Source of the DNA: Synergistaceae bacterium
GTDB lineage: Bacteria; Synergistota; Synergistia; Synergistales; Aminobacteriaceae
Direction of reading: 5' to 3'
Assembly: GCA_031272035.1 (NCBI GenBank)
Contig: JAISUO010000034.1
Location: 790-64,789 of the forward strand
DNA length: 64,000 nucleotides
Shown piece by piece: positions 1 to 64,000 of the stretch. The position numbers and the translations under genes are program-made. The notes under the pieces were generated by a model, which worked only from the letters and a program-made list of their open reading frames with translations, did no database searches and was not told where the DNA came from. Position 1 is the first letter of the stretch. Each line of letters starts with the position of its first letter.

Positions 1-79
1 CGCGCAAAAATTTGGGCCAGGGAGGAGCCCATCGTTCCCGCTCCCGCAATCGCCACGGTTTTTATTTTCGAACCTCGTT

Positions 80-1927
80 TCATACGTTTCCCCTCGTTTC
101 TTTAGACGCCCAGGCGTCTGTGATGTCCTCTTCATACTGCATCGACCAAAGTTTAAGATAGTATCCCCTTTTGCGCAGCAGTTCCCGATGTGTTCCTCTT
201 TCGATAATTTTACCGTCCCGCACCACGAGGATGAGGTCGGCGGCCCGGATCGTCGAGAGACGATGGGCGATCAGGAAGGAGGTCCGACCCTGCAGAACCT
301 TCGATATGGCGTTCTGGATCAGCCGTTCCGTTTCGGTGTCGATGGACGACGTGGCCTCGTCCAGGACGAAGATCCGCGGGTCGGCCAACAGAGCCCGGGC
401 AAAGGCGACGAGTTGTTTTTCCCCCGTGGAGAGCCGGTCGCCGCCTTCGCCCACGTCGCTGTCGAGCCCCTGAGGAAGTTTTCTCAAAACGGCGTCGGCT
501 GACGCCAGATGAATGGCCTCCAGAATTTGTTCGTCGGTGGCGTCGAGACGCCCGTAACGGACGTTGTCGCGGATCGTTCCCGAGAAAAGATGCGGCGTCT
601 GCAGCACGCAGCCGATGTTTGAATGCAGCCACAACTGTGAACGTTCCCGATAGTCCCGCCCGTCGATAAGGATTCTTCCGGAAGTGGGCTCGAAAAAGCG
701 GCAGGCCAGGTTGACCAGAGTTGACTTGCCCGCTCCGGTTTCTCCGACGATGGCCAGGCAGGTTCCTGCCGGTATGTCCAGGCTGAAGTGGGAAAGGACT
801 TCCTCGTCGCCGTCGGGATACTGAAAAGTCACGTCGTCGAAGCGAATGTCGCCAAAGAGGGGCTCCCAGTTCTCCCGTCGGGGGTGGAAGCTGTCGCCGT
901 ACTTTTCCGTGACCTCGGGGGAATCCGTGATTTCCGGTTTTCGCTTCAGCAGGGCATCGACGCGTTCGATGTTGGCTCCCGTGGCGGTGGCGTCCGAAAA
1001 GAATCGGGACAGGTGCTGTATGGGCTCAAGAATGTTGATGGCGTAGGAAATCAGCGCCGAAAGCGTTCCGAAGGCCATGGACCCCTTCAGGATGTACGAG
1101 GACCCCTGAGCCAGCATCATGGCCACGGCGAAGGACCCGAAAGCCATCATCACGGGCATGTAGATGGCACTCAGAGTGGCCGCTCGTATGGTCTCCCGGT
1201 ACATTTCCCCGGAGAGACCGGAGAACTCCACCGCGTTGAGGTCCTCGACCACGAGGGTTTTCGACGTGCGGGCTCCGAGAATCCCCTCGTTGAAAGCGCC
1301 CGTTATGAAGGAGTTCGCCCGGCGGACTTTTCGGTTGTGACGCAGGATTTTGTTCTGGAACCAGAACGTGATCAGCGCCAGGACCGGCAGAAGCCCCGTG
1401 AACCACAGGCCCAGCCTCAGGTCCAGCAGGAGCATCGAAACCACGGCGAAGACCACGTAAGAAAGCCCCCACATCAGATCGACGAGTCCCCAGGCCACCA
1501 GCATTCCAATTTTGTCGGTGTCCGAGAGAACCCGGGCCAGAATGTAACCCACCGGCGTCGTGTTGTAATAGGAAAGGGAGAGCGTCTGCAGGTGGTCGAA
1601 ACAGGCCTTCTTCAGGTCCCGGGAAAACCCCAGCTCCACTCGAATCGCCATTCTCGTGAAGATCGCCACGAACAGGAACTCCAGGAGGATCACGGCGGCT
1701 CCGGCCAGGGCCGCGGCGGGGATGCCTCTCGAAACTTTGGGAATGATGAAGGCGTCAATGAAATACTTCTGATATAAGGGGATGCAGACGTCGATCACCG
1801 AACAGGCGAGCATGAGGGACAGGGCTGCGGCCACCGTTCGACGGTAGGGTCGAAAGAAGGGGAGCATCGCGGCCCATACTCCCAGCCGAAAGGGTCGGTC
1901 GGAAAATTCGTCCTCATGGAACTGCAT
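80..1927 (-). CDS. ABC exporter, fused permease/ATP-binding protein
   Basis: 615-aa ORF with an N-terminal multi-TM region. NBD motifs are Walker A GETGAGKST, signature LSTGEKQ and Walker B IFVLDEATS. It overlaps the upstream partner gene by 14 nt. Confidence 0.9.
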   Translation of the reverse strand: MQFHEDEFSDRPFRLGVWAAMLPFFRPYRRTVAAALSLMLACSVIDVCIPLYQKYFIDAFIIPKVSRGIPAAALAGAAVILLEFLFVAIFTRMAIRVELGFSRDLKKACFDHLQTLSLSYYNTTPVGYILARVLSDTDKIGMLVAWGLVDLMWGLSYVVFAVVSMLLLDLRLGLWFTGLLPVLALITFWFQNKILRHNRKVRRANSFITGAFNEGILGARTSKTLVVEDLNAVEFSGLSGEMYRETIRAATLSAIYMPVMMAFGSFAVAMMLAQGSSYILKGSMAFGTLSALISYAINILEPIQHLSRFFSDATATGANIERVDALLKRKPEITDSPEVTEKYGDSFHPRRENWEPLFGDIRFDDVTFQYPDGDEEVLSHFSLDIPAGTCLAIVGETGAGKSTLVNLACRFFEPTSGRILIDGRDYRERSQLWLHSNIGCVLQTPHLFSGTIRDNVRYGRLDATDEQILEAIHLASADAVLRKLPQGLDSDVGEGGDRLSTGEKQLVAFARALLADPRIFVLDEATSSIDTETERLIQNAISKVLQGRTSFLIAHRLSTIRAADLILVVRDGKIIERGTHRELLRKRGYYLKLWSMQYEEDITDAWASKETRGNV

Positions 1928-3755
1928 GTGGAAACTCCATTTCTTCGGACAGTTCCTCTTCCGAGTTCCGCTGCATGTCGTGAATTCGCCTGTAAAACCC
2001 GTTGCGTTTCAGCAGCTCGGCGGGAGTGCCGATTTCCGCGATTTTACCGTTTTCCAGAACCATGATCCGGTCTGCGCCTGAAACAGAGGTGAGTCTGTGG
2101 GCAATGATCAGTGTGGTAACGCCTTTCGTTCTCTGATGGAGGCCGCTGCGGATCTTCGCGTCCGTTTCGGTGTCCACCGCGGAGAGGGAGTCGTCGAAAA
2201 TCATGATCGTCGGTTTTTTGAGCAGTGTTCGGGCAATGGCCACTCTCTGCTTCTGCCCGCCGGAAAGGGTGACGCCCCGTTCTCCCACCAGGGTGTCGTA
2301 TCCCAGCGAAAAATGTTCGATGGCCTCGTCCAGCCAGGCCGCCGCAGCGGCTTCGCGAATTTCCTCGACGGGGCAGTCCGGGCGGAGGGAGGCGATGTTC
2401 TCGCGGATGGTGCGGGAGTAGAGAAAGGGCTCCTGAAGCACAATGCCGATGTTTTCCCGCAGCCATGCGCGTTTGTATTTTCGAATGTCCGTCCCGCCGA
2501 TCCGGATTTCGCCTTCTCCTTCCTTCAGATCGTACAGCCGGCACAGGAGGTGGGCGATGGTGGTTTTGCCGGAGCCGGTCGCTCCCAGTATGCCCAGCGT
2601 TGTCCCCTGTTTTATCGTAAAGGAAAGGTCCCGCAGCACCGGCGCTCCGCCGTAGGAAAAATTGACGCGGTGGAATTCGATGTCGCCGCGAATGGGGGTA
2701 ACGAGGGCATCCGGCGGGTCGTCTTCGACCCGTGCGCGCAGAATTTCCAACAGACGAGAGAGGGAGACTCCGGTCCTTCCCGCTTCGGCGAGAACCCTTC
2801 CCAATCCGCGAACCGGCCAGATGATCATCGAGTTGTAGGTCAGAAATACGATGAATTCTCCCACCGTGACGTTTCCTTCGACGGCCTGCCAGGCTCCGGC
2901 GGCGCAGATCGTGACCATCTGGAGGCCGGTCAGCAGGTCCCCCAGCCCCCAGTAAAGACTGAGCAGGTTCCCCAGTTTCACCCAGAGGCCGGCGTAGCGG
3001 CGGTTTCGCAGGTCAAAGCGTTCGGTTTCGTAGAGCTCGCGTCCGAAGGCCCGCACCACCCGAACTCCCGTGAAATTCTCCTGAGCCGCGGCCAGAAGTT
3101 CGCCTTCCGCCTCGTCCGCCGCCTGAAAATGGGGAGCGGTCCTTCGCAGAAAGAAAAAGGACGTGAGAAAGGTCACGACCAGAAAGGCGAAGGAGAGAAG
3201 GGACAGGGCCACGTTCATGGAAAGCAGGATCGAAGTGGCGAAAACGATCAGAGCCAGAGTGCGGACCACCTCCACGACCTGGGCGGACATAAAGTTGTGG
3301 ACGACGTCCACGTCAGAGGTGCATCGCTGAACGATGTCTCCGGTTTGAATATCGATGTGCCAGGCGTAGGGCAGGTGCTGGATGTGGGTGTAGAGCGCGT
3401 CTCGAAGGCGCTTTGTCAGGCTCTCCGCGGCCATGGAGAGCGTCCGGCGGTGAATAAATCCCAGCAGCTCTCCGGCGACGGAGATTCCGGTCACCAGCAG
3501 AACGATGAACGCCCGATTTTCGCTCATGGCTTGAGCAAGCCCCGTGGTCAGACCGGAAAAGGCTCCCGAAAAATACGAGGTCGGAGGAACGTCTCCGATC
3601 ACGCTGTCCACCACGAAACGAATCGCCTGAGGCAGGAGGAAACCGCAGAACGTCGAGGCGAGCATGGCCGAGAAGGAGACGCAGTAAAGAGCTCTGCTTC
3701 CGGCGGAGATGTTCCACAGCAGAGCGAAGGGGCTTTTTGCCGCAACCGGAAACAT
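1914..3755 (-). CDS. ABC exporter, fused permease/ATP-binding protein (heterodimer partner)
   Basis: 613-aa ORF with Walker A GATGSGKTT, signature LSGGQKQR and Walker B IMIFDDSLSAVD. Tandem with 80..1927. Confidence 0.9.
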   Translation of the reverse strand: MFPVAAKSPFALLWNISAGSRALYCVSFSAMLASTFCGFLLPQAIRFVVDSVIGDVPPTSYFSGAFSGLTTGLAQAMSENRAFIVLLVTGISVAGELLGFIHRRTLSMAAESLTKRLRDALYTHIQHLPYAWHIDIQTGDIVQRCTSDVDVVHNFMSAQVVEVVRTLALIVFATSILLSMNVALSLLSFAFLVVTFLTSFFFLRRTAPHFQAADEAEGELLAAAQENFTGVRVVRAFGRELYETERFDLRNRRYAGLWVKLGNLLSLYWGLGDLLTGLQMVTICAAGAWQAVEGNVTVGEFIVFLTYNSMIIWPVRGLGRVLAEAGRTGVSLSRLLEILRARVEDDPPDALVTPIRGDIEFHRVNFSYGGAPVLRDLSFTIKQGTTLGILGATGSGKTTIAHLLCRLYDLKEGEGEIRIGGTDIRKYKRAWLRENIGIVLQEPFLYSRTIRENIASLRPDCPVEEIREAAAAAWLDEAIEHFSLGYDTLVGERGVTLSGGQKQRVAIARTLLKKPTIMIFDDSLSAVDTETDAKIRSGLHQRTKGVTTLIIAHRLTSVSGADRIMVLENGKIAEIGTPAELLKRNGFYRRIHDMQRNSEEELSEEMEFPHAVP

Positions 3756-3759
3756 CGGT

Positions 3760-4473
3760 TTATACCTTTCCCCCGTCCCACAGCTCCTGCAGGGTAACGA
3801 AGCGGTATCCCCGTTCGCGGAGGGCCTTTACGATTCCCGGCAGGGCCCGGACGGTTTCGGGGACCCCCGAATGCATCAGGATCACGGCGCCGGGCCGGAC
3901 GTCTCCCAGCACCTGGGCCGTGATGGTTTCCGCGTTCCGTCCCGTGTAGTCGGCGGTGTTCACGCTCCAGAGCCCCAGCTTCATGTTCATTTGCCGCATG
4001 GCTTTGAAGATCACGAGGCCGAATCCCCCTCCGGGCGGTCGCATGAAGCGGGGAGTCCGGATGTTCAGCCTGTCCATGACTTCATTGCATCGCTCCGTCT
4101 CGCGGATGACCTTTTCCAGCCACAGGGTGTAGAGTTTGGGGTGTGTGTAGCTGTGGTTCTCGATCATATTGCCGGATTGGTCGATGGCCCGGGTGATCTC
4201 TTCGTAACGTTCGGCGAACTTGCCCACCAGGAAGAACGTTCCCGGAGTCCGGAGTTCCCGCAGAACCGTCAGCAGCTCATGTACGCCGTTCTCCCGCGGG
4301 CCGTCGTCGAAGGTCAGAACCACCTCCCAGACGAAGGGATTGCCCGAGGCGATTCCCCATCTTCCTCTTTCATCGGAAAGAGGCCCCCACTGAACGCACA
4401 GAAAAAGACACAGCAACGCGATTGTCAGGCTCCGTTGACTTTTGCGCAGATATTTCGGCGTGGAAATTTTCAT
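3760..4473 (-). CDS. Polysaccharide deacetylase (NodB/CE4 domain), secreted
   Basis: Motifs TFDDGP and HSYTHP. I chose the internal ATG at 4473 (MKISTPKYL..., signal-like LTIALLCLFL), preceded by GAAAGGA. The ORF track extends to 4590. Confidence 0.8.
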   Translation of the reverse strand: MKISTPKYLRKSQRSLTIALLCLFLCVQWGPLSDERGRWGIASGNPFVWEVVLTFDDGPRENGVHELLTVLRELRTPGTFFLVGKFAERYEEITRAIDQSGNMIENHSYTHPKLYTLWLEKVIRETERCNEVMDRLNIRTPRFMRPPGGGFGLVIFKAMRQMNMKLGLWSVNTADYTGRNAETITAQVLGDVRPGAVILMHSGVPETVRALPGIVKALRERGYRFVTLQELWDGGKV

Positions 4474-4743
4474 CGCGATCCTTTCGATTTGTATGAATTT
4501 CGGCTGCACAGATTCCCGGCCTGCATGAATTTTGAATCCTCTGTCTTCCTGCCCCCATGACGCGGATGCATCGATGATATAATGAAACACTATAATGTGT
4601 TTTTGAGAGTTGCGCCAGAGGGAAATATATTTCGAGGCAAAATAATCAAAATGGGTTTGAAGTCAGTGATTGATATTAATGTTAAATTAAAATCAATTTA
4701 AAGCTAAAATGAGTTTGTTAAAGAAGGGCATGTAAAGAGGAAC

Positions 4744-5277
4744 ATGGCGCTGCAAAACGCAAGACCGGAGTGGGATGTGTATTTTTTGACGATCGCGATG
4801 ATGGCCGCAATGCGAAGCACCTGTCTCCGCAGGCGGGTGGGGGCCGTAATCGTTCGGGACAGGCAGATCGTCAGCACGGGATACAATGGGGCGCCGAGAG
4901 GCACAGCGCATTCTTTCGACGTGGGGTGTCTGAGGGATATTTTGGGGATCCCTTCGGGGGAACGTCAGGAGATGTGCCGGGGGTCCCACGCCGAGGGAAA
5001 CGCCATTGCCCAGGCGGCCCGCATGGGAATCGCCACGGACGGAGGAACCCTTTACTGTACTCATGAGCCCTGTTCCATGTGTACGAAATCCATATTGAAC
5101 GCGGGGCTTGTCCGGGTGGTCTACATGGTGCCCTATCCAGACAGGCTGGCGGTGGAGCTGCGGGAGGAAACGGACGTGATTTTCGAGGCCATGGCCCCGG
5201 AAAAAGTGGAGGAAGCGCGGGAATGGATGAGGCAGGCGGCTTCCTTCACGCCTCAGTTGAACAGAAGAAGCGAATAA
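4744..5277 (+). CDS. dCMP deaminase / ComEB-type cytidine-deoxycytidylate deaminase
   Basis: Zinc-binding motifs HAEGNAI and PCSMC. 177 aa. Confidence 0.85.
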   Translation: MALQNARPEWDVYFLTIAMMAAMRSTCLRRRVGAVIVRDRQIVSTGYNGAPRGTAHSFDVGCLRDILGIPSGERQEMCRGSHAEGNAIAQAARMGIATDGGTLYCTHEPCSMCTKSILNAGLVRVVYMVPYPDRLAVELREETDVIFEAMAPEKVEEAREWMRQAASFTPQLNRRSE

Positions 5278-5373
5278 ATAAAAGAAGCGAAGCCAAAAAA
5301 TAAAGATAAAATTATAAAGAGAAAAATAAAGAAGTCAGAAGGTGTCCGCGCGACCCCGAAGGAGGAAACGGAT

Positions 5374-5949
5374 TTGGTTCCCACAAGAGATGAAGCTTTG
5401 TCGCTTTTAAAAAAATATAACCAGGATGAAAGCCATATCAAACACGCCTTTGCCGTAGAGGGGGTCATGCGCCATTTTGCGCGGCGGATGGGCGGCGACG
5501 AGTCCCTGTGGGGAGTGGTGGGCATCCTCCACGACATCGACTGGGAGCGGACCATGAGCGATCCCGCCCGTCACTGCAACCTTGCGCCGGAGCTGCTTCG
5601 GGAGGCGGGAATTGACGAGGGGATCATCCACGCGGTCCAGTCTCACGGATATGAGATTTGCTCGGACGTGGAGCCGGAAAACGATATGGAAAAAGTTCTT
5701 TTCGCCGTGGACGAACTGACGGGGCTTGTGATCACGGCCGGACTCGTCCGCCCGTCGAAGTCCCTCGCGGACCTGGAAGTAAAGTCCGTCAAAAAGAAAT
5801 GGAAGGATAAAACCTTTGCCCGGGGCGTGGATCGCGAAGTCATTCAGAAGGGGGCCGAACGAATGGGAATTTCTCTGGACGAGCTGATCGAGCAGACCAT
5901 CGAGGCCCTGCGCCCCATCGAACGGGAGATCGGGCTGCCGGGGGCCTGA
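5374..5949 (+). CDS. HD-domain hydrolase
   Basis: The H...HD pattern (KHAFAVEG...GILHDID) is typical of HD/HDIG phosphohydrolases. TTG start preceded by AAGGAGGAAAC. Confidence 0.7.
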   Translation: MVPTRDEALSLLKKYNQDESHIKHAFAVEGVMRHFARRMGGDESLWGVVGILHDIDWERTMSDPARHCNLAPELLREAGIDEGIIHAVQSHGYEICSDVEPENDMEKVLFAVDELTGLVITAGLVRPSKSLADLEVKSVKKKWKDKTFARGVDREVIQKGAERMGISLDELIEQTIEALRPIEREIGLPGA

Positions 5950-6183
5950 GCGCGGCGGCGGCGACGAAAACTTCTTCTCCTGTCCTGTCTTCTCTTGCCT
6001 GCTCTTCTTTATTGTCAGTAGCTTTGCTCTTGTTCGTATTTTGACAGCCTGTTAGGCTTTGGATGAAGAGTGACTTTTGACTGTAGAATTATAGAAATTG
6101 CAAAGTTGGTTTTACCAGGAATAACACGAGCAATTAAGAGCAATTAAGAAAAGAAAAAAGTTTGTTGGAAGGAGAAGTTTCCC

Positions 6184-6822
6184 ATGCCGATTAAAGTGAT
6201 TTTAGCCGATGATCATCCTTTGACGAGAGCGGGAATCGCGGAATTTTTGAGGAGAGAAAGTTCGCTCGAACTCGTAGGAGAAGCGGAAGACGGTCTGAAA
6301 GCGTGGCAGCAGATTCAGGACCTCAAACCCGATGTGGCGCTTTTGGACATTCGGATGCCGGGCATGGATGGAGTGTCTGTCGTGCAGAAGGTCAAGGAAG
6401 CGGGGCTTCAGACGGCCACGATCATGCTGACCTCTTACGATGCGCAGCAGTATGTCATGGCCTCTCTGCGTGCGGGGGCCCGGGGGTTCGTCCTGAAGAC
6501 CGTCACGCCCAAGGAACTGACGACGGCGATTGCCACGGTGGCCCGGGGAGGGCTTTATCTCGATCCGGAAGTCGCCTCGGTCATGGGAGAAAGAGATTTT
6601 GATCCGGAACAACTTTCCACCCGGGAGAGAGAGGTTCTCGTCCTGGCGGCGAAAGGACTTTCCAGCAAGGAGGTTGCGGGCAGGCTTTTCATCAGCGAGC
6701 GGACCGTTCAGACCCACCTCGCTTCCATTTACGACAAACTGGGGTCCAAGAATAAAACGGAGGCGCTGCTTCTGGCTCTGAAGTATGGAGTGGTCACTTT
6801 GGAGGAGCTGTTGGAAGATTAA
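6184..6822 (+). CDS. Response regulator, NarL/LuxR family
   Basis: Receiver domain (ILADDHPL...DVALLDIRMPGMDG) plus a C-terminal LuxR HTH (LSTREREVL...SEKEVAGRLFISERTVQTHL). Confidence 0.9.
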   Translation: MPIKVILADDHPLTRAGIAEFLRRESSLELVGEAEDGLKAWQQIQDLKPDVALLDIRMPGMDGVSVVQKVKEAGLQTATIMLTSYDAQQYVMASLRAGARGFVLKTVTPKELTTAIATVARGGLYLDPEVASVMGERDFDPEQLSTREREVLVLAAKGLSSKEVAGRLFISERTVQTHLASIYDKLGSKNKTEALLLALKYGVVTLEELLED

Positions 6823-8215
6823 ATTTTTAGTTGTCAGAACGCCCTGGCTGAATTTTTTAAAAAAGAATCTGCTGGCGCTTCTTTTAGGCGCGCTGATGCT
6901 GCCACCCGTAGCTGTATTGATGGTGGCAGCTTTTGCACATTTCACTCAGGAGCGGGCCATGGAGGCCACGGTGAGTTCCTATGTGCAGGACCTTGCGGAG
7001 GGAATGGCGTATCGCCTGAGTACCGAGGGCAGAAGCTGGAGCCTGCCGGAAGAACCCTTTCTCTCCTCGACGCGCTACAGGGTCTTTTCCTGGGGACTGG
7101 CCATTCCGGGGGGCGTCGCCTACATCGGCGCGGACGGAAGGATCATCATGTCCTCCCCGGGGACTTCCGCCATCGCGGAGCTCTGGAAACCGGGCCTGCC
7201 CATGGGGACGGCCATCCGGGTCGAAGATAAGGTGGGGCATCAGTACACCATGGCGATTTATCCCATGGACCAGGGTCGAGGCTACGTGGTGGCCGCCGTC
7301 TCCTGGGATCAGCTTCTGGGAGGACTGGTGCGGGTGGGACGTCCCTGGCCGGTTCTGATCGTCGTCATGTCTCTGGGCAGCATTCTGGCCATTCGCCTGC
7401 TCTGGCGGCGGCTGATCTCGCCTCTGCAGGGGCTGGTGGCCGAAATTGACGATCTCCGGATGGGGCGGGATACCCCCAGCACCATTGATTTACGGGCGGT
7501 GAAGGAAATCGAAAGCGTCCACAACGCCCTGACCCGGTTCGCTCACGCGGCGGTGGAGCGCGACAACCTCCGCAACCGCTACGTGCGGGATATTGTGCAG
7601 GTGCAGGAGACGGAGCGGCTGGATATGGCCCGGGAGATTCATGACGGTCCCCTGCAGGACATCACGGCGCTTTTGCAGCAGATTCACATGTCTCTGGAAG
7701 AAGGCGAGGACACCCGCGCTCGAATCAAAAAGACGGAACTGCTGGCCAGGACTGTGGTCCGCGAACTTCGAGGGCTTTGTGACGAACTGGCCCCCCCCTG
7801 GGTGGAGCTGAAGTCCGCGGACGCGCTGTCGGAGCTTTCGGAGCGTCTTTCTCAAAGCTACGAGGTGCGCGTGTCCGTGGAGCTGGACGAGTCCATCGAC
7901 CTGGGGTCCGAACGGACGCTTTCTCTGGTCCGTATTTTTCAGGAGGCCGTTTCCAACGCCGTCCGCCACGGCGAGGCGACGGAAATTTGCGCCCGGATGT
8001 TCGAAAGAGACGGCAGCGTCGTTTTTGAAGTTCAGGACAACGGGAAGGGCTTCGATTCCGGTTTCGACCACGAAAAACTGCGGGTGGAGGGACATCGGGG
8101 CCTGGCCAACATGAAGGAAAGAATGTCGCTGATCGGCGGTTCGCTGGAAGTTGAATCCAAAATTGGCGAAGGAACGTGTATTCGGTGTATCATGAAACGT
8201 GAGCCCGTCGTGTAG
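6785..8215 (+). CDS. Sensor histidine kinase (HisKA_3 / HATPase_c)
   Basis: H-box REIHDGPLQ, N-box/G-box region EAVSNAVRHG...VQDNGKGF...GHRGLANMKERM, and N-terminal TM segments. The start is uncertain: the ATG at 6785 overlaps the regulator by 38 nt. Confidence 0.85.
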   Translation: MEWSLWRSCWKIKFLVVRTPWLNFLKKNLLALLLGALMLPPVAVLMVAAFAHFTQERAMEATVSSYVQDLAEGMAYRLSTEGRSWSLPEEPFLSSTRYRVFSWGLAIPGGVAYIGADGRIIMSSPGTSAIAELWKPGLPMGTAIRVEDKVGHQYTMAIYPMDQGRGYVVAAVSWDQLLGGLVRVGRPWPVLIVVMSLGSILAIRLLWRRLISPLQGLVAEIDDLRMGRDTPSTIDLRAVKEIESVHNALTRFAHAAVERDNLRNRYVRDIVQVQETERLDMAREIHDGPLQDITALLQQIHMSLEEGEDTRARIKKTELLARTVVRELRGLCDELAPPWVELKSADALSELSERLSQSYEVRVSVELDESIDLGSERTLSLVRIFQEAVSNAVRHGEATEICARMFERDGSVVFEVQDNGKGFDSGFDHEKLRVEGHRGLANMKERMSLIGGSLEVESKIGEGTCIRCIMKREPVV

Positions 8216-8227
8216 GGGGGAGATGTC

Positions 8228-9850
8228 TTGAGAGTCAGATTTCTGGGAGCCGCCCAGGAGGTCACTGGTTCCAATTATCTTGTCGAATGTGGCGGCAGAA
8301 GGATTTTTGTGGATTGCGGTATTCATCAGGGGCGCAACGAAGACGAGCGGAACCGGGAGTCTCCTTTGGTCGATCCGGGAAAGCTCGACGCGGTGCTTTT
8401 GACTCATGCCCACATGGATCACTCGGGAAGGGTTCCGTTGCTGGTTCGTCAGGGGTTCAAGGGAAAAATCTGGGTGACCCGGACGGCGGTGGAACTGCTG
8501 GATGTTCTCTGGCGCGACTCCGCCCACCTCATGAAGGAAGAGGCGGAGTGGAAGAGCAGAAAAAACTCCCGCAGGGGCCTGCCGCCTGCGGAGCCGCTCT
8601 ACGACGAAAAGGACGTCTCCAATACCATGGCGCTTTTACAGCCTGTGGACTACGCGACGCCTTACGAGATCCTGCCCGGCATGGAGGCCTGCTACTACAA
8701 CGCGGGCCACATTTTGGGAAGCGCGTCTGTCGCCCTGAACCTCAGAGAACCGGAAAACGAGGTGCGGCTGGTGTTCAGCGGAGACCTAGGACAGCAGGAA
8801 GCCGTAGTGGAGCCGCCTCCCTCCGTACTGGACAAAGCCCATTACGTCCTTATAGAGTCCACCTACGGCGATCGTCTCCACAGAAATCTGAACCAGACGC
8901 GGAAGGAGTTTCGGGAGGTAATCACCAGCGCCCTTCGGGACAGGGGAAAGGTCATCATCCCCAGTTTTGTCATCGACCGGGCCCAGAGGCTTCTTTACGA
9001 ACTTTTCCTGATGCAGCAGGATGGCCTGATACCCGACGATCTTCCCATCTTCTTCGACTCCCCCATGGGGGCCAGGGCCACGGAGCTTTATCGCCAGTAT
9101 TCCGACACTCTCTCGGAGGACATACAGAAGTGCATCTCCGACGGGCAGGAACCCTTCAGGCCCAAAGGGCTGACTTTCGTTACGTCTGCCGAGCAGTCCC
9201 GGACAATCAACGACGTTTCTTCCTGCATCGTCATCGCGGGAAGCGGCATGTGTACGGGAGGGCGGGTTGTCCATCATCTGAAACACGCGGTCTGGAATCC
9301 CCAGAACCACGTTATTTTTGTGGGGTACCAAAGCTACGGGACGCTGGGGCGTCGCATCGTCGACGGGGAAAAGGACCTGCGCATCGCGGGGGAAGACGTT
9401 ACGGTCAGGGCGCAGATTCATACCCTGGGCGGATTTTCGGCTCACGGGGATCGGGACGACCTTTTGGCCTGGGCGAAACATATCGGGCCCAACCCGCTTT
9501 TTTTCGTTGTGCACGGCGAGCGCAAGGCGTCGCATGCTTTTGCCGCTTCGCTTCAGGAGGCGGGAATGCGTTCTCTGGTTCCCATGAAAAATCAGGAACT
9601 GGCGCTCTCGTCCGAGGTCGTTCTTCGGTCCGGGCAGCCCGTTGCCGTTCCGGTTCAGCCCCTTCCCGAGCCGCAGCCCGCGTGGAAGGGCGACAACGAG
9701 GCCGTCTTGGCGGTGGACAGCATCGCGAAGCTCCTGGAAAATCTGCGGGTAGAGCTGAAAAACGCCGCGAACGCCAGCGAGCTGATGCCGCTTTTGGTTT
9801 CGACCCGTACACTCCTGGAGACGATGAGCAACCGGGCCCAGAAGAAATAA
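8228..9850 (+). CDS. MBL-fold beta-CASP family RNA-metabolising hydrolase
   Basis: HAHMDHSG metallo-beta-lactamase motif and a beta-CASP-like central region. TTG start preceded by GGGGGGAG. Confidence 0.8.
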   Translation: MRVRFLGAAQEVTGSNYLVECGGRRIFVDCGIHQGRNEDERNRESPLVDPGKLDAVLLTHAHMDHSGRVPLLVRQGFKGKIWVTRTAVELLDVLWRDSAHLMKEEAEWKSRKNSRRGLPPAEPLYDEKDVSNTMALLQPVDYATPYEILPGMEACYYNAGHILGSASVALNLREPENEVRLVFSGDLGQQEAVVEPPPSVLDKAHYVLIESTYGDRLHRNLNQTRKEFREVITSALRDRGKVIIPSFVIDRAQRLLYELFLMQQDGLIPDDLPIFFDSPMGARATELYRQYSDTLSEDIQKCISDGQEPFRPKGLTFVTSAEQSRTINDVSSCIVIAGSGMCTGGRVVHHLKHAVWNPQNHVIFVGYQSYGTLGRRIVDGEKDLRIAGEDVTVRAQIHTLGGFSAHGDRDDLLAWAKHIGPNPLFFVVHGERKASHAFAASLQEAGMRSLVPMKNQELALSSEVVLRSGQPVAVPVQPLPEPQPAWKGDNEAVLAVDSIAKLLENLRVELKNAANASELMPLLVSTRTLLETMSNRAQKK

Positions 9851-9895
9851 AGATTATGTATTCAATGAAATTTATGTATTTATGGAGGGTTTTTG

Positions 9896-11188
9896 ATGCC
9901 GCCTGACGGTCAGAAAATCAACGCATATGAAATTTTACAGTCCCGTGGCCTCGTGGAGTGGTGCAGCGCTCCGGAAAAATTGCAGGAAGTTCTGAACGAG
10001 GGAATGACCACAATTTACATCGGATTCGACCCTACGGCGGACAGTCTGCATGTGGGGCATCTCATCCCCATTATGGCTCTGGCCTGGATTCAGCGATGCG
10101 GACATCGTCCCATTGCCCTTGCGGGAGGGGGAACCGGCCTCATCGGAGATCCCTCCGGAAAGAGTAAGGAGCGCAACCTCATCACCATCGAAGAAGTGCG
10201 GAAAAACGTGGAGGGAGTCCGTCCTCAGCTGGCGCACTTTCTGGACTTCGACTGCGGGAAGAACTCCGCGGTGCTGGTCAACAACTACGACTGGCTGTCG
10301 GAGTTTTCCTTCCTGGATGTCCTTCGGGACGTGGGCAAACATTTTTCCGTCAATGCCCTCATCGCGCGCGACTACGTCAAAAGCCGCCTGACGGATCCCG
10401 ATAAAAGCATTTCCTATACGGAGTTTTCCTACGTCCTCCTCCAGTCCATGGATTTTCGTCAGCTCTATGAAAAATACGGCTGCCGCCTGCAGATGGGCGG
10501 AAACGACCAGCAGGGCAATCTGGTGGCCGGCGTGGATTACGTTCGCAAAACCACGGAGGGCGAGGTCTTCGGCCTGACTCAGCCTCTGCTCCTGACCGCC
10601 GCCGGAACCAAGTTTGGCAAGACGGAGGACGGGGCGGTGTGGCTGGACCCGAAGCGAACCAGCCCTTACCGTTTTTATCAGTTCTGGATCAACTCCGACG
10701 ACAGAGATGTGGAGCGTCTGCTGAAACTTTTCACATTTCTGTCTCTTGAAGACATTTCGGCGCTCATGGAAGAACACGCAAAAAATCCGGCATTGCGGAC
10801 GGCCCAGCGCCGTCTGGCCTTCGAGATAACCCGGCTCGTTCACGGAGAGTCCACGGCGGAAAGCGTCGTAACCGCCAGCGAGGTCCTCTTTGGTTCGGCT
10901 CGTCTTTCGGAAGTCGGAGAGGAGACGTTCGGGATGCTCAAAGAAGAAATGCCCTTTTCCGTCCTCTCTCAGCCTTTGCCCGGAACGGTGGTAGACGTCC
11001 TTGTGGCCTGCGGAGCCTGTGAAAGCAGGGGAGAGGCGAAGCGCGCTATCAAGCAGGGAGGAGTTACCCTCAATGAAAAACGGGTGGAGGAGGAAGGCGC
11101 TTTGCTGTCGAAAGAGACGCTGCTCTGCGGGCGATACGTTTTTGTTCGCATGGGTAAAAAACGCTTTCATCTCATCGCCTTTAATTGA
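9896..11188 (+). CDS. tyrS: Tyrosine--tRNA ligase
   Basis: HIGH motif as HVGH, KMSKS motif as KFGKT, and a C-terminal S4-like domain. The ATG at 9896 lies 6 nt after GGAGGG; the track starts at the TTG at 9893. Confidence 0.95.
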   Translation: MPPDGQKINAYEILQSRGLVEWCSAPEKLQEVLNEGMTTIYIGFDPTADSLHVGHLIPIMALAWIQRCGHRPIALAGGGTGLIGDPSGKSKERNLITIEEVRKNVEGVRPQLAHFLDFDCGKNSAVLVNNYDWLSEFSFLDVLRDVGKHFSVNALIARDYVKSRLTDPDKSISYTEFSYVLLQSMDFRQLYEKYGCRLQMGGNDQQGNLVAGVDYVRKTTEGEVFGLTQPLLLTAAGTKFGKTEDGAVWLDPKRTSPYRFYQFWINSDDRDVERLLKLFTFLSLEDISALMEEHAKNPALRTAQRRLAFEITRLVHGESTAESVVTASEVLFGSARLSEVGEETFGMLKEEMPFSVLSQPLPGTVVDVLVACGACESRGEAKRAIKQGGVTLNEKRVEEEGALLSKETLLCGRYVFVRMGKKRFHLIAFN

Positions 11189-11244
11189 ATTTAAGTGAAT
11201 TCAACTGAAGATAAACGACAATTAATCGACAATCGGAGAATATT

Positions 11245-12084
11245 ATGAAAAACTGCATTTGGTATGTTTCGGGTTTTCATCGTCCCTGGGAGGCCTCGAT
11301 GGTGGGGAATCTGGCGACCGCCCTGAAAACGGCCGGTTTTCCGGTGCAGGTCTATGTCGCGGGAGGAACGAAGGACATTCGCGTGGAGGGCGTTCTTTCC
11401 TGGAAATCTTTGACGATGTTCGAGCGTTTGGCCGTGGTGCTCTTTCGGGGCGACCTCTGGCATCTCTGGGGTAACCCGCCTTTTTGGTGGAGGTTCATTC
11501 GCCTCAGGGCCCGCACGGTGCATACCCTCCTGGAGGAATCCCCCGCCTGGCAGGGGCACCCCACCCGCCTTTTCCCGGAGCAGACCCTGGAGGGAGAAAG
11601 TCTGGTGAAGCCCACCTTCGAAACCAAAGTCGCTCTGACGGGTGATTCCCCCGAGTCTCTTTCCGCGCTTTTGCTGGCGCTGCCTCCCACGGAGCCCCTT
11701 CAGAAGGCGGTGGAAGCCCTGGCCTGGGAGACGGCTCCGGTGAAAAAAACGGGAAGCGCCCCCGTTTCGGGAGGAGCGATATTTGTGGACGACGCTCCCT
11801 CGAACGCGCTTCTGGCCGCCTGGGCGACAATGCAGGGCATCCCTGTCGTGGCCCGCAAATCTTCACTGCTTGGGGGGCTTCTGGGCAGAGAAGGCTATTT
11901 GGCAGCCGGGGAGGACTCTCAGGACGCCTGGGTCGAGGTTCTCAAAGCTGCCCGCTCCGAAGAGGGAAGAGGGGCTTCGGTGAGCGCCCGTCGTTTTTTG
12001 AAGGAAAAATTCAGTTCCGCCAACGCTGCGGAGTCTCTGATCGAGCTTTACAGTTCCGTCAGCCGAAAGCGGGAAAATGATTGA
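11245..12084 (+). CDS. Hypothetical protein, degenerate GT-B glycosyltransferase-like
   Basis: The C-terminal half (ALLAAWATMQGIPVVARKSSLLGGLLG...ARRFLKEKFS...LIELY) resembles a GT4 C-domain. TTGA stop/start overlap with the acyltransferase gene. Confidence 0.45.
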   Translation: MKNCIWYVSGFHRPWEASMVGNLATALKTAGFPVQVYVAGGTKDIRVEGVLSWKSLTMFERLAVVLFRGDLWHLWGNPPFWWRFIRLRARTVHTLLEESPAWQGHPTRLFPEQTLEGESLVKPTFETKVALTGDSPESLSALLLALPPTEPLQKAVEALAWETAPVKKTGSAPVSGGAIFVDDAPSNALLAAWATMQGIPVVARKSSLLGGLLGREGYLAAGEDSQDAWVEVLKAARSEEGRGASVSARRFLKEKFSSANAAESLIELYSSVSRKREND

Positions 12085-12965
12085 AAGCCGCAGTATGGGC
12101 TCTGGAGGCCCTTCGTAAGTCCGTTCGTCCGGGCTGGCGCGCTTCCGGTCTGACCTGTTTTCTGAAAGGCGTTTTAAACGCGTTCCGCCCGAGAGGCGAG
12201 CGCATCCTCTCGAACCTGGCGATGGTATATCCGGACCGCCCGGGGGCCTGGCGCAAAAAGCTGCGTCGCTCCCTTTACGGTCACCTGGCCTGGACCGTAA
12301 CCGAAATTCTCGCTTTGCAGAGGGACCCCGCCCAGGCTCTGGACTGGATAAGGGAGGTGCAGGGTCTCCAGTATCTCGAATCCCTCCAGGGAGAAAAAAA
12401 AGGCGCGCTTTTCGTCAGCGCCCATTACGGCAACTGGGAGCTCATGGCGTCCTGGTACGCTCAATATCTGAAGTCCGGACGGAAATCCCGGGACTTTTAT
12501 ATCGTATCCCAGAACATGAGAGACAGGGACCTTTCCGCTCTGGTGGAGCGCTACCGAAAAAACACCGGAATAAAACTTTTGCCCAAGAACACCTCGACTT
12601 TGGAAATGGTGAGAGTTCTGAGATCCGGCGGGCACATCGCCATGCTGGTGGACATCTCCTGGATCGGGGGCATCCTTTTGCCCTTCATGGGCCATGAGTG
12701 CACCCACGCCACGGGGCCGGCCGTTTTGTCCCTTTTGGCTTCCGTTCCCGTCGTCCCCATATCCATCCGCAGAGAAAAACCCTTTTGCCACGTGGCGGAG
12801 TTTTTTCCGCCGCTTCCCGTTCCGGAGAACGGTGACCGCCTTGACCGAATCGCTCAGGTGACGCAATCCATCTCCGGCGCTGTGGAAAGGATGATCGACC
12901 TTCGACCTGAACTGTGGTTCTGGCTTCACAACCGATGGAAGAAGGAAAAAGCCCGGGAACTGTAA
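12081..12965 (+). CDS. Lipid A biosynthesis (LpxL/HtrB-type) lysophospholipid acyltransferase
   Basis: SAHYGNWE catalytic motif and the size (294 aa) fit the lauroyl/myristoyl acyltransferase family. Confidence 0.75.
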   Translation: MKAAVWALEALRKSVRPGWRASGLTCFLKGVLNAFRPRGERILSNLAMVYPDRPGAWRKKLRRSLYGHLAWTVTEILALQRDPAQALDWIREVQGLQYLESLQGEKKGALFVSAHYGNWELMASWYAQYLKSGRKSRDFYIVSQNMRDRDLSALVERYRKNTGIKLLPKNTSTLEMVRVLRSGGHIAMLVDISWIGGILLPFMGHECTHATGPAVLSLLASVPVVPISIRREKPFCHVAEFFPPLPVPENGDRLDRIAQVTQSISGAVERMIDLRPELWFWLHNRWKKEKAREL

Positions 12966-12985
12966 ACTGCAGAAAACTGAAGGGC

Positions 12986-14344
12986 TTATTTCTTGCCGCC
13001 TCCGTGCCGATAGAGCACAAAAGCCAGCCCCGCGCACAGAAAATCCAGAATCGGCTGCACCATCATCAATCCAGTCATGGGAACCAGCCGGTTCATCAGA
13101 ACCATGAGAGGTACGTCCACAATGCCCTTGCGAAACAGGGACACGATCAGGGCTTTGCCCCCCTGAGCGGTACCCTGGAACAGCGCCGTGAACAGCAGAG
13201 TGAGGGAGAGAAAGGGCATTGCCATGCAGTGCAGGCGCATGAAAAAAGCGCCTCGGGAGATGGTTTCTGGTTTGTCGATAAAAAATTGGATGAACCTCGG
13301 CGCGAAAATTTCCAGACACGCGACACAGGATCCCGTAAAGATGATGGACACGATGAGCGAATATCTCAGAGCCAGTTTCATGCGTTTTTGGTCTCCCGAT
13401 CCGTAGTTGTACGCCAAAAGCGGCAAAACGCCGTTCGACAGACCCTGTACGATGCTGGCCGGAACCATGTCCACTTTTTTGACGATCCCAAGGGCCGCCA
13501 CAGCGATGGAAGTGTAGGCGGACATCAGGTTGTTCAGCACCGCCGTGGAGAATACGGCGAGAAAAACCTGCAGCGCGGAGGGCAGGCCGACGGAAAACAC
13601 CTGCGCGACGGTCTTCCGGCCGCACCAAAAATTCCAGGGGCTCAGGGAGAGAACCGTTTTTTGGCGGATTTTCCAGAAAAACGCTAAAAAATAAAGAGTT
13701 GCCGCGATGTTGGAAATACAGGTCGCCAGCGCGGCCCCGGCGATGTGCATTCCCAGTCCCCAGGAGAAAATAAAGGGCGGGTCGAGAAGAATGTTGAGAA
13801 CGCCGCCCAGCGACATGCCCAGGGCCGCCTGTTTCGACGCGCCCACCGAGCGGACGAGATGGGCCAGAAACATGTTCAGAACGGTGGGAACTCCGCCGAT
13901 TACAAGAACCCAGAAAAGATAATCCCGAACATAAGGAAGGGTCTCCGCATCCGCTCCCAGCAGCATCATGAACGGCGCGCCGCCGGTAAACACCCCCAGT
14001 GACAGGGCGGAGGTCGTTCCGACGGTCGTCCACAGACAAAAAGAAGAAAGCTTTTTCACCAGACGGTAATCTTCCCGTCCCAGCGCGGCGGAAATCAGGC
14101 TTCCGCCGCCGATTCCGAAAAGATTGGCGATGGCCGTCAGTCCCCAGAAAAGGGGATAGGCAATGGTCACCGCCGCCACCTGACTGTTGTCGCCGAGCTG
14201 CCCGATGTACCAGGTGTCGGCAAGGTTATAGACCATGGCGATAATCTGACTGATGATCGTCGGAACGGCAAGCGTCGCAATTGCCTTTCCCAGAGGCGCG
14301 GATTTAAACAGAAAGGTTTCTCTCTCGCTCAATGACGTCGGCAC
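12986..14344 (-). CDS. MATE family efflux transporter
   Basis: 452 aa, about 12 TM segments, with the typical MATE N-terminus (LGKAIATLAVPTIISQIIAMVYNLADTWYIGQLG). Confidence 0.9.
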   Translation of the reverse strand: MPTSLSERETFLFKSAPLGKAIATLAVPTIISQIIAMVYNLADTWYIGQLGDNSQVAAVTIAYPLFWGLTAIANLFGIGGGSLISAALGREDYRLVKKLSSFCLWTTVGTTSALSLGVFTGGAPFMMLLGADAETLPYVRDYLFWVLVIGGVPTVLNMFLAHLVRSVGASKQAALGMSLGGVLNILLDPPFIFSWGLGMHIAGAALATCISNIAATLYFLAFFWKIRQKTVLSLSPWNFWCGRKTVAQVFSVGLPSALQVFLAVFSTAVLNNLMSAYTSIAVAALGIVKKVDMVPASIVQGLSNGVLPLLAYNYGSGDQKRMKLALRYSLIVSIIFTGSCVACLEIFAPRFIQFFIDKPETISRGAFFMRLHCMAMPFLSLTLLFTALFQGTAQGGKALIVSLFRKGIVDVPLMVLMNRLVPMTGLMMVQPILDFLCAGLAFVLYRHGGGKK

Positions 14345-14414
14345 GGAGTTCGGACCCCTTTATTTAATATAATAGCGCGATGCGCAAAACAGGGTGGGAG
14401 ACCGCTCATAAAAA

Positions 14415-15449
14415 TCAGGTCTGCGGCGTCGTTTTGCGCATTTCCGGACGAGGTTCGCGGAAGAGCAGTTTTTCCAGAGCCTGTTCGATGGAGGCTCCCT
14501 CGTAGAGAATCGCGTGGACGCCCTCGGCGATGGGCAGTTCGATGCCCGTCTCCTTCCCCCAGGCCACGAGAGCTTTTACCGTGTGGGCGCCTTCGACCAC
14601 CTGCCCGATCTCCGAAGCGGCCTCCTGAATGTTCAGTCCCTGCCCCAGGGCGATGCCGAAGCGCAGGTTCCTGGAGTGATGGCTGTAGCAGGTGACCATC
14701 AGGTCTCCCGTGCCCGCAAGCCCCGCCAGAGTCAGCGGAGAAGCGCCGAGGGCCGAGCCCATGCGCATAATCTCGGCCAGCCCCCTGGTCGCCAGGGCCG
14801 CTCTCGCGTTGTCTCCAAAATTCAGGGCCTCCGCAATTCCCACGGCGATGGCGATGACGTTTTTCACAGCCCCTCCCAGCTCTACGCCCGAAAGGTCGCT
14901 GCTGGTGTAGATGCGAAAGTGCGGACTGTTCAGAAGACTCTGCCATTCCTCAGCGATCTCCAGGGATTTCGAGGCGACGACCACCGCCGTGGGAAGGTTC
15001 CGAATGACTTCCTCCGCGTGGCTGGGGCCGGAAAGGGTCCCCCAAAAGAGGGCCTCGGGTTCGGCGGCGGCAAACACGTCCTCCGCGATCTGGTGAGGCA
15101 GTTTGCCCGTGGCGATTTCGATTCCCTTGGCGAGGCTCAGAAACTTCACCGGCTTCTTTCCAGCCATGACGACGGGAAGCGCCCTCTGCAAAACGCCCCG
15201 AAGGTACTGCGCGGGGACGGCGAGAACGACATGGGGAGAAAAGGTGATAGACTCCTCGAAGTCCGGGCTGGCTGTGACCTTCGCGTCCAGCGGGTGTCCT
15301 CTCAGATAACGGGGATTGATGCGCGTCCTGTTGATGGCCTCCGCCTGAGCCGGGTTCCGGCACCAGAGGCGGACGTCATATCCCCTCTGCGCCGCGTAAT
15401 GCGCCATGGCGGTTCCAAAGCTTCCCGCTCCCAAAATTGTTAAATTCAT
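14415..15449 (-). CDS. gpsA: NAD(P)H-dependent glycerol-3-phosphate dehydrogenase
   Basis: N-terminal Rossmann motif ILGAGSFGTA, the conserved GAVKNVIAIA, and the expected length of 344 aa. Confidence 0.95.
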   Translation of the reverse strand: MNLTILGAGSFGTAMAHYAAQRGYDVRLWCRNPAQAEAINRTRINPRYLRGHPLDAKVTASPDFEESITFSPHVVLAVPAQYLRGVLQRALPVVMAGKKPVKFLSLAKGIEIATGKLPHQIAEDVFAAAEPEALFWGTLSGPSHAEEVIRNLPTAVVVASKSLEIAEEWQSLLNSPHFRIYTSSDLSGVELGGAVKNVIAIAVGIAEALNFGDNARAALATRGLAEIMRMGSALGASPLTLAGLAGTGDLMVTCYSHHSRNLRFGIALGQGLNIQEAASEIGQVVEGAHTVKALVAWGKETGIELPIAEGVHAILYEGASIEQALEKLLFREPRPEMRKTTPQT

Positions 15450-15469
15450 GAAAATCCTCTTCGGTCGAT

Positions 15470-16825
15470 TTATGATTTCAACTTATGATTTTTTTCGTCC
15501 ACGATCAGGACGATGCCTTCCAGCGCCACGACCACCGCCCAGGTCCCCTTTGACAGGGGGGTCGCTCGGCCGCTTCGGGCCTTCCAGAGCTCTCCGTGAC
15601 ATTTGACCATGCCCTCGGGGGAGAGGTCTTCGATAACCTCCACGTCAAGCCCGATCAGGCCCTGCTGTCCCGTGGAAATTTTGGCGCGCAGGCTCCTCGC
15701 GATGATCAGCGCGAAAACGGCGAAGCACAGGCCCAGGGCGATTGCCATCCCCGCCAGAAGGCTGACGGATACGTGCAGCAGCTCTCCTCCGGGGGCCCGA
15801 AACAGAAAAACGCCTCCGGCGACGATGACGGCGATGCCCAGCAGGCTCAAAATACCCACGCCGCCCACCAGCAGATCGATGCCCATGACGATGACGCCCG
15901 CGCCCACCAGGGCGATTCCCGCCCAGTTGAAGGGCAGCATTTTGAGCCCGATACTGCCCAGCAGAAGCATGATCGCGCCCGTTACGCCAAGGACAAAACC
16001 GCCCGGCGTGATGATCTCGTAGAAAATGGCGAGCATACCGCCCACCAGCAGCAGGTAGGCGATGTCAGGGCTGGAAAGAAACTGAATCAGACGTTCCTGC
16101 CCCGTCATTTCCACGGAGGCGGGCAGGTTGTTCGCAAATTCGATCTTTGCCGGTCGTCCTCCCACCGTCACGGTTCGTCCCCGTATCGCCGTGAGAAGCG
16201 AGTTCAGGTCGTCCGCCACAATATCGATCACGTTCTCCTGAAGGGCCTCCTGTGCCGTCAGGGAGAGGCTTTCTTCAATCATGTCCTGGGCAATTTTTTC
16301 ATTGCGGTCCCGAAGCTGCGTCAGGGCGCGCATCTGGGCCATCAGGTCATTGGTGATTTTCTTTTTCATATCGCTGTCCGGGACGTCGCCGCCCGACGCC
16401 ACCACCGGATGAGCCGCGCCGACGTTCGTGCCGGAAGCCATGGCGGCAATGTGCGCCGCCTGCATCATGAACGCCCCCGCCGATGCCGCGCGTCCTCCGG
16501 GGGGAACCCACATCACAACGGGAATTTTTGAGGCCAGAATCGCCTGTGTGATGCCTCGGGTTGCCTCGACGAGGCCTCCCGGCGTATCCAGCCGGAACAC
16601 GATCAGGCCTCCGTTGTCCGCTTCCGCTTCGGCAATGGTTCGGGTGACGAACTGTTCCATCTGCACCCCCACCGTGCCGTTCAGAGGCGCCACGAACACC
16701 CTGCCGCTTCCCTGTGCCCGGGCCGGTCCGGCGCAGGCGGAAAGACACAGCAGAGCCGACAGAATCCGGAGAGTCACGCGTCTGAGGTTCTGATGTTGTG
16801 TTTTCGATAAATTCAGGAACTGCAT
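15470..16825 (-). CDS. NfeD-family membrane-bound serine protease (ClpP class)
   Basis: Signal peptide, ClpP-like domain (GGRAASAGAFM), central TM bundle and a C-terminal OB-like NfeD domain. Confidence 0.8.
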   Translation of the reverse strand: MQFLNLSKTQHQNLRRVTLRILSALLCLSACAGPARAQGSGRVFVAPLNGTVGVQMEQFVTRTIAEAEADNGGLIVFRLDTPGGLVEATRGITQAILASKIPVVMWVPPGGRAASAGAFMMQAAHIAAMASGTNVGAAHPVVASGGDVPDSDMKKKITNDLMAQMRALTQLRDRNEKIAQDMIEESLSLTAQEALQENVIDIVADDLNSLLTAIRGRTVTVGGRPAKIEFANNLPASVEMTGQERLIQFLSSPDIAYLLLVGGMLAIFYEIITPGGFVLGVTGAIMLLLGSIGLKMLPFNWAGIALVGAGVIVMGIDLLVGGVGILSLLGIAVIVAGGVFLFRAPGGELLHVSVSLLAGMAIALGLCFAVFALIIARSLRAKISTGQQGLIGLDVEVIEDLSPEGMVKCHGELWKARSGRATPLSKGTWAVVVALEGIVLIVDEKNHKLKS

Positions 16826-18190
16826 CTATAGCCCTCCTTTTTTCAGAGCTTCTTCCAGGTCGTCCACTCGTTGGATTTCAAGCCCCGCGAACTCCGCGCT
16901 TTCGGAGGCGCCGCGCTCTCCGGAGCTGACAATCGCGCGTTTCAGGCCCAGTCGGGCGGCCTCTTTCAAACGCGCGGCGAGCCGCGTCACAGGACGAACC
17001 TCACCGGCAAGCCCGACTTCTCCCAGATAACAGCAGTCGTTGCGCAGAGGCCGGTCTTTCAGCGCGGAGGCCAGAGAGACGCAGGCCGCGAGATCCGCGG
17101 AGGGATCCTGGATAGACAGCCCGCCGGCGATGTTCAGATAGAGGTCGCAGCCGCTGCAGGGGATTCCCGCCCGTTTTTCCAGAACGGCCGTCAGAAGCTG
17201 AAAACGGTTGAGCTCGATGCCCCGGGAGGTTCGTCTGGGGTAGGGAAACGTCGTGAGAACCGCCAGAGTCTGAATTTCCGCCACCAGAGGCGTCGACCCT
17301 TCCATCGCCAGCGTCATGGCGACGCCCGGCACCGCGGTGTCAGAGCGGTTCCAGTACAGGCCGCTCTTGTCCTCGACGGCGATGAGCCCGTTTTCCCGCA
17401 TCTCGAACACCCCCAGCTCGTCCGTGTTGCCGTAACGATTTTTCACCGCCCGCAGCATTCGGTAGGACGAGTAGCCCTCGCCGGAAAAGGTCAGCACGGT
17501 ATCCACCATATGTTCCAGCAGCATCGGCCCCGCCAGCCGTCCGTCCTTCGTGATGTGCCCCACGAGCACGGCGGGAATTTGCGCCGCCCGGGCGGAGTCC
17601 ACGGTTCGCTGGGCCACGGCGCGGACCTGGTTCGGAGTTCCCGGCCAGCCGGTTTCCTCCGGAGCGCGCATGGCCTGTACGCTGTCCAGAATGATCAGCC
17701 CCACGCCCTCCAGTTCGGACAGGGCTTCTTCCAGGTCGGACCCGCAGTACAGGAGCAGGTTCTTCGAAGCCACTCCCAGCCGTTTCGCCCGCAGGGCCAC
17801 CTGAGCGTTTGACTCCTCGCCCGAAACGTAAAGCACGGAAAGCCCCGCGGCTGCCATTCGTCCTCCGGCCTGGAGCAGAAGCGTCGATTTGCCGATTCCC
17901 GGCTGTCCTCCGATCAGCACGACGCCGCCGGGCACCAGCCCTCCTCCCAGCACGCGATCCAGTTCGCCGATTCCCGAGGAAAGACGGGGAGGGGGAGTGA
18001 CGGATACGGCGCTGACCACCTCCACCCGCGGTGATTTTCTGTTTTTGGCGGACGGGGCGGGCGTTACCGTTTCGAGAGTTCCCCACTGCCCGCATGACGT
18101 GCATCTTCCCGTGCGCGTGACGGTCGAAAAACCACAGCTGCTGCATACGTAACGTAACGGTTCTTCTTTGCTCAGCAGAAATCCCTCCAA
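16826..18190 (-). CDS. radA: DNA repair protein RadA
   Basis: Zinc ribbon CSSCG...CTSCG, Walker A GGQPGIGKST, KNRYG motif and a Lon-like C-domain. TTG start. Confidence 0.95.
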   Translation of the reverse strand: MEGFLLSKEEPLRYVCSSCGFSTVTRTGRCTSCGQWGTLETVTPAPSAKNRKSPRVEVVSAVSVTPPPRLSSGIGELDRVLGGGLVPGGVVLIGGQPGIGKSTLLLQAGGRMAAAGLSVLYVSGEESNAQVALRAKRLGVASKNLLLYCGSDLEEALSELEGVGLIILDSVQAMRAPEETGWPGTPNQVRAVAQRTVDSARAAQIPAVLVGHITKDGRLAGPMLLEHMVDTVLTFSGEGYSSYRMLRAVKNRYGNTDELGVFEMRENGLIAVEDKSGLYWNRSDTAVPGVAMTLAMEGSTPLVAEIQTLAVLTTFPYPRRTSRGIELNRFQLLTAVLEKRAGIPCSGCDLYLNIAGGLSIQDPSADLAACVSLASALKDRPLRNDCCYLGEVGLAGEVRPVTRLAARLKEAARLGLKRAIVSSGERGASESAEFAGLEIQRVDDLEEALKKGGL

Positions 18191-18209
18191 TCCATACCGC
18201 TCATTATAT

Positions 18210-18247
18210 TATTGAAAGAATCTATTGAAAGAATTTATTGAAAGAAT
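18210..18247. repeat. 3 x 13-bp tandem direct repeat (TATTGAAAGAAT + 1 nt)
   Basis: TATTGAAAGAAT occurs at 18210, 18223 and 18236, 20-57 nt upstream of the radA start on the minus strand. Confidence 0.9.
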
Positions 18248-18274
18248 GGGGTTGTCCGCCGGAAAATTGCCGGG

Positions 18275-19120
18275 TTACAGCGCGTATACGAGAGAGCCGT
18301 TTTGGGGCGGGGTCGCCGAGAGCATCCAAAGGGCTTTTTGAACCATTTCTTCTCGATATTTCACCTCATCCTCCCTGGACAGGCGCGGGTTTCCGAAAAC
18401 ACATTCCACGCTGTTGCCCCGGAGGATCCGGTTGACCCCGAAGCTTTCGGCAATTTTCGTCAGGTTGGTCGCCTGAACGACGGGAATGCCCACCCGTTCG
18501 ATTTCTCTGGCGATGATCGCCCCGCAGCGGGTGCTGGTGCCGCAGGTCGAAGAAAGAATGACCGCGTCCGCCTCCGTTTCTTTCAGGGAAAGCGCTATTT
18601 TCTCTCCGAAGGCCTCGCTGTTTTCCGCGGGCGTCATCACTCCAGCTAAAGTATAAAAAATGTCTGAAAGTTTCCCAATAACACCCTGACGCTCAAGACG
18701 GCGCAGGGCGTCTACCGGCATGAGTCGATTGGGGTCTTCGAGAATCAGCGCGTTGTTGTAACCCTGGTGACTGATTTCGTAGTCCTCCGGGGAGAGCTGT
18801 TCTTTTCCGTAAAAAGAGTAGATGCAGAATTTTTTGGCGTTTGAGGGCGTCACGTCGTCCGGATTCCCTTTGGGGACAAGGCCTCCGTCCGTCACAAGGG
18901 CGATCTTCGACTCCGACAGAGGACGCGAAAGGATGGGAACAGAGGAAATTTCGGCGTTCGGCATGGGAACTTCCGTGCAGTATTCCTCTTTTCTGTATTT
19001 TGCCAGAAGCATATTGATTCCCCGCTTTGGAGCGGGTACAGAGTAATCGACTGCCGTTTCTCCCACCCCTCTGAGAGCGTTGGGATTTCCCGCGCCGTAA
19101 ACGACCCCGAGATTTTTCAC
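18275..19120 (-). CDS. GrdB-family (glycine/sarcosine/betaine reductase component B) Cys paralogue, lacking the N-terminal domain
   Basis: 281 aa, collinear with residues ~160-438 of the selenoprotein at 21461..22777. It reads SSTCGTSTRCGA where the other gene has ST-UGA-GTSTRCGA. GTG start preceded by AAGGAGG. Confidence 0.7.
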   Translation of the reverse strand: MKNLGVVYGAGNPNALRGVGETAVDYSVPAPKRGINMLLAKYRKEEYCTEVPMPNAEISSVPILSRPLSESKIALVTDGGLVPKGNPDDVTPSNAKKFCIYSFYGKEQLSPEDYEISHQGYNNALILEDPNRLMPVDALRRLERQGVIGKLSDIFYTLAGVMTPAENSEAFGEKIALSLKETEADAVILSSTCGTSTRCGAIIAREIERVGIPVVQATNLTKIAESFGVNRILRGNSVECVFGNPRLSREDEVKYREEMVQKALWMLSATPPQNGSLVYAL

Positions 19121-19205
19121 AGGACAGAACCTCCTTTGTGTACCCTCTTATTGTATCTCATTCTTCGGTCCGGAAACCTCCGGGGACTCTTTTCATATTT
19201 CAGAC

Positions 19206-19841
19206 TCATTTTACATGCGAAACCTGAATTGTATTCTGTGTATTCTGGACGTCAGGTTCCTGACCGGCGGTTTTCTCGTCGGAGGGCGCGATGGAATAGC
19301 GGGATCCCGCCAGCATACTCACGCGGCGAAGCTGTTCGAAGCGGGCCATGTAATCGTCCTGCATACCCTGCTTTACCCAATCCATAACGATGCCCGCGTA
19401 GGAGTGCGCCTCCATGCGCGCCATCAGAAATAATTCTTCGTCGGCGAGTTTGCAGCCTGACTGACTGTAGATCGTGTTGATATGTATTTTCAGAAGCTCG
19501 AAGTAGAAGTCCACGAGGTAGTCCTGCAGCGAATTCTGCCCCGCGTAGTCCAGTGCTTCCAGATAGAAGTCCCGGTTGGCCTGCATGTATCGGCATAACC
19601 TGACAAAACCGTCAAACCAGCGGTCTGGTTCCGAAAAAGCGTTGATCTCGGGAAGGGTTTCGGAGTAAAAAATCCAGTTGATCAAATCATATTTGTCGTT
19701 GAAATGATAGTAAAAGGTATTCCGACTGATACCGCAGTACTCTGTAATATCGGAAACCGTTATTTTTGCCAGACTCTTTTCCTTCACCAGCGCTTTAAGC
19801 GCATCGACCAGAGCCTTTTTCATAAGCGCCGTCTTTGACAT
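19206..19841 (-). CDS. TetR/AcrR family transcriptional regulator
   Basis: N-terminal HTH (ITVSDITEYCGISRNTFYYHFNDKYDLINW). The ATG at 19841 is preceded by GAGGA; the track ORF extends to 19880. Confidence 0.85.
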   Translation of the reverse strand: MSKTALMKKALVDALKALVKEKSLAKITVSDITEYCGISRNTFYYHFNDKYDLINWIFYSETLPEINAFSEPDRWFDGFVRLCRYMQANRDFYLEALDYAGQNSLQDYLVDFYFELLKIHINTIYSQSGCKLADEELFLMARMEAHSYAGIVMDWVKQGMQDDYMARFEQLRRVSMLAGSRYSIAPSDEKTAGQEPDVQNTQNTIQVSHVK

Positions 19842-20052
19842 TTTCGTCCTCGTTTTGTTCAAGCTGAACCCGACAGACAAAACTTAAGCCGGAGGTCGAA
19901 AATTCTCCCCAAAGGTTCATGCAGCAGTTAAAATTTCTCAACATTTTTTGCGCAAATGAAGAATATTGTCCTAAAACCAAACATATTCAGCCAATTAACA
20001 ATTACGGGCGAACAATGATTCTTCCACGTATAAATTATACTATATGCCGTTT

Positions 20053-20092
20053 GTGTTGCTTTGTGTGTTGCTTTGCTTTGTGTGTTGCTTTG
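20053..20092. repeat. Three copies of GTGTTGCTTTG in the tetR / reductase-operon intergenic region
   Basis: Exact 11-mers at 20053, 20065 and 20082, about 50-90 nt upstream of the ATG at 20141. Confidence 0.9.
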
Positions 20093-20140
20093 AAAAATCT
20101 TTGAAATACAGACCCTGTACGGGGTCGGAAGGGAGAAATT

Positions 20141-21436
20141 ATGTGCAGGGAGCTTTCCATCGATTACGTGAATATACGCAACGTCATGTTTGGAAATCGC
20201 ACGGAACTGCGGAACGGCGTGCTGACGCTGGACAAAGAAGAACTCATGGCGCTGGCGAATAAACCCGTATTCGACTCTTTTGACATCAAAATCGCGTCTC
20301 CGGGGGACAGCTGTCGTATCCTCGGAGTTCACGAAGTCATGCAGCCTCGCTGTAAAGTCGACGCGCCGGAAACGTCATACCCTGGAGCATGGGGCAGTCT
20401 CGCCCCGGCGGGGGAGGGGAGAACCGTCGCGCTGCGGGGCGTCGTCATTACGGAGCTTTATTACCCCAAAGCCAACGTCAAGTGGTACCTGGATATGTGT
20501 GAACCCTGTTCTCATTACTCCTACTATGCCCGGCATCATCACATCATCCTGGACGCGACTCCCGGCAGCGGCATCAGTGACCTCACTTACAGCGAGGCGC
20601 TGAAACACTCCGCCCTCTCCATCAATGTCCACCTGGCGAAGCTGGCCATCGGTCAGACACCGGACAAAACAGAATTCTTTTCTCACCGTCCTCTGGATGA
20701 GGGGCAGAGGGGAAAAGACGGGAAAAAGCTGCCTCGCGTGGCGTATCTCTGCACGCTTCAGGCAACTACGGATTTTTGGAACTTTCTTTATTATGGCCAG
20801 AGCGCTGTCGGTTATCTGCCCATCATCGTGCAGCCCACCGAGATTCTGGACGGAGCGGTTATTTTTCGCTATTGGGAAAATACCTACGTGCTTCAGAACG
20901 ATCCCTACGTGAAGGAGCTCCTGAGCCGGCACGGCAAAGATCTCGATTTCGCCGGCGTCGTTTTCGCCAACAACACGATGAGAATAGGCGACAAAAGCGC
21001 GATGGGCCTGATCGCGGCCGGATTGTGCAAAAACACCCTCCGGGCGGATTGCGTCATGGTCAACAAGTCGGGAATGGGACACGCGCAGCTGGACGCGGTT
21101 ATGGCCTTCAACTGGTGCGAAAGCATGGGAATGACCGCGGCGGTCAACCTCGCCGGAGTCAGCAACGACACTCCGGGAGACATGCTGGTCATCGCCGATC
21201 CCAAAGTGGATGCCGTCGTCAACAGCGGCCGGCATTTTCTGCTCGAACATCCAAGGGTTGAGCGCCTCATCGGGGAGGACGTCAACGTTCCCAGTCTGCT
21301 GGGACTCGATCCGCGAGGTCCTTTTACGCACACGACCAACTACGCCTACGCGGGCGTTTACGGTCAGCTCGGAGACTGCTATCGAACCATGGACGACGAC
21401 ATCACATGGACCGCTCCGGAAGCCTGCGCTCAATGA
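20141..21436 (+). CDS. GrdE/GrdG/GrdI-family subunit of a glycine/sarcosine/betaine-type reductase component B
   Basis: 431 aa. Conserved family blocks LPRVAYLCTLQ, PTEILDGAV and RHGKDLDFAGVVF. RBS GGAAGGGAG. Confidence 0.8.
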   Translation: MCRELSIDYVNIRNVMFGNRTELRNGVLTLDKEELMALANKPVFDSFDIKIASPGDSCRILGVHEVMQPRCKVDAPETSYPGAWGSLAPAGEGRTVALRGVVITELYYPKANVKWYLDMCEPCSHYSYYARHHHIILDATPGSGISDLTYSEALKHSALSINVHLAKLAIGQTPDKTEFFSHRPLDEGQRGKDGKKLPRVAYLCTLQATTDFWNFLYYGQSAVGYLPIIVQPTEILDGAVIFRYWENTYVLQNDPYVKELLSRHGKDLDFAGVVFANNTMRIGDKSAMGLIAAGLCKNTLRADCVMVNKSGMGHAQLDAVMAFNWCESMGMTAAVNLAGVSNDTPGDMLVIADPKVDAVVNSGRHFLLEHPRVERLIGEDVNVPSLLGLDPRGPFTHTTNYAYAGVYGQLGDCYRTMDDDITWTAPEACAQ

Positions 21437-21460
21437 AACTGAAAACGAGGTGAAAAAGTC

Positions 21461-22777
21461 ATGGCAAAATACAGAATTGTACATTACGTCAACCAGTTTT
21501 ATGGCGGATTCGGCGGAGAAGACACGGCGGGAATGGGAATAGAGGTCCGCGAAAATCCGGTGGGACCCGGACTCGCCCTGCAGGCGGCCCTTGGCGAAGC
21601 GGGAACGGTGGTCGCCACGGTGATCTGCGGAGATAATTACGCGACAGAAAACCTCGAAAACGTGACGGAGGAAATCCTGAAGATCGTTGAAGGCTTTAAA
21701 CCGGACATATTCGTCGCCGGCCCCGGATTCAACGCCGGGCGCTACGGGCTGATCTGCGGCGCGGTGACCTCCAAAGTCGCCGAACAGCTGCTTATTCCGT
21801 CGGTCACGGCTCTCTATCAGGAAAACCCGGGAACGGATCTTTACAAGGACCGGTGTTACATTCTTAAAACGGACAACAACGCCCGCGACATGAAAAAGGT
21901 CATTTCCGAGCTGGCTCGTTTCGTTCTGCGCCTGGCCGCGGGGGAGGTCATCGGCAAGGGCGATGTGGAACACTACCACGGCAATGGCCCGGCGCCCCTG
22001 ATCGACTACTCTCTTCCAGCGCCGCGGCGGGGTGTGGATATGCTTCTCGCGAAACACGCGGGGTGTCCGTTCAAAACGGAGGTCGTCATACCCTCCCGGG
22101 AACCTGTTCCCATTCCCCGGCTTCACAAGCCGCTTTCGGAAATCAAACTGGCCCTCGTAACCGACGGAGGGCTCGTTCCAAAGGGTAACCCGGACAAAAT
22201 GGTCCCCACCAACTCCACCATGTTCAAATCCTACCCGATAGAGGGAAAAGAGCGTCTGGATGCTCAGGATTACGAGGTCAGCCATCAGGGATACAACAAC
22301 GCTTTCGTTTTACAAAATCCCAACCGGCTCGTCCCTCTGGACGCCGCGAGAACTCTGGTCGCCAGGGGGGAAATCGGGGAGCTCCTTGAGAAATACTACA
22401 CGACCGCGGGCGTGATGACGCCCATGGGCACAGGGAAAAAGTTCGGAGAAAATATCGCGAAAGAGCTGAAAGAAGCCGATGTGGACGCGGTGCTTCTCGT
22501 CTCCACCTGAGGAACGTCTACCCGCTGCGGTGCAGTGATGACAAAAGAGATAGAACGCGCCGGTTTACCTGTAGTTCACGTCACCAACCTCACAAAAATT
22601 GCCGAAGGCATCGGTTCCAAACGCATATTCAGAGGCAACAGCATCGTTCACGTTCTGGGAGATCCCCAGCTTTCACCCGACATGGAGGCACGGTACAGAG
22701 AACAGCTGCTGTCCCAGGCCCTGAAACTTCTGGAAGATGCTCCTGTCGACGAAACGAGCAGCATTATTTACGAATAG
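21461..22777 (+). CDS. GrdB/GrdF/GrdH-family selenoprotein B (in-frame UGA = selenocysteine at 22508-22510)
   Basis: ORFs 21461..22510 and 22535..22777 are in the same frame. Read-through gives ...VDAVLLVST-U-GTSTRCGAVMTKEIERAG..., and the Cys paralogue at 18275..19120 has Cys at the UGA position. Confidence 0.85.
22508..22510 (+). other. Selenocysteine (UGA) codon
   Basis: An in-frame TGA within a conserved ST-x-GTSTRCGA motif. It aligns to TGC (Cys) in the paralogue. Confidence 0.8.
22516..22542 (+). promoter_or_regulatory. Candidate bacterial SECIS hairpin
   Basis: Upper stem CGCUGC/GCAGUG (22523-22528 / 22532-22537) with a GGU apical loop, starting 12 nt after the UGA. A possible lower stem is GUCU/A-GAC. 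Confidence 0.5.
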
Positions 22778-22789
22778 GAGAGATTAGAA

Positions 22790-23515
22790 ATGGAGAATTA
22801 TCTGGTCATTGCGGAAGCCTTTCCCGTCTGGCTTTGTGTTGTTCCCGCCGTTGTTCTCGTTCTGTTTCAGGCGGCGATTTTCGTTAAAAAAGCCTATCGG
22901 GCCGGAGCCGAGATCGGCATGACTCAAAAGCAGCTCAACTCCGCCATACGAGCGAGCGCCATTTCTTCCATCGGGCCGGCTCTGGCCATTCTGTCCACGC
23001 TTTTGGCGCTGCTGGTATTGGTAGGAGGCCCCGTCGCCTGGATGCGCCTTTCCTACATCGGCAACATGCTTTTCGAGGCTTTGGCTTTTAACTTCGGGAT
23101 TACAGCCAGCGGCATCGAGACGGCTGCCGGTCAGGCCGTTACAGGGCAGGCGTTTGTGAACGGCGTTTGGGTCATGATTCTGGGCTCCATCGGCTGGATC
23201 ATCGTTTCGATTCTGATCACGGACAAAATGAACGTCGTGCAGCATAAAATTTCAGGCGGCAACCCGAGAGTCATGCAAATTATCGCCTCCTGCGCCATGA
23301 TTGCGGGCCTGGGTTCGCTTATCGTTCCCTATGTGGTGCCGATCTTCACGGCCGCGAAAGTCGACAGAAACGGTGTGTCCGCCATTGGCGGCGCCGCCGT
23401 CATGGCCGCAATCTGCGCTTTCAATAAAAAACGGAAAATCGGCTGGCTCGGCGAGTGGTCGCTGGCCTTCGCTATCCTGGGCGGCCTCGTGCTGGCGCTC
23501 TGCATAAAAAAGTGA
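22790..23515 (+). CDS. Uncharacterised integral membrane protein (about 6 TM)
   Basis: 241 aa, hydrophobic throughout. RBS GGAGAG. It starts 12 nt after the selenoprotein stop, so it is an operon member. Confidence 0.7.
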   Translation: MENYLVIAEAFPVWLCVVPAVVLVLFQAAIFVKKAYRAGAEIGMTQKQLNSAIRASAISSIGPALAILSTLLALLVLVGGPVAWMRLSYIGNMLFEALAFNFGITASGIETAAGQAVTGQAFVNGVWVMILGSIGWIIVSILITDKMNVVQHKISGGNPRVMQIIASCAMIAGLGSLIVPYVVPIFTAAKVDRNGVSAIGGAAVMAAICAFNKKRKIGWLGEWSLAFAILGGLVLALCIKK

Positions 23516-23545
23516 AACCGGGACAAAAAGAAGGAGAGATATAAA

Positions 23546-24232
23546 ATGGATAAACAGGCGATTCTCGATAAAGACTACATGCCCTACATCAACAAATGGG
23601 GAAAACTGACAAACACCGTGGGCGTGTTTTTCGCTTTCGTTCCGGTTATTTATTTCGGCGTGAGATACGGTTGGTGGCCGCAGCCTGGCCCCGTTTTTCA
23701 GGGCTGGCTCAGCATTTCCGCCAGCGCGGGAATCCTGTGGATTATGCAGCCCATACAGTTCTTCCCCGTCTTAGGCGTTGCGGGAACCTATATGTCCAAC
23801 CTGTCTGGAAACATCTCCAATATGCGGGTTCCCTGTTCCATCGCGGCGGAGCAGGCCGCCGGAGTTCAGCCGGGAACGCCCGAAGCGGAGATTTGCGCGA
23901 ACATCGGCTCGGCCGTGTCAACTCTCATCAATATTCTCGTTCTTTCCGCCGGCGTCCTCGCGGGGTCGTCCCTCCTGGCCCAACTGCCGCCCGCCGCCTC
24001 GGACGCGCTGAAAAGCCTGCTGGTTCCCGCTTTGATTGCCGCCTGCGTCGTCATGGTAGGATGGACCGAGCCTCGTATTCTTCCCCTTGCTTTCCTCCTC
24101 GCGGTTCTCACGCGCATCTTTTTCACGGTCTGTCTGCCCCGGCTCATGTCCATGGCCGACATCACGTCGATTTTTGTCGCGATCTTCGTTTGCGTCGCGC
24201 TGTATAAAATGAAAATTTACATCAGGGATTGA
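23546..24232 (+). CDS. Uncharacterised integral membrane protein (about 6 TM)
   Basis: 228 aa. RBS AAGGAGAG. Last gene before the terminator at 24273. Confidence 0.7.
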   Translation: MDKQAILDKDYMPYINKWGKLTNTVGVFFAFVPVIYFGVRYGWWPQPGPVFQGWLSISASAGILWIMQPIQFFPVLGVAGTYMSNLSGNISNMRVPCSIAAEQAAGVQPGTPEAEICANIGSAVSTLINILVLSAGVLAGSSLLAQLPPAASDALKSLLVPALIAACVVMVGWTEPRILPLAFLLAVLTRIFFTVCLPRLMSMADITSIFVAIFVCVALYKMKIYIRD

Positions 24233-24272
24233 TGGCTTTATAAGCAGCAAACCAGCGAACATATCGTTCAGG

Positions 24273-24305
24273 GGGCCGCTTTCACGAGCGGCCCTTTCGG
24301 TTTTT
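24273..24305 (+). terminator. Rho-independent terminator of the reductase operon
   Basis: GGGCCGCT-TTCACG-AGCGGCCC followed by TTTCGGTTTTT. Confidence 0.75.
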
Positions 24306-24482
24306 CCGACCCCGCTCGCAAATATCGGAAGAGCCGCAATATTCCCCTCCGTTCACAAGTCTCTCGATTGCTTCGGCGTTGATATAAGGTCCGACAAACT
24401 GCCAGGCCGAAGCAACGGAGCTTTTGCCTGAACCGTTCGGTCCCGCGAACACCAATATGTGCGGAGTGTCAGTCAAGATCAT
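24282..24482 (-). pseudogene. Zeta-toxin/AAA-like P-loop toxin remnant (truncated after about 66 aa)
   Basis: MILTDTPHILVFAGPNGSGKSS...YINAEAIERL matches the N-terminus of zeta/COG4185-type kinases. The reading frame then runs into the terminator hairpin and stops. The ATG overlaps the antitoxin stop by 14 nt. Confidence 0.55.
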
Positions 24483-24780
24483 AAACTCTCCTGCCGTCAG
24501 GGTATTCAAGGTACGGACAATTCTGTTCGTCGTCGAACAACGCTGTCGGAGTGCCGTTCTCGACGGCTTTGCTTATTTTTGCTCTGACGCTGCGGCGCAT
24601 AAGGACATCCTGAGGATCGCTGTCGAGTTCGAGTGCAAACGGAATTGACCGACTTCGGGCCACGCGGGTCAAAAAGATGTTGATGCCCGTACTCATATTC
24701 ATGCCCAGCGCGTTGAACACTGTTTCGGCGTTTCGTTTGACTGTGGAGTCAACACGGACGCTCAATCTTGTTTCGCCCAT
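24469..24780 (-). CDS. RelB/DinJ-family antitoxin
   Basis: RHH-type N-terminus (RLSVRVDSTVKRNAETVFNALGMNMSTGINIFLTRVA...IPFAL). The ATG at 24780 lies 7 nt after GGAGGTG. Confidence 0.7.
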   Translation of the reverse strand: MGETRLSVRVDSTVKRNAETVFNALGMNMSTGINIFLTRVARSRSIPFALELDSDPQDVLMRRSVRAKISKAVENGTPTALFDDEQNCPYLEYPDGRRVYDLD

Positions 24781-24904
24781 TATGGAACACCTCCGCATCC
24801 AATATGTTCCATTTATACATCCAATGGAGATACAATAGCAAGCGTTATATTTGGAAAAAGATTACTCCTCGAATAACATCCTCGAAAATTTCAAAAATTT
24901 CTCC

Positions 24905-24948
24905 TTGACAAATTTTTATAGAATGAATATACTAACGCTATTCATTCT
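24905..24948 (+). promoter_or_regulatory. Sigma70-like promoter with an overlapping 10-bp inverted repeat (putative Fur/PerR-type operator)
   Basis: TTGACA (24905-24910), 17 nt, TATACT (24928-24933). The perfect inverted repeat AGAATGAATA (24920-24929) / TATTCATTCT (24939-24948) spans the -10. Confidence 0.5.
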
Positions 24949-25005
24949 TAATAGCTTAAATGAATCCGCCTCACGCGGAAAAACAAAGGGGGCGACGGAG
25001 CGGGG

Positions 25006-25422
25006 ATGAAAGATTTCGACCCCAGCCCTGCGCAAACACTTATTCGGCGTCAGACGGTGCAGAGGAAACTGGTTTTAGACGCGGTTCGCGCGGGTTGTCA
25101 CCCGTCGGCGCGGGAGATATTCGTCTCGGTTTCCCAGTCGGCCCGCGTCAGTTTCGGAACGGTCTACAGGAACCTGCAGGTTCTGGAGGAGGAGGGCGAA
25201 ATCGCTCGCGTTGAAATAGACCCGGAGGTAGTTCGCTACGACTGGAAACTGACGCCTCATCATCATTTCCGATGCGTGAAATGCGGGCGCGTGTTGGATT
25301 TCCCCGTGCCCTGCCGCGTCGAGTTGGACAGGGACGCGGAGGAGGAAAGCGGTTTTGTAGTCGAGCGCCGCCTCGTGGCTTTCGAGGGGATTTGTCCGGA
25401 GTGCCGAAGTTCGGACGCCTGA
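25006..25422 (+). CDS. Fur-family (Fur/PerR/Zur) transcriptional regulator
   Basis: Winged-helix N-domain, HHHFRCVKCG and CPEC metal-site motifs. 138 aa. Confidence 0.85.
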   Translation: MKDFDPSPAQTLIRRQTVQRKLVLDAVRAGCHPSAREIFVSVSQSARVSFGTVYRNLQVLEEEGEIARVEIDPEVVRYDWKLTPHHHFRCVKCGRVLDFPVPCRVELDRDAEEESGFVVERRLVAFEGICPECRSSDA

Positions 25423-25616
25423 GTCGTTTCTCCAAAAGGAGAGCGTTTTATTTTAAGCAATAAATAATAACGATTCCTGTTATTGTTTATTCCTGGATTA
25501 GCTTCCCTGACTTTAGAAAGGTGATCTGTGAAGAATGCCAAAATACTGGTATATCGGGAGTACTGGCAGGATTGCCCTGCTTAAATACGTGTGCTGCGGG
25601 AGCACGAAGACATCCC

Positions 25617-25638
25617 GCAAATATATTGCAAATATATT
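25617..25638. repeat. 2 x 11-bp exact tandem repeat GCAAATATATT abutting the RBS
   Basis: Copies at 25617-25627 and 25628-25638, immediately upstream of GAAGGAGGAG. Confidence 0.9.
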
Positions 25639-25655
25639 GAAGGAGGAGAATGGTT

Positions 25656-26225
25656 ATGAGAAGTTTCACAACGCTGGACCTGCAATACGCTCACAGATTT
25701 TACGGATTCAAAGGTGAAGCCCAGTATTTGCACGGGCACACGGGGATACTGACGCTTGAGGTCGAGGATACCATCAACGCGGGCGTCAATATGGTTTTTC
25801 CCTGCAACGAAATTAAGAAAACCGCCTGGGAAGTTTTACAAAACTTTGACCACGCACTGATTCTCAGAGAGGACGACCCGCTGCTTCCCGCGATTCTTGG
25901 CGTTTACGAGACACAGGGCATCAAGGACGGAGCACCGAGCAATAAACAGAAAGGCCCCGCTTTCAAAACGGAGCTTGCGACAGCGTATCCCGAATGTCGT
26001 TTGGTGGTCACGAAAGAAACGATGACCGTTGAGGGCATGATTAAGATCGTTTACGATTTGCTTAAAGACAAGCTGAATATTGTTAAAATCACCTTCACGA
26101 GCGGAGTAAACGGCGCTGTGCAGGAATACAGCGAAAAACACCAGAAAGAACAGGACCGTTGCCCGTTGTGCGGAATTGCTCTGAACAAAGACGGCGTGTG
26201 TCCAAAATGCGGTTACAGGAAATAG
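25656..26225 (+). CDS. 6-pyruvoyl-tetrahydropterin synthase / QueD-family protein with a C-terminal zinc ribbon
   Basis: HRFYGFKGEAQYLHGHTG (PTPS HGH motif), plus a C-terminal CPLCG...CPKCG. The second ATG (25656) has better spacing to the RBS than 25650. Confidence 0.65.
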   Translation: MRSFTTLDLQYAHRFYGFKGEAQYLHGHTGILTLEVEDTINAGVNMVFPCNEIKKTAWEVLQNFDHALILREDDPLLPAILGVYETQGIKDGAPSNKQKGPAFKTELATAYPECRLVVTKETMTVEGMIKIVYDLLKDKLNIVKITFTSGVNGAVQEYSEKHQKEQDRCPLCGIALNKDGVCPKCGYRK

Positions 26226-26313
26226 TCGAAAGGTCATAAATCCAGGCAGTGTCATTAAAAAGCTGCAGGACTGGCGGGAATTGCGATCATGTTCCCGCCA
26301 GTCTCTTTTTCGG

Positions 26314-26874
26314 TTACAGGTTCAAACGCATATAGGCGTTGTCGATATCGTCCTGCTCAATGCCGATGTATCGCAGAGTGTCCACGCTCATGGAGTGGTT
26401 CAGGAGCTTCTGGACCAGCCCCAGATCTCCCGTACGGCGGTATACGTGATACCCGAAGGTTTTTCTCAAAGTGTGGGTGCCGATGGCATCCAGTCCCACA
26501 TCCCGGGCGACGTCGGAGAGAATGCGCCAGGCCTGTACTCTGGAAATGGGCCTTGCGCCTCTGGCCGATGCGAAAAGAAACTCGGTGTCATCCATCTCGT
26601 CTGTCAGACAGCTTTTCAGCGTTCGAGTGACCGAGAAATTCAGGGGAAAGCGTTTTATCTTTCCCGTTTTGGCCTCCTGAAGGTAAAGGCAGGTGCGCAG
26701 CTGCCCATTGTCGTTACGAACATCCCGCACCGTAAGAGACAGGAGGTCGCCGATTCGAAGCGCGGTGTTGATGCCCATCACGAAAAGCAGCAAATCCCGA
26801 GGATTTTTTCCCCGGAGGATCCGTTTCATCGACTTGATTTTGCCTGTGCTGCGAATGGGTTCCACAATCCTCAT
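26314..26874 (-). CDS. Small tyrosine-type site-specific recombinase (catalytic domain only, FimB/FimE-sized)
   Basis: 186 aa. Motifs ALRIGDLLSL (Arg I), HTLRKTF (H-x-x-R) and LLNHS...TLRY (His / Tyr nucleophile). Confidence 0.8.
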   Translation of the reverse strand: MRIVEPIRSTGKIKSMKRILRGKNPRDLLLFVMGINTALRIGDLLSLTVRDVRNDNGQLRTCLYLQEAKTGKIKRFPLNFSVTRTLKSCLTDEMDDTEFLFASARGARPISRVQAWRILSDVARDVGLDAIGTHTLRKTFGYHVYRRTGDLGLVQKLLNHSMSVDTLRYIGIEQDDIDNAYMRLNL

Positions 26875-27303
26875 TTTTCATCCTCTGCAGTCTGGAGTTT
26901 TGTGTCTTAGAGAGCTCTCTGTCTTCGCCGCGACGAATCTACTATCTCACATCCGATATATTTTTACCTCCGAAAAACAAAGTATTTTTATTAAAAAAAT
27001 ATGAAAAATATAGTTATAAAAAGATTTTTCTTGTATATATCGTATTTATTCGTTTATTAGTAAAAATTTAAAATAATAATTAACATGGATATTAGTCAGA
27101 GATTGGATTGTATAGAAAAAAATTGATTTGCCGACAGATATAATAATAAGCAGAAAAAGACGAGGAATAATGTTTCTCAGGTCATATTGTTTGACATGCA
27201 ATACATAATGAAATATGATTTACCTGTACGAAGGGACGGAGCGTTCGAAACGTCCCCTCGGGAATATGAAGTCGAAAATAGTCGATAATCAGGAGGTATT
27301 ACT

Positions 27304-27924
27304 GTGGATTGTTGTAACAGCAGGGCGCGTATAGGACAGGCCGCTCCGGAATTTTCCGCGGAAGGTTTTTCAGCGGTGGAGGACGGTTTTCACCATTACG
27401 CGCTCTCCGAATGCAAAGGGAAGTGGGTTTTGCTCTTTTTCTATCCGGGGGACTTTACATATGTATGTCCAACCGAACTTCAATCCCTGGCGGAGTATAA
27501 AAAGGATTTCGAGGAACTTGGAGTGCAGGTTTTTCTCATAAGCACGGACAGTCGTTATTCTCACAAGCAGTGGAATCAGTACGAACTGTCGAAGATGATC
27601 GACGGAGGAATGCCCTACGCGATGCTGCCCGACCAGACGGGCGCCCTTGGCAGGCCTTATGATTTCTACGATGAAAGCGCGGGCGTGGACCTTCGAGGGA
27701 CGGTGGTCATCGATCCCGACGGAGTCGTTCAGCTCATTTACGCCAACGCTCCCGCCATCGGACGTCATCCCGGAGAGATCGTGCGCTGCATTCGCGCACT
27801 CAGGGAATACCGCGACAACGGCAATGTAGTTCCCGCCTGCTGGATTCCGGGGCTGGAAACCATCGATCCCTCCTATGAAAATTCGGGAAGAGTCTGGGAG
27901 ACGTACAAATCGAAGAAAAAGTAA
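27304..27924 (+). CDS. Peroxiredoxin (AhpC/Prx1-type 2-Cys)
   Basis: Peroxidatic motif FTYVCPTE and resolving-Cys region VVPACW. GTG start 8 nt after AGGAGG. Confidence 0.9.
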   Translation: MDCCNSRARIGQAAPEFSAEGFSAVEDGFHHYALSECKGKWVLLFFYPGDFTYVCPTELQSLAEYKKDFEELGVQVFLISTDSRYSHKQWNQYELSKMIDGGMPYAMLPDQTGALGRPYDFYDESAGVDLRGTVVIDPDGVVQLIYANAPAIGRHPGEIVRCIRALREYRDNGNVVPACWIPGLETIDPSYENSGRVWETYKSKKK

Positions 27925-27961
27925 TCTCTTTTTTCAATAAATTAGTCTGATAAACGAAAAA

Positions 27962-28008
27962 CAGATGAAGCTGCGGAGGAAATTTTCTTCTGCGGCTTTA
28001 TCTGTTTT
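27962..28008 (+). terminator. Rho-independent terminator
   Basis: A 20-bp stem (CAGAUGAAGCUGCGGAGGAA / UUCUUCUGCGGCUUUAUCUG, 4 G-U pairs) followed by UUUU. It is weaker on the opposite strand, but flanked there by an A-run and may also stop citF. Confidence 0.65.
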
Positions 28009-28048
28009 GATGACAGCACAATAATTTATAATCGAAAGCAAATTGGTT

Positions 28049-29596
28049 TCATTTCACCTGTCGAATCACGTCGAGGACGCTTCCGTCCCGCCATTCCAGA
28101 ACGGCGACGATGCGTTCCTCTGTCTCCAACGGGTCCATGGGGCCGGAAATACGCAGAGCCTTTTCGATCAGTTCATCCATGGAAACCACAGGAACGTCCC
28201 GCGCTTCCTTTATACACTCCAGAAGGTCCTGACGGCGGGGGTTGATCGTTGCCCCGTACTCCGTGACAAGAACGTCGATCGCTTCCCCCGGAGTGGTGAC
28301 GCAGTGAACGTTTTCCACCACGCAGGGAACACGTCCTCTCGTCAGCGGCTGGGCCACAATGGTCAGGGCGGCGCCCGCAGCCGTGTCCTGATGGCCTCCG
28401 ATGCCGTGCAGAAGCATTCCGTCGCTTTCGGTGTTGACGTTGACGTTGAAATTTCTGTCAATTTCCGTGGCCCCCAGAACGACCACGTCCAGCATATTGA
28501 CTGCCGCTCCGGCGTTCCAGGGGTTGGCATATTCGTCCGCCGAAATTTCACCGTGCCCGGGGTTGCGCGCCAGAGATTCGACGGCCGCCGCGTCGAAGGA
28601 CTGAACGTCCAGCAGGTGCGTCAGCAGCCCTTCTTCCAGCAGATTCACGAAGAAGCCCGTTATGCCGCCCAGTCCGAAACTGCCCCGAATTCCCCTGCGG
28701 AGCATGGCTTCTCTCATGAAGGAGGTGACGGCCAGAGCGGTTCCGCTGGCTCCTGTCTGAAAGGAGATTCCCTCTCTGAAAAGGGGGGAGGTTTCGATAA
28801 CTCCGGCTGCATAGCGGGCGATCATGAGGTGCAGGGGGTCCTTTGTCACGGCAGTGCTGCCTGAAACGATCCCTTTAGGGTCGCCGATGGAGGGAATTTC
28901 CACGACGAAATCCGTATAAACCTGAGAAATGGAGGCGGGGACGAGAAGGCCGGGCAGCAGGTTGTCCGTAACGCCCACGACGCAGTCGGCGTATTCCGCG
29001 TCGGTGCGGGCGTATCCCAGCGGTCCGCAGGCGGATTTCCCCGTTTGTCCCGAAAGATTCCCGAAACGGTCCGCCGCCGGAGCCGCGATAAACGCCACAT
29101 CCACAGGAGCTTCTCCGGACATGATCGCCCGGGGACGTCCGCCGTGGCTTCTCAGAACCACGGGCGCTTCCATGCCCCCTCGGGAGATCATTCGCCCCAG
29201 AGCGCCGTTGACAGACCCCATGATCTTGCGGATCACCCCTGACCGGATGTGGTTCAGAAGGGGTTCGTGGACCGGAAAAAGCGCCGTTGGAAAAAGCGTC
29301 AGGTCCCGGATTCCCATTCGGGCGCAGACCTCCAGCACGGCGTTGATCACGTGATCTCCGTTGCGGAGATGGTGGTGAAAGGAGATCGTCATCCCGCTTT
29401 GCAGACCGGAAGCAGCGACGGCGTCTTCAAGGCTTCGGAGGACCTTTCCGCTTTTCCCTCCGGGACGAAAAATCCGCCCTCTCCGGCGACCGGCGGGCCG
29501 GCGTCCCTCCAGTCCCGTCCAGGGAATGGTCGGACCGTAGCCCTCGATGCAGGCGGGAATTTCCCGTCCCAACGCGTTTCGGGTTTTGGCGCTCAT
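28049..29596 (-). CDS. citF: Citrate lyase alpha subunit (citrate CoA-transferase)
   Basis: 515 aa. Conserved blocks GMTISFHHHLRNGD, LRSHGGR and DVQSFD...SLARNP.H.EISA..YANP. ATGA overlap with citE. Confidence 0.9.
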   Translation of the reverse strand: MSAKTRNALGREIPACIEGYGPTIPWTGLEGRRPAGRRRGRIFRPGGKSGKVLRSLEDAVAASGLQSGMTISFHHHLRNGDHVINAVLEVCARMGIRDLTLFPTALFPVHEPLLNHIRSGVIRKIMGSVNGALGRMISRGGMEAPVVLRSHGGRPRAIMSGEAPVDVAFIAAPAADRFGNLSGQTGKSACGPLGYARTDAEYADCVVGVTDNLLPGLLVPASISQVYTDFVVEIPSIGDPKGIVSGSTAVTKDPLHLMIARYAAGVIETSPLFREGISFQTGASGTALAVTSFMREAMLRRGIRGSFGLGGITGFFVNLLEEGLLTHLLDVQSFDAAAVESLARNPGHGEISADEYANPWNAGAAVNMLDVVVLGATEIDRNFNVNVNTESDGMLLHGIGGHQDTAAGAALTIVAQPLTRGRVPCVVENVHCVTTPGEAIDVLVTEYGATINPRRQDLLECIKEARDVPVVSMDELIEKALRISGPMDPLETEERIVAVLEWRDGSVLDVIRQVK

Positions 29597-30513
29597 GGCC
29601 GTTTTCCCTCCTCTCCGCTCTCCATTCCGTCCTTCATCGGCGTCATCCCCGCCAGGCTCAGAAGGTAACGGGCGCGTTTAATGACGGGGACATCCACCAG
29701 TTTGCCGTCCACCGCCACGGCGCCCTGTCCTTTGCGGGCCGCTTCTTCCGCCGCGCGAAGGATGCGCAGAGAGTTTTCCGTTTCCTGCCGCGTCGGGGTG
29801 TAAACCTCATGAATAATCGGAATTTGTCCGGGGTGCAGGACGTTTTTTCCGTCAAATCCCAACTGTCGGACAAAAGCGGTTTGTTCTCTCAGGCCTTCGA
29901 GGTCGTGAATTCTCGGGTAGGCCGTGTCCAGAACGTCGACGCCGGCGGCCCGCCCCGCCACAAGAGTCATGCGACGAATCCAGTCCAGCTCGCTCTCCCC
30001 GGCAGAGCGGCTCGTCCGGAGATCCGCCGCCAGATCTTCCCCGCCGGGGGTTATGCCCGTGATTCGAGAAGAGGCCGTTGCGATGTCGAAGGCCTTCCAC
30101 ACCGCCTTCGCGCTTTCCAGAAGACAGAAAATCGTAAAATGTCCCGCCTTCAGCCCGTGTTTTTCTTCCAGTTCCGAGAGGGCTTCGTCCAAAAGAGACG
30201 CCATGGCGGCCGATTCCGCCTTGGGCAGGCGTATTCCGTCGACCTGAGGGTTGACTGCCGCCGCGGAGGCCACCGCCTCCAGGTCCTCGCGCCAAAACTC
30301 CGTGTCCATGCCATTGACGCGGACGGAGACTTCGCAACTCCCGAAATCCTGCCAGGAAAGGATTTTTTGCACCAAAATCCGGGCGGCATCCTTTTCTTTT
30401 TGGGGAACAGAATCCTCCAGGTCGAGAATCAGGCCGTCAGGACGGAATAAATGTCCTCGCAGAAGCATGTTCGGGTTGTTGCCGGGAAGGTACATCATCG
30501 TTCGTCTGCGCAT
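29593..30513 (-). CDS. citE: Citrate lyase beta subunit (citryl-CoA lyase, HpcH/CitE family)
   Basis: MRRRTMMYLPGNNPNM...LILDLEDSV is the typical CitE N-terminus. The start is ambiguous between 30513 (AAAGGGG RBS) and 30531. Confidence 0.85.
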   Translation of the reverse strand: MRRRTMMYLPGNNPNMLLRGHLFRPDGLILDLEDSVPQKEKDAARILVQKILSWQDFGSCEVSVRVNGMDTEFWREDLEAVASAAAVNPQVDGIRLPKAESAAMASLLDEALSELEEKHGLKAGHFTIFCLLESAKAVWKAFDIATASSRITGITPGGEDLAADLRTSRSAGESELDWIRRMTLVAGRAAGVDVLDTAYPRIHDLEGLREQTAFVRQLGFDGKNVLHPGQIPIIHEVYTPTRQETENSLRILRAAEEAARKGQGAVAVDGKLVDVPVIKRARYLLSLAGMTPMKDGMESGEEGKRP

Positions 30514-30532
30514 TTCGGGCCCCTTTCGCATC

Positions 30533-30808
30533 TCATTCCGTTTCCTCTTCTTCCGGCCCGGACAGGCGTGCACAGGCCGTTTCGGCCCGGGCGGCCACCA
30601 CCACATCCCAGGCTCCATGATCCTGCACATGAACGATTGCGTCGGTGAGGCCGAAATCCGTTAAAACCTGTCTCACGGTCCGGTCGATGGCGCTTTGAAA
30701 CCGGCCGCCTCCCGATACGGTGAGAGAAACGCCGCTTCCCGAAGGCGCTTCTTCGACGACGACCATGCAGTCCATGGATTCCAGAGTTCCGGCCGTTGCG
30801 CGTCTCAT
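30533..30808 (-). CDS. citD: Citrate lyase gamma subunit (acyl carrier protein)
   Basis: 91 aa from the internal ATG. It carries the AGTLES motif that holds the prosthetic-group serine. ATGA overlap with the permease stop. Confidence 0.8.
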   Translation of the reverse strand: MRRATAGTLESMDCMVVVEEAPSGSGVSLTVSGGGRFQSAIDRTVRQVLTDFGLTDAIVHVQDHGAWDVVVAARAETACARLSGPEEEETE

Positions 30809-32742
30809 TGCGTTTTCGCGGTCCCTTCCGCTCCCGTTTCGGGCTTCCCGCCGGAGCTGCGTTTTTTCCCCAGCGCGTACAGAAGCCCCAGAACCGCCAG
30901 TCCGGTGACGTCGCTCTTCCATCCGGGGATGATCATGCCCAGGGCCCCCGCCAGGGCGAGGGCTCTTTCCCAAAGGGAGAGTTTGTCGAGCAGATACCCT
31001 TCGATGCCCGCCGACAGAACGAATACGCCGATAATGGCGGTAGCCAGCGCCTGTGCGAAATCAACCCAGTTTCGCACGTTGGGCAGGAGAAGTTCGGGAG
31101 AATAAATGAACACGAACGGGATGATAAAGCCGGACAGCACCATTTTCACCGAAGTGAAGGCCGTCTGGTTGGGGTTCGCTCCGGCGATTCCCGCCGCCGT
31201 GTAGGCCCCGACGCAGACCGGGGGCGTCACCGACGAGAGAACGGCGAAGAAGAACACGAAGAAATGGACGTCCAGAGGTTTGCAGCCGATGATCGTCAGA
31301 GCCGGAGCCGCCACGGCGCTGGCCATGACGTAGCTGGCCGTCGTCGGCATCCCCATGCCCAGGATCAGGGAGATGATCATCGTCACCACAAGGGTCGGCA
31401 TCAGTTTGCCGGCGGTGTAGCTCAGGATGGTGTCGCCGATGCGGAGGGCGATGCCGGTGGCTCCCATCATTCCAATGACGACTCCCACAAGGGTGCAGGC
31501 CACCGCCACGGAGAGCGCCGATTTCGAGCCCTCCTCCAGGGTGGAAATAAAGCTCCTCAGGTTCAGTCTGTCCTTTCTGTCGATGAAACTCAGGGCGACA
31601 CAGGTTCCGATTCCCCAACAGGCCGAATAGAGGGGGTTGTATCCCTGCACCAGAAAATAAATGATGACGCAAAGGGGCAGAGCCTTGTAGCCGCTCCGGA
31701 TGAGCACCTCGGAAACTTTGGGCAGAGAGCTTTTATCCAGTCCTTTCAGATTCAGTTTCGAGGCCTGGAGACTGAGACAGCACCATATCCCCCAAAAGTA
31801 GAGCAGGGCCGGAACCACAGACGCCGAGACCACCCGAATGTAGGGAACTCCGATGGAGTCCGCGATGATGAAGGCGGCCGACCCCAGTACGGGGGGCATG
31901 ATCTGACCTCCGGTGGAGGCCGCCGCCTCCACGGCTCCGGCGTAGAACGAGGGATAACCGATTTTTTTCATGAGCGGGATCGTAAAAGCGCCTGTGGTCG
32001 CCACGTTTGCCGAAGTGCTGCCGCTTATGGTTCCCATCAGAGCGCTGGAAATCACGGCGATTTTGGCCGGGCCGCCTTTTTTGTGGCCGGTGAGAGCCAT
32101 GGAAATGTCGTTGAAGAAACTTGAAGTTCCCGTGGAGCTCAGGAACGACCCGAACAGGATGAAAAGATAGATGTAGGTGGCTGAAACACCCGCCACCAGC
32201 CCAAACAGCCCGTCCGTGGTCAGGTACAGCTCCTCAATGATGCGGGGCACGGAGAGCCCGAAATGCCGGAACAGCGTTGGCATGGAGCGTCCATAATAGG
32301 CAAAAAACAGGAAGAACGCGCAGAAGATCGGCAGCGGGTAACCCAGAACGCGCCGCGCCGCCTCGAACACGAGCAGTATCATCAGCGCCCCCAGGTAGAG
32401 CTCCAGTGTTGTGTAGGTTCCCGAGCGCCGGGCTATTTCCTCGTACATGATGAAAACGTACAGGGTGGAGGCCGCCGCCGCTATGGCGAGCACCCAGTCC
32501 AGGACGGTCGGTTTGTCGAAGGGCGAGCGTTTTGTGGCCGGGTAGAGCAGAAAAATCAGAAACAGAACCAGCGCGATGTGAAAACTTCTCTGCTGCATTG
32601 CGGGCAGAAGTCCGAAGGCCGAAGTGTACAAATGGAAAACAGCCAGGATGACGGTGACGACAGTTATTAAAATCCCCAGTTTCCCTCCGGGGTTTCGTCG
32701 TTTGCCACGTTTTGCGGGGGCCTGTGCCTCCGTTGCGGACAT
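30805..32742 (-). CDS. TRAP transporter, fused permease (TAXI-type)
   Basis: About 645 aa with many TM segments and DctM-like blocks. The ATG at 32742 follows GGGAGGAG; the track ORF extends to 32781. Confidence 0.85.
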   Translation of the reverse strand: MSATEAQAPAKRGKRRNPGGKLGILITVVTVILAVFHLYTSAFGLLPAMQQRSFHIALVLFLIFLLYPATKRSPFDKPTVLDWVLAIAAAASTLYVFIMYEEIARRSGTYTTLELYLGALMILLVFEAARRVLGYPLPIFCAFFLFFAYYGRSMPTLFRHFGLSVPRIIEELYLTTDGLFGLVAGVSATYIYLFILFGSFLSSTGTSSFFNDISMALTGHKKGGPAKIAVISSALMGTISGSTSANVATTGAFTIPLMKKIGYPSFYAGAVEAAASTGGQIMPPVLGSAAFIIADSIGVPYIRVVSASVVPALLYFWGIWCCLSLQASKLNLKGLDKSSLPKVSEVLIRSGYKALPLCVIIYFLVQGYNPLYSACWGIGTCVALSFIDRKDRLNLRSFISTLEEGSKSALSVAVACTLVGVVIGMMGATGIALRIGDTILSYTAGKLMPTLVVTMIISLILGMGMPTTASYVMASAVAAPALTIIGCKPLDVHFFVFFFAVLSSVTPPVCVGAYTAAGIAGANPNQTAFTSVKMVLSGFIIPFVFIYSPELLLPNVRNWVDFAQALATAIIGVFVLSAGIEGYLLDKLSLWERALALAGALGMIIPGWKSDVTGLAVLGLLYALGKKRSSGGKPETGAEGTAKTQ

Positions 32743-32886
32743 TGCCTCATCTCCTCCCTGAAGTTCGCCGGAAGGCCGCATGTGAGCCTCCCGACGATTT
32801 TAAAAGTGTAATGAACGTAAAGAGAAATGAATGTAATGAGAAGATCGAAAAATCCCCGATGATTTTTATTCGATTTTATTCTTTTT

Positions 32887-33846
32887 TTATTCTTTGATGA
32901 GTCCCTGTTCCGCGTAATATTTCTTTGCCCCCGGATGCAGCGGGACGGCCATTCCCGAAAGCGCCATCTGCAGGTTGAACCCGGCGAAATAGTTCAGGCG
33001 TTCCGCGAGAAATTTGTTGTTTTCGTGGAGCATTTTCGTGATTTTGTAAATGACCTCATCCGGCATATCGGCGTAGGTCAAAAGCGATCCCACCGCCGCG
33101 GGGACGGGAATGCTCTGGTCATAACCGCTGTACGTTCCGGCGGGAATCTCCGCTTTGGCGTAGTGAGGGAATTTTTGTACCAGTTCATTGAGCTTGTCGT
33201 CTTCAAGCCCGATCAGGCCCACTTTTCCGGATCGGACCATTGAGTCCACCTGGGCGTTGGGGGCGTTTGTGGTCCAGATATGTCCCTGGCTGTCGCCCAC
33301 CGTAAGGGCCTCCTCGACCTCCGCGCGTCCGAACCTCTGAATGTTGACGTCTTTGTCCTCGATGCCGTAAATGGACAGAAATTCGCGGCTGTTGACCTCG
33401 ATACCGCCGCCCACGGGGCCGTAATCCACGCGCTTGCCTTTGAAGTCCGCCAGGCTTTTGATCCCCGCTTCCTTATTGACCAGGATGTGGGCCGGCATGA
33501 GGTAGATTGCGGTAACGTACCTCAGGCTTTTGATGGGTTCAGGGAAGGACTCGTTGCCGCCGTTCCATGCGTCGTTGACCGTGGAGGACTGAACCATCCC
33601 CAGCTCCATCTCCTTCTTACCGAGGTTGATGCAGTTTTTGACGGAGCCTCCGGTGATAGCCGTAAAGTTGATGTCCTTCATCACCTGAGTGCCGAGTTGA
33701 GCGATGGTGCTGCCGATCAGGTAAAAGCCGCCGCCCACGCTGCTCGTCCCGATGCGCACGAAGACGTCCTCCGCCGCCGCCGCGCCGGAAATGGTCAGAA
33801 CCAGCAAAACAGCCAATGCACACGCTCTGAAAGTACCCTTCTTCAT
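32887..33846 (-). CDS. TAXI-family TRAP transporter solute-binding protein
   Basis: Signal peptide MKKGTFRACALAVLLVLTISGAAAA and TAXI-like blocks (IGTSSVGGGFYLIG, NTFAGFNLQ-like C-terminus). The ATG at 33846 follows AAGGAGG. Confidence 0.85.
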   Translation of the reverse strand: MKKGTFRACALAVLLVLTISGAAAAEDVFVRIGTSSVGGGFYLIGSTIAQLGTQVMKDINFTAITGGSVKNCINLGKKEMELGMVQSSTVNDAWNGGNESFPEPIKSLRYVTAIYLMPAHILVNKEAGIKSLADFKGKRVDYGPVGGGIEVNSREFLSIYGIEDKDVNIQRFGRAEVEEALTVGDSQGHIWTTNAPNAQVDSMVRSGKVGLIGLEDDKLNELVQKFPHYAKAEIPAGTYSGYDQSIPVPAAVGSLLTYADMPDEVIYKITKMLHENNKFLAERLNYFAGFNLQMALSGMAVPLHPGAKKYYAEQGLIKE

Positions 33847-33992
33847 TTCTTCCTTCGCCTCCTTATGAAATAAGTCCTGCCGTTTTTGAGAAAGCTGTCC
33901 CTCGACAGCCGAAGTCCGGATCGAAACTGGAGTGAAACCCGGAAGAGCGATACTCATCTAAACTTTTTGTTTTTAATTTCCAGTGTTTAATT

Positions 33993-34883
33993 TCAATTAA
34001 TGAACTCCGGAAGAAACTCTTTTTCCAGATTTCTGAACTGAGGAACGCCGACGACTTCCTTGAACTCGTCGAAGTCCGCCACCAGGTCTTTGCGTCCGGT
34101 GGCCAGGCGTCCGCCCCGGATGGCCTCCAGGTAGTTCTGGATTCCCCGCATGGCGGCGAAGGTGGTGCCCGTGGGGACGCTGACCCGGGCCACGCCCATG
34201 GCGGCGAGCTCATCAAGAGGAATGAGAGGTGTCTTCCCGCCCTCCACCAGGTCGAAGAGGTTGATGCTGATCAGACAGTCGATTTCTTTCGCGGCCCGGG
34301 CGATCTCTTCCCGGCTGCGGGGGGCCTCGACGAAAATCATGTCGGCGCCCGCCTGAGCGTAGGCGTTGGCCCGCCGGATGGCCTCGTCGATTCCCGCCAC
34401 GGCGATGGCGTCGGTTCGGGCGTTGATGATGAAGTCCGCGTCGAGAGCGTCGCGAACTTTTTTGCAGGCTTTGATTTTGAGCACCATTTCTTCGGCGGGA
34501 ACGACGGTTTTGCCCTCAATGTGTCCGCAGCGCTTCGGGAAAACCTGATCTTCGATGTTCATTCCGGCGGCCCCCGCCAGGATGATCTGTTCCGTCACGC
34601 GCATGGCGTTGATGGCGTTGCCGAATCCGGTGTCCGCGTCGGCCATGACGGGGATGTTCACCGATTGGATGATGTTGCCGGTGATATGCATCATTTCGGT
34701 ATACGTCAGAAATGCCATATCCGGAAGGCCCAGCAGCGTGGCCGCTAGGCCGAAACCGCTGACCTGGATGATCTCGAATTGGGCTCTTTCGATGAGTTTC
34801 GCCGATAGAACGTCGTGGCATCCAATAGCGGGTGTTGCCTTTTTTCTGTCGAGAATGGCGCGAAGCTGGGTCGTTTTTTTCAT
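33993..34883 (-). CDS. Isocitrate lyase / PEP mutase superfamily enzyme (2-methylisocitrate-lyase-like)
   Basis: 296 aa. Motifs DADTGFG and the lyase signature KRCGH. First gene of the operon. Confidence 0.8.
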   Translation of the reverse strand: MKKTTQLRAILDRKKATPAIGCHDVLSAKLIERAQFEIIQVSGFGLAATLLGLPDMAFLTYTEMMHITGNIIQSVNIPVMADADTGFGNAINAMRVTEQIILAGAAGMNIEDQVFPKRCGHIEGKTVVPAEEMVLKIKACKKVRDALDADFIINARTDAIAVAGIDEAIRRANAYAQAGADMIFVEAPRSREEIARAAKEIDCLISINLFDLVEGGKTPLIPLDELAAMGVARVSVPTGTTFAAMRGIQNYLEAIRGGRLATGRKDLVADFDEFKEVVGVPQFRNLEKEFLPEFIN

Positions 34884-34929
34884 GTTCTCCGGTCTCCATT
34901 TCCATAATTTGGATATTGATTCTAGAATG

Positions 34930-34938
34930 TGGTATAAT
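34930..34938 (+). promoter_or_regulatory. Extended -10 element (TGgTATAAT) for iclR
   Basis: TGGTATAAT at 34930-34938, 80 nt upstream of the iclR ATG. It is back-to-back with the minus-strand promoter. Confidence 0.4.
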
Positions 34939-34942
34939 ACAA

Positions 34943-34970
34943 ATTATAAGATAAAAATTTTTTCGGTCAA
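34943..34970 (-). promoter_or_regulatory. Sigma70-like promoter for the lyase/TRAP/citDEF operon
   Basis: On the minus strand: TTGACC (34970-34965), 16 nt, TATAAT (34948-34943). Confidence 0.5.
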
Positions 34971-34996
34971 GATAGTTCGATCAGATAATTCGATCA
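34971..34996. repeat. 2 x 13-bp tandem repeat GATA(G/A)TTCGATCA (candidate IclR-type operator)
   Basis: Copies at 34971-34983 and 34984-34996 (12/13 identical). They sit directly upstream of the minus-strand -35 and inside the iclR leader. Confidence 0.6.
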
Positions 34997-35018
34997 AAAT
35001 GTCAGGGAGATTTTTGAA

Positions 35019-35804
35019 ATGAAAATAGCGAGGGAGGACGGCACGTCTTCGCTGAGAAAGGCGATTGGCGTGCTGAAGTGTTTTTCCGAGGAACGCAGGG
35101 AGCTTTCGATGACGGACGTGGCCCATGCTCTGGCCCTGCCTCCCGCCACCGCCGCCAGAATCCTCGGCGCGCTGGTCGAAGAGGGTCTTTTGGAGCGGGA
35201 TGAGCGCAGCAAACGGTATCAGTTGGGCATACAGTGTCTGCGTATGGGAAAGATTGCGAACCTTTCCGGCACATTACGCGTCTGCGCCCGGCCTTTTATG
35301 GAAAAATTGCGGGACCGGTTCGACGAAACGGTCAATTTATACGTAAGGGAAGGTCGGGTTCGGATTTGTTACGCCCAGTGCGAGACCACCTCGACGCTGC
35401 GGCGGTCCATCCCCCTGGGATCGAGGTTTCCCCTTGCGGCCGGGGCGGCGGGGCGCTGCCTTCTGGCCTGGATGCCGCCGGAGTTCATTCGCGAGGTCAT
35501 GGAGGATTTGTCTCCCTTCACTGAAAACACGGTGACGGAGAGAGCGCGTTTTCTGGAGCTTTTGGAGGAGACGAAGCGCAATCTCTTCACGATCAGCCGA
35601 GCGGAGAGAGAAAGGGGCGTCCTTGCCATCGCCTCTCCCGTTTTCGACGCGCCGGGTTCCGTTCGCGCCAGCCTGAGCATTGCGGGGCCGGCCAGCCGCT
35701 TCACGGATGCGATTATCGAAGAAATGATCGTCATGCTGAAGCAGGTCGCCGTCGAATTTTCTGAGCTTCTCTCCAGTGGGAAAAAAGCGGAGGGCGAAAG
35801 GTAA
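35019..35804 (+). CDS. IclR family transcriptional regulator
   Basis: N-terminal HTH (LRKAIGVLKCFSEERRELSMTDVAHALALPPATAARIL) and a C-terminal IclR effector domain. Divergent from the operon. Confidence 0.9.
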   Translation: MKIAREDGTSSLRKAIGVLKCFSEERRELSMTDVAHALALPPATAARILGALVEEGLLERDERSKRYQLGIQCLRMGKIANLSGTLRVCARPFMEKLRDRFDETVNLYVREGRVRICYAQCETTSTLRRSIPLGSRFPLAAGAAGRCLLAWMPPEFIREVMEDLSPFTENTVTERARFLELLEETKRNLFTISRAERERGVLAIASPVFDAPGSVRASLSIAGPASRFTDAIIEEMIVMLKQVAVEFSELLSSGKKAEGER

Positions 35805-36122
35805 AATCCTTTTTCGGCGACCTCGGGGCATATCGAAGACGAACCCGCTGAACACCTGACACACCGGCAGATTTCCGGAAAAGCCCCCCTTCGATTTTCC
35901 ATAAAAATGTGAAAATTATATTTCCATGCAAAATATTCTGTCGTAGAATCCCATTTTTGTTGTAAAATTCATTTCAAAGAGATTTTTGACTCATATTTTC
36001 AATGTTCCGGGACAGCGTTTTTAACTTTGAATTCAGTGAAATTTGTTGACGCAGGTGATGCGATAATGAATATTCCCGCTTTTTGGCATGGGAAATTTTG
36101 GTAATCAAGGGAGATGCAGATA

Positions 36123-38294
36123 ATGAAGAATTTGCGTATGACTTCAAAATTGATGTTGGGTTTCGGAATTGTGTTAGTGGTATTTACTGTAGCGGTCGTT
36201 CTGACCTGGATAAACCTGAAGAAACTTACAGACGGAAGTACGTTTCTTCAGGACAGCGTCGTCCCGGCGATGCAGTATATGAGCAGTATCAACAGCGATG
36301 CTTACGAGCTTTTCCTGACTGTCAGAGAAACGCAGTACACGGAAACCGCCGAGTCCATAGCCGATGACGACAAGAAAATCGCGGTTCTGGAGAAAAGTCT
36401 GGCGAACATGGAGGATCTCGGCGCGAAATATCCCACCATGCAGTCCCCGAAAATGGTCAGAGATTCGATTCTGCCCGTTCACAAAAACTATGTGGATATT
36501 GTAGAGAAGGTTCATGCCGCCATTGCGAAAAAAGATAAAGGTCGGGCCGCGCTGGGCAAGGCGGGATCGGATGTCTACGAGAGCCTCAAAAAGGCGCTGG
36601 ACAGTTTTTACAATACTATGAAAAACTCTAACTTGAGCGATGCCAAAGCTCAGGAGCGGGTGGATAATCTCTACCGCGTCAGCAAAATGCTGGCGGACGC
36701 CGTAGAGATGCGGCGGGAACTCGTAGTGGCCGTGGACGTGGCTCATGACGTCAAAGCGATGCGCGAGACGGGAGAAATTGCAAAAAGTATTCAGCAGGCG
36801 GCCCAGACCGTGCTCGACCTGGTGGAGGACCCGGAACGTCAAAATCTCATGAAAAGTATACTGAGTCAGCTCAGCGGCTATTCCGAAGATCTGGAAAATC
36901 TGATAAAGGCCTATGAAGAGCTGAACGGCCTGAACGAGGCCCGTAAACCGGTGATGCTCAGCTATAACACAGAAACCTCGAAAATTGCCGGCTTCGCTCA
37001 GGATACGGTCAAGACCGTCGCCGGAACCAGCCTTACCGAGCTGAACACCACCACCATCGTCCTGTTGGCCTCCGCCGCGCTGGCCATCGTATTGGGGCTT
37101 TTGATCGCCTTCTTCATCTCCCGGTCTATTTCCAAGCCCCTCAATACCATCGTGGACCTGGCGAAACGCTGCCAGGAGGGCGATATGACCATTCAAAGGG
37201 CGGACTTCGGTTATGAGGGCAAAGATGAGCTGGGGAACCTGGTGGGAGCCATGTCCGAGATGATCATCACTCAGGAGGCCGCGATGCAGAACGTCGTGTC
37301 CGTCGCGGACGCCGTGGGGAACGGCGCGAACAGCCTTTCCGCCATAGCCGAGGAAACGAACGCCTCCATGGAAGAGGTGAAGGCCTCCCTCGACCAGGTC
37401 GCGTCCCTGAGCCAGAGCAACGGAGCGGCCCTTGAGGAAAGCAACGCGGGAGTGGAGGAAATGAGCGCGGGCGCGGATACCGTGGCGCAGTCCTCCACGG
37501 AGAGCGCCTCGTTTATCGCCCAGACGACGGAGGCCTCCGGCAAGGCCATTGAGACGGTAAACGCCGTGATCGAGGGAATGAAGAACGCGGACAAAAACTC
37601 CAGAGAAAGCGAAGCTAAAATACGGGAGCTTGTGTCCTCCGTGGAAAACGTCAGCAGCTTTGTTTCGGTCATTACAGGCATTGCCGATCAGACGAACCTT
37701 TTGGCTCTGAACGCGGCCATTGAGGCGGCCCGCGCCGGAGAGGTGGGACGCGGATTCGCCGTGGTGGCGGAGGAAGTGCGGAAGCTGGCTGAGGAGTCCG
37801 CCCGGGCGGCCCAGAACGTCAACGGCATCATCGTAGAGCTTCAGAAACAGGCTCAGGAAAGCATTTCCGCCACCACCGAGGCCGGAAAGGCTCTGAGCGA
37901 AACCCTGACCCAGGCGTCAGAGGCGCAGAAGCAGCTGGACGATGCCCTGAAGCAGATCAACAAGGCCAACGATTCGATCCAGAACATCGCCGCGGTGGCG
38001 CAGGAGCAGGCCGCTTCCAGCAAAGAGGTTGCCACGGCCATCGACAACGCCACCAAATCCACAGTGGAAATGGCGGACACGGTCTCCAATATTCAGCACG
38101 CCACGGAGGAGACGGCAAAAGCCGCCCAGGGCGTGGCTGAACAGGCCGAGTCCATGAGCGAAAACGCCCAGTCCCTGACGGAAGCGCTGTCCCATTTCAA
38201 ACTGCGGACAAGCAAAGCCAAAACCGACGCGGTGAACAGTGCGAACAGCAATACGAAAAACGCGAAGAAAGCACCGCTGAAACTGAAAGCCTGA
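36123..38294 (+). CDS. Methyl-accepting chemotaxis protein
   Basis: N-terminal TM, periplasmic helical sensor, second TM, HAMP domain and the conserved signalling hairpin ([37 protein letters not shown]). Confidence 0.9.
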
Positions 38295-38328
38295 AAACTG
38301 CAGACCAGAAATTAAAAGAAGCGAAAAA

Positions 38329-38374
38329 CCTGGGGGGAACGGTGGCTTTTGTCCGTCGTTCCCCCTGGATTTTT
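38329..38374 (+). terminator. Rho-independent terminator of the MCP gene
   Basis: GGGGGAACG...CGTTCCCCC stem followed by GGATTTTT. Confidence 0.7.
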
Positions 38375-38503
38375 GGAAGTCCTTCTCCGCGCGGCGCCTT
38401 TGCAGCATGATGCAGAAATCTTTCATCCAGAAGGTCGGATGGGCGAATCAAATCTCCCCGAAGTTTATTTTTTAATAAATATAAAAATTTTTCCTTTCAC
38501 TTA

Positions 38504-38531
38504 TTGACAACTTTTGCATTTGGGGTAAGAT
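38504..38531 (+). promoter_or_regulatory. Sigma70-like promoter of the TRAP/AcnX operon
   Basis: TTGACA (38504-38509), 16 nt, TAAGAT (38526-38531). This leaves a leader of about 200 nt before the first RBS. Confidence 0.4.
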
Positions 38532-38736
38532 GACCTTACCTCATTTCATGTTCGTGCTTTTGAGCAGTAAAGTTTGGATAGTGCTGAAAAGTGTCGCCAA
38601 TGTCCACAATTTAGAAACCAATTATGCCAGGTCAGGGTACCGTTTGTGTCGATGTTCATGGAATCTCCACCATTGTAAGTTGTGGACGGTGATTTTCATA
38701 AATATAAAAATATGCCTGCCAAAAGGAGGTGAAAAA

Positions 38737-39051
38737 GTGCCGCACATTACGGTGAGGGGTGTCTCAAAGGAAAAATTGAAGGAGTACGCCGAAGATGTGA
38801 AGAATATTGTTGTTTCCGCTTCGGAGGTCAAAAGAGAGTACGTAAAGATTTTTTACTCGCCTGTGGAGCGCGTGGACGCAGCCGCGGAAACGGCGGTGGA
38901 TGTTTACTGGATGCCGCGGACGCAGGAGCTGCGCGACAGAGTGGCCGCACAACTGACCGAATATTTTCAAAAAAAAGGTTCTCCGTTTGTACAGGTGACC
39001 TTCACTGAATTTCAGGGAAATCTGTTTTACGAAAATGGAGTCCATTATTGA
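38737..39051 (+). CDS. Small cytoplasmic protein, tautomerase-superfamily/DUF1904-like
   Basis: A GTG start 6 nt after AAAGGAGGTG gives VPHITVRGVSKEKL... (104 aa). The upstream part of track ORF 38530.. has no RBS and an implausible composition. Confidence 0.5.
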   Translation: MPHITVRGVSKEKLKEYAEDVKNIVVSASEVKREYVKIFYSPVERVDAAAETAVDVYWMPRTQELRDRVAAQLTEYFQKKGSPFVQVTFTEFQGNLFYENGVHY

Positions 39052-39081
39052 GCGGTAAAAATTCAGAAGGGATGGTGCAAT

Positions 39082-40095
39082 ATGAAACGATCTCTGGGAT
39101 TTCTGGTTTTTATTTGTGCGATGGCTGTGTTCCTGACGCCCGTGACGGCGTTGGGCGCGGATAATTTTACGCCGGTTGTGTTGAAGTTCGCCAATCAGCA
39201 TCCCACGGATTCCATGGCCTCCATCGCGGATCGGGAGATCTGTGAGGAAGTGAAAAAAGCGACGGAGGGGCGGGTGTCTCTGGAGCTGTACACGGACAGC
39301 TCTTTGGGGGATTACACCAGCGTTTTCGAAGAAGTGATGATCGGGACAATCGCTATGGCCCATATCACGGCGGTGGAAACCTACGACCCCAGGATGTCGG
39401 GGTCGATGCTGCCCTACCTGGGCTCCAGCTACGCGGAACTGGCCAAAGCCTACAGGCCGGACAATTATTTGTTTAAAACCGTCTCGGAGAGCGCTCAGAA
39501 GCTGGGGCTTCGAACCTTCGGATTTTTCTGCGAGGGCTTCAGCGGCGTGGGTGTGTCCAAAGCGCTGACCGACGCCAACGTTCCGGTCAAAGAAAAAGGC
39601 GTGATTATCAGGGTTCCGGGGCTGGACAATTTTGCCCTTCCGGCGAAGGATCTGGGCTTCAGAACCGCGACCATCGCCTATTCCGACACCTACACCGCGA
39701 TTCAGACCGGCACGGTGGGCGGCTGGTGCGGAGGACCTCCCAACCTGAACTATCTCTACTTCCGGGACGTCATCAAATATTATTATCACTATCAGATGAC
39801 TCAGGAAGCGACGCAGATTCTGATAAATGAGAAAATTTTCCAGTCGCTCCTTCCGAAAGATCAGGAAGCGATAACGAAAATCATTCAGCAGAAATGCGCG
39901 GACAGCATCAAACTGGCGGAGGAAGACGACGCGAAATACATGGACATGATGAAGAAACAGGGCATCACCGTCGTGGAGTTCAGCGACGCGGAGAGGGCCA
40001 TTTTCGCGGAAAGCTGCCGTAAAAACGTGTGGCCGAGCCTCGCCAAAAACACGTCGCAGGAGTTTATCGACAGTATTTTGGCCAGCATAAAATAA
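39082..40095 (+). CDS. TRAP transporter substrate-binding protein (DctP family)
   Basis: Signal peptide, 337 aa, DctP-like blocks (LKFANQHP, ...FRDVIKYYY). Confidence 0.85.
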   Translation: MKRSLGFLVFICAMAVFLTPVTALGADNFTPVVLKFANQHPTDSMASIADREICEEVKKATEGRVSLELYTDSSLGDYTSVFEEVMIGTIAMAHITAVETYDPRMSGSMLPYLGSSYAELAKAYRPDNYLFKTVSESAQKLGLRTFGFFCEGFSGVGVSKALTDANVPVKEKGVIIRVPGLDNFALPAKDLGFRTATIAYSDTYTAIQTGTVGGWCGGPPNLNYLYFRDVIKYYYHYQMTQEATQILINEKIFQSLLPKDQEAITKIIQQKCADSIKLAEEDDAKYMDMMKKQGITVVEFSDAERAIFAESCRKNVWPSLAKNTSQEFIDSILASIK

Positions 40096-40171
40096 AAAAT
40101 TTCTTTCGAACAGCGCCGGTTCAGCCCGCCTGTGTCCGGGTGGGCTGAACTGAAATCGGGCCGGGAGAGGA

Positions 40172-40699
40172 ATGAGAATAATTAAAACGATTCTTCGGGT
40201 ACTGGATGATAAATTTGAAACCGTGGCGCATTTTATTGTAATTGTTTCGGGCGTCGCGGTTTGCGCCCTGATTTTTATCGGCGCAATGATGCGGTATATC
40301 ATAAAAGTCGATTTTTATGGCTCGGAAGAAATCATTCTCTTTATCGCGTTTTGGCTCTATTTCATGGGAAGCGCCCTGGCCGCGAAAAAGGGCACTCATA
40401 TCAACGCGAACATGCTGAGTCTTTTTATACGTAACAAAAAAACACTGAATAAGCTGGATTTAATCAAATCCGGGCTGTGTCTGATCATGGCCCTGATGGC
40501 CACGCTGTGGAGCTTCAATTATGTGGCCTGGTCCTGGAAAATGGGGGCGAAGTCCAACGTTTTCAAGCTGCCGAACGTCATTGCGCAAATTCCGATTTTC
40601 ATTTCCTTCGTGCTCTGGGATCTTTACCTGATACGGGATGTGGTGCGGGGTTTCGCGAAAATCCGCACCGCGGAAGGAGAGGGTGAATCATGCTCGTAA
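40172..40699 (+). CDS. TRAP transporter small permease (DctQ family)
   Basis: 175 aa with 4 TM segments, positioned between the DctP and DctM genes. Confidence 0.85.
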   Translation: MRIIKTILRVLDDKFETVAHFIVIVSGVAVCALIFIGAMMRYIIKVDFYGSEEIILFIAFWLYFMGSALAAKKGTHINANMLSLFIRNKKTLNKLDLIKSGLCLIMALMATLWSFNYVAWSWKMGAKSNVFKLPNVIAQIPIFISFVLWDLYLIRDVVRGFAKIRTAEGEGESCS

Positions 40700-42000
40700 T
40701 CACGGCCCTCATTGTGCTGCTGGTCACGATGATTATCGGCCTGCCGATCCCGCTGGCGTTTCTGGCCTCGGCGGGGAGCATCTGTCTCTTTGGAAACTAC
40801 AACCCCTCTTTGCTGATGGTTTTTGGTTACAACAAGATCAACTCCATTCTGCTGCTGACCATCCCCCTGTTTGTCCTGGCCGGTTCGATTATGGACAAGG
40901 GCGGCATCGGAGAAAAGCTGATCGGAACCGTAGCGAAGGGCGTAGGCAAAATTCGGGGCGGGCTGGGGATCGTCACGGTTGTATCCTGCGCGGTTTTTGG
41001 AGCGGTTTCCGGAAGCTCTTCCGCGACCCTTTCCTGCATCGGCTCCATTATGACGCCGAGGCTGAAGGAAAACGGCTATCCGGACGGTTTGATCGGCGCG
41101 CTGATCGCCAGTTCCGGTGTTTTGGGCATCCTGATTCCCCCTTCCATGCTGATGATTCTTTACGCCTGGGCAACCGGAGAGTCAGTGCTGGCCTGCTTTT
41201 TGGCCACGATCCTGCCTGGCCTCATGCTGATCGTTCTTTTTTCCGCCGTCAACTGTTTTTACGCGATTAAAAATCCCAATATCAGGGTTTACGACAGCGT
41301 TCTGCAGCAGGCGGACCTGAGAGAGAAAAAGAGAGGAAAGCAGGAAAAGGAATTCAGCGCCATTCCGGCTCTGTTGATGCCCGTCATCATTCTGGGGTCG
41401 ATTTACGGCGGCATTCTCACCGCTACGGAAGCCGCGGCGTTTTCCGTGATTTACGCCCTGCCCGTGGGAATGTTCTACTACAAAAAAATCGACAGAAAAG
41501 CCTTTAATGAAGGCCTTATTCAGGCGGGAGAAACGGCGGGCGTCATTATGACGATGCTGTTTTCGGTCATGATTTTGAGCCGGCTTTACGTGAGCGAAAA
41601 TCTTCCCAAAATGATCCTCACTTTTCTGACCTCCATTTCGGAGAACCGAACAATTATTCTCGTCATGATCAATATTTTCATGATTATCCTGGGAATGCTC
41701 ATGGACGACTGCTCGGCGACAATTCTGGCCGCTCCCATTCTTCTGCCCGTCATGACGGCTTTGGGGGTCAGCCCCATTCATTTCGCGGCGATTTTGGGCG
41801 TGAACATCGGCATGGGCAACGTTACTCCGCCCACGGCGCCGCTGCTGTACCTGGGAGGACGCATTTCCGGAGCGGAGGTTCGGGACATGCTGGGTCCCAA
41901 TCTGGCCCTGATTATCTTCGCGTGGCTGCCGACGCTTGTGGTGACCACGTACATTCCCGCCTTCGGGCTGTTTTTGCCGAGGCTTTTCGGTTACGCCTGA
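40690..42000 (+). CDS. TRAP transporter large permease (DctM family)
   Basis: 436 aa with about 12 TM segments. Overlaps dctQ by 10 nt. Confidence 0.9.
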   Translation: MLVITALIVLLVTMIIGLPIPLAFLASAGSICLFGNYNPSLLMVFGYNKINSILLLTIPLFVLAGSIMDKGGIGEKLIGTVAKGVGKIRGGLGIVTVVSCAVFGAVSGSSSATLSCIGSIMTPRLKENGYPDGLIGALIASSGVLGILIPPSMLMILYAWATGESVLACFLATILPGLMLIVLFSAVNCFYAIKNPNIRVYDSVLQQADLREKKRGKQEKEFSAIPALLMPVIILGSIYGGILTATEAAAFSVIYALPVGMFYYKKIDRKAFNEGLIQAGETAGVIMTMLFSVMILSRLYVSENLPKMILTFLTSISENRTIILVMINIFMIILGMLMDDCSATILAAPILLPVMTALGVSPIHFAAILGVNIGMGNVTPPTAPLLYLGGRISGAEVRDMLGPNLALIIFAWLPTLVVTTYIPAFGLFLPRLFGYA

Positions 42001-42047
42001 TCAGGGTCGATTCGCGTAAAGAAGGAAATGAAGGAAGGAAATTGAGG

Positions 42048-43328
42048 ATGCTCAAACTGACGGATTACGAGAAAGACATGCTGAACGGGAAAATGGGGCC
42101 CTTTAAACAGAGAGCCCTGCAAAAAATCGTGGAGTACGCCAACGTGTTGGGGGCGGAAGAGCTTTGCGAAGTGACCAAGGCAACGGTTTATTTCGGCGCG
42201 CATCCCTATTTGGAGGCCGTGGAATCAGAGGATTACGACGAAATTTTTTCGAAAATGATCCTGTGCAGCGATCGGAAATATCGGCTGGAGCCCTTTGCGG
42301 AGGAGTGCTTTTCCCAGACCTGCGTAGGTCCCTGCGACCACTATTGTTACGAACCCCTCAATCTGTCCCGGGAGGTTTTCGAAAAAAATCTGCGATATCT
42401 GGAGCTCACGAAGGAGGCGGGGGTGAGCATTGCGGGAAGCTGCACGCCTTACCTCAGCGGATGGATTCCCATTCGGGGAGAGCACTTCGTTTCGACGGAA
42501 TCCAGCAACATTCTCATGAGCAACTCCGTGCTGGGCGCTTACGGCAACGCGGACGGGCTGGAGGCGGCCGCCTGGTCCGCCATCTGCGGCAGAACTCCGA
42601 AATGGGGAAATCATATTGCCGAAAATCGTTACGCTACCCACATTTTTGAAATTCAATGCAAAAGCGAATCGATTTTGGACTGGGACATCATCGGCCTGAC
42701 GCTGGGGCGTTTGCTGCCGGGCAACGGAAGGCCCGTTTTGACCGGAAATTTCAAACGTCCCAACCTGAATAAGCTGAAACGCTGCTTCGCCTCTCTGGCG
42801 ACCACCAGCGGAGCCGAGATCTGTCATATCGTGGGATGTACCGTTGAGGCGCCCACCCTGGAGGCGGCGCTGGCCGGTCACGAGCCTCTTGGAAAATTTG
42901 TCATCACGCAGCGGGACTGCGACGAGTCGCTGGCTCTGGTGTGCGATCCAGGCGGAGGTTCCCTTGAAATGGTGGTATTGGGCTGCCCCCATTATTCGCT
43001 GGAGGAAATCCGGTACGCCGCGAAATGTCTTGAGGGCAGACATGTCCATGAGGGGGTCAGTCTCCAGATTTGGACGGATATGGCCATTCAGCAGCTCGCG
43101 AAGGTCAACGGTTACGCCGACATCATCGAAAGAGCGGGCGGACATCTGCTGAACAGCGCCTGTCCCATGGTTTGCGGCAGAACGGTGTTCGACAGGGTGA
43201 AGACGGGTTTCGCGACGGACGGCGCCAAGCAGGCCCACTACCTGCACACGGATTTGAATGTGAAGATTTTCTACGGCGACGCCCAAAAATGCATCGAAGC
43301 GGCGGTCAGAGGCGCGTGGGAGGCCTGA
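42048..43328 (+). CDS. Aconitase X catalytic subunit (DUF521)
   Basis: MLKLTDYEKDMLNGKMGPFKQRALQKIVEYANVLGAEEL is the characteristic AcnX large-subunit N-terminus. 426 aa from the internal ATG with an AAGGAAGGA RBS. Confidence 0.8.
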   Translation: MLKLTDYEKDMLNGKMGPFKQRALQKIVEYANVLGAEELCEVTKATVYFGAHPYLEAVESEDYDEIFSKMILCSDRKYRLEPFAEECFSQTCVGPCDHYCYEPLNLSREVFEKNLRYLELTKEAGVSIAGSCTPYLSGWIPIRGEHFVSTESSNILMSNSVLGAYGNADGLEAAAWSAICGRTPKWGNHIAENRYATHIFEIQCKSESILDWDIIGLTLGRLLPGNGRPVLTGNFKRPNLNKLKRCFASLATTSGAEICHIVGCTVEAPTLEAALAGHEPLGKFVITQRDCDESLALVCDPGGGSLEMVVLGCPHYSLEEIRYAAKCLEGRHVHEGVSLQIWTDMAIQQLAKVNGYADIIERAGGHLLNSACPMVCGRTVFDRVKTGFATDGAKQAHYLHTDLNVKIFYGDAQKCIEAAVRGAWEA

Positions 43329-43330
43329 CG

Positions 43331-43750
43331 ATGGGAAAAATTTTGATCAGGGGAAGACCGGCTTTTCCGGGAAAAGCTGCCGGCGAGGCGATTGTGTGTC
43401 CCGACAGCATTCAGGGCTGGTCGGGGGTCAGCGACAAAACGGGAATTATTATCGAAGAAGCGAATCCCGAAAAAGGAAAATGCATTGCGGGGAAAATATT
43501 GGTTCTTCCCTACGGCAAGGGGTCCACAGGGTGGTCGGGGCATTTTCACTCCGCCTCCGTGGCGGGTTTTACGCCGGCGGGATGGCTGTTTTCCAGAATC
43601 GACTCGCGTTCGGGAGTGGCGACGGCGGTGCTGTCGATTCCAACGGTTGCGGACTTTCCTGACGACGTGGATTTGTTTGAAATCATCGAATCCGGAGACT
43701 TCGTCGAAATCGACGGCGACACCGGAGAGGTTATCGTTACGAAAAAATAA
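43331..43750 (+). CDS. Aconitase X swivel-domain subunit (DUF126)
   Basis: 139 aa. GKAAGEAIV...GKILVLPYGKGSTGWS fits the DUF126 pattern. It starts 2 nt after the large-subunit stop. Confidence 0.75.
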   Translation: MGKILIRGRPAFPGKAAGEAIVCPDSIQGWSGVSDKTGIIIEEANPEKGKCIAGKILVLPYGKGSTGWSGHFHSASVAGFTPAGWLFSRIDSRSGVATAVLSIPTVADFPDDVDLFEIIESGDFVEIDGDTGEVIVTKK

Positions 43751-43766
43751 GGAGGACAGGTGAGGA

Positions 43767-44147
43767 ATGGAACGCGAAATCATCGAAACCCGTAAGGCTC
43801 CGAAACCGGTGGGTCCCTATTCTCATGTGGTTAAATACGGAAATTTGATTTTCGTTTCCGGACAAATTTCCGCGGATCTCGAGACGGGGGAAATCATTGT
43901 TCAGGATGTGGCCGGGCAAACGCGAACCGCCCTGGAGACGATCAAAAATATTTTGGAGGAAATCGGGAGCGGCATGGATAAGGTTCTGAAATGCACGATT
44001 CACCTTTCCGACGAAAAGTATTTTGACGAAATGAATCGGGTTTACAGCTCATTTTTTGAAAAGGGCTATCCCGCGAGAATCACGGTTTTCGGCGCGAAAC
44101 TGTACGCGGGCATCGATATTGAAATCGACGCCATTGCGGGCGTTTGA
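43767..44147 (+). CDS. ridA: RidA/YjgF-family reactive enamine/imine deaminase
   Basis: 126 aa. APKPVGPYSHVVKYGNLIFVSGQI and the C-terminal ARITVFGAKL...IEIDAIA are typical of the family. Confidence 0.9.
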   Translation: MEREIIETRKAPKPVGPYSHVVKYGNLIFVSGQISADLETGEIIVQDVAGQTRTALETIKNILEEIGSGMDKVLKCTIHLSDEKYFDEMNRVYSSFFEKGYPARITVFGAKLYAGIDIEIDAIAGV

Positions 44148-44162
44148 GCGGAGAGAGTTTCG

Positions 44163-45782
44163 GTGGAATATTTCAGCATTTTTAACGATGTTCTGGGCCC
44201 CGTTATGACGGGGCCTTCCAGTTCTCATACCGCCGGGTGTGCCAGAATCGGCGCGATGACGCGGATTCTGCATGGTCGGGAGATTCGGCGGGCGGAGGTC
44301 ATTTTCGATCAAAACGGCTCTTATCCCGGCACCTGCAGAGGACAGGGATCGGACCGCGGTTTTACGGGAGGACTGCTGGGATTTTCTCCGGATGACCTCC
44401 GTTTGAAAAATGCCCTGGAGATCGCGGAAAAATCCGGAGTCAGGGTGGAGTTCAAACAGGCGGACCTGGGCGCTCATCACCCTAATGAAGCCCGGATCAA
44501 CGTTTATGACGGCGAAAGCGACAGAGTGGAAATGAGCGTTCTGACCCGTTCCGTCGGCGGTGGAATGATCGAAATCGTGGAAATGGATGGCTTTCCGGTC
44601 AGCATTAAAGGCGAAACAGGAACAATCTATATTGCCGCCCGCGGAGAAGAGGCCTTCGATCAGATTCGGAAAAAACTGGACGGAAAAACGCGATACGTGG
44701 AAAAACAAAATGGAGAGCGAATTCTTTTTGAAATTCGTTCCTCTTCATTTAATGAAGAAAATGATGAAAAAGAGCTCAAAGAAAAAGAGCTTCGCGATTT
44801 CAGAGAACTGCCGGGGATAGATTTCGTTCGGGTGGCGGAGGTCATTTTGCCGGCGCCCAAAAGAGAGAGACCTGCCCCTCCTTTCGAGAACGCCGCGGGG
44901 GCTCTGGAACGTCTGAAACAATCAGGCGAAAAGAAAGAAATGTGGGAACTGGCCGTTGCCTATGAAAAAGGGGTTACGTTTCTGTCGGCGGACGAGATTT
45001 TTGGGAAAATTCGAGAGATTCTTCAGGTCATGCGAGAGTCCGGAAAGCCGGTGGACCCCGCTCGAACGGTCTCACAAGGATTTTTGGGGTATCAGGCTTC
45101 CGGAATGCTGGAGAAAGCCGCGAAAATCCGGACAGTGAACATGGGCTTTCTGGAGGACTGCATGATTTGGGCCGTCTCCGTAATGGAAAACAACTGCGCC
45201 CGAAATAAAATCGTTGCCGCGCCCACCGCGGGGTCCTGCGGCGTCATTCCGGCGTCTGTGGTGGCGATTGGCGACAAAATGGGCTGTTCCGACGAGGCGA
45301 TCGAAAAAGCCCTGCTGGCCGCGGGGCTGGTGGGAGTTTTTATTGCGAATTCGGCGACGTTCGGCGCGGAGGTGGCGGGGTGTCAGGCGGAAAATGGCGC
45401 CGCCGGCGCGATGGCGGCGGCAGGCGTCGTGCAGCTGCTGGGCGGGTCGGTGGAAAACGGATTTCAGGCGGCTTCCCTGGCTTTGCAGAATTTGCTGGGA
45501 CTGATTTGCGACCCTGTGGGCGGTCTCGCCGAAGTTCCCTGCGTCGGTCGAAATGTTGCCGCGGCGTTCAACGCCGTCGTCTCTGCGAACATGGTGATGT
45601 GCGGGTATAATCCAATCATTCCGCTGGATGAAACGATCGATGCCATGTTCAAAGTGGGGAAAATGCTCCCGGAAGCCCTGAGGTGCACCTGCAGGGGAGG
45701 GCTGTGCGACACCCCCACCGCGAAAATGATCACGGAGCGGCTTGCGAGGGAAAATGCCGCTGCGGAGGTCAGGCGTCATTGA
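44163..45782 (+). CDS. Iron-sulfur L-serine-dehydratase-family enzyme, fused beta-alpha chain
   Basis: N-terminal SIFNDVLGPVMTGPSSSHTAG (beta chain), acidic linker, then alpha-chain blocks APTAGSCGVIPA and AENGAAGAM. GTG start. Confidence 0.85.
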   Translation: MEYFSIFNDVLGPVMTGPSSSHTAGCARIGAMTRILHGREIRRAEVIFDQNGSYPGTCRGQGSDRGFTGGLLGFSPDDLRLKNALEIAEKSGVRVEFKQADLGAHHPNEARINVYDGESDRVEMSVLTRSVGGGMIEIVEMDGFPVSIKGETGTIYIAARGEEAFDQIRKKLDGKTRYVEKQNGERILFEIRSSSFNEENDEKELKEKELRDFRELPGIDFVRVAEVILPAPKRERPAPPFENAAGALERLKQSGEKKEMWELAVAYEKGVTFLSADEIFGKIREILQVMRESGKPVDPARTVSQGFLGYQASGMLEKAAKIRTVNMGFLEDCMIWAVSVMENNCARNKIVAAPTAGSCGVIPASVVAIGDKMGCSDEAIEKALLAAGLVGVFIANSATFGAEVAGCQAENGAAGAMAAAGVVQLLGGSVENGFQAASLALQNLLGLICDPVGGLAEVPCVGRNVAAAFNAVVSANMVMCGYNPIIPLDETIDAMFKVGKMLPEALRCTCRGGLCDTPTAKMITERLARENAAAEVRRH

Positions 45783-45870
45783 CGGATTCGGATTTCGGCC
45801 CATATGAAGAAATCCTCGCAGGAAGTGTATAATAATCCAATACTTGGGTAACTGATTTTGGAGGCGGCCT

Positions 45871-46458
45871 GTGAGCGAATTTGTAGGTTCTCATATCAAA
45901 AGACTGAGAAAAACGCATAAAATGACGCTTCAGCAGGTAGCGGAATTTACAGACCTCTCTGTGGGCTACCTCAGTTTGATCGAGCGGGGACGTACGAGCC
46001 CCACCGTGGCGAACCTGCATAAAATTTGTCAGGCGCTGAACATCACGATGGCGGATCTGTTTGTCAATATGGAAAACGACAACAAGTGCGTCAGAAAAGA
46101 AAATCGACGTCTTCTTTTCGACGATCCCGGCAGGGTGAAATATGAAGCCCTCACCGAGGGGTCACGGTCGATCGTGAGCATGTGTATGCACGTTCTGGAC
46201 GAACAGGTCCATGAAGCTGTAACCCACGTGGCCGACGAGTGTGGATTTATCATTCAGGGAAGCATGATTCTGACCATTGAAGGGATAGAATATTCGGTGG
46301 GGGAGGGGGATTCCATTTATATTCCTGCGGGAAGCGCCCACTCCTTCTGCAGAACCAGCGACTGTCCCTGCATCAGCATCTGGACCGCTCCCGCCGCCAA
46401 TTATCCTTTCGTCTCTCCCTCCGTTTTCGCCGCGGTCCGGTCTTCGGATTCGGCCTGA
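45871..46458 (+). CDS. XRE-family HTH regulator with a C-terminal cupin domain
   Basis: IKRLRKTHKMTLQQVAEFTDLSVGYLSLIERG (HTH_3), plus cupin-like GEGDSIYIPAGSAHSF. Confidence 0.85.
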   Translation: MSEFVGSHIKRLRKTHKMTLQQVAEFTDLSVGYLSLIERGRTSPTVANLHKICQALNITMADLFVNMENDNKCVRKENRRLLFDDPGRVKYEALTEGSRSIVSMCMHVLDEQVHEAVTHVADECGFIIQGSMILTIEGIEYSVGEGDSIYIPAGSAHSFCRTSDCPCISIWTAPAANYPFVSPSVFAAVRSSDSA

Positions 46459-46561
46459 AAATAAATAAGTCAACGCCCGATCGCGCGCGAGAAAACCGAC
46501 GCAACCGGGCGCTGGGCATTAAAAATTGAAGATTAATTGAAGATTAGAGATTGAAACTTGT

Positions 46562-49500
46562 TTATTTTTTGATCTGCGCCTCCAGCTTTGGAATGAACGC
46601 CTCCACTTCCGGGTTCTTATGATATTTGAGGCTTTCCGTGTAACGGTTCAGCGCGTCCGCATATTTCCTGTTTCTGTAGAGATCGTTGGCCTCGTGCACC
46701 AGTTTGTTGGCCTTTTCCATATTCTTCAGGGCGACCTCCAGATGGTCGGCGAAATCCCTGACCTGCGGATTGTGGCTGAGTTTGTAGCTTTCTCTGTACT
46801 TGTCCAGCGCCTCCGCGTATTTTTTCTCTCTGTAGAGAGTGTTGCCGTCGCGGAAAAGAGCATCGGCCTGAACCAGGTCGATGGAGGAAACCTCTGTCGA
46901 CGTCTTTTCCTCGGCTTTCTTCGGGTAGACGTCTTCGGACAGGTCGTCGCTGGCGCTTTCGGAGGGAATTACGACGTTGGAAGCCGGCAGGGCGGATACC
47001 GGCGGAGACAGAGTCGCCTCAAGTTTCTTTATTTTCTCGGACAGATCCACGTCGTCCGGTGTTTTCTGAAGGGCGCGTCTGTAGCGTTCCAGGGCGTCTT
47101 TGGGCCTTTTCTGCTTCAGAAGATTGTCCCCTTCTTTGGTCAGAGCCTGAGCCGCGGTGGCATCCGCGTTTCTCACGTAGATGTCCGCCTTTTCGTCGTA
47201 ATCGTATTTCAGACTTTCACGATACTTCTCCGTCGCGTCCGCAGGTCTTTTCTTTTTGATCAGAGCCTCGGCGTCCTTTCGCAGTCTCGCTCCCTCGGAC
47301 TGAGCGAAACGTTTCGTTTCCTGCTGAAGGATTTTTTCCAGTTCTTCGTCTCCTCGAAGGAGAAGGCTTTCTCTGTATTTCTCCAGCGCCTCGGAGGTTT
47401 TTTTGTTCTTCAGTAGGGAATCTCCCTCCCTGCGCAGGGCGTCGGCGCGCTCCTTCACCACTTTTTCCTCCTCGCTCCGCTCCATGATAAGGGCCATATA
47501 AGCCGTGAGCTGAGGATCGGGAAAGAGTTTCCGGCTCTGTTCATAGAGCTTCAGCGCGTCAGAGTATCGCTTTTTATCGATCAGAGCGTCGGCCTTCGCC
47601 CGCAGGTCCCCCGCCTTCGCCAGAGTCGTTTTTTCTTCAAGAATTTCGCGGTTCAGTCGCGCCACGTCTTTGCTGGTCATGTCGTTTTTTTCGAGCAGAA
47701 GGCTGTCCTGGAGACGAAGCAGCGCTTCAATTTTACGTCCCTGTTCCAGCAGCGCCCCTCCCTCCGCACGCAGTCGGGCCGCCAGATTTGCGCTGGCGCG
47801 GACTTTTTCCTCCGCTTCCTTCAGGGCAAGTTTCATTTCCGTCGTTATTGCCCCGGGTCGCAGAGCTTCCGCCTCCTGCGCCCGGCTTTCGGCTTCTTCA
47901 TATTCGCCGGTGGAGAGCAGCCAGGTGCTTTCCGAGAGAAGGCGAGCAGAAAGTTCCATTTTTTCGAAGTCTTCCTTCATTTGTTTCACGCCGAAGGTCA
48001 CGTCGGGGTCGCCGGGGTCGAGGACGGAAGCCTGAACCGCCGTTTCCAGGGCTTTCAGGTGCCGGTCTTCTTTCCACAGGTCCAGGGCCTTCAGCCAGGT
48101 CTCCCAGGCAAGCGCGCGTCGGGCGTCCCGGGTGACGTCGCTTTTGTTCACGATGATCGGTATGCTGAGTTTCCCTTCTCCAAGAACGATGCCCCGGGCA
48201 TCCTTCGCAACGGCCGTCAGTTTCGCGGTGCCGGGAAGCACTCGGCGGACCAGGGCTGCGTTGTCGCCGGAGGCCAGAATGGAGGAGTCCGAATCCACCG
48301 TCCAGAGCCAGGAGACCGCTCCGTCCGGCAGAGGCGAGAGACTGGCCTGAACTTCGATGGGAGTTTCCGTGACAAATTCGTGAACTTCCTCCAGACGTTT
48401 CTGGTTTGCGTTCCACAGGAGAGCGTTTTTTCTGCCCTCGTTTGCGGTGAGGCTGACGCTCCAGTCCTCTGCGGTGAGAGAAAGGGTTCGCTGCAGAGAG
48501 ACCGTATCCGTTCCCTTTCGCAGGACGGAAAGTTCAACCGTCACCGGCAGATCGTTCGCCGGATAAAAGGAATAGGTCTTTCCCTCGGAGCCGGGATTTC
48601 CGTCCCGGATGTTCCCCTGAACCTTCCAGCGGAACTCCGCGTCTTCGATGTTTCCGTTGTCGACGCGAATAAGGGTGCGCTGTCCTCGTCGGGGCAGGGA
48701 CGGCACGGCCCTCAGGACTGGAGGATTTGCCTGCAGAGCGGCGAGCCAGGCCGCTTCGATTCTGCTCTTTTGGACTTTGCTCAGAAGCTGGGCGGATTCA
48801 TCGCTGGAGGCCAGAGCCAGAGAAGCGGTCAGTTTTTCCTCGGCCAGTTCAAGGCGCGACTCCCTTTCCAGAATGACGGCCTCCCTGTAAAGTTCTCCGG
48901 CCCGGGCCAGAGTGATGGCATCTTCGCTGACGCGTCCGCGCAACACCTGAATCGAACGGAGAACGTTGTCGTCAATCCAGACGCTCTCGCTTTCGATGAA
49001 AAGATCGAGGGCTTTTTCCAGATTCCCCTCGGCTTCGGCTTTGCGGGCCTCACCGGCCAGTCCCGCGGCCCGACCGATTTTTTCATTTCTCGTTTTGATG
49101 GTCTGTTCAAGGCGCTGTATGAGTGAGAAATTTTCCTTCCCAGGGAAAATCGACTCGCTTCTGCGGGCAAGGGCCAGGGCTTCGTCCAGTCGGCCCTGTT
49201 TTTCGGCTTCTCTGGCCTGTTCCGCGAGAATTTTCGCTTCCGTTCGATGTTTGTTTCGCGTTTCGATGCGCCGGGCCAGCTGCGTCATACGGGTCTGAGT
49301 GTCGGATTCCCGACGTACGTTTTGAGCGCGATGGTAGCGGTTCATGGCCTCTTCCAGACGACCTTCAACCTCCAGACGCTCCGCTTCCTTCACCAGCGCC
49401 GCGACCTGGGAGATCTGAGCCTGAATGGCGGCAATGTGAGTTTTCACCCGTTCCCTCGACCGCTGGGAGACGGCGTTGGACCAAAGTCCGGCCGCCTGGG

Positions 49501-51058
49501 AGTATTTCTCCAGAGCCTGCTCCAGAAGCTGCACGTTTCCCTGATTTTCCAGCCCGCGAGCCTCCAGTTCCGCGGCCTCAGCGGTCAGGCGTTCCGCCTC
49601 GTTTCTGCGGCTTTGCTGAAGCTGCAGGGCGGAACGAATCCGTTCCAGGTCGTCGCCGGTTTCCGGAAGGGAGTAAATTTCACGGGATTCGGTCATTTTG
49701 GAGAGCGCGTTTTCCAGATCTCCCTGAGATTCCAGGATCAGCGCGATGTCCCGCACGGTTTTCGCTTCTTCCATTTTTCTCCGGCGAGCCCTGAAACGCC
49801 CCTCCACGTCCATCCGGGCGGCATGTACGAGGGGGTCGGAGAAGAGAAGCAGGCTTTCTTCGTATTTCTTCAGGGCGCTTTCGAACTCATCTTTTTCCGC
49901 CAGGGCATCGGCCTCCTTCGCCAGTGCCGCGGCGCTTTCCCGGGCCTTCTTCGTCCGGTTCAGAATTCCTTCCAGATCTTCAATGCTTTGCGCCGTCCGG
50001 GAGTCGGGATAGAGGGCCTGGGCCTGACGATACTGCATAAGGGCGTCCTCCGGTCTGCCGTCGCGCCACAGAGCCGCCGCGCTGGAGCCGAGAGCCAGTG
50101 CGTTGAGGTAATTGTCCCTTGCCTGACTGAGTCTGTCCAGATCCTTACGCAGAGCGCTTTCGTCCATTCCCGCCAGGATCAGTTCTTCCGAGGCCAGACG
50201 GGCAAGGCGCAGGGCGTTTTCCGCCTCGTCTCTTTTCTGCGCCAGAGCCAGGGCCTTCTGCCACTGCTCCCAGCCCTTCTGCAGCCTGAGGCTGCGCTTC
50301 AGGTCTTCGGCGGAGAATTGAACATCGAAGCTGGTTCGGGCATCTCCCAGTTCGATGCCCTTTTCGTCGAGGATACGGACGGAAAGAACGCCGACTCCCG
50401 TTGTTTCTCGATAAACGGAAACGCGGTTATCCTTTTGGGAAGTGAGAGTGACGCCCTCGCCGGGGCTCCAGACCCAACGGAGATTCTTCGTATCCCGGGA
50501 AGGGCTGAGGACGGCTTCCAGAGAGATGGGGCTTTCCGTGGCGAGTCCCTGGAGCTCCTTCAGTCTTTTCGATTCGTCGTCCCAGATTTTGATTTTTTCG
50601 TCTCCGGAGGACGGGACAGTACGAAGGGTGACGGTGTATCTTTGGGGTATGACGGTCACGGAGGCGTTGTCGACGGTCTCTCCCCCCACCCGATTCCACA
50701 GGGTCGCGGAAATCGTCGTGGAACCCTCTCGGGCTTCCCAGCACACTTCTCTTTCGGAGAGACTGCGAATTCCCTCCGCCTCCCCCCGCCAGTCCCAGTA
50801 AACCCCCTGTCGGGCGGGGTTGAAGTCCGGAATGGCGGCGGTAATCGTTACGGTCTCTCCCCGAAAAGGACGCTCGGGAACGACTTTGAGCACAAATCCT
50901 CCTTTTGAGGATTTGATTTCTTCCGCCCCTTCCGCCCCGGGCAGAAGAGCTCCCGCGGGAAGGAAACCCGTGCAGAGAAGAAGAAAGAGGGTCAACTGTA
51001 AAAAAAGGCGCGATAATGAAGAAAGAAGAGGTAAAAATACAAAAGAAATTTTTTTCAT
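46562..51058 (-). CDS. Giant secreted protein: two (Ig-like pair + W-rich helix) modules, each followed by long TPR/Sel1-like helical repeats
   Basis: The ORF is 1530 aa in the track. The probable start is the ATG at 51058 (MKKISFVFLPLL..., signal peptide). Recurrent repeats of the type ALEKYRESLLL, ALKLYEQSRKLFPDP and ALNRYTESLKYHKNPEVEAF. Paralogous to 52588..54546. Confidence 0.75.
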   Translation of the reverse strand: MKKISFVFLPLLSSLSRLFLQLTLFLLLCTGFLPAGALLPGAEGAEEIKSSKGGFVLKVVPERPFRGETVTITAAIPDFNPARQGVYWDWRGEAEGIRSLSEREVCWEAREGSTTISATLWNRVGGETVDNASVTVIPQRYTVTLRTVPSSGDEKIKIWDDESKRLKELQGLATESPISLEAVLSPSRDTKNLRWVWSPGEGVTLTSQKDNRVSVYRETTGVGVLSVRILDEKGIELGDARTSFDVQFSAEDLKRSLRLQKGWEQWQKALALAQKRDEAENALRLARLASEELILAGMDESALRKDLDRLSQARDNYLNALALGSSAAALWRDGRPEDALMQYRQAQALYPDSRTAQSIEDLEGILNRTKKARESAAALAKEADALAEKDEFESALKKYEESLLLFSDPLVHAARMDVEGRFRARRRKMEEAKTVRDIALILESQGDLENALSKMTESREIYSLPETGDDLERIRSALQLQQSRRNEAERLTAEAAELEARGLENQGNVQLLEQALEKYSQAAGLWSNAVSQRSRERVKTHIAAIQAQISQVAALVKEAERLEVEGRLEEAMNRYHRAQNVRRESDTQTRMTQLARRIETRNKHRTEAKILAEQAREAEKQGRLDEALALARRSESIFPGKENFSLIQRLEQTIKTRNEKIGRAAGLAGEARKAEAEGNLEKALDLFIESESVWIDDNVLRSIQVLRGRVSEDAITLARAGELYREAVILERESRLELAEEKLTASLALASSDESAQLLSKVQKSRIEAAWLAALQANPPVLRAVPSLPRRGQRTLIRVDNGNIEDAEFRWKVQGNIRDGNPGSEGKTYSFYPANDLPVTVELSVLRKGTDTVSLQRTLSLTAEDWSVSLTANEGRKNALLWNANQKRLEEVHEFVTETPIEVQASLSPLPDGAVSWLWTVDSDSSILASGDNAALVRRVLPGTAKLTAVAKDARGIVLGEGKLSIPIIVNKSDVTRDARRALAWETWLKALDLWKEDRHLKALETAVQASVLDPGDPDVTFGVKQMKEDFEKMELSARLLSESTWLLSTGEYEEAESRAQEAEALRPGAITTEMKLALKEAEEKVRASANLAARLRAEGGALLEQGRKIEALLRLQDSLLLEKNDMTSKDVARLNREILEEKTTLAKAGDLRAKADALIDKKRYSDALKLYEQSRKLFPDPQLTAYMALIMERSEEEKVVKERADALRREGDSLLKNKKTSEALEKYRESLLLRGDEELEKILQQETKRFAQSEGARLRKDAEALIKKKRPADATEKYRESLKYDYDEKADIYVRNADATAAQALTKEGDNLLKQKRPKDALERYRRALQKTPDDVDLSEKIKKLEATLSPPVSALPASNVVIPSESASDDLSEDVYPKKAEEKTSTEVSSIDLVQADALFRDGNTLYREKKYAEALDKYRESYKLSHNPQVRDFADHLEVALKNMEKANKLVHEANDLYRNRKYADALNRYTESLKYHKNPEVEAFIPKLEAQIKK

Positions 51059-51172
51059 TTTCTCGAGTTTCCTTTCAATATTCCCTTCGGTTTTTTCAAA
51101 AGTATCACAATTGTTTCTGCCGAAAGCGCAGTCCGAAGGAGTACAGGGGAACACTTTGGCCTGGTGGAGTTG

Positions 51173-51679
51173 TCAGGCGGGGTTTAAAATGGAAGGATCT
51201 GCGGTGAAAAGGGTCAATTCTCCACTTTCATCCCACCTGAGCAGCAGAGTCAAAGGGTCTCGAATTTGAACGCTGGTCCGTACGGGGCGGAGGTTGGCTC
51301 CCTCGCGCTCCAGAATGAAAAACGTAAAGCGGTCCCTGTCCATGGTGCGGAATTCCTCTCTCAGGGCGACCAGGTTGAGGGGAAGGACGGTGATTTTCGT
51401 CCCCGCGTCAAGGATGGGCTCCCAGATTCTCCGGTCGGTCGCGGAAAGCAGCTTCGACAGGGCGATCGCCGCAGGTGGAGTCATCCATTCAGCATCGGTT
51501 TTTTCAACTGAAGTCCGTTCAGTCGGAGCCTGTTCAGTTGCAGTCCGTTCAGTTGAAGTTTGTTCCGGAGCCTGTTCGGCCGGAGTCCCTTCAGTGGGGA
51601 AAGAAAGCGTCTCCGGTTCGAGATGCACCTCTCCCGTTTTCAGATAATCTTTGAGGCTGGGTCTCCTCTTTCTAGTCAT
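51173..51679 (-). CDS. Hypothetical ParA-partner-like protein (basic N-terminus, T/E/Q/A/P-rich disordered centre, globular C-terminus)
   Basis: The ATG at 51679 overlaps the ParA-like stop by 8 nt. The N-terminus is MTRKRRPSLKDYLK, followed by the repeats TERTATEQAPTERTS. I recognise no ParB/HTH motif. Confidence 0.5.
   Translation of the reverse strand: MTRKRRPSLKDYLKTGEVHLEPETLSFPTEGTPAEQAPEQTSTERTATEQAPTERTSVEKTDAEWMTPPAAIALSKLLSATDRRIWEPILDAGTKITVLPLNLVALREEFRTMDRDRFTFFILEREGANLRPVRTSVQIRDPLTLLLRWDESGELTLFTADPSILNPA
51505..51600. repeat. Imperfect intragenic tandem repeats
   Basis: GTCCGTTCAGT at 51513 and 51543; CGGAGCCTGTTC at 51524 and 51566. They encode the TERT / EQAP repeats of the partner protein. 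Confidence 0.8.
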
Positions 51680-52439
51680 GGATATTGCACCTCCTGAGAA
51701 ATTCACGGGCGACCCGTTCGTAATCCCGGGCGCCGTTGCTCGAGAGGTCGTAGGAAAAGATGGAGACTCCGAGACTGCCGGCCTCCGTCAGGCTGATATT
51801 TTGACGAATGTAGGCCTCGAAAAGCAGAGAACCGAAGAAACTGCGCACCTCTTTGGCCACCTCCCGATAGATGAATACGTTGGGGCTGTGTCGGGTAAAC
51901 AGCACTCCCAGCAGAGAGAGGTCGGGGTTCAGGCGTTCTCTGAAAAGAGGAATGGCCTCGTTCAGGAGCTTTAACCCCGCCAGGCTGTAAAATCCTCCGT
52001 CCATGGGGATGACGAGATGCTTCGCTGCCGCCAGAACGTTGCGCGTGAAAATCCCCAGCTGAGGGGGACTGTCGAAAAAAAGGAAATCGTAGCGGTCCGG
52101 ATCGATGTTTTCGACGGCTTCCTTCAGAAGGGTGTCCCTTCCGATCTGTCCCTCCGGGTGAAGTTCCACCATGACCAGATCCAGAGTCCCTGGAACAATG
52201 TCTACTTCCTCCCGGCGCAGGACGACTTCGTCCCATCTGGCGGAGCCCGTCAGAAAATCGACGATATGAAGCTGCTCCGGGGTCACTTCAATGCCGAAGC
52301 TGGTGCTGAGGTTGGCCTGGGGATCCATATCCATAACCGCCACTCGTTTGTGAAGGCGTGCAAGAGCAACAGCCATATTCTGACACGCCGTCGTTTTTCC
52401 AACGCCGCCCTTCAGATTGCAAAACCCGACGGTTATCAT
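51672..52439 (-). CDS. ParA/MinD-family P-loop ATPase (orphan, no ParB)
   Basis: Deviant Walker A NLKGGVGKTT, A' motif VAVMDMDPQ, Walker B DFLFFDSPP. The ATG at 52439 lies 8 nt after GGGGGA. Confidence 0.9.
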   Translation of the reverse strand: MITVGFCNLKGGVGKTTACQNMAVALARLHKRVAVMDMDPQANLSTSFGIEVTPEQLHIVDFLTGSARWDEVVLRREEVDIVPGTLDLVMVELHPEGQIGRDTLLKEAVENIDPDRYDFLFFDSPPQLGIFTRNVLAAAKHLVIPMDGGFYSLAGLKLLNEAIPLFRERLNPDLSLLGVLFTRHSPNVFIYREVAKEVRSFFGSLLFEAYIRQNISLTEAGSLGVSIFSYDLSSNGARDYERVAREFLRRCNIHD

Positions 52440-52587
52440 GCACAATTCCCCCTTTAAGCAGGAGAATACCATAATATACGGATATAAAAAGCCGTAGTCT
52501 TTATTGTTTTGCTCTCTTCAGGCCTCTTTTTTCAGATTTTCTGTTTCCAGGTACAATAAAGAAAAACCTGGCAGTAACAAAAAAACG

Positions 52588-54546
52588 CTACCTGGGATTC
52601 GACGCGGCCGTTGCCGGTCCCGCCGCGGCCGTCGGGACGATGTCGGCGCTCCCGAGCGTGCTTTCGATATGCCGCGTGAAGTTTTCGACCTCGGCATTGG
52701 CGTGAACGGAGAGGCTTTCCCTGTATTTCGCCAGAGCTTCGGCGTATCTGCCCTCATTATAAAGGCTGTTTGCCTCTTTTATAAGGACGTTGGCTTTCAG
52801 GACGGATTCGTACTCCCGGAGGGATGTTTCCACCCGACTGATCCAGTCCGAGAGCCGGGGATCCCTGGATATGGCGTAACTCTTGCGGTAGGAGTCCAAA
52901 GCCTCCCTGTATTTGCCCTGCTTGTACAGAGCGTGGCCTTCCTGCAAAAGGCGCATGGCATCCGCCTGAGTCCCTATTCCGAAATCCTCCGGAGCGCGGA
53001 CGACCTGCGTCGAGGACGATTTCACGGTCTTTTCCAGAGCGGCGATCTGTTTGGCCAGAGCGTCGTCCGGCCACAGAGCCTGGCTTTCCTTGAAACGAAC
53101 CAGGGCCTGCGCGTTCTGATTTTTCTTCTGAAGGTCGGCGGCCTCTCGGCGTAACGCGGCGGCTCGGGTCCGACGTTCCTTGATGGCCTCTTCCAGATCC
53201 TGGGCGTGACTCTCCACACTGGATACCGCTTCCAGTTTCAGGCTGTCTCTGTATTTCTCCAGAGCTTCCGTGAGCCTGCCCTCCGCTTCCAGTTTTTCTC
53301 CCTCCGAGGCAAGGGAGTTCGCCTGGGCGATGGAGGCCAGGCGCTTTTCGATGCGGTCGGCCCTTTGCGCCACGCCATCGTCGGGAACGAGGGCCATCGT
53401 TTCCCTGTAATATTTCAGGGCATCTTCAAAGAGGTTTTCCTGGTCGTAAGCGGCGGCCGTGTCCTTCAGCCACTCCGCTTTCTGACGCCGGATGCGCGCC
53501 TCGTCGATTTCCACCTCCAGCGCCCGGATGTTGCTCTCGATGTCTTCCAGGGGCCAGGCGGCGTAGGCCCGGCGCATAACCTTGAGGGCCTCCACCGGCT
53601 TGTGTTCATTTTGCAGGGAGGCGGCGTCGGCGCTGAGTTTCCGGGAACGTTCCACCCGGTTGAAGTTGGCGGTCATGCTCCTGAGACCGTCGGAAATTTC
53701 CAGGGTCTCGGGGTCGTTCTCCGCCGCTTCTCTGGCCCGGACGATGGCGTTATCGAAGTTTTTCGCGTCCCACATGTCCAGTGCCTCGGTCCACTGCCCC
53801 CAGGCTTTTCTGCGTCGAATGGAATCGTCCACTCTCGATCGGGCTATGGGAACGTTCACGCTTTTTTCACCATGTCCCAGCACCGTTCCCGAAGCCGTGG
53901 AAACCACGACGGAAAGCACCGCATCGCCGATTTCGTTCCGCACCACCGTGACCTCGTTTTTCTCTCCGCCTTCCCGAATGGCCGTGGAGGCATCGGTGTT
54001 CCAGCGGCATTGGATTCCATCCTTGAATGTGGGGGTCAGGGCCACGGTGAAACGGATGGGTTCTCCGGCGATCAGCCCTTCGGCGGGGACGTCCTGCTTT
54101 TTGTTCACGTCCCACAGCAGGAAGGGATCGGGTTTGATCATGACCACCTCCACGTTGAACTCTTTGGCTTTTACGGAGATGTTTGCCGTCCCCAGCGAAT
54201 CGCCATCGGGTCCGGAGGCGGAAACGGCCGCGATCACCGGCTCGGTGTCCACCGGTGTGAAACGGCACTCAAGCCCTCCTTTACGAAGAGAGATCGGTTT
54301 GGCGTTTCCCTCGAAGGACCAGTCGTAAACGACGCCCTCCTGTCCCAAAGCGTCCCCCTTCAGGGAAAGAACCACCTCGCAGCCGATGTAGGCCTCTTCC
54401 TGCTGTTCGATGCGAAGAGCCTCAGCCCCCTCGGTGGAAACGGGAGCCGCAATCAACAAAGCCGCGGCCAGAAGCAGGGACGTCTTTGAGAAGAATTTCA
54501 AAAACAGGTTCTTTATCATTTTTTCTGTCTTTTTTGCGCGTTTCAC
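52588..54546 (-). CDS. Secreted Ig-like pair + TPR/Sel1-like repeat protein, paralogue of 46562..51058
   Basis: The GTG at 54546 follows GGAAGG. Signal peptide KRAKKTEKMIKNLFLKFFSKTSLLLAAALLIAAPVS. Same module order and same C-terminal repeat type (ALDSYRKSYAISRDPRLSDW, ALAKYRESLSVHANAEVENF). Confidence 0.75.
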   Translation of the reverse strand: MKRAKKTEKMIKNLFLKFFSKTSLLLAAALLIAAPVSTEGAEALRIEQQEEAYIGCEVVLSLKGDALGQEGVVYDWSFEGNAKPISLRKGGLECRFTPVDTEPVIAAVSASGPDGDSLGTANISVKAKEFNVEVVMIKPDPFLLWDVNKKQDVPAEGLIAGEPIRFTVALTPTFKDGIQCRWNTDASTAIREGGEKNEVTVVRNEIGDAVLSVVVSTASGTVLGHGEKSVNVPIARSRVDDSIRRRKAWGQWTEALDMWDAKNFDNAIVRAREAAENDPETLEISDGLRSMTANFNRVERSRKLSADAASLQNEHKPVEALKVMRRAYAAWPLEDIESNIRALEVEIDEARIRRQKAEWLKDTAAAYDQENLFEDALKYYRETMALVPDDGVAQRADRIEKRLASIAQANSLASEGEKLEAEGRLTEALEKYRDSLKLEAVSSVESHAQDLEEAIKERRTRAAALRREAADLQKKNQNAQALVRFKESQALWPDDALAKQIAALEKTVKSSSTQVVRAPEDFGIGTQADAMRLLQEGHALYKQGKYREALDSYRKSYAISRDPRLSDWISRVETSLREYESVLKANVLIKEANSLYNEGRYAEALAKYRESLSVHANAEVENFTRHIESTLGSADIVPTAAAGPATAASNPR

Positions 54547-54801
54547 TGTGATACCTTCCTTTCGGGTAATCAGGGATAAGCCTTGCACGGGTTATTCCTC
54601 CCCAGTTTTGATTTGTCCAAAAAAAATACCGAATTTTAGGAGACCATTTAGGACGATTTTACGATATTTCGAAAAGAAAATCCAATTTCTCTGTGGTAAA
54701 GTATGCGCGTTGTTTTTCGAATGCGCTTGGGCGACGTGTCTGGAGGCAGGTTGCAGTCCGGAGACGATGGGGTCGCTTCACACAGGGAGGTTTGGAGAAG
54801 G

Positions 54802-56442
54802 ATGTTGTCGAAAACGGCGTTTCCCCCGGAGCAAACTCTGGCCGGAATGAGCGAAGAGGGGCGACGAATTTACGATCTGATGCTGGAACTCGTGGCCATT
54901 CCCAGCGTTACGGGCTCGGAAGGCGGAGAGAACCGGTGCGCGGATTTTATTTACGACCGGCTTTCAAAACAGGATTACTTCGGGCGAAATCCGTCGGATC
55001 TCTTTTTTGGCGGTCCCATGGACAAAGCGGAGGATCCTCTTGGACGCAGATCCGTCTGTGGTTTGGTGCGGGCCGGAATCCCCACGAAGAAAACGGTGAT
55101 CCTGCTGGGGCATTTCGACGTGGTGGATGTGGACGTGTGCGGGCCTCTGCGCCCCTGGGCCTTTGACCCGAAGGCGTACACGGAGCGGATTGGGGAGCTG
55201 GAGCTTTCCAAAGAGGCAAGGGACGACCTGGAGTCCGGCGACTGGCTTTTCGGTCGGGGCGTCTCCGACATGAAAACGGGAGTGGCTTTGATAATGACCC
55301 TTCTGAAAGAGCATGGAGACCGGCGGGAAGAGCGGGATTTCAACCTGCTGGGGCTGCTTGTTCCCGACGAGGAAGGCGACTCCGTGGGAATGCGTGGGGC
55401 GATTTCGGTGCTGGCCAGGCTTCAGGAGGAAGAAAAACTCGATTTTCTGGCCTGCGTGAATATCGAGCCCGTTTTCGAGTCCTCCGGGCCGGCGATCTTT
55501 TATGGGACCATAGGCAAATTCATGCCTTTCTTTCTCTGCGTGGGACGGGAGACCCACGTGGGGGCCTACTACGAGGGCCTGAACTCCACCCTCATCGCCT
55601 CTTTTCTCAATATTTCTCTGGATGGCGGCAAAGACACGGTGGAATGCCGCGGAACTCAGACCTTTCAGCCCTGGAGCTGCCTGCGCATGCGGGACACGAG
55701 GACTCGCTACGCGGTGACTCTCCCCGAGCGCACCGTTCTTTATTACAACTGTCTGACCGTTGAAAAAACGCCGGCGGCGATACTGGAGTTTATGAAGACG
55801 AAAGCGACCCTGGCCCTGCGCGCCGCTCTCTCTCACGTTGGACGGGAGGACTGGACGCCCAGGGTGCTGACCGTGGAGGACGTTTTGAATCAGGCCGCCA
55901 AAAATCTGGGTTCGAAACAGAGGCTCTTCGAGGAGCTGGCCGTTTCGGAGACGACCGCGGACGCTCGGGAGCGCAACATCGATTTTCTGTCCCGGGCCCT
56001 GGACGTCACGGGGGAGAAGGGCCCCCTGGTGGTCGCGGGTTTTCTTCCGCCTTTTTATCCTCCCCGCAGCAATCGGAGCGACAGCCTCCACAAACGGGCG
56101 GTGCGGAAGGCGGCGTCCCTCGTCCGGAACGAACTGGAGAAGCGGGGCTTCGGCCTGAAGGAAATGGAAATCATGCAGGGCATCACCGATTTGAGCTATA
56201 CGGGGTTTGAGGGGCAGGCCTCCGACCTGGAGCCCCTGGCGACAAATCTTCCCCTCTGGGGGCGATGCTACAGCCTTCCTCTTTCCGACCTGCGGAAAAT
56301 CGACATTGCGCCGGTGGTTCTGGGGCCGGTGGGAAGGGATGCCCACAAGCTCACGGAGAGGGTGAAGCTGAGTTATTCCTTTGATATACTTCCTTCGATT
56401 TTGCGGACGTTCATATTTTCGATTGCAGAGGAGCATAAATAA
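54802..56442 (+). CDS. M20-family metallopeptidase/amidohydrolase (RocB-like long form)
   Basis: LVAIPSVTGSEGE, LLGHFDVVDV, GRGVSDMKTG and PDEEGDSVGMRG. The ATG at 54802 follows GGAGAAGG. Confidence 0.8.
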   Translation: MLSKTAFPPEQTLAGMSEEGRRIYDLMLELVAIPSVTGSEGGENRCADFIYDRLSKQDYFGRNPSDLFFGGPMDKAEDPLGRRSVCGLVRAGIPTKKTVILLGHFDVVDVDVCGPLRPWAFDPKAYTERIGELELSKEARDDLESGDWLFGRGVSDMKTGVALIMTLLKEHGDRREERDFNLLGLLVPDEEGDSVGMRGAISVLARLQEEEKLDFLACVNIEPVFESSGPAIFYGTIGKFMPFFLCVGRETHVGAYYEGLNSTLIASFLNISLDGGKDTVECRGTQTFQPWSCLRMRDTRTRYAVTLPERTVLYYNCLTVEKTPAAILEFMKTKATLALRAALSHVGREDWTPRVLTVEDVLNQAAKNLGSKQRLFEELAVSETTADARERNIDFLSRALDVTGEKGPLVVAGFLPPFYPPRSNRSDSLHKRAVRKAASLVRNELEKRGFGLKEMEIMQGITDLSYTGFEGQASDLEPLATNLPLWGRCYSLPLSDLRKIDIAPVVLGPVGRDAHKLTERVKLSYSFDILPSILRTFIFSIAEEHK

Positions 56443-56643
56443 TGAAAAACCCCGTGGATGAAGGTCCTGGAACGGCCTATGATCTTTTTTTCTTTTCCTG
56501 CTGTTTTAGATGTGCGATTTCTTTTTGCTATAAAGCACGTTTTTGAAGAGTATCGCTCTTTGCGTAAAATCGATTATGCGTTACAATAAAACTATCGTAG
56601 CCAATTTGTGCGAGGGGTCCATTTTTTCGGAGGTGACAGAGGG

Positions 56644-57600
56644 ATGCGACTTCTGACCCGGTCAGATTTTGACGGATTGATGTGTGCTGTTTTGCTCAAG
56701 GAACTGGAGCTTTTCGAAGAAAAGAAATTTGTTCATCCCAAAGATATTCAGGATGGAGTAATTGCCGTCACGGGGGAGGATATTCTGGTCAATATTCCTT
56801 ACGCTCCGGGATGTGGAATGTGGTTTGACCACCACACCAGCGAGGACGCCAGAAAACTGATGTACCAATATAAGTACGTTGGCGCTTCCTGGCCCGCGCC
56901 GAGCTGCGCCCGGGTGATTTATGAGTATTATGGCGGAGCGAAGGGACGACTGGCTCGCTTCAGGCAGATGGTCATGGATGCGGACAAGTGTGATTCCGCT
57001 CACTTCACTCGCGAGGAAGTGCTGGATCCCCAGGGAATGGTTTTGCTTTCCTTTATTATGGACCCGCGCACGGGGTTTGGTCGATACCGGGACTTCCGCA
57101 TTTCCAACTATCAGCTTATGGACTGCCTGATCGATCACCTTCGAACGATGAATATCGAAGAGATTATGCAGTTGGATGACCTGCAGGAGCGGGTGCGCCT
57201 GTACAACGAGCATCGGGAACCCTTCGAAAAAATGATGCGGGACCACTCCTGGACCGATGGAGCGGCGGTCATTACCGATCTCCGGGAGGTGGAGGAAACC
57301 TACGTGGGAAATCGTCACGTCATTTACGCTCTCTTCCCCGACCAGAACGTGTCGGTGCGAGTGTTCGACGGGCGGGAAAAACAGTTCTGCGTTTTTGCCG
57401 TGGGATACAGCATCCTGAACCGTACCGCTACGGTGGACGTGGGCAAGCTGATGCTGAAATATGGCGGCGGCGGTCACCGCAGAGTGGGAACCTGTCAGGT
57501 GCCTTACGCGGAAGTGGATCGCATTCTGAAGGAAATTGTCGAAGAGATCAATGCCCGTAACTGGCAAATGCTTAACATATCGGGTTTTGAAGAGTTTTAA
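56644..57600 (+). CDS. DHH-family phosphoesterase-like protein
   Basis: SDFDG (motif I) and WFDHHTS (DHH motif). 318 aa. The ATG follows GGAGGTGACAGAGGG. Confidence 0.65.
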   Translation: MRLLTRSDFDGLMCAVLLKELELFEEKKFVHPKDIQDGVIAVTGEDILVNIPYAPGCGMWFDHHTSEDARKLMYQYKYVGASWPAPSCARVIYEYYGGAKGRLARFRQMVMDADKCDSAHFTREEVLDPQGMVLLSFIMDPRTGFGRYRDFRISNYQLMDCLIDHLRTMNIEEIMQLDDLQERVRLYNEHREPFEKMMRDHSWTDGAAVITDLREVEETYVGNRHVIYALFPDQNVSVRVFDGREKQFCVFAVGYSILNRTATVDVGKLMLKYGGGGHRRVGTCQVPYAEVDRILKEIVEEINARNWQMLNISGFEEF

Positions 57601-57806
57601 CGGAACTTTGTGCCGAAAAGAAAAGACCTCACGGAAAATTGGTGGAAATTGCATGAGTAATTCCCGCTGATGTTTTTGTTTTTTCAAAAAATCCTCTGTA
57701 TTTTTCAGAGGTGATGAGTGTAGAATACATGGAGAGCGACTTCTGAGCGCAGAAGGGCTCTCTATTTTATATTTTTATATTCATTTTCAGGAAGGAGTAT
57801 CAGGCA

Positions 57807-58619
57807 ATGGCAAAAAATACCTTGAGAATCGGCAAGTTTACGGCGCTGTTTTTGGGCCTGCTGATGTTTGCGACGGGAGGGGCCTTCGCGAAGTCGAAAG
57901 ATGAAGTTTCCGTCACCGTCGAAGGAGTCGCCTTCGTTATGTTGCCCACCCCGGCCGCTTCAGGGGTGAAATACGAGGCGAAGGGAGATCCTTCCACCCT
58001 GTTTTGGAGCCATGGAAACGAGGCGACTCTGACGGTCGGAGGGCGAGAGTATTCTCGTTACGTTCTGGTGCAGGAAGGACTGGAGGAAGATGAGCTTTTT
58101 CTCACGGTGGACGGTAAAATTTACGTTATGAGGAGAGTTGAAGCCGCTTCGGGAGAGAAATACGAGGCGGAAAACGATCCGACTACCGTTTTCTGGGGTA
58201 AGGGCGATTCGGCGATGCTCACGGTGGAGGGCAAAAGATATAAAGGATACGACCATTTCTTCCCCTTTGGAGAGATCTGGACTGAAGACAGGGGAATCCC
58301 TCTGGAGGCGGAGTGGAAGGTCACGAGCCTGGACGGGGCCGACCTGGTGGAAGGCTCGGTCATAACCGCCGTCTTTCACGCGGATGGAACGCTGAACGGG
58401 AAGGCCTCCATCAACAACTACAACGCTTCCTGGATGGTGCTGAGAGACAGAGTTGTGATCTCGAAGGGCGTCTCCACGAGAATGGCGGGTAAACCTGCGC
58501 TCATGGAACAGGAAAGAGTGTTTCTCGAACTTCTGTCCGCAGCGAGCCGTTTCGCCTCCTGGGGCGACACTCTTGTGCTCACCGCGGGAGACGGCAGAGA
58601 ACTGACTCTGAAAAAATGA
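57807..58619 (+). CDS. Secreted protein with two MliC-like lysozyme-inhibitor repeats and a C-terminal META (HslJ-like) domain
   Basis: Signal peptide. The duplicated block is AASG(V/E)KYEA..DP(S/T)T(L/V)FW..G..A.LTV.G, followed by WKVTSLDGADL...NNYNASW...LVLT (META pattern). Confidence 0.65.
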   Translation: MAKNTLRIGKFTALFLGLLMFATGGAFAKSKDEVSVTVEGVAFVMLPTPAASGVKYEAKGDPSTLFWSHGNEATLTVGGREYSRYVLVQEGLEEDELFLTVDGKIYVMRRVEAASGEKYEAENDPTTVFWGKGDSAMLTVEGKRYKGYDHFFPFGEIWTEDRGIPLEAEWKVTSLDGADLVEGSVITAVFHADGTLNGKASINNYNASWMVLRDRVVISKGVSTRMAGKPALMEQERVFLELLSAASRFASWGDTLVLTAGDGRELTLKK

Positions 58620-58726
58620 AAAAGTAAAAACACAGCTCAGTGGAGGAGAACGGCGCAGAAGGTGAAAGTTTTCGGGTGAAAGTTTCCGCTTCACGTTCAG
58701 CAAATATAAAATAGGAATATAAGGAT

Positions 58727-58758
58727 AAAAAACAGGGCCCCTCGGCCCAGGGGCCCTG
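58727..58758 (-). terminator. Rho-independent terminator of the csp gene
   Basis: A 9-bp GC stem CAGGGCCCC/GGGGCCCTG followed, on the minus strand, by TTTTTT. Confidence 0.8.
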
Positions 58759-58792
58759 ACATCAATTTCGGCTGAATTCGATTGGAGAAATG

Positions 58793-58993
58793 TTACACCT
58801 TGGAAACGTTGGCTGCCTGCGGTCCCTTTTCGCCGTTCACAATTTCAAACGATACCTTCTGTCCCTCTGCAAGGGTCTTGAAACCTTCACCCATTATCGC
58901 ACTGTAATGCACAAACACATCCTTACCCTCATCAGCAGTGATGAAACCATAACCCTTGCTCTCGTTGAACCACTTCACGGTACCCTGAGCCAT
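58793..58993 (-). CDS. cspA: Cold-shock protein (CspA family)
   Basis: [18 protein letters not shown] (RNP1) and DVFVHYS (RNP2). 66 aa. AGGAGG RBS. Confidence 0.95.
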
Positions 58994-59205
58994 TAAAAAA
59001 AGCCTCCTAAACCAAACAAAATTACCGACCACAAGGGCGGCATGTAGATACTATACGATTGTGAAGGCAATATGTCAAGATACTGAATATGTTTTGGTAA
59101 AATTTATCGATTTTCGTATAAAGACAGGGTGTCCGTTATAATGAAAAAGATCGGTCGTCCAATTCGAGGAGTCCGGAATGAAGAGATCAAAATGAAGGAA
59201 TCGAA

Positions 59206-60633
59206 GTGGAGAAGCGGGGCAGGGCGGGTATGATAAAATTTTTTGTCTCCTTCGCGGTGACTCTGCTGTTTTGGGGGTATGAAGCTGCGGCGGCGGAGAG
59301 CGTCAGTCTCGGTCGGTATCTGGAAATGGTGAGGGATCGGAATCCCGCGCTGCGGTCCGGGGCTCGATCCCTGGAGGCGGGGTATTACGGTGTACTGGCG
59401 TCTGTCTCTTACCAGAGGCCCTCTTTGGAGGGGATGGTGTCGGGTTCTTACCTGACGGGGAGCAGGAACGCCCAGTCGGACCTCCGGGAAAAGAACGTCG
59501 CCGCCGGAAACGCGGCTTTCAGGCTGACGCACCGCATCGACCTCAGCGGCGCCTGGTCGCTGGATGAACGGCAGCAGATTCTTTTTTACGAGATCCAGAG
59601 GGCCGGCTTCGACGAGGACGTCAACGATCTTATGGCTGCGGCGGAGGAATGCTGGTGGTCGGCGGTGCTGGCGAGAGAAAACATCGCGCTTCAGGAGGAT
59701 GTTCTGCGTCAGCGCCGGGAAAATAACCGGGTCACCGAAGAAAAATATAAACAGCAGCTCGTTCCCCGTCTGGACCTCATCCGCTCGGAGGCGCAGGTCG
59801 TGGAGGCCGAAAGCCTCGTCTCCGACGCCAGTGCGCAGTACAGCAACCTGTTGGCGCGGCTGGCGGCATTGACGGGAGGCACGGAGGTCGTCCCCCCGGA
59901 GGAGCCTCTTCTCCTTCCGGCCTTTAGTGTCACCGCCACACCGGAGAAGATGCTTTCCTCCAGTCCGGAAGTTCGCGCCGCCCGTCTCGCTCTCGACAGG
60001 AGCAGGGTCGTCAGGCAGCTGAAGGCGAAAGGCCTGTCTCCGACCCTGAACGCGGCAATAACCTGGATGCCCTTTTCAGACCCCTGGAATTCCTCCTCCC
60101 CTCAAAAGGGAGAAATGTCGGCGACCCTGAGCCTGAACTTCCCGATTTTGGACGGCGGGCAGACCCGATATGAGGTCCTGAACGCGGACAGGCTGGTACA
60201 GGCCGCGGAGGAGTGGCTGCGTTCCGTGGAAAACTCCGCGAAAATGGATTTTGCGATCGCCGGCAACGACTGGAACAGGGCGATGGCCCTCGAAAAGGCG
60301 AAAAAACGTCAGGTGGAGCGGTCCGACGAAGAAGTACGGATCACTAAGCTGATGTACGGTGAGGGCATGGGAGCGCAGTTGGATCTGATCAATGCCCAGA
60401 CGGAAAATCAGCGAATCCGAACGGACTATCTGAGCGCGGTGCGGGATATGTATGTGGCTCTCGTCAACCTCAGAAAGGTTGCGGGAGATTACGCTCCCGA
60501 CGAGGAGGGCGCCTGGAAAGATGCCGTGATTCGCTATGGCAGGGGCAGAAATGTGTCAGACGAAAATGTTTTGGGCGGAACGAACGAAAAACGAACAGGT
60601 CGGGCAGGGGAAGCAAAAAACAAAAATCGATGA
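59206..60633 (+). CDS. TolC-family outer membrane efflux protein
   Basis: Signal peptide followed by the two-fold repeat of the OEP family (e.g. LDLIRSEAQV..., QLDLINAQTENQRIRTDYLSA). Confidence 0.85.
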   Translation: MEKRGRAGMIKFFVSFAVTLLFWGYEAAAAESVSLGRYLEMVRDRNPALRSGARSLEAGYYGVLASVSYQRPSLEGMVSGSYLTGSRNAQSDLREKNVAAGNAAFRLTHRIDLSGAWSLDERQQILFYEIQRAGFDEDVNDLMAAAEECWWSAVLARENIALQEDVLRQRRENNRVTEEKYKQQLVPRLDLIRSEAQVVEAESLVSDASAQYSNLLARLAALTGGTEVVPPEEPLLLPAFSVTATPEKMLSSSPEVRAARLALDRSRVVRQLKAKGLSPTLNAAITWMPFSDPWNSSSPQKGEMSATLSLNFPILDGGQTRYEVLNADRLVQAAEEWLRSVENSAKMDFAIAGNDWNRAMALEKAKKRQVERSDEEVRITKLMYGEGMGAQLDLINAQTENQRIRTDYLSAVRDMYVALVNLRKVAGDYAPDEEGAWKDAVIRYGRGRNVSDENVLGGTNEKRTGRAGEAKNKNR

Positions 60634-60691
60634 AAAATGGTCAGAAGAGACAGAAGAAAGAAAGATAAGGAAGAGAAGCTGGAAAGAAATT

Positions 60692-60726
60692 ATGAAGGGT
60701 TTTTACTGATTTTTACCTTCATTTTT
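60692..60726 (+). terminator. Possible terminator downstream of the tolC-like gene
   Basis: ATGAAGG...CCTTCAT 7-bp stem (17-nt loop) followed by TTTT. Confidence 0.35.
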
Positions 60727-60945
60727 CATCGGGGCTGGGTTTTAGGTGATGTGTTATATTGAATACATCGAAAAGTGCTCGAAGTATCGCCGGGATTATA
60801 TGAGGTTTTAGAAAAACCTTTTTAACGACAGAAAGGCTGTAAAAAGAGTACAAAGACAAATGAGGCGACTCCCTGCGGGCCGCTTAAACAATGTTGTCTG
60901 CAAAAATTTTAACGGATGTGTCTCAAGCGGTGGAGGTAGTGAGAA

Positions 60946-61614
60946 ATGGAGAAATTTTTTAAGTCTGAAATGCGCATTGTAAGAGGTGTCATGGGAGCGC
61001 TGTTGTGGTTGTCTCTGGGGATTTCCACCGCCTGGGCGGAACCGGAAGCGTATAATTTCCCCCCTTTGCCGAGGCCGCTGGCGGTTGTTAACATGCCTCC
61101 CGTGCCGTCTCCCGACACTCGAATGATTGCCGCGGATGCGGCCAGACGTCGTGAAGCAAGGAAAAAAACCATCGTAGAACTGTTTCGAAAATACAACAGA
61201 AAACTGAGCGAAAAAAAAGCCGAGGATTATGTCCAATATATCCTTCAGGCCTGTGAGCAGTTTAACCAGGATCCTTTCGTCATCGCGGCGATGATCGTCA
61301 ACGAATCTACGGTGAAACACGACGCTCTTTCCAGAGGAGGCGACTATGGCCTGATGCAGGTGCGATGGCGCGTCCACAGGAAAAAAATTCAGGAGAAGTA
61401 CCCACATATTGATGGACCTCATGACATGTTCGATCCCAAATACAACGTTTTGGTGGGGACGGAAATTTTCGCCACGTACTATCAGACGGCGAAGGAAGAT
61501 CTCCGGGGAGCCCTCAGGTATTACACGGCGGGGAACAAGCGTCTGATCGAAAAGGTCTGTACCGTGCGAAGCCAGCTCGAAGAAAACTACCTGAGACATC
61601 TGAAAAAAGGCTGA
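60946..61614 (+). CDS. Lytic transglycosylase (SLT domain)
   Basis: Signal peptide. The catalytic block is AMIVNESTVKHDALSRGGDYGLMQV. Confidence 0.85.
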   Translation: MEKFFKSEMRIVRGVMGALLWLSLGISTAWAEPEAYNFPPLPRPLAVVNMPPVPSPDTRMIAADAARRREARKKTIVELFRKYNRKLSEKKAEDYVQYILQACEQFNQDPFVIAAMIVNESTVKHDALSRGGDYGLMQVRWRVHRKKIQEKYPHIDGPHDMFDPKYNVLVGTEIFATYYQTAKEDLRGALRYYTAGNKRLIEKVCTVRSQLEENYLRHLKKG

Positions 61615-61766
61615 TAATCTTTAAAATTTGTAAAATTTTATTCCTTCTATATTGCGTCCGGCGGGCCAGAGGATATAATTTTCTGCAGGAAGCAAAGTAT
61701 GAGTGTAGAGAATGAGTATTATGATTGATTAAAGTTATACATGTATTTTGCGGGAGGGTATGACGC

Positions 61767-63719
61767 GTGTCGCAGGAAAAGCATTTTTTTCAGTCAGAAG
61801 CCGCAGAGCTTCTGAAAATGATGATTCATTCGGTTTACTCCAACAGAGAAATTTTTTTGAGAGAACTGATCTCGAACGCATCGGATGCTCTGGATAAAAG
61901 ACGCATCGAGGTACTTTCCAACAGCGAGGAATACGGAGAATACGAACCTGAAATTCGTGTCGTGAGGGATAAGGAAAAACGTACGCTTACGGTTCGGGAC
62001 AATGGCATCGGCATGACTCGGGAGGAAATTGTCGAGTATATCGGAACTATCGCCAGATCCGGCACGAGAGAATTTCTTTCCGCGGCCGGAAAGGGAGACG
62101 GGAAGAGCGACTCTCCTTCCATGCAGGAGAGGCTTATCGGGCAGTTTGGGGTCGGTTTTTATTCCGTTTTTATGGTGGCGGATCGGGTGGAACTGACGTC
62201 AAGACGGCTGGGGACGACGGAAACCTGGCGTTTCGAGTCCGCGGGAGACGGGTCCTACACTCTTGAAGAGGCGGAGCTGCCGGAGTGCGGAACCTGGGTG
62301 AAGCTCTATCTTCGCGAGCCGGGAGAGGATGAGCAGGACTACGTCGACGAGTGGACCCTTCGCGAGATCGTCAGAAAGTACTCCGACTTTATCGGTTATC
62401 CCATTATAATGAACTGTTCCAAATGGAAGGACAATGTTGAGACCGTCGAGGACGAGGTGATCAACTCCCGTAAGGCGATCTGGAGCAGACCTGAGGGAGA
62501 GGTGTCGGAGACGGAATACAGCGAGTTCTACCGTCACCTCACCCACGACTGGCAGGAGCCTTTGACGCGGATTGTTCTCAATGCCGAAGGATCTGTCAGC
62601 TTCAGGGGGTTGCTCTTTGTTCCGTCCCGGGCGCCTTTCGAGCTCTTCATGAACGAACGGGCCGGAGGAGTGAGCCTCTACATCGGACGGGTTTTTATCA
62701 TGAACGACTGTAAAGACCTGATTCCGGAGTATCTGAGATTTGTTCGGGGAGTGGTGGATTCCGAAGACCTGCCCCTCAACATCTCCCGTGAAATTTTGCA
62801 GGAAGACCCCCGTGTTCGCGTAATACGCCGCAGTGTGCTGCGTAAGATCTTTGCCAGCCTCCGAAAAATGCTGGAGAACGACCGGGAAAAATATGAAAAA
62901 TTCTGGGCCGCTTTCGGACGACTTTTGAAGGAAGGCGTCATACAGGACAGGGAAAACGCCCGAACAATATTGGAAATTTCCCTGTTCCGCTCCACCGGTC
63001 TCCAGGGCTCCGGCTCCGACGAAGCCGGTTCCGGCGGCGGCTGGACGACGCTGAACGAGTATCTGAGTCGAATGAAACCCGGTCAGGGGGGCATCTATTA
63101 CCTTGTGGGCCGTGACGCCTCCGCTCTCAAAAATTCACCGAAACTGGAGGCTTTTGCGGAGAAGGGATATGAAGTTCTGCTGCTGACGGATCCTGTGGAT
63201 GAGATTATTATGAACCAGAACTCCGAATACGAGGAGAAGAAATTTCTCGACGTGGGGTCCGCCGAAGTTCATGCCGCTGCCGAAGAGGAGCGCAAAGAAG
63301 CTGAAAAGAAACTGGAGGGGCTGCAAAAGGCCTTCGAGCCGCTGAAAAATAAGATTATGGCTGTTTTTCCCGAAACATTGAGCGACGTTCGACTTTCAAC
63401 TCGCATGACGTCCTCTCCGGCCTGTCTTGTGGGGGACAGAAACGCGCTGTCTCTGCAAATGGAACACATGATGCGCGCAATGGGGCAGGAAGTCCCGGTT
63501 GTGAAGCGAATTTTCGAACTCAATCCGTCTCATCCCGTCGTGAAAAGCCTGATCGCTCTGGCGGAGGCGGGGGATGCCAGGACGGAGGATTTTGTTTCAG
63601 TCCTCTATGATCAGGCCCTGCTTTTGGATGGAGGAACGCTCTCCGACCCGGGAGACTTCGCGAATCGCCTGTCTCGAATCATGAACATGGCGCTGGAGGA
63701 ATCTGCCAATAAGCGATAA
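61767..63719 (+). CDS. htpG: Molecular chaperone HtpG (Hsp90)
   Basis: FLRELISNASDALDK, GQFGVGFYS, 650 aa. GTG start. Confidence 0.95.
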   Translation: MSQEKHFFQSEAAELLKMMIHSVYSNREIFLRELISNASDALDKRRIEVLSNSEEYGEYEPEIRVVRDKEKRTLTVRDNGIGMTREEIVEYIGTIARSGTREFLSAAGKGDGKSDSPSMQERLIGQFGVGFYSVFMVADRVELTSRRLGTTETWRFESAGDGSYTLEEAELPECGTWVKLYLREPGEDEQDYVDEWTLREIVRKYSDFIGYPIIMNCSKWKDNVETVEDEVINSRKAIWSRPEGEVSETEYSEFYRHLTHDWQEPLTRIVLNAEGSVSFRGLLFVPSRAPFELFMNERAGGVSLYIGRVFIMNDCKDLIPEYLRFVRGVVDSEDLPLNISREILQEDPRVRVIRRSVLRKIFASLRKMLENDREKYEKFWAAFGRLLKEGVIQDRENARTILEISLFRSTGLQGSGSDEAGSGGGWTTLNEYLSRMKPGQGGIYYLVGRDASALKNSPKLEAFAEKGYEVLLLTDPVDEIIMNQNSEYEEKKFLDVGSAEVHAAAEEERKEAEKKLEGLQKAFEPLKNKIMAVFPETLSDVRLSTRMTSSPACLVGDRNALSLQMEHMMRAMGQEVPVVKRIFELNPSHPVVKSLIALAEAGDARTEDFVSVLYDQALLLDGGTLSDPGDFANRLSRIMNMALEESANKR

Positions 63720-63866
63720 TTTAAAGCGAGAAATAGAGAAAAGCTGTACAATACGTAAATCAATGCAGAATTTCCTGTTAGGGGGGCGAAAATCATAGCG
63801 GGCCGAAAGAAAACGAAAAAGGAAGAAGTTCCGGCAGAGGAAAAATTCGTTCCCAAATATGATGTT

Positions 63867-64000
63867 ATGTCCAAACAGCGTTACGTCGACACCACGTCGC
63901 AGAAGACGGATTTCGACAAGGTTCTTGACGAATTGAGCTCCATCAGTCAGGAAAAACTTTCCTGGGATATATTGCGTATGACCCAGAAGCACTTTGGCGA
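63867..64000 (+). CDS. 5' end of an unidentified gene running off the window
   Basis: The frame is open from 63759 to the window end (…MSKQRYVDTTSQKTDFDKVLDEL...). The first canonical start is the ATG at 63867, and I recognise no product. Confidence 0.25.
   Translation, partial: MSKQRYVDTTSQKTDFDKVLDELSSISQEKLSWDILRMTQKHFG

What the first reader, a model, noticed from the sequence alone, without database searches (positions are those of the whole stretch)
46562..54546. Four-gene locus: orphan ParA-type ATPase and partner embedded between two paralogous giant secreted Ig/TPR proteins
All four genes are on the minus strand. First comes a ~650-aa signal-peptide protein, then a 148-nt gap. The ParA/MinD ATPase follows, and then a 168-aa partner with an 8-nt overlap. 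The last gene is a ~1500-aa signal-peptide protein. There is no ParB, parS-like repeat, plasmid or origin context, and no flagellar, chemotaxis, pilus, cellulose or carboxysome genes nearby. The known cargo classes of ParA-like positioning ATPases are therefore not evident. Pairing a cytoplasmic positioning ATPase with huge exported repeat scaffolds suggests an undescribed spatial-organisation or envelope-assembly system.
Basis: partly seen in the sequence, partly recalled or inferred. Interest (0 to 1): 0.8.

Follow-up and report, generated by a model that had tools for sequence, protein, structure and literature searches.

The report
ParA ATPase, new adaptor, secreted TPR proteins
A gut-type Synergistaceae bacterium carries a conserved operon that joins secreted Ig-like/TPR rod proteins to a ParA-type positioning ATPase and a previously undescribed adaptor protein. 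This points to a new, still uncharacterised cargo for this ATPase family, although the ATPase pair can be lost without losing the rod proteins.

Summary
All four minus-strand genes are real and at the stated coordinates. The ParA is not an orphan. The 168-aa protein downstream is its cognate adaptor, and the two genes were adjacent in every locus long enough to show both. The adaptor has a conserved basic N-terminal peptide (RPSLKDYLxTG), a disordered linker and a small alpha/beta C-terminal domain with no Pfam, NCBIfam or PDB match. In one Synergistaceae lineage this C-terminal domain is fused to ParA, which supports the pairing.

The conserved core is three genes: an exported protein of about 650 aa ("D": signal peptide, two beta-sandwich domains, TPR rod), then ParA, then the adaptor. 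This order holds across at least three flank contexts, with D identity falling to 36% and gaps of -4 to 148 nt. The 1498-aa giant is a lineage-specific tandem duplicate of D.

The modules are separable. ParA-adaptor stands alone in the Aminobacteriaceae/Aminivibrio group. It has also been deleted from between D and the giant in nine or ten loci, one of which keeps a ParA relic.

The best reading is a ParA/MinD-type localisation module for an envelope structure built from D and the giant. The cargo link rests on gene neighbourhood only. It is a new variant of a known kind, of moderate interest.

The parts
52588..54546 (-). Gene D: exported protein of about 650 aa with a signal peptide (predicted cleavage near EGAEA|L), two Ig-like beta-sandwich domains and about 400 aa of TPR-type helical repeats roughly 55 aa long. 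Alternative starts are at 54588 (GTG) and 54519 (ATG).
   Evidence: ORF and translation. Pfam TPR_2 43.9 bits against a cutoff of 27. AF2 model with pLDDT 84.8 and its secondary structure. Foldseek hits to TPR and tandem Ig/FN3 folds. 45 homologues of 620-660 aa, those with a source name all from Synergistaceae or Synergistales. Full-length orthologue at 37% identity with a classical AFA|A signal peptide.
52440..52587 (-). 148-nt D-ParA spacer. It contains a CCAGGT-N13-ACCTGG inverted repeat at 52547-52571 and an AT-rich stretch before the ParA RBS. An internal promoter is possible.
   Evidence: Read directly from the sequence. No terminator-like site was called here on the minus strand. The equivalent gap in other loci is -4 to 74 nt.
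51672..52439 (-). ParA/MinD-family ATPase of 255 aa, Soj-like in size, with no N- or C-terminal extension. Walker A KGGVGKTT, DMDPQ and FFDSPP motifs are all intact.
   Evidence: Pfam AAA_31 143 bits and CbiA 69 bits. The best NCBIfam hits all fall below their cutoffs. The closest solved structures are M. xanthus ParA 8RAY at 3e-42 and Thermus Soj. Family alignment.
51173..51679 (-). Cognate adaptor of 168 aa. The conserved basic N-terminal peptide MTRKRRPSLKDYLKTGEV lies at 51626-51679. The disordered linker, including pentapeptide repeats encoded by 15-nt repeats at 51494-51595, lies at about 51479-51625. The alpha/beta C-terminal domain (residues about 68-165) lies at 51185-51478.
   Evidence: Adjacent to ParA in every locus with enough sequence. 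Alignments A1 and A2. AF2 pLDDT of about 88-91 for residues 70-160 and below 50 for residues 21-62. No Pfam or NCBIfam hit. No PDB fold match with E below 0.6. Only 42 representatives among 1.84 billion proteins. ParA fusions exist.
46562..51058 (-). Giant paralogue of 1498 aa: a signal peptide followed by two tandem D-like modules (beta-sandwich plus TPR rod, twice).
   Evidence: ORF. Start fixed from the gene call in L001. Pfam TPR_2 74 bits. Two internal alignments to D. Orthologues at 38-58% identity in L007, L009, L010, L026-L037 and L058.
46496..46508 (-). Terminator-like hairpin with a T-run just downstream of the giant. It is the only such site on the minus strand outside a coding region, which fits a single D-ParA-adaptor-giant transcript.
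   Evidence: Consensus scan. This is weak evidence.

Best explanation
The locus encodes a Synergistaceae-specific ParA/MinD-type localisation module: an ATPase and a new adaptor family. It is built into an operon with the exported proteins that it most likely helps to place.

Shown:
- ParA has all its catalytic motifs and is always followed by the adaptor gene.
- The adaptor has the standard layout of ParA/MinD partner proteins: a conserved, positively charged and poorly ordered N-terminal peptide (RPSL[KR]xYLxTG), a variable disordered linker of 30 to 340 aa, and a folded C-terminal domain.
- In one lineage the C-terminal domain is fused directly to ParA.
- D, an exported rod with two beta-sandwich domains and a TPR region, sits immediately upstream on the same strand. 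The genes are often translationally coupled. This holds across at least three genomic contexts.

Inferred:
- ATP-bound ParA dimers bind the adaptor's N-terminal peptide, which stimulates hydrolysis.
- The adaptor's C-terminal domain dimerises and/or binds a cytoplasmic or inner-membrane component not yet identified.
- Together they mark where D (and the giant, in this lineage) is exported or assembled into a periplasmic or outer-envelope scaffold. This would resemble the way TadZ, BcsQ and FlhG fix the sites of envelope machines.
- The module is accessory. D and the giant stay intact when ParA-adaptor is deleted, as expected for a positioning system rather than a structural or biosynthetic component.
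For: 1. The ParA-adaptor pairing is universal. It appears in all roughly 45 loci that carry either gene, usually with an 8-nt overlap.
2. Fusion proteins of 400-451 aa carry ParA, a Pro/Glu-rich linker and the adaptor C-terminal domain. P0147 matches the adaptor profile at E 1.1e-14.
3. The N-terminal peptide is the most conserved part of the adaptor. It is kept even in a 460-aa variant with a roughly 340-aa acidic linker and a divergent C-terminal domain (hhalign probability 91%). This fits the rule that partner proteins bind their ATPase through a positively charged disordered N-terminus, while the rest of the protein binds the cargo (PMC10241942).
4. D is followed by ParA at -4 to 148 nt in at least 16 distinct loci. 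D identity ranges from 36 to 100% and ParA identity from 54 to 100%. There are at least three flank contexts: DHH-like/M20, GlgB/Bac_transf/BioY, and L008. Gene-neighbourhood analysis is the field's standard way to assign cargo to these ATPases (PMC10241942).
5. In the ParA tree, all D-linked ParAs of the short-adaptor type form one clade, separate from the stand-alone pairs.
6. ParA lacks the Soj-type DNA-binding arginines. Ser replaces M. xanthus R238, whose R238E mutant does not bind DNA (PMC12462528), in all 13 family members displayed in the alignment. This fits a role other than nucleoid-based DNA partition.
7. No terminator-like site was found on the minus strand until after the giant.
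Against: 1. D and the giant are exported, while ParA and the adaptor are cytoplasmic and have no transmembrane segment. No linking protein was found.
2. ParA-adaptor, with a well conserved C-terminal domain, occurs without any adjacent D in the Aminobacteriaceae/Aminivibrio group. The C-terminal domain's ligand is therefore probably not D itself.
3. ParA-adaptor has been lost from between D and the giant in nine or ten loci interleaved with four-gene loci in the D tree. One locus keeps a ParA relic. The coupling is therefore not obligatory.
4. Part of the conserved adjacency could be inherited synteny, because the DHH-like and M20 genes are also co-syntenic in many loci.
5. There is no experimental or structural evidence for any interaction.
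Confidence: 0.5

Rival explanations
1. There are two independent modules that are neighbours only by descent. ParA-adaptor positions some unrelated cytoplasmic cargo, such as a chromosomal region, chemoreceptor array, storage granule or division site. It happened to land downstream of D in an ancestor of one Synergistaceae lineage. D and the giant form a self-sufficient envelope protein pair.
For: - ParA-adaptor stands alone at a different, stably inherited position (MCP-FlK-GGDEF/HD-GYP | ParA-adaptor | MntP-GIY) in the Aminobacteriaceae/Aminivibrio group, with the same C-terminal domain.
- D-giant pairs without ParA-adaptor occur in several flank contexts.
- A ParA relic shows clean secondary loss.
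- The DHH-like and M20 genes are co-syntenic with D.
- The two modules act in different cell compartments.
Against: - The D-then-ParA order persists across at least three flank contexts, down to 36% D identity.
- Gaps of -4 to +4 nt suggest translational coupling in the fusion and long-linker lineages.
- No ParA of the D-linked clade, or of the fused and long-linker types sampled, was found away from D.
- Genes that are merely adjacent rarely stay this tightly packed over such divergence.
Confidence: 0.3
2. It is a chromosomal type-Ib-like DNA partition cassette. The adaptor would be a small centromere-binding protein (functionally like ParG or ParB) whose arginine-rich C-terminal domain binds DNA. 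ParA would segregate a chromosomal region or an integrated element.
For: - The gene order (ParA, then a small partner with a basic N-terminal tail) and the sizes resemble type Ib par loci.
- ParA's closest solved relatives are chromosomal Soj/ParA proteins.
- Short adaptors have six invariant arginines in the C-terminal domain.
Against: - There are no direct or inverted repeat arrays in the flanking intergenic DNA.
- There are no homologues in 72,556 plasmids or 50,697 phages.
- The locus has a stable chromosomal position and metabolic flanks.
- The C-terminal domain's arginines are lost in the fused and long-linker variants.
- The predicted fold is alpha-alpha-beta-alpha-beta-beta-beta. It is not a ribbon-helix-helix or helix-turn-helix, and it has no PDB match.
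- ParA lacks the Soj DNA-binding arginines.
- NCBIfam ParA_partition scores 80.8 against a cutoff of 180.
Confidence: 0.07
3. It is a BcsQ/TadZ-like assembly factor for an exopolysaccharide or pilus secretion machine. D and the giant would play the role of the periplasmic TPR scaffolds (BcsC, PelB, AlgK, TadD).
For: - Pfam CBP_BcsQ 1e-9 and NCBIfam cellulose_yhjQ 1e-15 hits.
- Polysaccharide genes (Bac_transf, GLF, PS_pyruv_trans, MBOAT/AlgX, GT61, GtrA/UbiA) lie next to the module in some lineages.
- Known ParA/MinD ATPases position secretion machinery (PMC11407121).
Against: - The scores are far below the family cutoffs (57.9 against 157.85).
- No synthase, secretin or outer-membrane barrel gene is conserved next to the module.
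- The polysaccharide genes are not conserved across lineages and are absent from this window.
- D has no beta-barrel domain.
Confidence: 0.1

Closest known systems
ParA/MinD positioning systems with a dedicated adaptor (McdA-McdB for carboxysomes, ParC-ParP for chemoreceptor arrays, PomZ-PomXY)
   Same: - A small deviant-Walker-A ATPase is encoded next to a non-ParB partner.
- The partner has a basic, disordered N-terminal ATPase-interacting peptide, a variable low-complexity linker and a separate C-terminal domain.
- The system is chromosomal, lineage-restricted and apparently non-essential.
   Different: - The adaptor family has no sequence or fold relative in Pfam, NCBIfam or the PDB.
- The neighbouring candidate cargo is an exported protein, not a cytoplasmic body.
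- The canonical nucleoid-binding arginines of ParA are replaced.
- Natural ParA-adaptor fusions occur.
BcsQ-BcsR, TadZ/CpaE and FlhG: ParA/MinD ATPases that fix the site of envelope-spanning machines
   Same: - A cytoplasmic ParA/MinD ATPase is genomically coupled to periplasmic or outer-membrane components that include TPR proteins.
- A localisation role fits better than a nucleoid-ratchet role.
- There are weak profile hits to BcsQ.
   Different: - Scores fall below all family cutoffs.
- There is no receiver-like N-domain (TadZ), no N-terminal activator helix or C-terminal membrane-targeting helix (FlhG, MinD), and no synthase, secretin or flagellar genes nearby.
Chromosomal Soj/ParA of ParABS
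   Same: - It gives the best sequence and structure match (M. xanthus ParA 8RAY at 3e-42, Thermus Soj at 1e-37).
- It has the same length and the same catalytic motifs.
   Different: - There is no ParB, no parS and no origin context.
- The score is below the ParA_partition cutoff.
- The DNA-binding arginines (B. subtilis R189/R218, M. xanthus R238) are replaced by Asn/Lys and Ser.
PflA-type periplasmic flagellar scaffold proteins (C. jejuni, PDB 9HMF)
   Same: - The overall layout matches that of D: signal peptide, N-terminal beta-sandwich, then a long TPR region.
- It is the only PDB chain that aligns along nearly all of D (705 columns, E 1.3e-5).
   Different: - TM-score is only 0.10.
- There is no sequence similarity beyond generic TPR.
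- There are no flagellar genes nearby.
- The resemblance is architectural only.

Membership tests
ParA/MinD (deviant Walker A) ATPase superfamily | Deviant Walker A motif KGGxGK[ST] with the signature lysine, plus Walker A' and Walker B aspartates | tested here: met
   NLKGGVGKTT, DMDPQ and FFDSPP are present, and KGGVGKTT and DSPPQLG are invariant across the family. Pfam AAA_31 scores 143 bits against a cutoff of 27, and CbiA 68.9 against 25.4.
Chromosomal ParABS Soj/ParA | Cognate ParB (ParBc plus HTH) encoded adjacent, with parS sites | tested here: not met
   The downstream gene is a 168-aa protein with no Pfam or NCBIfam hit. No ParB was found among about 50 window ORFs. There are no intergenic repeats.
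Chromosomal ParABS Soj/ParA | Curated equivalog score (NCBIfam NF041546 ParA_partition) | tested here: not met
   80.8 bits against a cutoff of 180.
Chromosomal ParABS Soj/ParA | Conserved arginines that bind non-specific DNA (B. subtilis R189/R218; M. xanthus R238) | tested here: not met
   In alignments to 8RAY and 1WCV these positions are Asn (Lys or Ser in some members) and Ser, in all 13 family members displayed. The R238E phenotype is from PMC12462528. The B. subtilis residue numbers are from memory. Neighbouring arginines (TRH, IRQ) might compensate, so loss of DNA binding itself is untested.
MinD | C-terminal amphipathic membrane-targeting helix; minC/minE neighbours; equivalog score | tested here: not met
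   The protein ends ...EFLRRCNIHD immediately after the last core helix. TIGR01968 scores 40.8 against 212.9. There are no min genes nearby.
BcsQ | Equivalog score and a bcsA/B/C/R operon context | tested here: not met
   TIGR03371 scores 57.9 against 157.85, and PRK10037 scores 32.2 against 399. There is no cellulose synthase in the window or in related loci.
TadZ/CpaE and FlhG | N-terminal receiver-like domain (TadZ), or N-terminal activator helix plus C-terminal membrane-targeting helix in a flagellar operon (FlhG) | tested here: not met
   The 255-aa protein starts directly at the P-loop strand (MITVGFCNLKGG). There are no extensions and no tad or flagellar neighbours.
ParA/MinD partner (adaptor) proteins | Positively charged, disordered N-terminal ATPase-interacting peptide, with the rest of the protein devoted to cargo (PMC10241942) | tested here: met
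   The N-terminus M-[SA]-K-[KR]-x-RPSLKDYLxTGxV is nearly invariant. AF2 pLDDT is 54-59 for residues 1-20 and below 50 for the linker. Actual binding to ParA is not testable with these tools.
Type Ib centromere-binding proteins (ParG-like) | Ribbon-helix-helix DNA-binding fold and iterated centromere repeats near the operon | tested here: not met
   The predicted fold is alpha-alpha-beta-alpha-beta-beta-beta with no PDB match. There are no repeats. There are no plasmid or phage homologues.
PilZ c-di-GMP receptors (considered for the adaptor C-terminal domain) | RxxxR and [DN]xSxxG motifs on a six-stranded beta-barrel | tested here: not met
   REDFR is present, but the second motif reads RTSVQI. 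The AF2 fold is mixed alpha/beta, not a barrel. There is no Pfam PilZ hit.
TPR repeat proteins | Pfam TPR profile above the gathering score, and a helical-hairpin solenoid | tested here: met
   TPR_2 scores 43.9 bits for D and 74.2 bits for the giant, against a cutoff of 27. The AF2 model shows helical repeats, and Foldseek matches consensus TPR proteins at E 2.6e-7.

The most novel reading that the evidence does not exclude
This would be the first ParA/MinD-type system whose cargo is a soluble exported protein scaffold. A cytoplasmic ATPase and a new 'luggage-tag' adaptor would dictate, across the inner membrane, where periplasmic Ig/TPR rods (D and the giant) are secreted or assembled in the Synergistaceae diderm envelope. 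The adaptor's C-terminal domain would dock onto a still unidentified membrane component.
Probability: 0.3. Interest if true: 0.75.

Novelty: new variant of a known kind. Interest (0 to 1): 0.55.

Why it matters
ParA/MinD ATPases are the main spatial organisers of bacterial cells, yet many are 'orphans' with no known partner or cargo.

This work identifies a cognate partner family, confined in the named records to Synergistota, with a clear and very conserved ATPase-binding tag. Natural ParA-adaptor fusions confirm the pairing. The work also yields a conserved genomic link to exported beta-sandwich/TPR rods.

If that link is functional, it adds a new cargo class, an extracytoplasmic scaffold, to the family. 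It would also open a first route into envelope organisation in Synergistota, a poorly studied diderm phylum of gut and oral habitats.

The short conserved N-terminal peptide could also serve as an orthogonal tag for engineered positioning systems.

If the link is only historical, the result is still a new adaptor family with an unknown cargo.

Tried and rejected
- **Canonical Soj with ParB nearby.** Rejected. There is no ParB in the window, and the score is below the equivalog cutoff.
- **A parS or centromere repeat.** None found. The only tandem repeat is coding.
- **Plasmid, phage or mobile origin.** The adaptor has no homologue in the plasmid or phage collections.
- **Anti-phage defence system.** PADLOC gave only a weak P-loop hit.
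- **Adaptor C-terminal domain as a PilZ-type c-di-GMP receptor.** This was prompted by an RxxxR motif and by GGDEF/HD-GYP/EAL neighbours in the stand-alone clade. Rejected: the fold is not a barrel and the second motif is absent. Those neighbours are part of one inherited syntenic block, and they are missing in L011 and L016.
- **Adaptor fold assignment.** Foldseek against the PDB found nothing with E below 0.6. Scanning 23 members against Pfam found nothing consistent.
- **D as a homologue of a known periplasmic TPR protein.** Only generic TPR and Ig matches appeared. The whole-length match to the C. jejuni flagellar scaffold is architectural only, with TM-score 0.10.
- **An extra conserved gene downstream of the module.** None. 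The downstream genes vary (LysR, POR and others).
- **Exact-sequence look-up with the 266-aa ParA ORF.** It failed. The true start is the ATG at 52439.
- **Sigma-70 promoter scan.** Uninformative.

Full report
**1. Observation**

The four minus-strand genes exist at the stated coordinates.
- D runs 52588-54546 (652 aa).
- A 148-nt spacer follows.
- ParA runs 51672-52439 (255 aa).
- The partner runs 51173-51679 (168 aa), with an 8-nt overlap and its own AGGAGG RBS.
- The giant runs 46562-51058 (1498 aa). Its start was fixed from the gene call on the identical Logan contig L001.

The window is ordinary chromosome from a Synergistaceae MAG. It carries ABC exporters, TyrRS, a lipid A acyltransferase, RadA, glycine reductase, citrate lyase, TRAP transporters, an MCP, M20 peptidase and HtpG. 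It has no ParB and no flagellar, pilus, cellulose or carboxysome genes. No tRNA genes were found.

**2. The proteins**

*ParA.* It has an intact deviant Walker A, A' and B, and Pfam AAA_31 and CbiA hits. It falls below every NCBIfam equivalog cutoff: ParA_partition 80.8 against 180, BcsQ 57.9 against 158, MinD 40.8 against 213. Its nearest solved relatives are M. xanthus ParA (8RAY, 3e-42) and Thermus Soj.

In those alignments, the arginines used by Soj-type proteins to bind non-specific DNA are replaced by Asn (Lys or Ser in some members) and Ser. This holds in all 13 family members displayed. The M. xanthus R238E variant lacks DNA binding (PMC12462528). My mapping of R238 to the aligned position rests on the crystallised construct, residues 21-274.

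*Partner.* It has no Pfam or NCBIfam match. It has a nearly invariant N-terminus, M-[SA]-K-[KR]-x-RPSLKDYLxTGxV. A variable disordered linker follows; in this window it is a pentapeptide repeat encoded by five 15-nt repeats. The conserved C-terminal domain is about 95 aa. AF2 models this domain confidently (pLDDT about 88-91) as alpha-alpha-beta-alpha-beta-beta-beta. Foldseek finds no PDB match with E below 0.6.

The family is very small: 78 clusters at 90% identity, and 42 representatives among 1.84 billion proteins. All named records are Synergistota. It is absent from the plasmid and phage collections.

*D.* AF2 (pLDDT 84.8) shows a signal-peptide helix, two beta-sandwich domains and about seven 55-aa units, each a long helix plus a short helix. 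Foldseek and hmmsearch return only generic TPR and tandem Ig/FN3 folds. The sole near-full-length match is the C. jejuni periplasmic flagellar scaffold 9HMF chain K, and it is weak (TM-score 0.10).

*Giant.* It consists of two D-like modules in tandem.

**3. Comparative genomics: 58 loci**

- *ParA and partner are always adjacent*.
- *Fusions.* In another Synergistaceae lineage, ParA is fused through a Pro/Glu-rich linker to the partner's C-terminal domain. These proteins are 400-451 aa, and P0147 matches the partner profile at E 1.1e-14.
- *Long variant.* A further lineage has a 460-aa partner with the same N-terminal peptide (MPIKDRPSLRGYLSTGIV), a roughly 340-aa acidic linker and a divergent but homologous C-terminal domain (hhalign probability 91%).
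- *D lies upstream.* In all of these non-Aminobacteriaceae lineages, a full-length D orthologue sits directly upstream of ParA on the same strand. Its identity to the window's D is 36-100%, and one orthologue has a classical AFA|A signal peptide. Gaps range from -4 to 148 nt.
- *Flanks differ between lineages.* They are DHH-like/M20 in this window's lineage, GlgB/Bac_transf/BioY in the fusion lineage, and other genes in L008.
- *The giant is restricted.* It occurs only in the crown group: the window, L007, L009, L010, L034 and the D-giant loci.
- *D-ParA-partner without the giant* occurs in L008, L038-L044 and L046-L048.

**4. The modules are separable**

In the Aminobacteriaceae/Aminivibrio group, ParA-partner stands alone inside a different conserved block: MCP, FlK, GGDEF/HD-GYP, then ParA-partner, then MntP and GIY-YIG. 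The ParA tree splits cleanly into this stand-alone clade and the D-linked clade.

Within the D tree, loci where D is followed directly by the giant are interleaved with four-gene loci. These are L026-L031, L033, L035, L037 and L058, and probably L036.

In L058, the closest relative (D 72% identical, same DHH-like/M20 flank), the 559-nt D-giant spacer still holds a ParA fragment. It matches ParA residues 130-182 at 49% identity, E 9e-10. ParA-partner has therefore been lost secondarily, probably several times, while D and the giant stayed intact.

**5. Interpretation**

The partner fits the published definition of a ParA/MinD adaptor: a charged, disordered N-terminal peptide that engages the ATPase, with the rest of the protein devoted to cargo (PMC10241942). 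The fusions support a physical partnership.

By the field's own gene-neighbourhood criterion (PMC10241942), the implicated cargo is D, plus the giant in this lineage. Known precedents for ParA/MinD ATPases that position envelope machinery are TadZ/CpaE, BcsQ and VirC1 (PMC11407121). The present proteins fail the membership tests for each of those families.

Because D is exported, an unidentified bridging component is required. Because the partner's C-terminal domain is equally conserved in the D-less clade, its direct ligand is probably a conserved cytoplasmic or membrane component rather than D. The existence of fusions that lack the stimulatory peptide suggests stable localisation rather than a ratchet-type transport mechanism; this is inference. 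Repeated loss of ParA-partner fits an accessory positioning role, but it fits the rival 'independent modules' reading equally well.

**6. Rejected alternatives**

I rejected canonical Soj/ParB, type Ib plasmid-like partition, a PilZ/c-di-GMP receptor, a defence system and BcsQ/TadZ/FlhG membership. The membership table and the tried-and-rejected section give the reasons.

**7. Verdict**

This is a new variant of a known kind: a ParA/MinD ATPase with a previously undescribed adaptor family and a conserved, though not obligatory, operonic link to exported Ig/TPR rods.

My confidence is about 0.9 that ParA and the 168-aa protein are a cognate ATPase-adaptor pair. It is about 0.6 that the link to D is functional, and about 0.3 for the specific model in which the pair positions an exported scaffold. 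Interest is moderate (0.55).

Noticed in passing
window 21461-22770 (+) and 18275-19120 (-): The plus-strand glycine reductase GrdB gene reads through an in-frame TGA at the conserved ...LLVST-U-GTSTRCG... site, which is probably selenocysteine. The ORF list therefore truncates it at 22510. A second GrdB-like ORF on the minus strand has Cys at that position (SSTCGTSTRCG). It matches only the C-terminal half of the Pfam GRDB profile (positions 181-347).
   Followed up: partly
window 56644-57600 (+); orthologues in L009, L010, L028, L039-L048, L058: A 318-aa protein has DHH-phosphoesterase-like motifs (DFDG..., FDHH) but no Pfam or NCBIfam hit. It is 80-90% identical across Synergistaceae in which D is only 36-66% identical. 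It usually lies next to an M20 peptidase, divergent from D. It looks like a strongly constrained, unannotated enzyme family.
   Followed up: partly
L058 9430-9987: The D-giant spacer in the closest relative (GCA_031273365.1) holds a degraded ParA fragment. It has 49% aa identity over 53 residues and 68% nt identity over 160 nt. This is direct evidence of recent loss of the ParA-adaptor pair.
   Followed up: yes
window 51494-51595 (-): Five tandem 15-nt repeats inside the adaptor gene encode a pentapeptide-repeat linker (AEQAP/EQTST/ERTAT/EQAPT/ERTSV). Linker length and composition vary greatly between orthologues, from about 30 to 340 aa, and can be acidic or Pro/Lys-rich.
   Followed up: partly
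L002-L006, L012-L015, L017-L024: In the stand-alone clade, the ParA-adaptor pair lies between a divergent GGDEF/HD-GYP gene and, in many loci, a convergent PAS-GGDEF-EAL gene. In L002-L006 the EAL gene overlaps the adaptor's 3' end by 13 nt. An MCP and FapA lie nearby. This is probably inherited synteny, but a c-di-GMP connection was not excluded.
   Followed up: partly
window 52547-52571: A CCAGGT-N13-ACCTGG inverted repeat lies in the D-ParA spacer. It has no T-run, so it is not a typical terminator. It could be a regulator-binding site. I did not check its conservation.
   Followed up: no
window 8287-9906 (+), 11245-12084 (+), 3709-4560 (+): Three sizeable ORFs (539, 279 and 283 aa) have no Pfam or NCBIfam match.
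   Followed up: no
D residues about 522-545 (window about 52955-53025): A non-helical insert, VRxPEDFGIGTQADA, interrupts the TPR rod. Its GIGT..DA core is invariant, and it is the most conserved segment of D. It is a candidate interaction site.
   Followed up: no

What the first reader, a model, noticed from the sequence alone, without database searches (positions are those of the whole stretch)
51173..52439. ParA-like ATPase with a McdB/ParG-style partner: basic N-terminal peptide, disordered repeat region
The ATPase has the deviant Walker A with the signature lysine (KGGVGKT) and no N-terminal HTH extension. The translationally coupled partner begins MTRKRRPSLKDYLK. A short Lys/Arg-rich N-terminus is the element that stimulates ATP hydrolysis in many ParA partners (ParB, ParG, MinE-like, McdB). 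It continues with an acidic T/E/Q/A/P low-complexity stretch and a C-terminal region of about 90 aa that is probably folded. I see no DNA-binding motif, so the partner may tether a protein cargo rather than DNA.
Basis: inference. Interest (0 to 1): 0.6.

Follow-up and report, generated by a model that had tools for sequence, protein, structure and literature searches.

The report
Orphan ParA ATPase with new adaptor
A gut Synergistaceae bacterium carries a two-gene unit, a ParA-type positioning ATPase and a small, never-described partner (docking peptide, floppy tether, folded end domain of unknown fold); it looks like a new cargo-positioning system whose cargo is unknown and which occurs only in motile, chemotactic members of the phylum.

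Summary
On the minus strand, a 255-aa ParA/Soj-type ATPase (51672-52439, KGGVGKT, no N-terminal extension) overlaps by 8 nt a 168-aa protein (51173-51679).

The partner belongs to a small family restricted to Synergistota (41 representatives among 1.84 billion proteins). It matches no Pfam, NCBIfam, PADLOC, PDB-sequence or Foldseek entry.

It has three parts:
- a near-invariant basic N-terminal peptide, (K/R)(K/R)xRPSLKDYLxTG;
- a disordered A/E/P/S-rich linker of 9 to about 380 aa;
- an acidic C-terminal domain of about 100 aa, confidently folded (pLDDT >90).

The pair is gained and lost as a unit and coexists with canonical Soj-ParB, MinD and FlhG. In one genus the C-terminal domain is fused to ParA and the N-peptide is lost. 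This fusion argues that the peptide's job is to tie the domain to ParA.

Microcompartments are excluded as cargo. The flanking secreted Ig/TPR genes are not obligatory partners.

All 55 partner-positive genomes (of 151 scanned) have CheW, and none of the 55 CheW-negative genomes has the partner. This is a weak lead towards chemotaxis or motility. No biochemistry was tested.

The parts
51672..52439 (-). Orphan ParA/Soj-type ATPase, 255 aa.
   Evidence: Pfam AAA_31 scores 1e-41. The best PDB match is M. xanthus ParA 8RAY at 148 bits. It belongs to a monophyletic orphan clade on a long stem next to the Synergistota Soj proteins.
52386..52409 (-). Deviant Walker A, KGGVGKTT (residues 11-18), with signature lysine K11.
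   Evidence: Read from the sequence and invariant in the alignment of orthologues.
51672..51679 (-). 8-nt overlap between the end of parA and the start of the partner gene (ATGACTAG); translational coupling.
   Evidence: Seen. The same 8-nt overlap occurs in L001, L003 and L005.
51173..51679 (-). Partner (adaptor) gene, 168 aa plus stop.
   Evidence: 78 clusters found, and every source name given is Synergistaceae. It has no Pfam, NCBIfam or PADLOC hit. Only 41 representatives appear among 1.84 billion proteins.
51626..51679 (-). N-terminal docking peptide, MTRKRRPSLKDYLKTGEV (residues 1-18). It is basic, and residues 9-15 are predicted to form an amphipathic helix.
   Evidence: R6, P7, L9, K10 and L13 are conserved at 90% or more, and T15 and G16 are invariant. 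The motif is present in 73 of 78 clusters, with a median net charge of +4. The peptide is absent from all 14 fused proteins read.
51488..51625 (-). Disordered acidic linker (residues about 19-64), rich in T/E/Q/A/P.
   Evidence: pLDDT is below 50. In the family the linker ranges from 9 to 121 aa, reaches about 380 aa in G036, and is 53-147 aa in the fused forms.
51498..51585 (.). Degenerate tandem DNA repeat (period 15/30 nt) that encodes the TERTA/TEQAP peptide repeats of the linker.
   Evidence: TRF scores 80 and 47; the repeat finder family D1.
51176..51487 (-). Folded C-terminal domain (residues 65-168), the presumed cargo-binding module. Conserved motifs are DRxxWEPIL, LREDFRTMDRxRFTxYIL, VRTSVQIREP and KWDExG.
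   Evidence: pLDDT is above 90. Foldseek finds nothing with E below 0.1 in the PDB or BFVD. The median pI is 5.4.
52588..54588 (-). Upstream gene for a secreted Ig-like/TPR protein ('TPR660'). It is a context gene, not an obligatory partner.
   Evidence: It has a signal peptide and TPR repeats. It sits upstream of ParA in clade-A genera. It also occurs without the pair, and the pair occurs without it.
46562..51154 (-). Downstream gene for a secreted Ig-like/TPR protein ('TPR1530'), a tandem-duplicated paralogue of TPR660. The true start is probably MKKISF near 51058. Context gene.
   Evidence: blastp against TPR660 gives 7e-50. In genera g9 and g14 it directly abuts TPR660 with no ParA pair between them.
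52498..52562 (.). Perfect 10-nt inverted repeat (TCTTTATTGT / ACAATAAAGA, 45 nt apart) in the 148-nt gap upstream of parA. Its role is unknown; it could be an operator or an RNA hairpin.
   Evidence: Pair I8. Conservation was not tested.

Best explanation
This is a two-gene ParA-adaptor positioning module specific to Synergistota.

**Proposed mechanism (inferred).** The ATP-bound ParA dimer sits on a matrix, most likely the nucleoid, although its DNA-contact residues are only partly kept. The partner docks on the dimer through its basic amphipathic N-terminal peptide, which probably also triggers ATP hydrolysis. The partner's acidic, folded C-terminal domain holds a non-DNA cargo. The variable acidic P/E/A-rich linker acts as a flexible spacer.

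**What is shown.**
- The gene pair, its three-part architecture and its conservation.
- Strict co-inheritance of the two genes.
- Independence from ParABS, MinD and FlhG.
- A natural ParA-linker-domain fusion that dispenses with the peptide.

**What is inferred.** The physical docking, the ATPase stimulation, the matrix and the nature of the cargo.
For: **ParA identity and catalytic motifs.**

**Partner architecture.**
- The N-peptide is near-invariant across three GTDB families.
- The linker varies in length and charge.
- The C-terminal domain folds with pLDDT above 90.

**Link between the two genes.**
- The pair is always adjacent and overlapping.
- It is lost as a unit in G116, G120, G030 and G054.
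- In genus g2, the domain matches inside an open frame of 403-503 aa in 23 of the 24 matching genomes. All 14 such frames read are ParA-linker-domain fusions without the N-peptide.
- G036, sister to the fused clade, still has separate genes and keeps the peptide.

**Separate from chromosome partition.** Canonical Soj-ParB sits elsewhere in G050, G071 and G072.

**Peptide analogy.** The ParB peptide of the phylum (KRALGKGLxALL) is analogous but different. [quoted passage not shown]

**Arguments against a DNA cargo.**
- The C-terminal domain is acidic.
- No DNA-binding family or fold matches it.
- There are no iterated repeats around the genes.
Against: - No interaction, ATPase or localisation data exist, and no multimer model could be run.
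- Three of the four DNA-contact lysines of H. pylori Soj are not conserved: the canonical PRNVR is IRQNIS in the whole clade (PMC6393308). There is also no C-terminal membrane-targeting helix. The matrix is therefore unknown.
- The fused forms lack the supposed activating peptide. Stimulated hydrolysis is therefore either not essential or provided in another way.
- No cargo was identified.
- The module has been lost repeatedly, so it is dispensable.
Confidence: 0.6

Rival explanations
1. The cargo is chemotaxis- or motility-related, for example chemoreceptor arrays. The pair would then be a functional analogue of ParC/ParP or PpfA/TlpT that uses a different array-binding domain. This is a more specific version of the best explanation.
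For: - All 55 partner-positive genomes have CheW, and none of the 55 CheW-negative genomes has the partner.
- In family f4, only genus g31 has CheW and only g31 has the pair.
- In genus g6, the two genomes without the pair (G116, G120) are the two without CheW and FliG.
- Chemotaxis genes lie near the pair in some lineages. These are CheV 1.8 kb and an MCP 3.3 kb away in G137, CheW 3.1 kb and an MCP 2.2 kb away in G128, an MCP about 3.6 kb away in g3/g6, and CheV 7-9 kb away in all three g28 genomes.
- ParP has the same layout: an N-terminal ATPase-binding part, a long proline-rich linker and a C-terminal cargo domain (PMC5706961).
- FlhF/FlhG already serve the flagellum in this genome.
Against: - The co-distribution is confounded by phylogeny, with roughly two or three independent contrasts. 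It cannot separate chemotaxis from flagella or from any other trait of motile cells.
- About 40 CheW-positive genomes lack the pair, so it is not required for chemotaxis.
- In most genera (g1, g2, g7, g8, g10, g11, g12, g31) no che gene lies within 10 kb. By my rough estimate, three independent neighbourhood events in about ten contexts is near the chance rate.
- The C-terminal domain is not CheW-like (hhalign probability 0.07%; no PF01584 hit).
Confidence: 0.25
2. The pair serves the neighbouring secreted Ig/TPR proteins. It would place or regulate an envelope-spanning assembly, in the way BcsQ/BcsR or TadZ serve secretion machines that include TPR components.
For: - TPR660 lies immediately upstream of ParA in all clade-A genera, with an ATGA-type overlap in genus g2, while the wider flanks differ.
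- In genus g31 a different exported 261-aa protein is tightly linked upstream.
Against: - TPR660 and TPR1530 carry signal peptides, so they are not cytoplasmic, and the partner has no membrane segment.
- The pair occurs without TPR660 in g3, g6, g11, g28 and g31.
- TPR660 occurs without the pair in g5, g9, g14, g15 and some g2 genomes. In g9 and g14 the two TPR genes abut directly.
Confidence: 0.1
3. It is a cryptic DNA-partition cassette of the type Ib kind: a small ParA plus a small centromere-binding protein with a flexible activating tail. It would act on the chromosome or on an integrated element, and it could compensate for the missing ParABS in this genome.
For: - The gene layout is the same as ParF/ParG.
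- ParB_N and a canonical Soj were not found in the window's genome, which is 98% complete, nor in most g2 genomes.
- The orphan ParA is most similar to the chromosomal Soj proteins.
Against: - The C-terminal domain is acidic (median pI 5.4; 4.05 in a fused form).
- It is not a ribbon-helix-helix and matches no known DNA-binding fold.
- There are no repeat arrays near the genes.
- The pair coexists with complete Soj-ParB in g3, g6, g8, g28 and g31.
- Key Soj DNA-contact residues are lost.
- The pair is chromosomal and mostly vertically inherited.
Confidence: 0.07

Closest known systems
ParC/ParP chemotaxis-array positioning system (Vibrio, Pseudomonas)
   Same: An orphan ParA-type ATPase with a dedicated partner. 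The partner is built as an N-terminal ATPase-binding part, a long Pro-rich linker and a C-terminal cargo domain (PMC5706961). The pair studied here is found only in chemotactic genomes.
   Different: The C-terminal domain is not a CheW/SH3-like AIF domain. The genes do not sit inside a che operon. The ATPase-binding part is a peptide of about 18 aa.
McdA/McdB carboxysome positioning system
   Same: A ParA-type ATPase with a small, lineage-specific adaptor that has no Pfam family. The adaptor has a charged, disordered N-terminus, and the cargo is protein rather than DNA.
   Different: No coiled coil is predicted. The C-terminus is a folded domain rather than a disordered tail. BMC shell genes were not found in this genome, nor in genera g2, g6 and g28. 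This ParA keeps the signature lysine.
Type Ib plasmid partition, ParF/ParG (TP228) and relatives
   Same: A small ParA without an N-terminal HTH, and a small downstream partner with a flexible basic N-terminal tail that contacts the ATPase (cited).
   Different: The partner's folded domain is not a ribbon-helix-helix and is acidic. No centromere repeats are present. The locus is chromosomal, lineage-restricted and mostly vertically inherited.
Chromosomal ParA(Soj)/ParB(Spo0J)
   Same: These are the closest ATPase relatives: 148 bits to M. xanthus ParA and 41-45% identity to the Synergistota Soj proteins. The partner peptide, like the ParB peptide, is a short basic amphipathic helix.
   Different: There is no ParB_N/CTPase domain and no parS. 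The genes are not at the gidB-soj-spo0J locus. PRNVR is replaced by IRQNIS. The pair coexists with true Soj-ParB.
MinD/MinE and PomZ/PomXY
   Same: A deviant-Walker-A ATPase regulated by a short N-terminal basic peptide or helix of a small partner.
   Different: ParA has no membrane-targeting helix. MinCDE-type genes are present separately in this genome. The partner is not homologous to MinE or PomX.

Membership tests
ParA/MinD (deviant Walker A) ATPase superfamily | Deviant Walker A xKGGxGK[ST] with the signature lysine. | tested here: met
   NLKGGVGKTT with K11 and K16, invariant in the orthologues.
ParA/MinD (deviant Walker A) ATPase superfamily | Motif 2/Walker A' aspartates (DxDPQ), Walker B, and matches to the family profiles. 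| tested here: met
   MDMDPQ and FFDSPP are present. AAA_31 scores 143 bits against a cut-off of 27, and CbiA 69 bits against 25.4.
Chromosomal Soj/ParA of ParABS | Encoded next to ParB (ParB_N CTPase) and acting on parS. | tested here: not met
   The downstream gene has no ParB_N domain. True soj-parB loci lie elsewhere in G050, G071, G072 and G116.
Chromosomal Soj/ParA of ParABS | Conserved basic residues for non-specific DNA binding (HpSoj K199, K227, K230, K247; the PRNVR motif). | tested here: not met
   Only the K199 equivalent (R192) is kept. K227, K230 and K247 align to Q, S and S, and the whole clade has IRQNIS (residues from PMC6393308). Different DNA-binding residues are not excluded.
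Chromosomal Soj/ParA of ParABS | Reaches the NCBIfam ParA partition equivalog cut-off. | tested here: not met
   NF041546 scores 81 bits against a cut-off of 180.
McdB (carboxysome adaptor) | A central coiled-coil/oligomerisation region flanked by disordered regions, and association with BMC/carboxysome genes. | tested here: not met
   No long helix is predicted, and the C-terminus is a folded alpha/beta domain. PF00936 was not found in this genome.
ParG-type (type Ib) centromere-binding protein | A ribbon-helix-helix dimerisation and DNA-binding domain, with iterated centromere repeats near the operon. | tested here: not met
   The fold order is alpha-alpha-beta-alpha-beta4. No RHH or other DNA-binding match was found. 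There are no intergenic repeat arrays.
ParG-type (type Ib) centromere-binding protein | A flexible basic N-terminal tail that contacts and activates the ATPase. | tested here: inconclusive
   A conserved basic N-peptide is present. Contact and activation cannot be tested with these tools.
ParP (chemotaxis-array adaptor) | A C-terminal CheW/SH3-like AIF domain. | tested here: not met
   No PF01584 hit in 25 members at E up to 1. hhalign against a CheW alignment gives a probability of 0.07%.
ParP (chemotaxis-array adaptor) | An N-terminal ATPase-interaction part separated from the cargo domain by a long Pro-rich linker. | tested here: met
   The same three-part layout is seen, with a linker rich in A, E, P and S. 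The ParP layout comes from PMC5706961. This shows an analogy only.
ComFB-domain ParA partners (a lead from earlier notes of this scan) | A ComFB (cyclic-dinucleotide receptor) domain at the C-terminus. | tested here: not met
   No ComFB or any other Pfam hit in 25 family members at E up to 1, and no PDB fold match.

The most novel reading that the evidence does not exclude
Motile Synergistota use a previously unknown ParA-based system to place a chemotaxis- or motility-related structure. Its adaptor has a new fold. In one whole genus the ATPase and the adaptor domain have merged into a single 'self-adapted' ParA that no longer needs, or has, an activating peptide. That would be a natural experiment separating tethering from ATPase stimulation in ParA-type positioning.
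Probability: 0.25. Interest if true: 0.7.

Novelty: new variant of a known kind. Interest (0 to 1): 0.5.

Why it matters
Orphan ParA/MinD ATPases are common, but for most of them neither the adaptor nor the cargo is known. This case gives a clean, conserved adaptor family with a sharply defined docking peptide. Its linker ranges from 9 to about 380 residues. Its end domain has a confident predicted fold with no match in the PDB or BFVD.

The family also offers natural variants that bear on how these systems work. Fused forms (peptide lost) and unfused forms (peptide kept) occur as sister lineages. That allows a direct test of whether the N-terminal peptide acts mainly as a tether or as an ATPase trigger. 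Finding the cargo would add a new entry to the short list of things bacteria position with ParA-type ATPases, in a poorly studied gut phylum.

Tried and rejected
**Homology searches for the partner, all negative.**
- Pfam and NCBIfam.
- Pfam on 25 family members at E up to 1.
- PADLOC.
- A profile search against PDB sequences, which returned only spurious hits to designed repeat proteins.
- Foldseek against the PDB and BFVD, with no hit below E = 0.1.
- A profile search of 1.84 billion representatives, which found only the family itself.

**CheW-like domain.** Rejected by hhalign.

**ParB replacement.** Rejected, because canonical Soj-ParB coexists with the pair in many genomes.

**Microcompartment cargo.** Rejected, because no BMC shell genes were found in this genome or in genera g2, g6 and g28.

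**Obligatory link to the Ig/TPR genes.** Rejected. The exported 261-aa protein upstream of the pair in g31 is unrelated to TPR660.

**Centromere-like repeats.** None found.

**Promoter and terminator scan.** Uninformative.

**Neighbourhood enrichment for che genes.** Three independent lineages out of about ten is close to chance by my rough estimate.

**Literature.** A search for ParA-like ATPases in Synergistetes found nothing relevant.

**Tools.** A second structure job was not used, because the tool reports no inter-domain contacts and so could not show docking.
Full report
**What is there.**

Four genes lie on the minus strand of the window:
- a 666-aa secreted Ig-like/TPR protein (52588-54588);
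- a 255-aa ParA-type ATPase (51672-52439);
- a 168-aa protein (51173-51679) whose ATG overlaps the end of parA by 8 nt;
- a 1530-aa paralogue of the first gene (46562-51154).

The ATPase matches Pfam AAA_31 (1e-41) and CbiA. Its closest solved structures are M. xanthus ParA 8RAY (148 bits) and the Thermus and Helicobacter Soj proteins. It carries the deviant Walker A with the signature lysine, the DxDPQ motif and Walker B. It has no N-terminal extension.

**The partner is a real, conserved but narrowly distributed protein family.**
- A word-indexed search found 78 clusters. Every source name given is Synergistaceae, and all are labelled hypothetical.
- An exhaustive profile search of 1.84 billion representatives found only 41 proteins, all with the same architecture.
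- No Pfam, NCBIfam or PADLOC family matches, and no PDB sequence does.

The alignment shows three parts.
- **N-terminal peptide.** The sequence M-x-(K/R)-(K/R)-x-R-P-S-L-K-D-Y-L-x-T-G-x-V is near-invariant. It is present in 73 of 78 clusters with a median net charge of +4.
- **Linker.** It is rich in A, E, P and S. Its length is 9-121 aa in these clusters and about 380 aa in genome G036. In the window it is encoded by a degenerate 15/30-nt tandem repeat.
- **C-terminal domain.** It is about 100 aa long, with invariant W86, the motif LREDFRTMDRxRFTxYIL, VRTSVQIREP and KWDExG.

AlphaFold2 with this alignment gives pLDDT below 50 for most of residues 21-62 and above 90 for 65-165. The order of elements is alpha-alpha-beta-alpha-beta-beta-beta-beta, and there is a short helix at residues 9-15 (L9, Y12 and L13 on one face, K10 and K14 on the other). 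Foldseek finds nothing below E = 0.1 in the PDB or BFVD. The domain is acidic, with a median pI of 5.4.

**The two genes are one functional unit.**
- ParA and the partner are adjacent and overlapping in every locus with enough contig to see both. This holds across three GTDB families: f1, genus g31 of f4, and genus g28 of f7.
- Genomes without the partner also lack an orthologue of this ParA. Their best hits are canonical Soj at 41-45% identity.
- In genus g2 the C-terminal domain matched in 24 of 27 genomes. In 23 of these the match lies inside an open frame of 403-503 aa.
- All 14 such frames that I read are ParA, then a 53-147-aa linker (acidic in most), then the C-terminal domain. None contains the N-peptide motif.
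- G036 is sister to the fused clade in the ParA tree. It still has separate genes, and its partner keeps the peptide KDRPSLRGYLSTG.

When the domain is covalently tied to ParA the peptide becomes dispensable. This is the strongest available evidence that the peptide's job is to attach the domain to ParA.

**It is not the chromosome partition system.**
- In complete or near-complete genomes G050, G071 and G072, a canonical soj-parB pair (Soj 205-211 bits to AAA_31) lies elsewhere.
- ParB N-termini in the phylum read KRALGKGLxALL. They are analogous to the partner's peptide but distinct from it. That is what is expected for co-resident ParA systems that must not cross-talk (bioRxiv 10.1101/2022.06.09.495121; 10.1101/2025.03.14.642875).
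- The orphan ParAs form one clade with 100/100 support on a long stem next to the Synergistota Soj proteins.
- The window's own genome also has MinD, FlhG and a second ParA-like gene, but no ParB_N and no canonical Soj were found at 98% completeness.
- Of the four DNA-contact lysines of H. pylori Soj (PMC6393308), only the first is conserved. The canonical PRNVR is IRQNIS throughout the clade. There is no membrane-targeting helix. The surface on which this ParA works is therefore undetermined.

**What is the cargo?**

*DNA is unlikely.* The domain is acidic, matches no DNA-binding fold, and no repeat arrays flank the genes.

*Microcompartments are excluded.* BMC shell genes were not found in this genome or in genera g2, g6 and g28.

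*The flanking Ig/TPR proteins are not obligatory partners.* They are exported. TPR660 occurs without the pair: in g9 and g14 the two TPR genes abut directly, and it also stands alone in g5, g15 and some g2 genomes. The pair in turn occurs without TPR660 in g3, g6, g11, g28 and g31. The tight TPR660-ParA adjacency in clade A still hints at some link.

*One lead emerged.*
- All 55 partner-positive genomes of the 151 sampled have CheW, and none of the 55 CheW-negative genomes has the partner.
- In family f4 only genus g31 has either.
- In genus g6 the two genomes without the pair are exactly the two without CheW, and they also lack FliG.
- CheV, CheW or MCP genes lie within 2-9 kb of the pair in g13, g3/g6 and g28.

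This lead is weak. It rests on roughly two or three independent contrasts. It cannot separate chemotaxis from flagella. About 40 CheW-positive genomes lack the pair. By my rough estimate the neighbourhood signal is near the chance rate. The domain is not CheW-like.

ParP, the chemotaxis-array adaptor of ParC, has the same three-part layout (PMC5706961).

**Verdict.**

It remains untested biochemically.
- **Mechanism.** This is a ParA-adaptor positioning module.
- **Membership.** The ATPase belongs to the ParA/MinD superfamily but fails the tests for a ParABS Soj. The partner belongs to no known adaptor family.

I class it as a new variant of a known kind.

The scan's notes on this window (the four-gene locus and the linker repeats) agree with what I found. 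Notes from other genomes describe ParA partners with a docking peptide near flagellar genes whose end domain is ComFB. I tested for ComFB here and it is not present.

Noticed in passing
Whole genome G000 (the window is C56:790-64789): No ParB_N domain and no canonical Soj were found in this genome, which is 98% complete. The same holds for most genomes of genus g2 and for g12 and g13, whereas most other Synergistota have gidB-soj-parB. How these bacteria segregate their chromosomes is open.
   Followed up: partly
L007 (G000:C77:5493-8137), about 558-1490 on the minus strand; also L025 4760-5560 (-): There is a second, divergent ParA-like ATPase of about 306 aa (MKVVSVINNKGGVGKTT) on another contig. 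In G040 (genus g2) a shorter homologue of 266 aa lies directly downstream of the ParA-domain fusion gene. Its partner and role are unknown.
   Followed up: no
L032 (G054:C10) 15-6461 and L033 (G139:C124) 108-6536: In genera g9 and g14 the TPR660 and TPR1530 orthologues are directly adjacent (52-nt and 16-nt gaps), with no ParA pair between them. The two-gene unit was therefore cleanly deleted there, or inserted elsewhere.
   Followed up: partly
L028 6419-7204 (-) and L030 3699-4484 (+) (genus g31): An exported 261-aa protein with no Pfam hit, unrelated to TPR660, lies immediately upstream of the ParA pair. This is a second, independent case of an exported protein gene directly upstream of this ParA (a few nt from, or overlapping, its start).
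   Followed up: partly
ParA tree: The orphan ParA of genus g31 (family f4) nests inside family f1's clade B, next to g11 (support 87/85; the branch joining this group to g3/g6 has 83/82). This suggests lateral transfer of the pair between families. g31 is also the only f4 genus in the sample with CheW.
   Followed up: no
L001 4700-12408; L044 1-5300; L039 and L041 (genera g3 and g6): In clade B the pair sits in a conserved block. Upstream and divergent are a dCache MCP, a FlK-like thioesterase and a PAS-GGDEF-HD-GYP protein. Downstream and convergent is a PAS-GGDEF-EAL protein. c-di-GMP enzymes therefore sit on both sides.
   Followed up: partly
window 52498-52562: A perfect 10-nt inverted repeat with a 45-nt spacer lies in the 148-nt gap between TPR660 and parA. 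It could be an operator or an intercistronic RNA hairpin.
   Followed up: no
Orphan ParA clade, residues 8 and 20 (window 52416-52418 and 52380-52382): Two cysteines flank the Walker A (F-C-N-L-KGGVGKTT-A-C-Q-N). Both are kept in all 21 aligned clade members and absent from the three reference Soj/ParA sequences aligned with them (M. xanthus, Thermus, Helicobacter). Their significance is unknown.
   Followed up: no
G120 (genus g6): This 98%-complete genome lacks the orphan pair, CheW and FliG. It also has no Soj closer than 32% identity.
   Followed up: no
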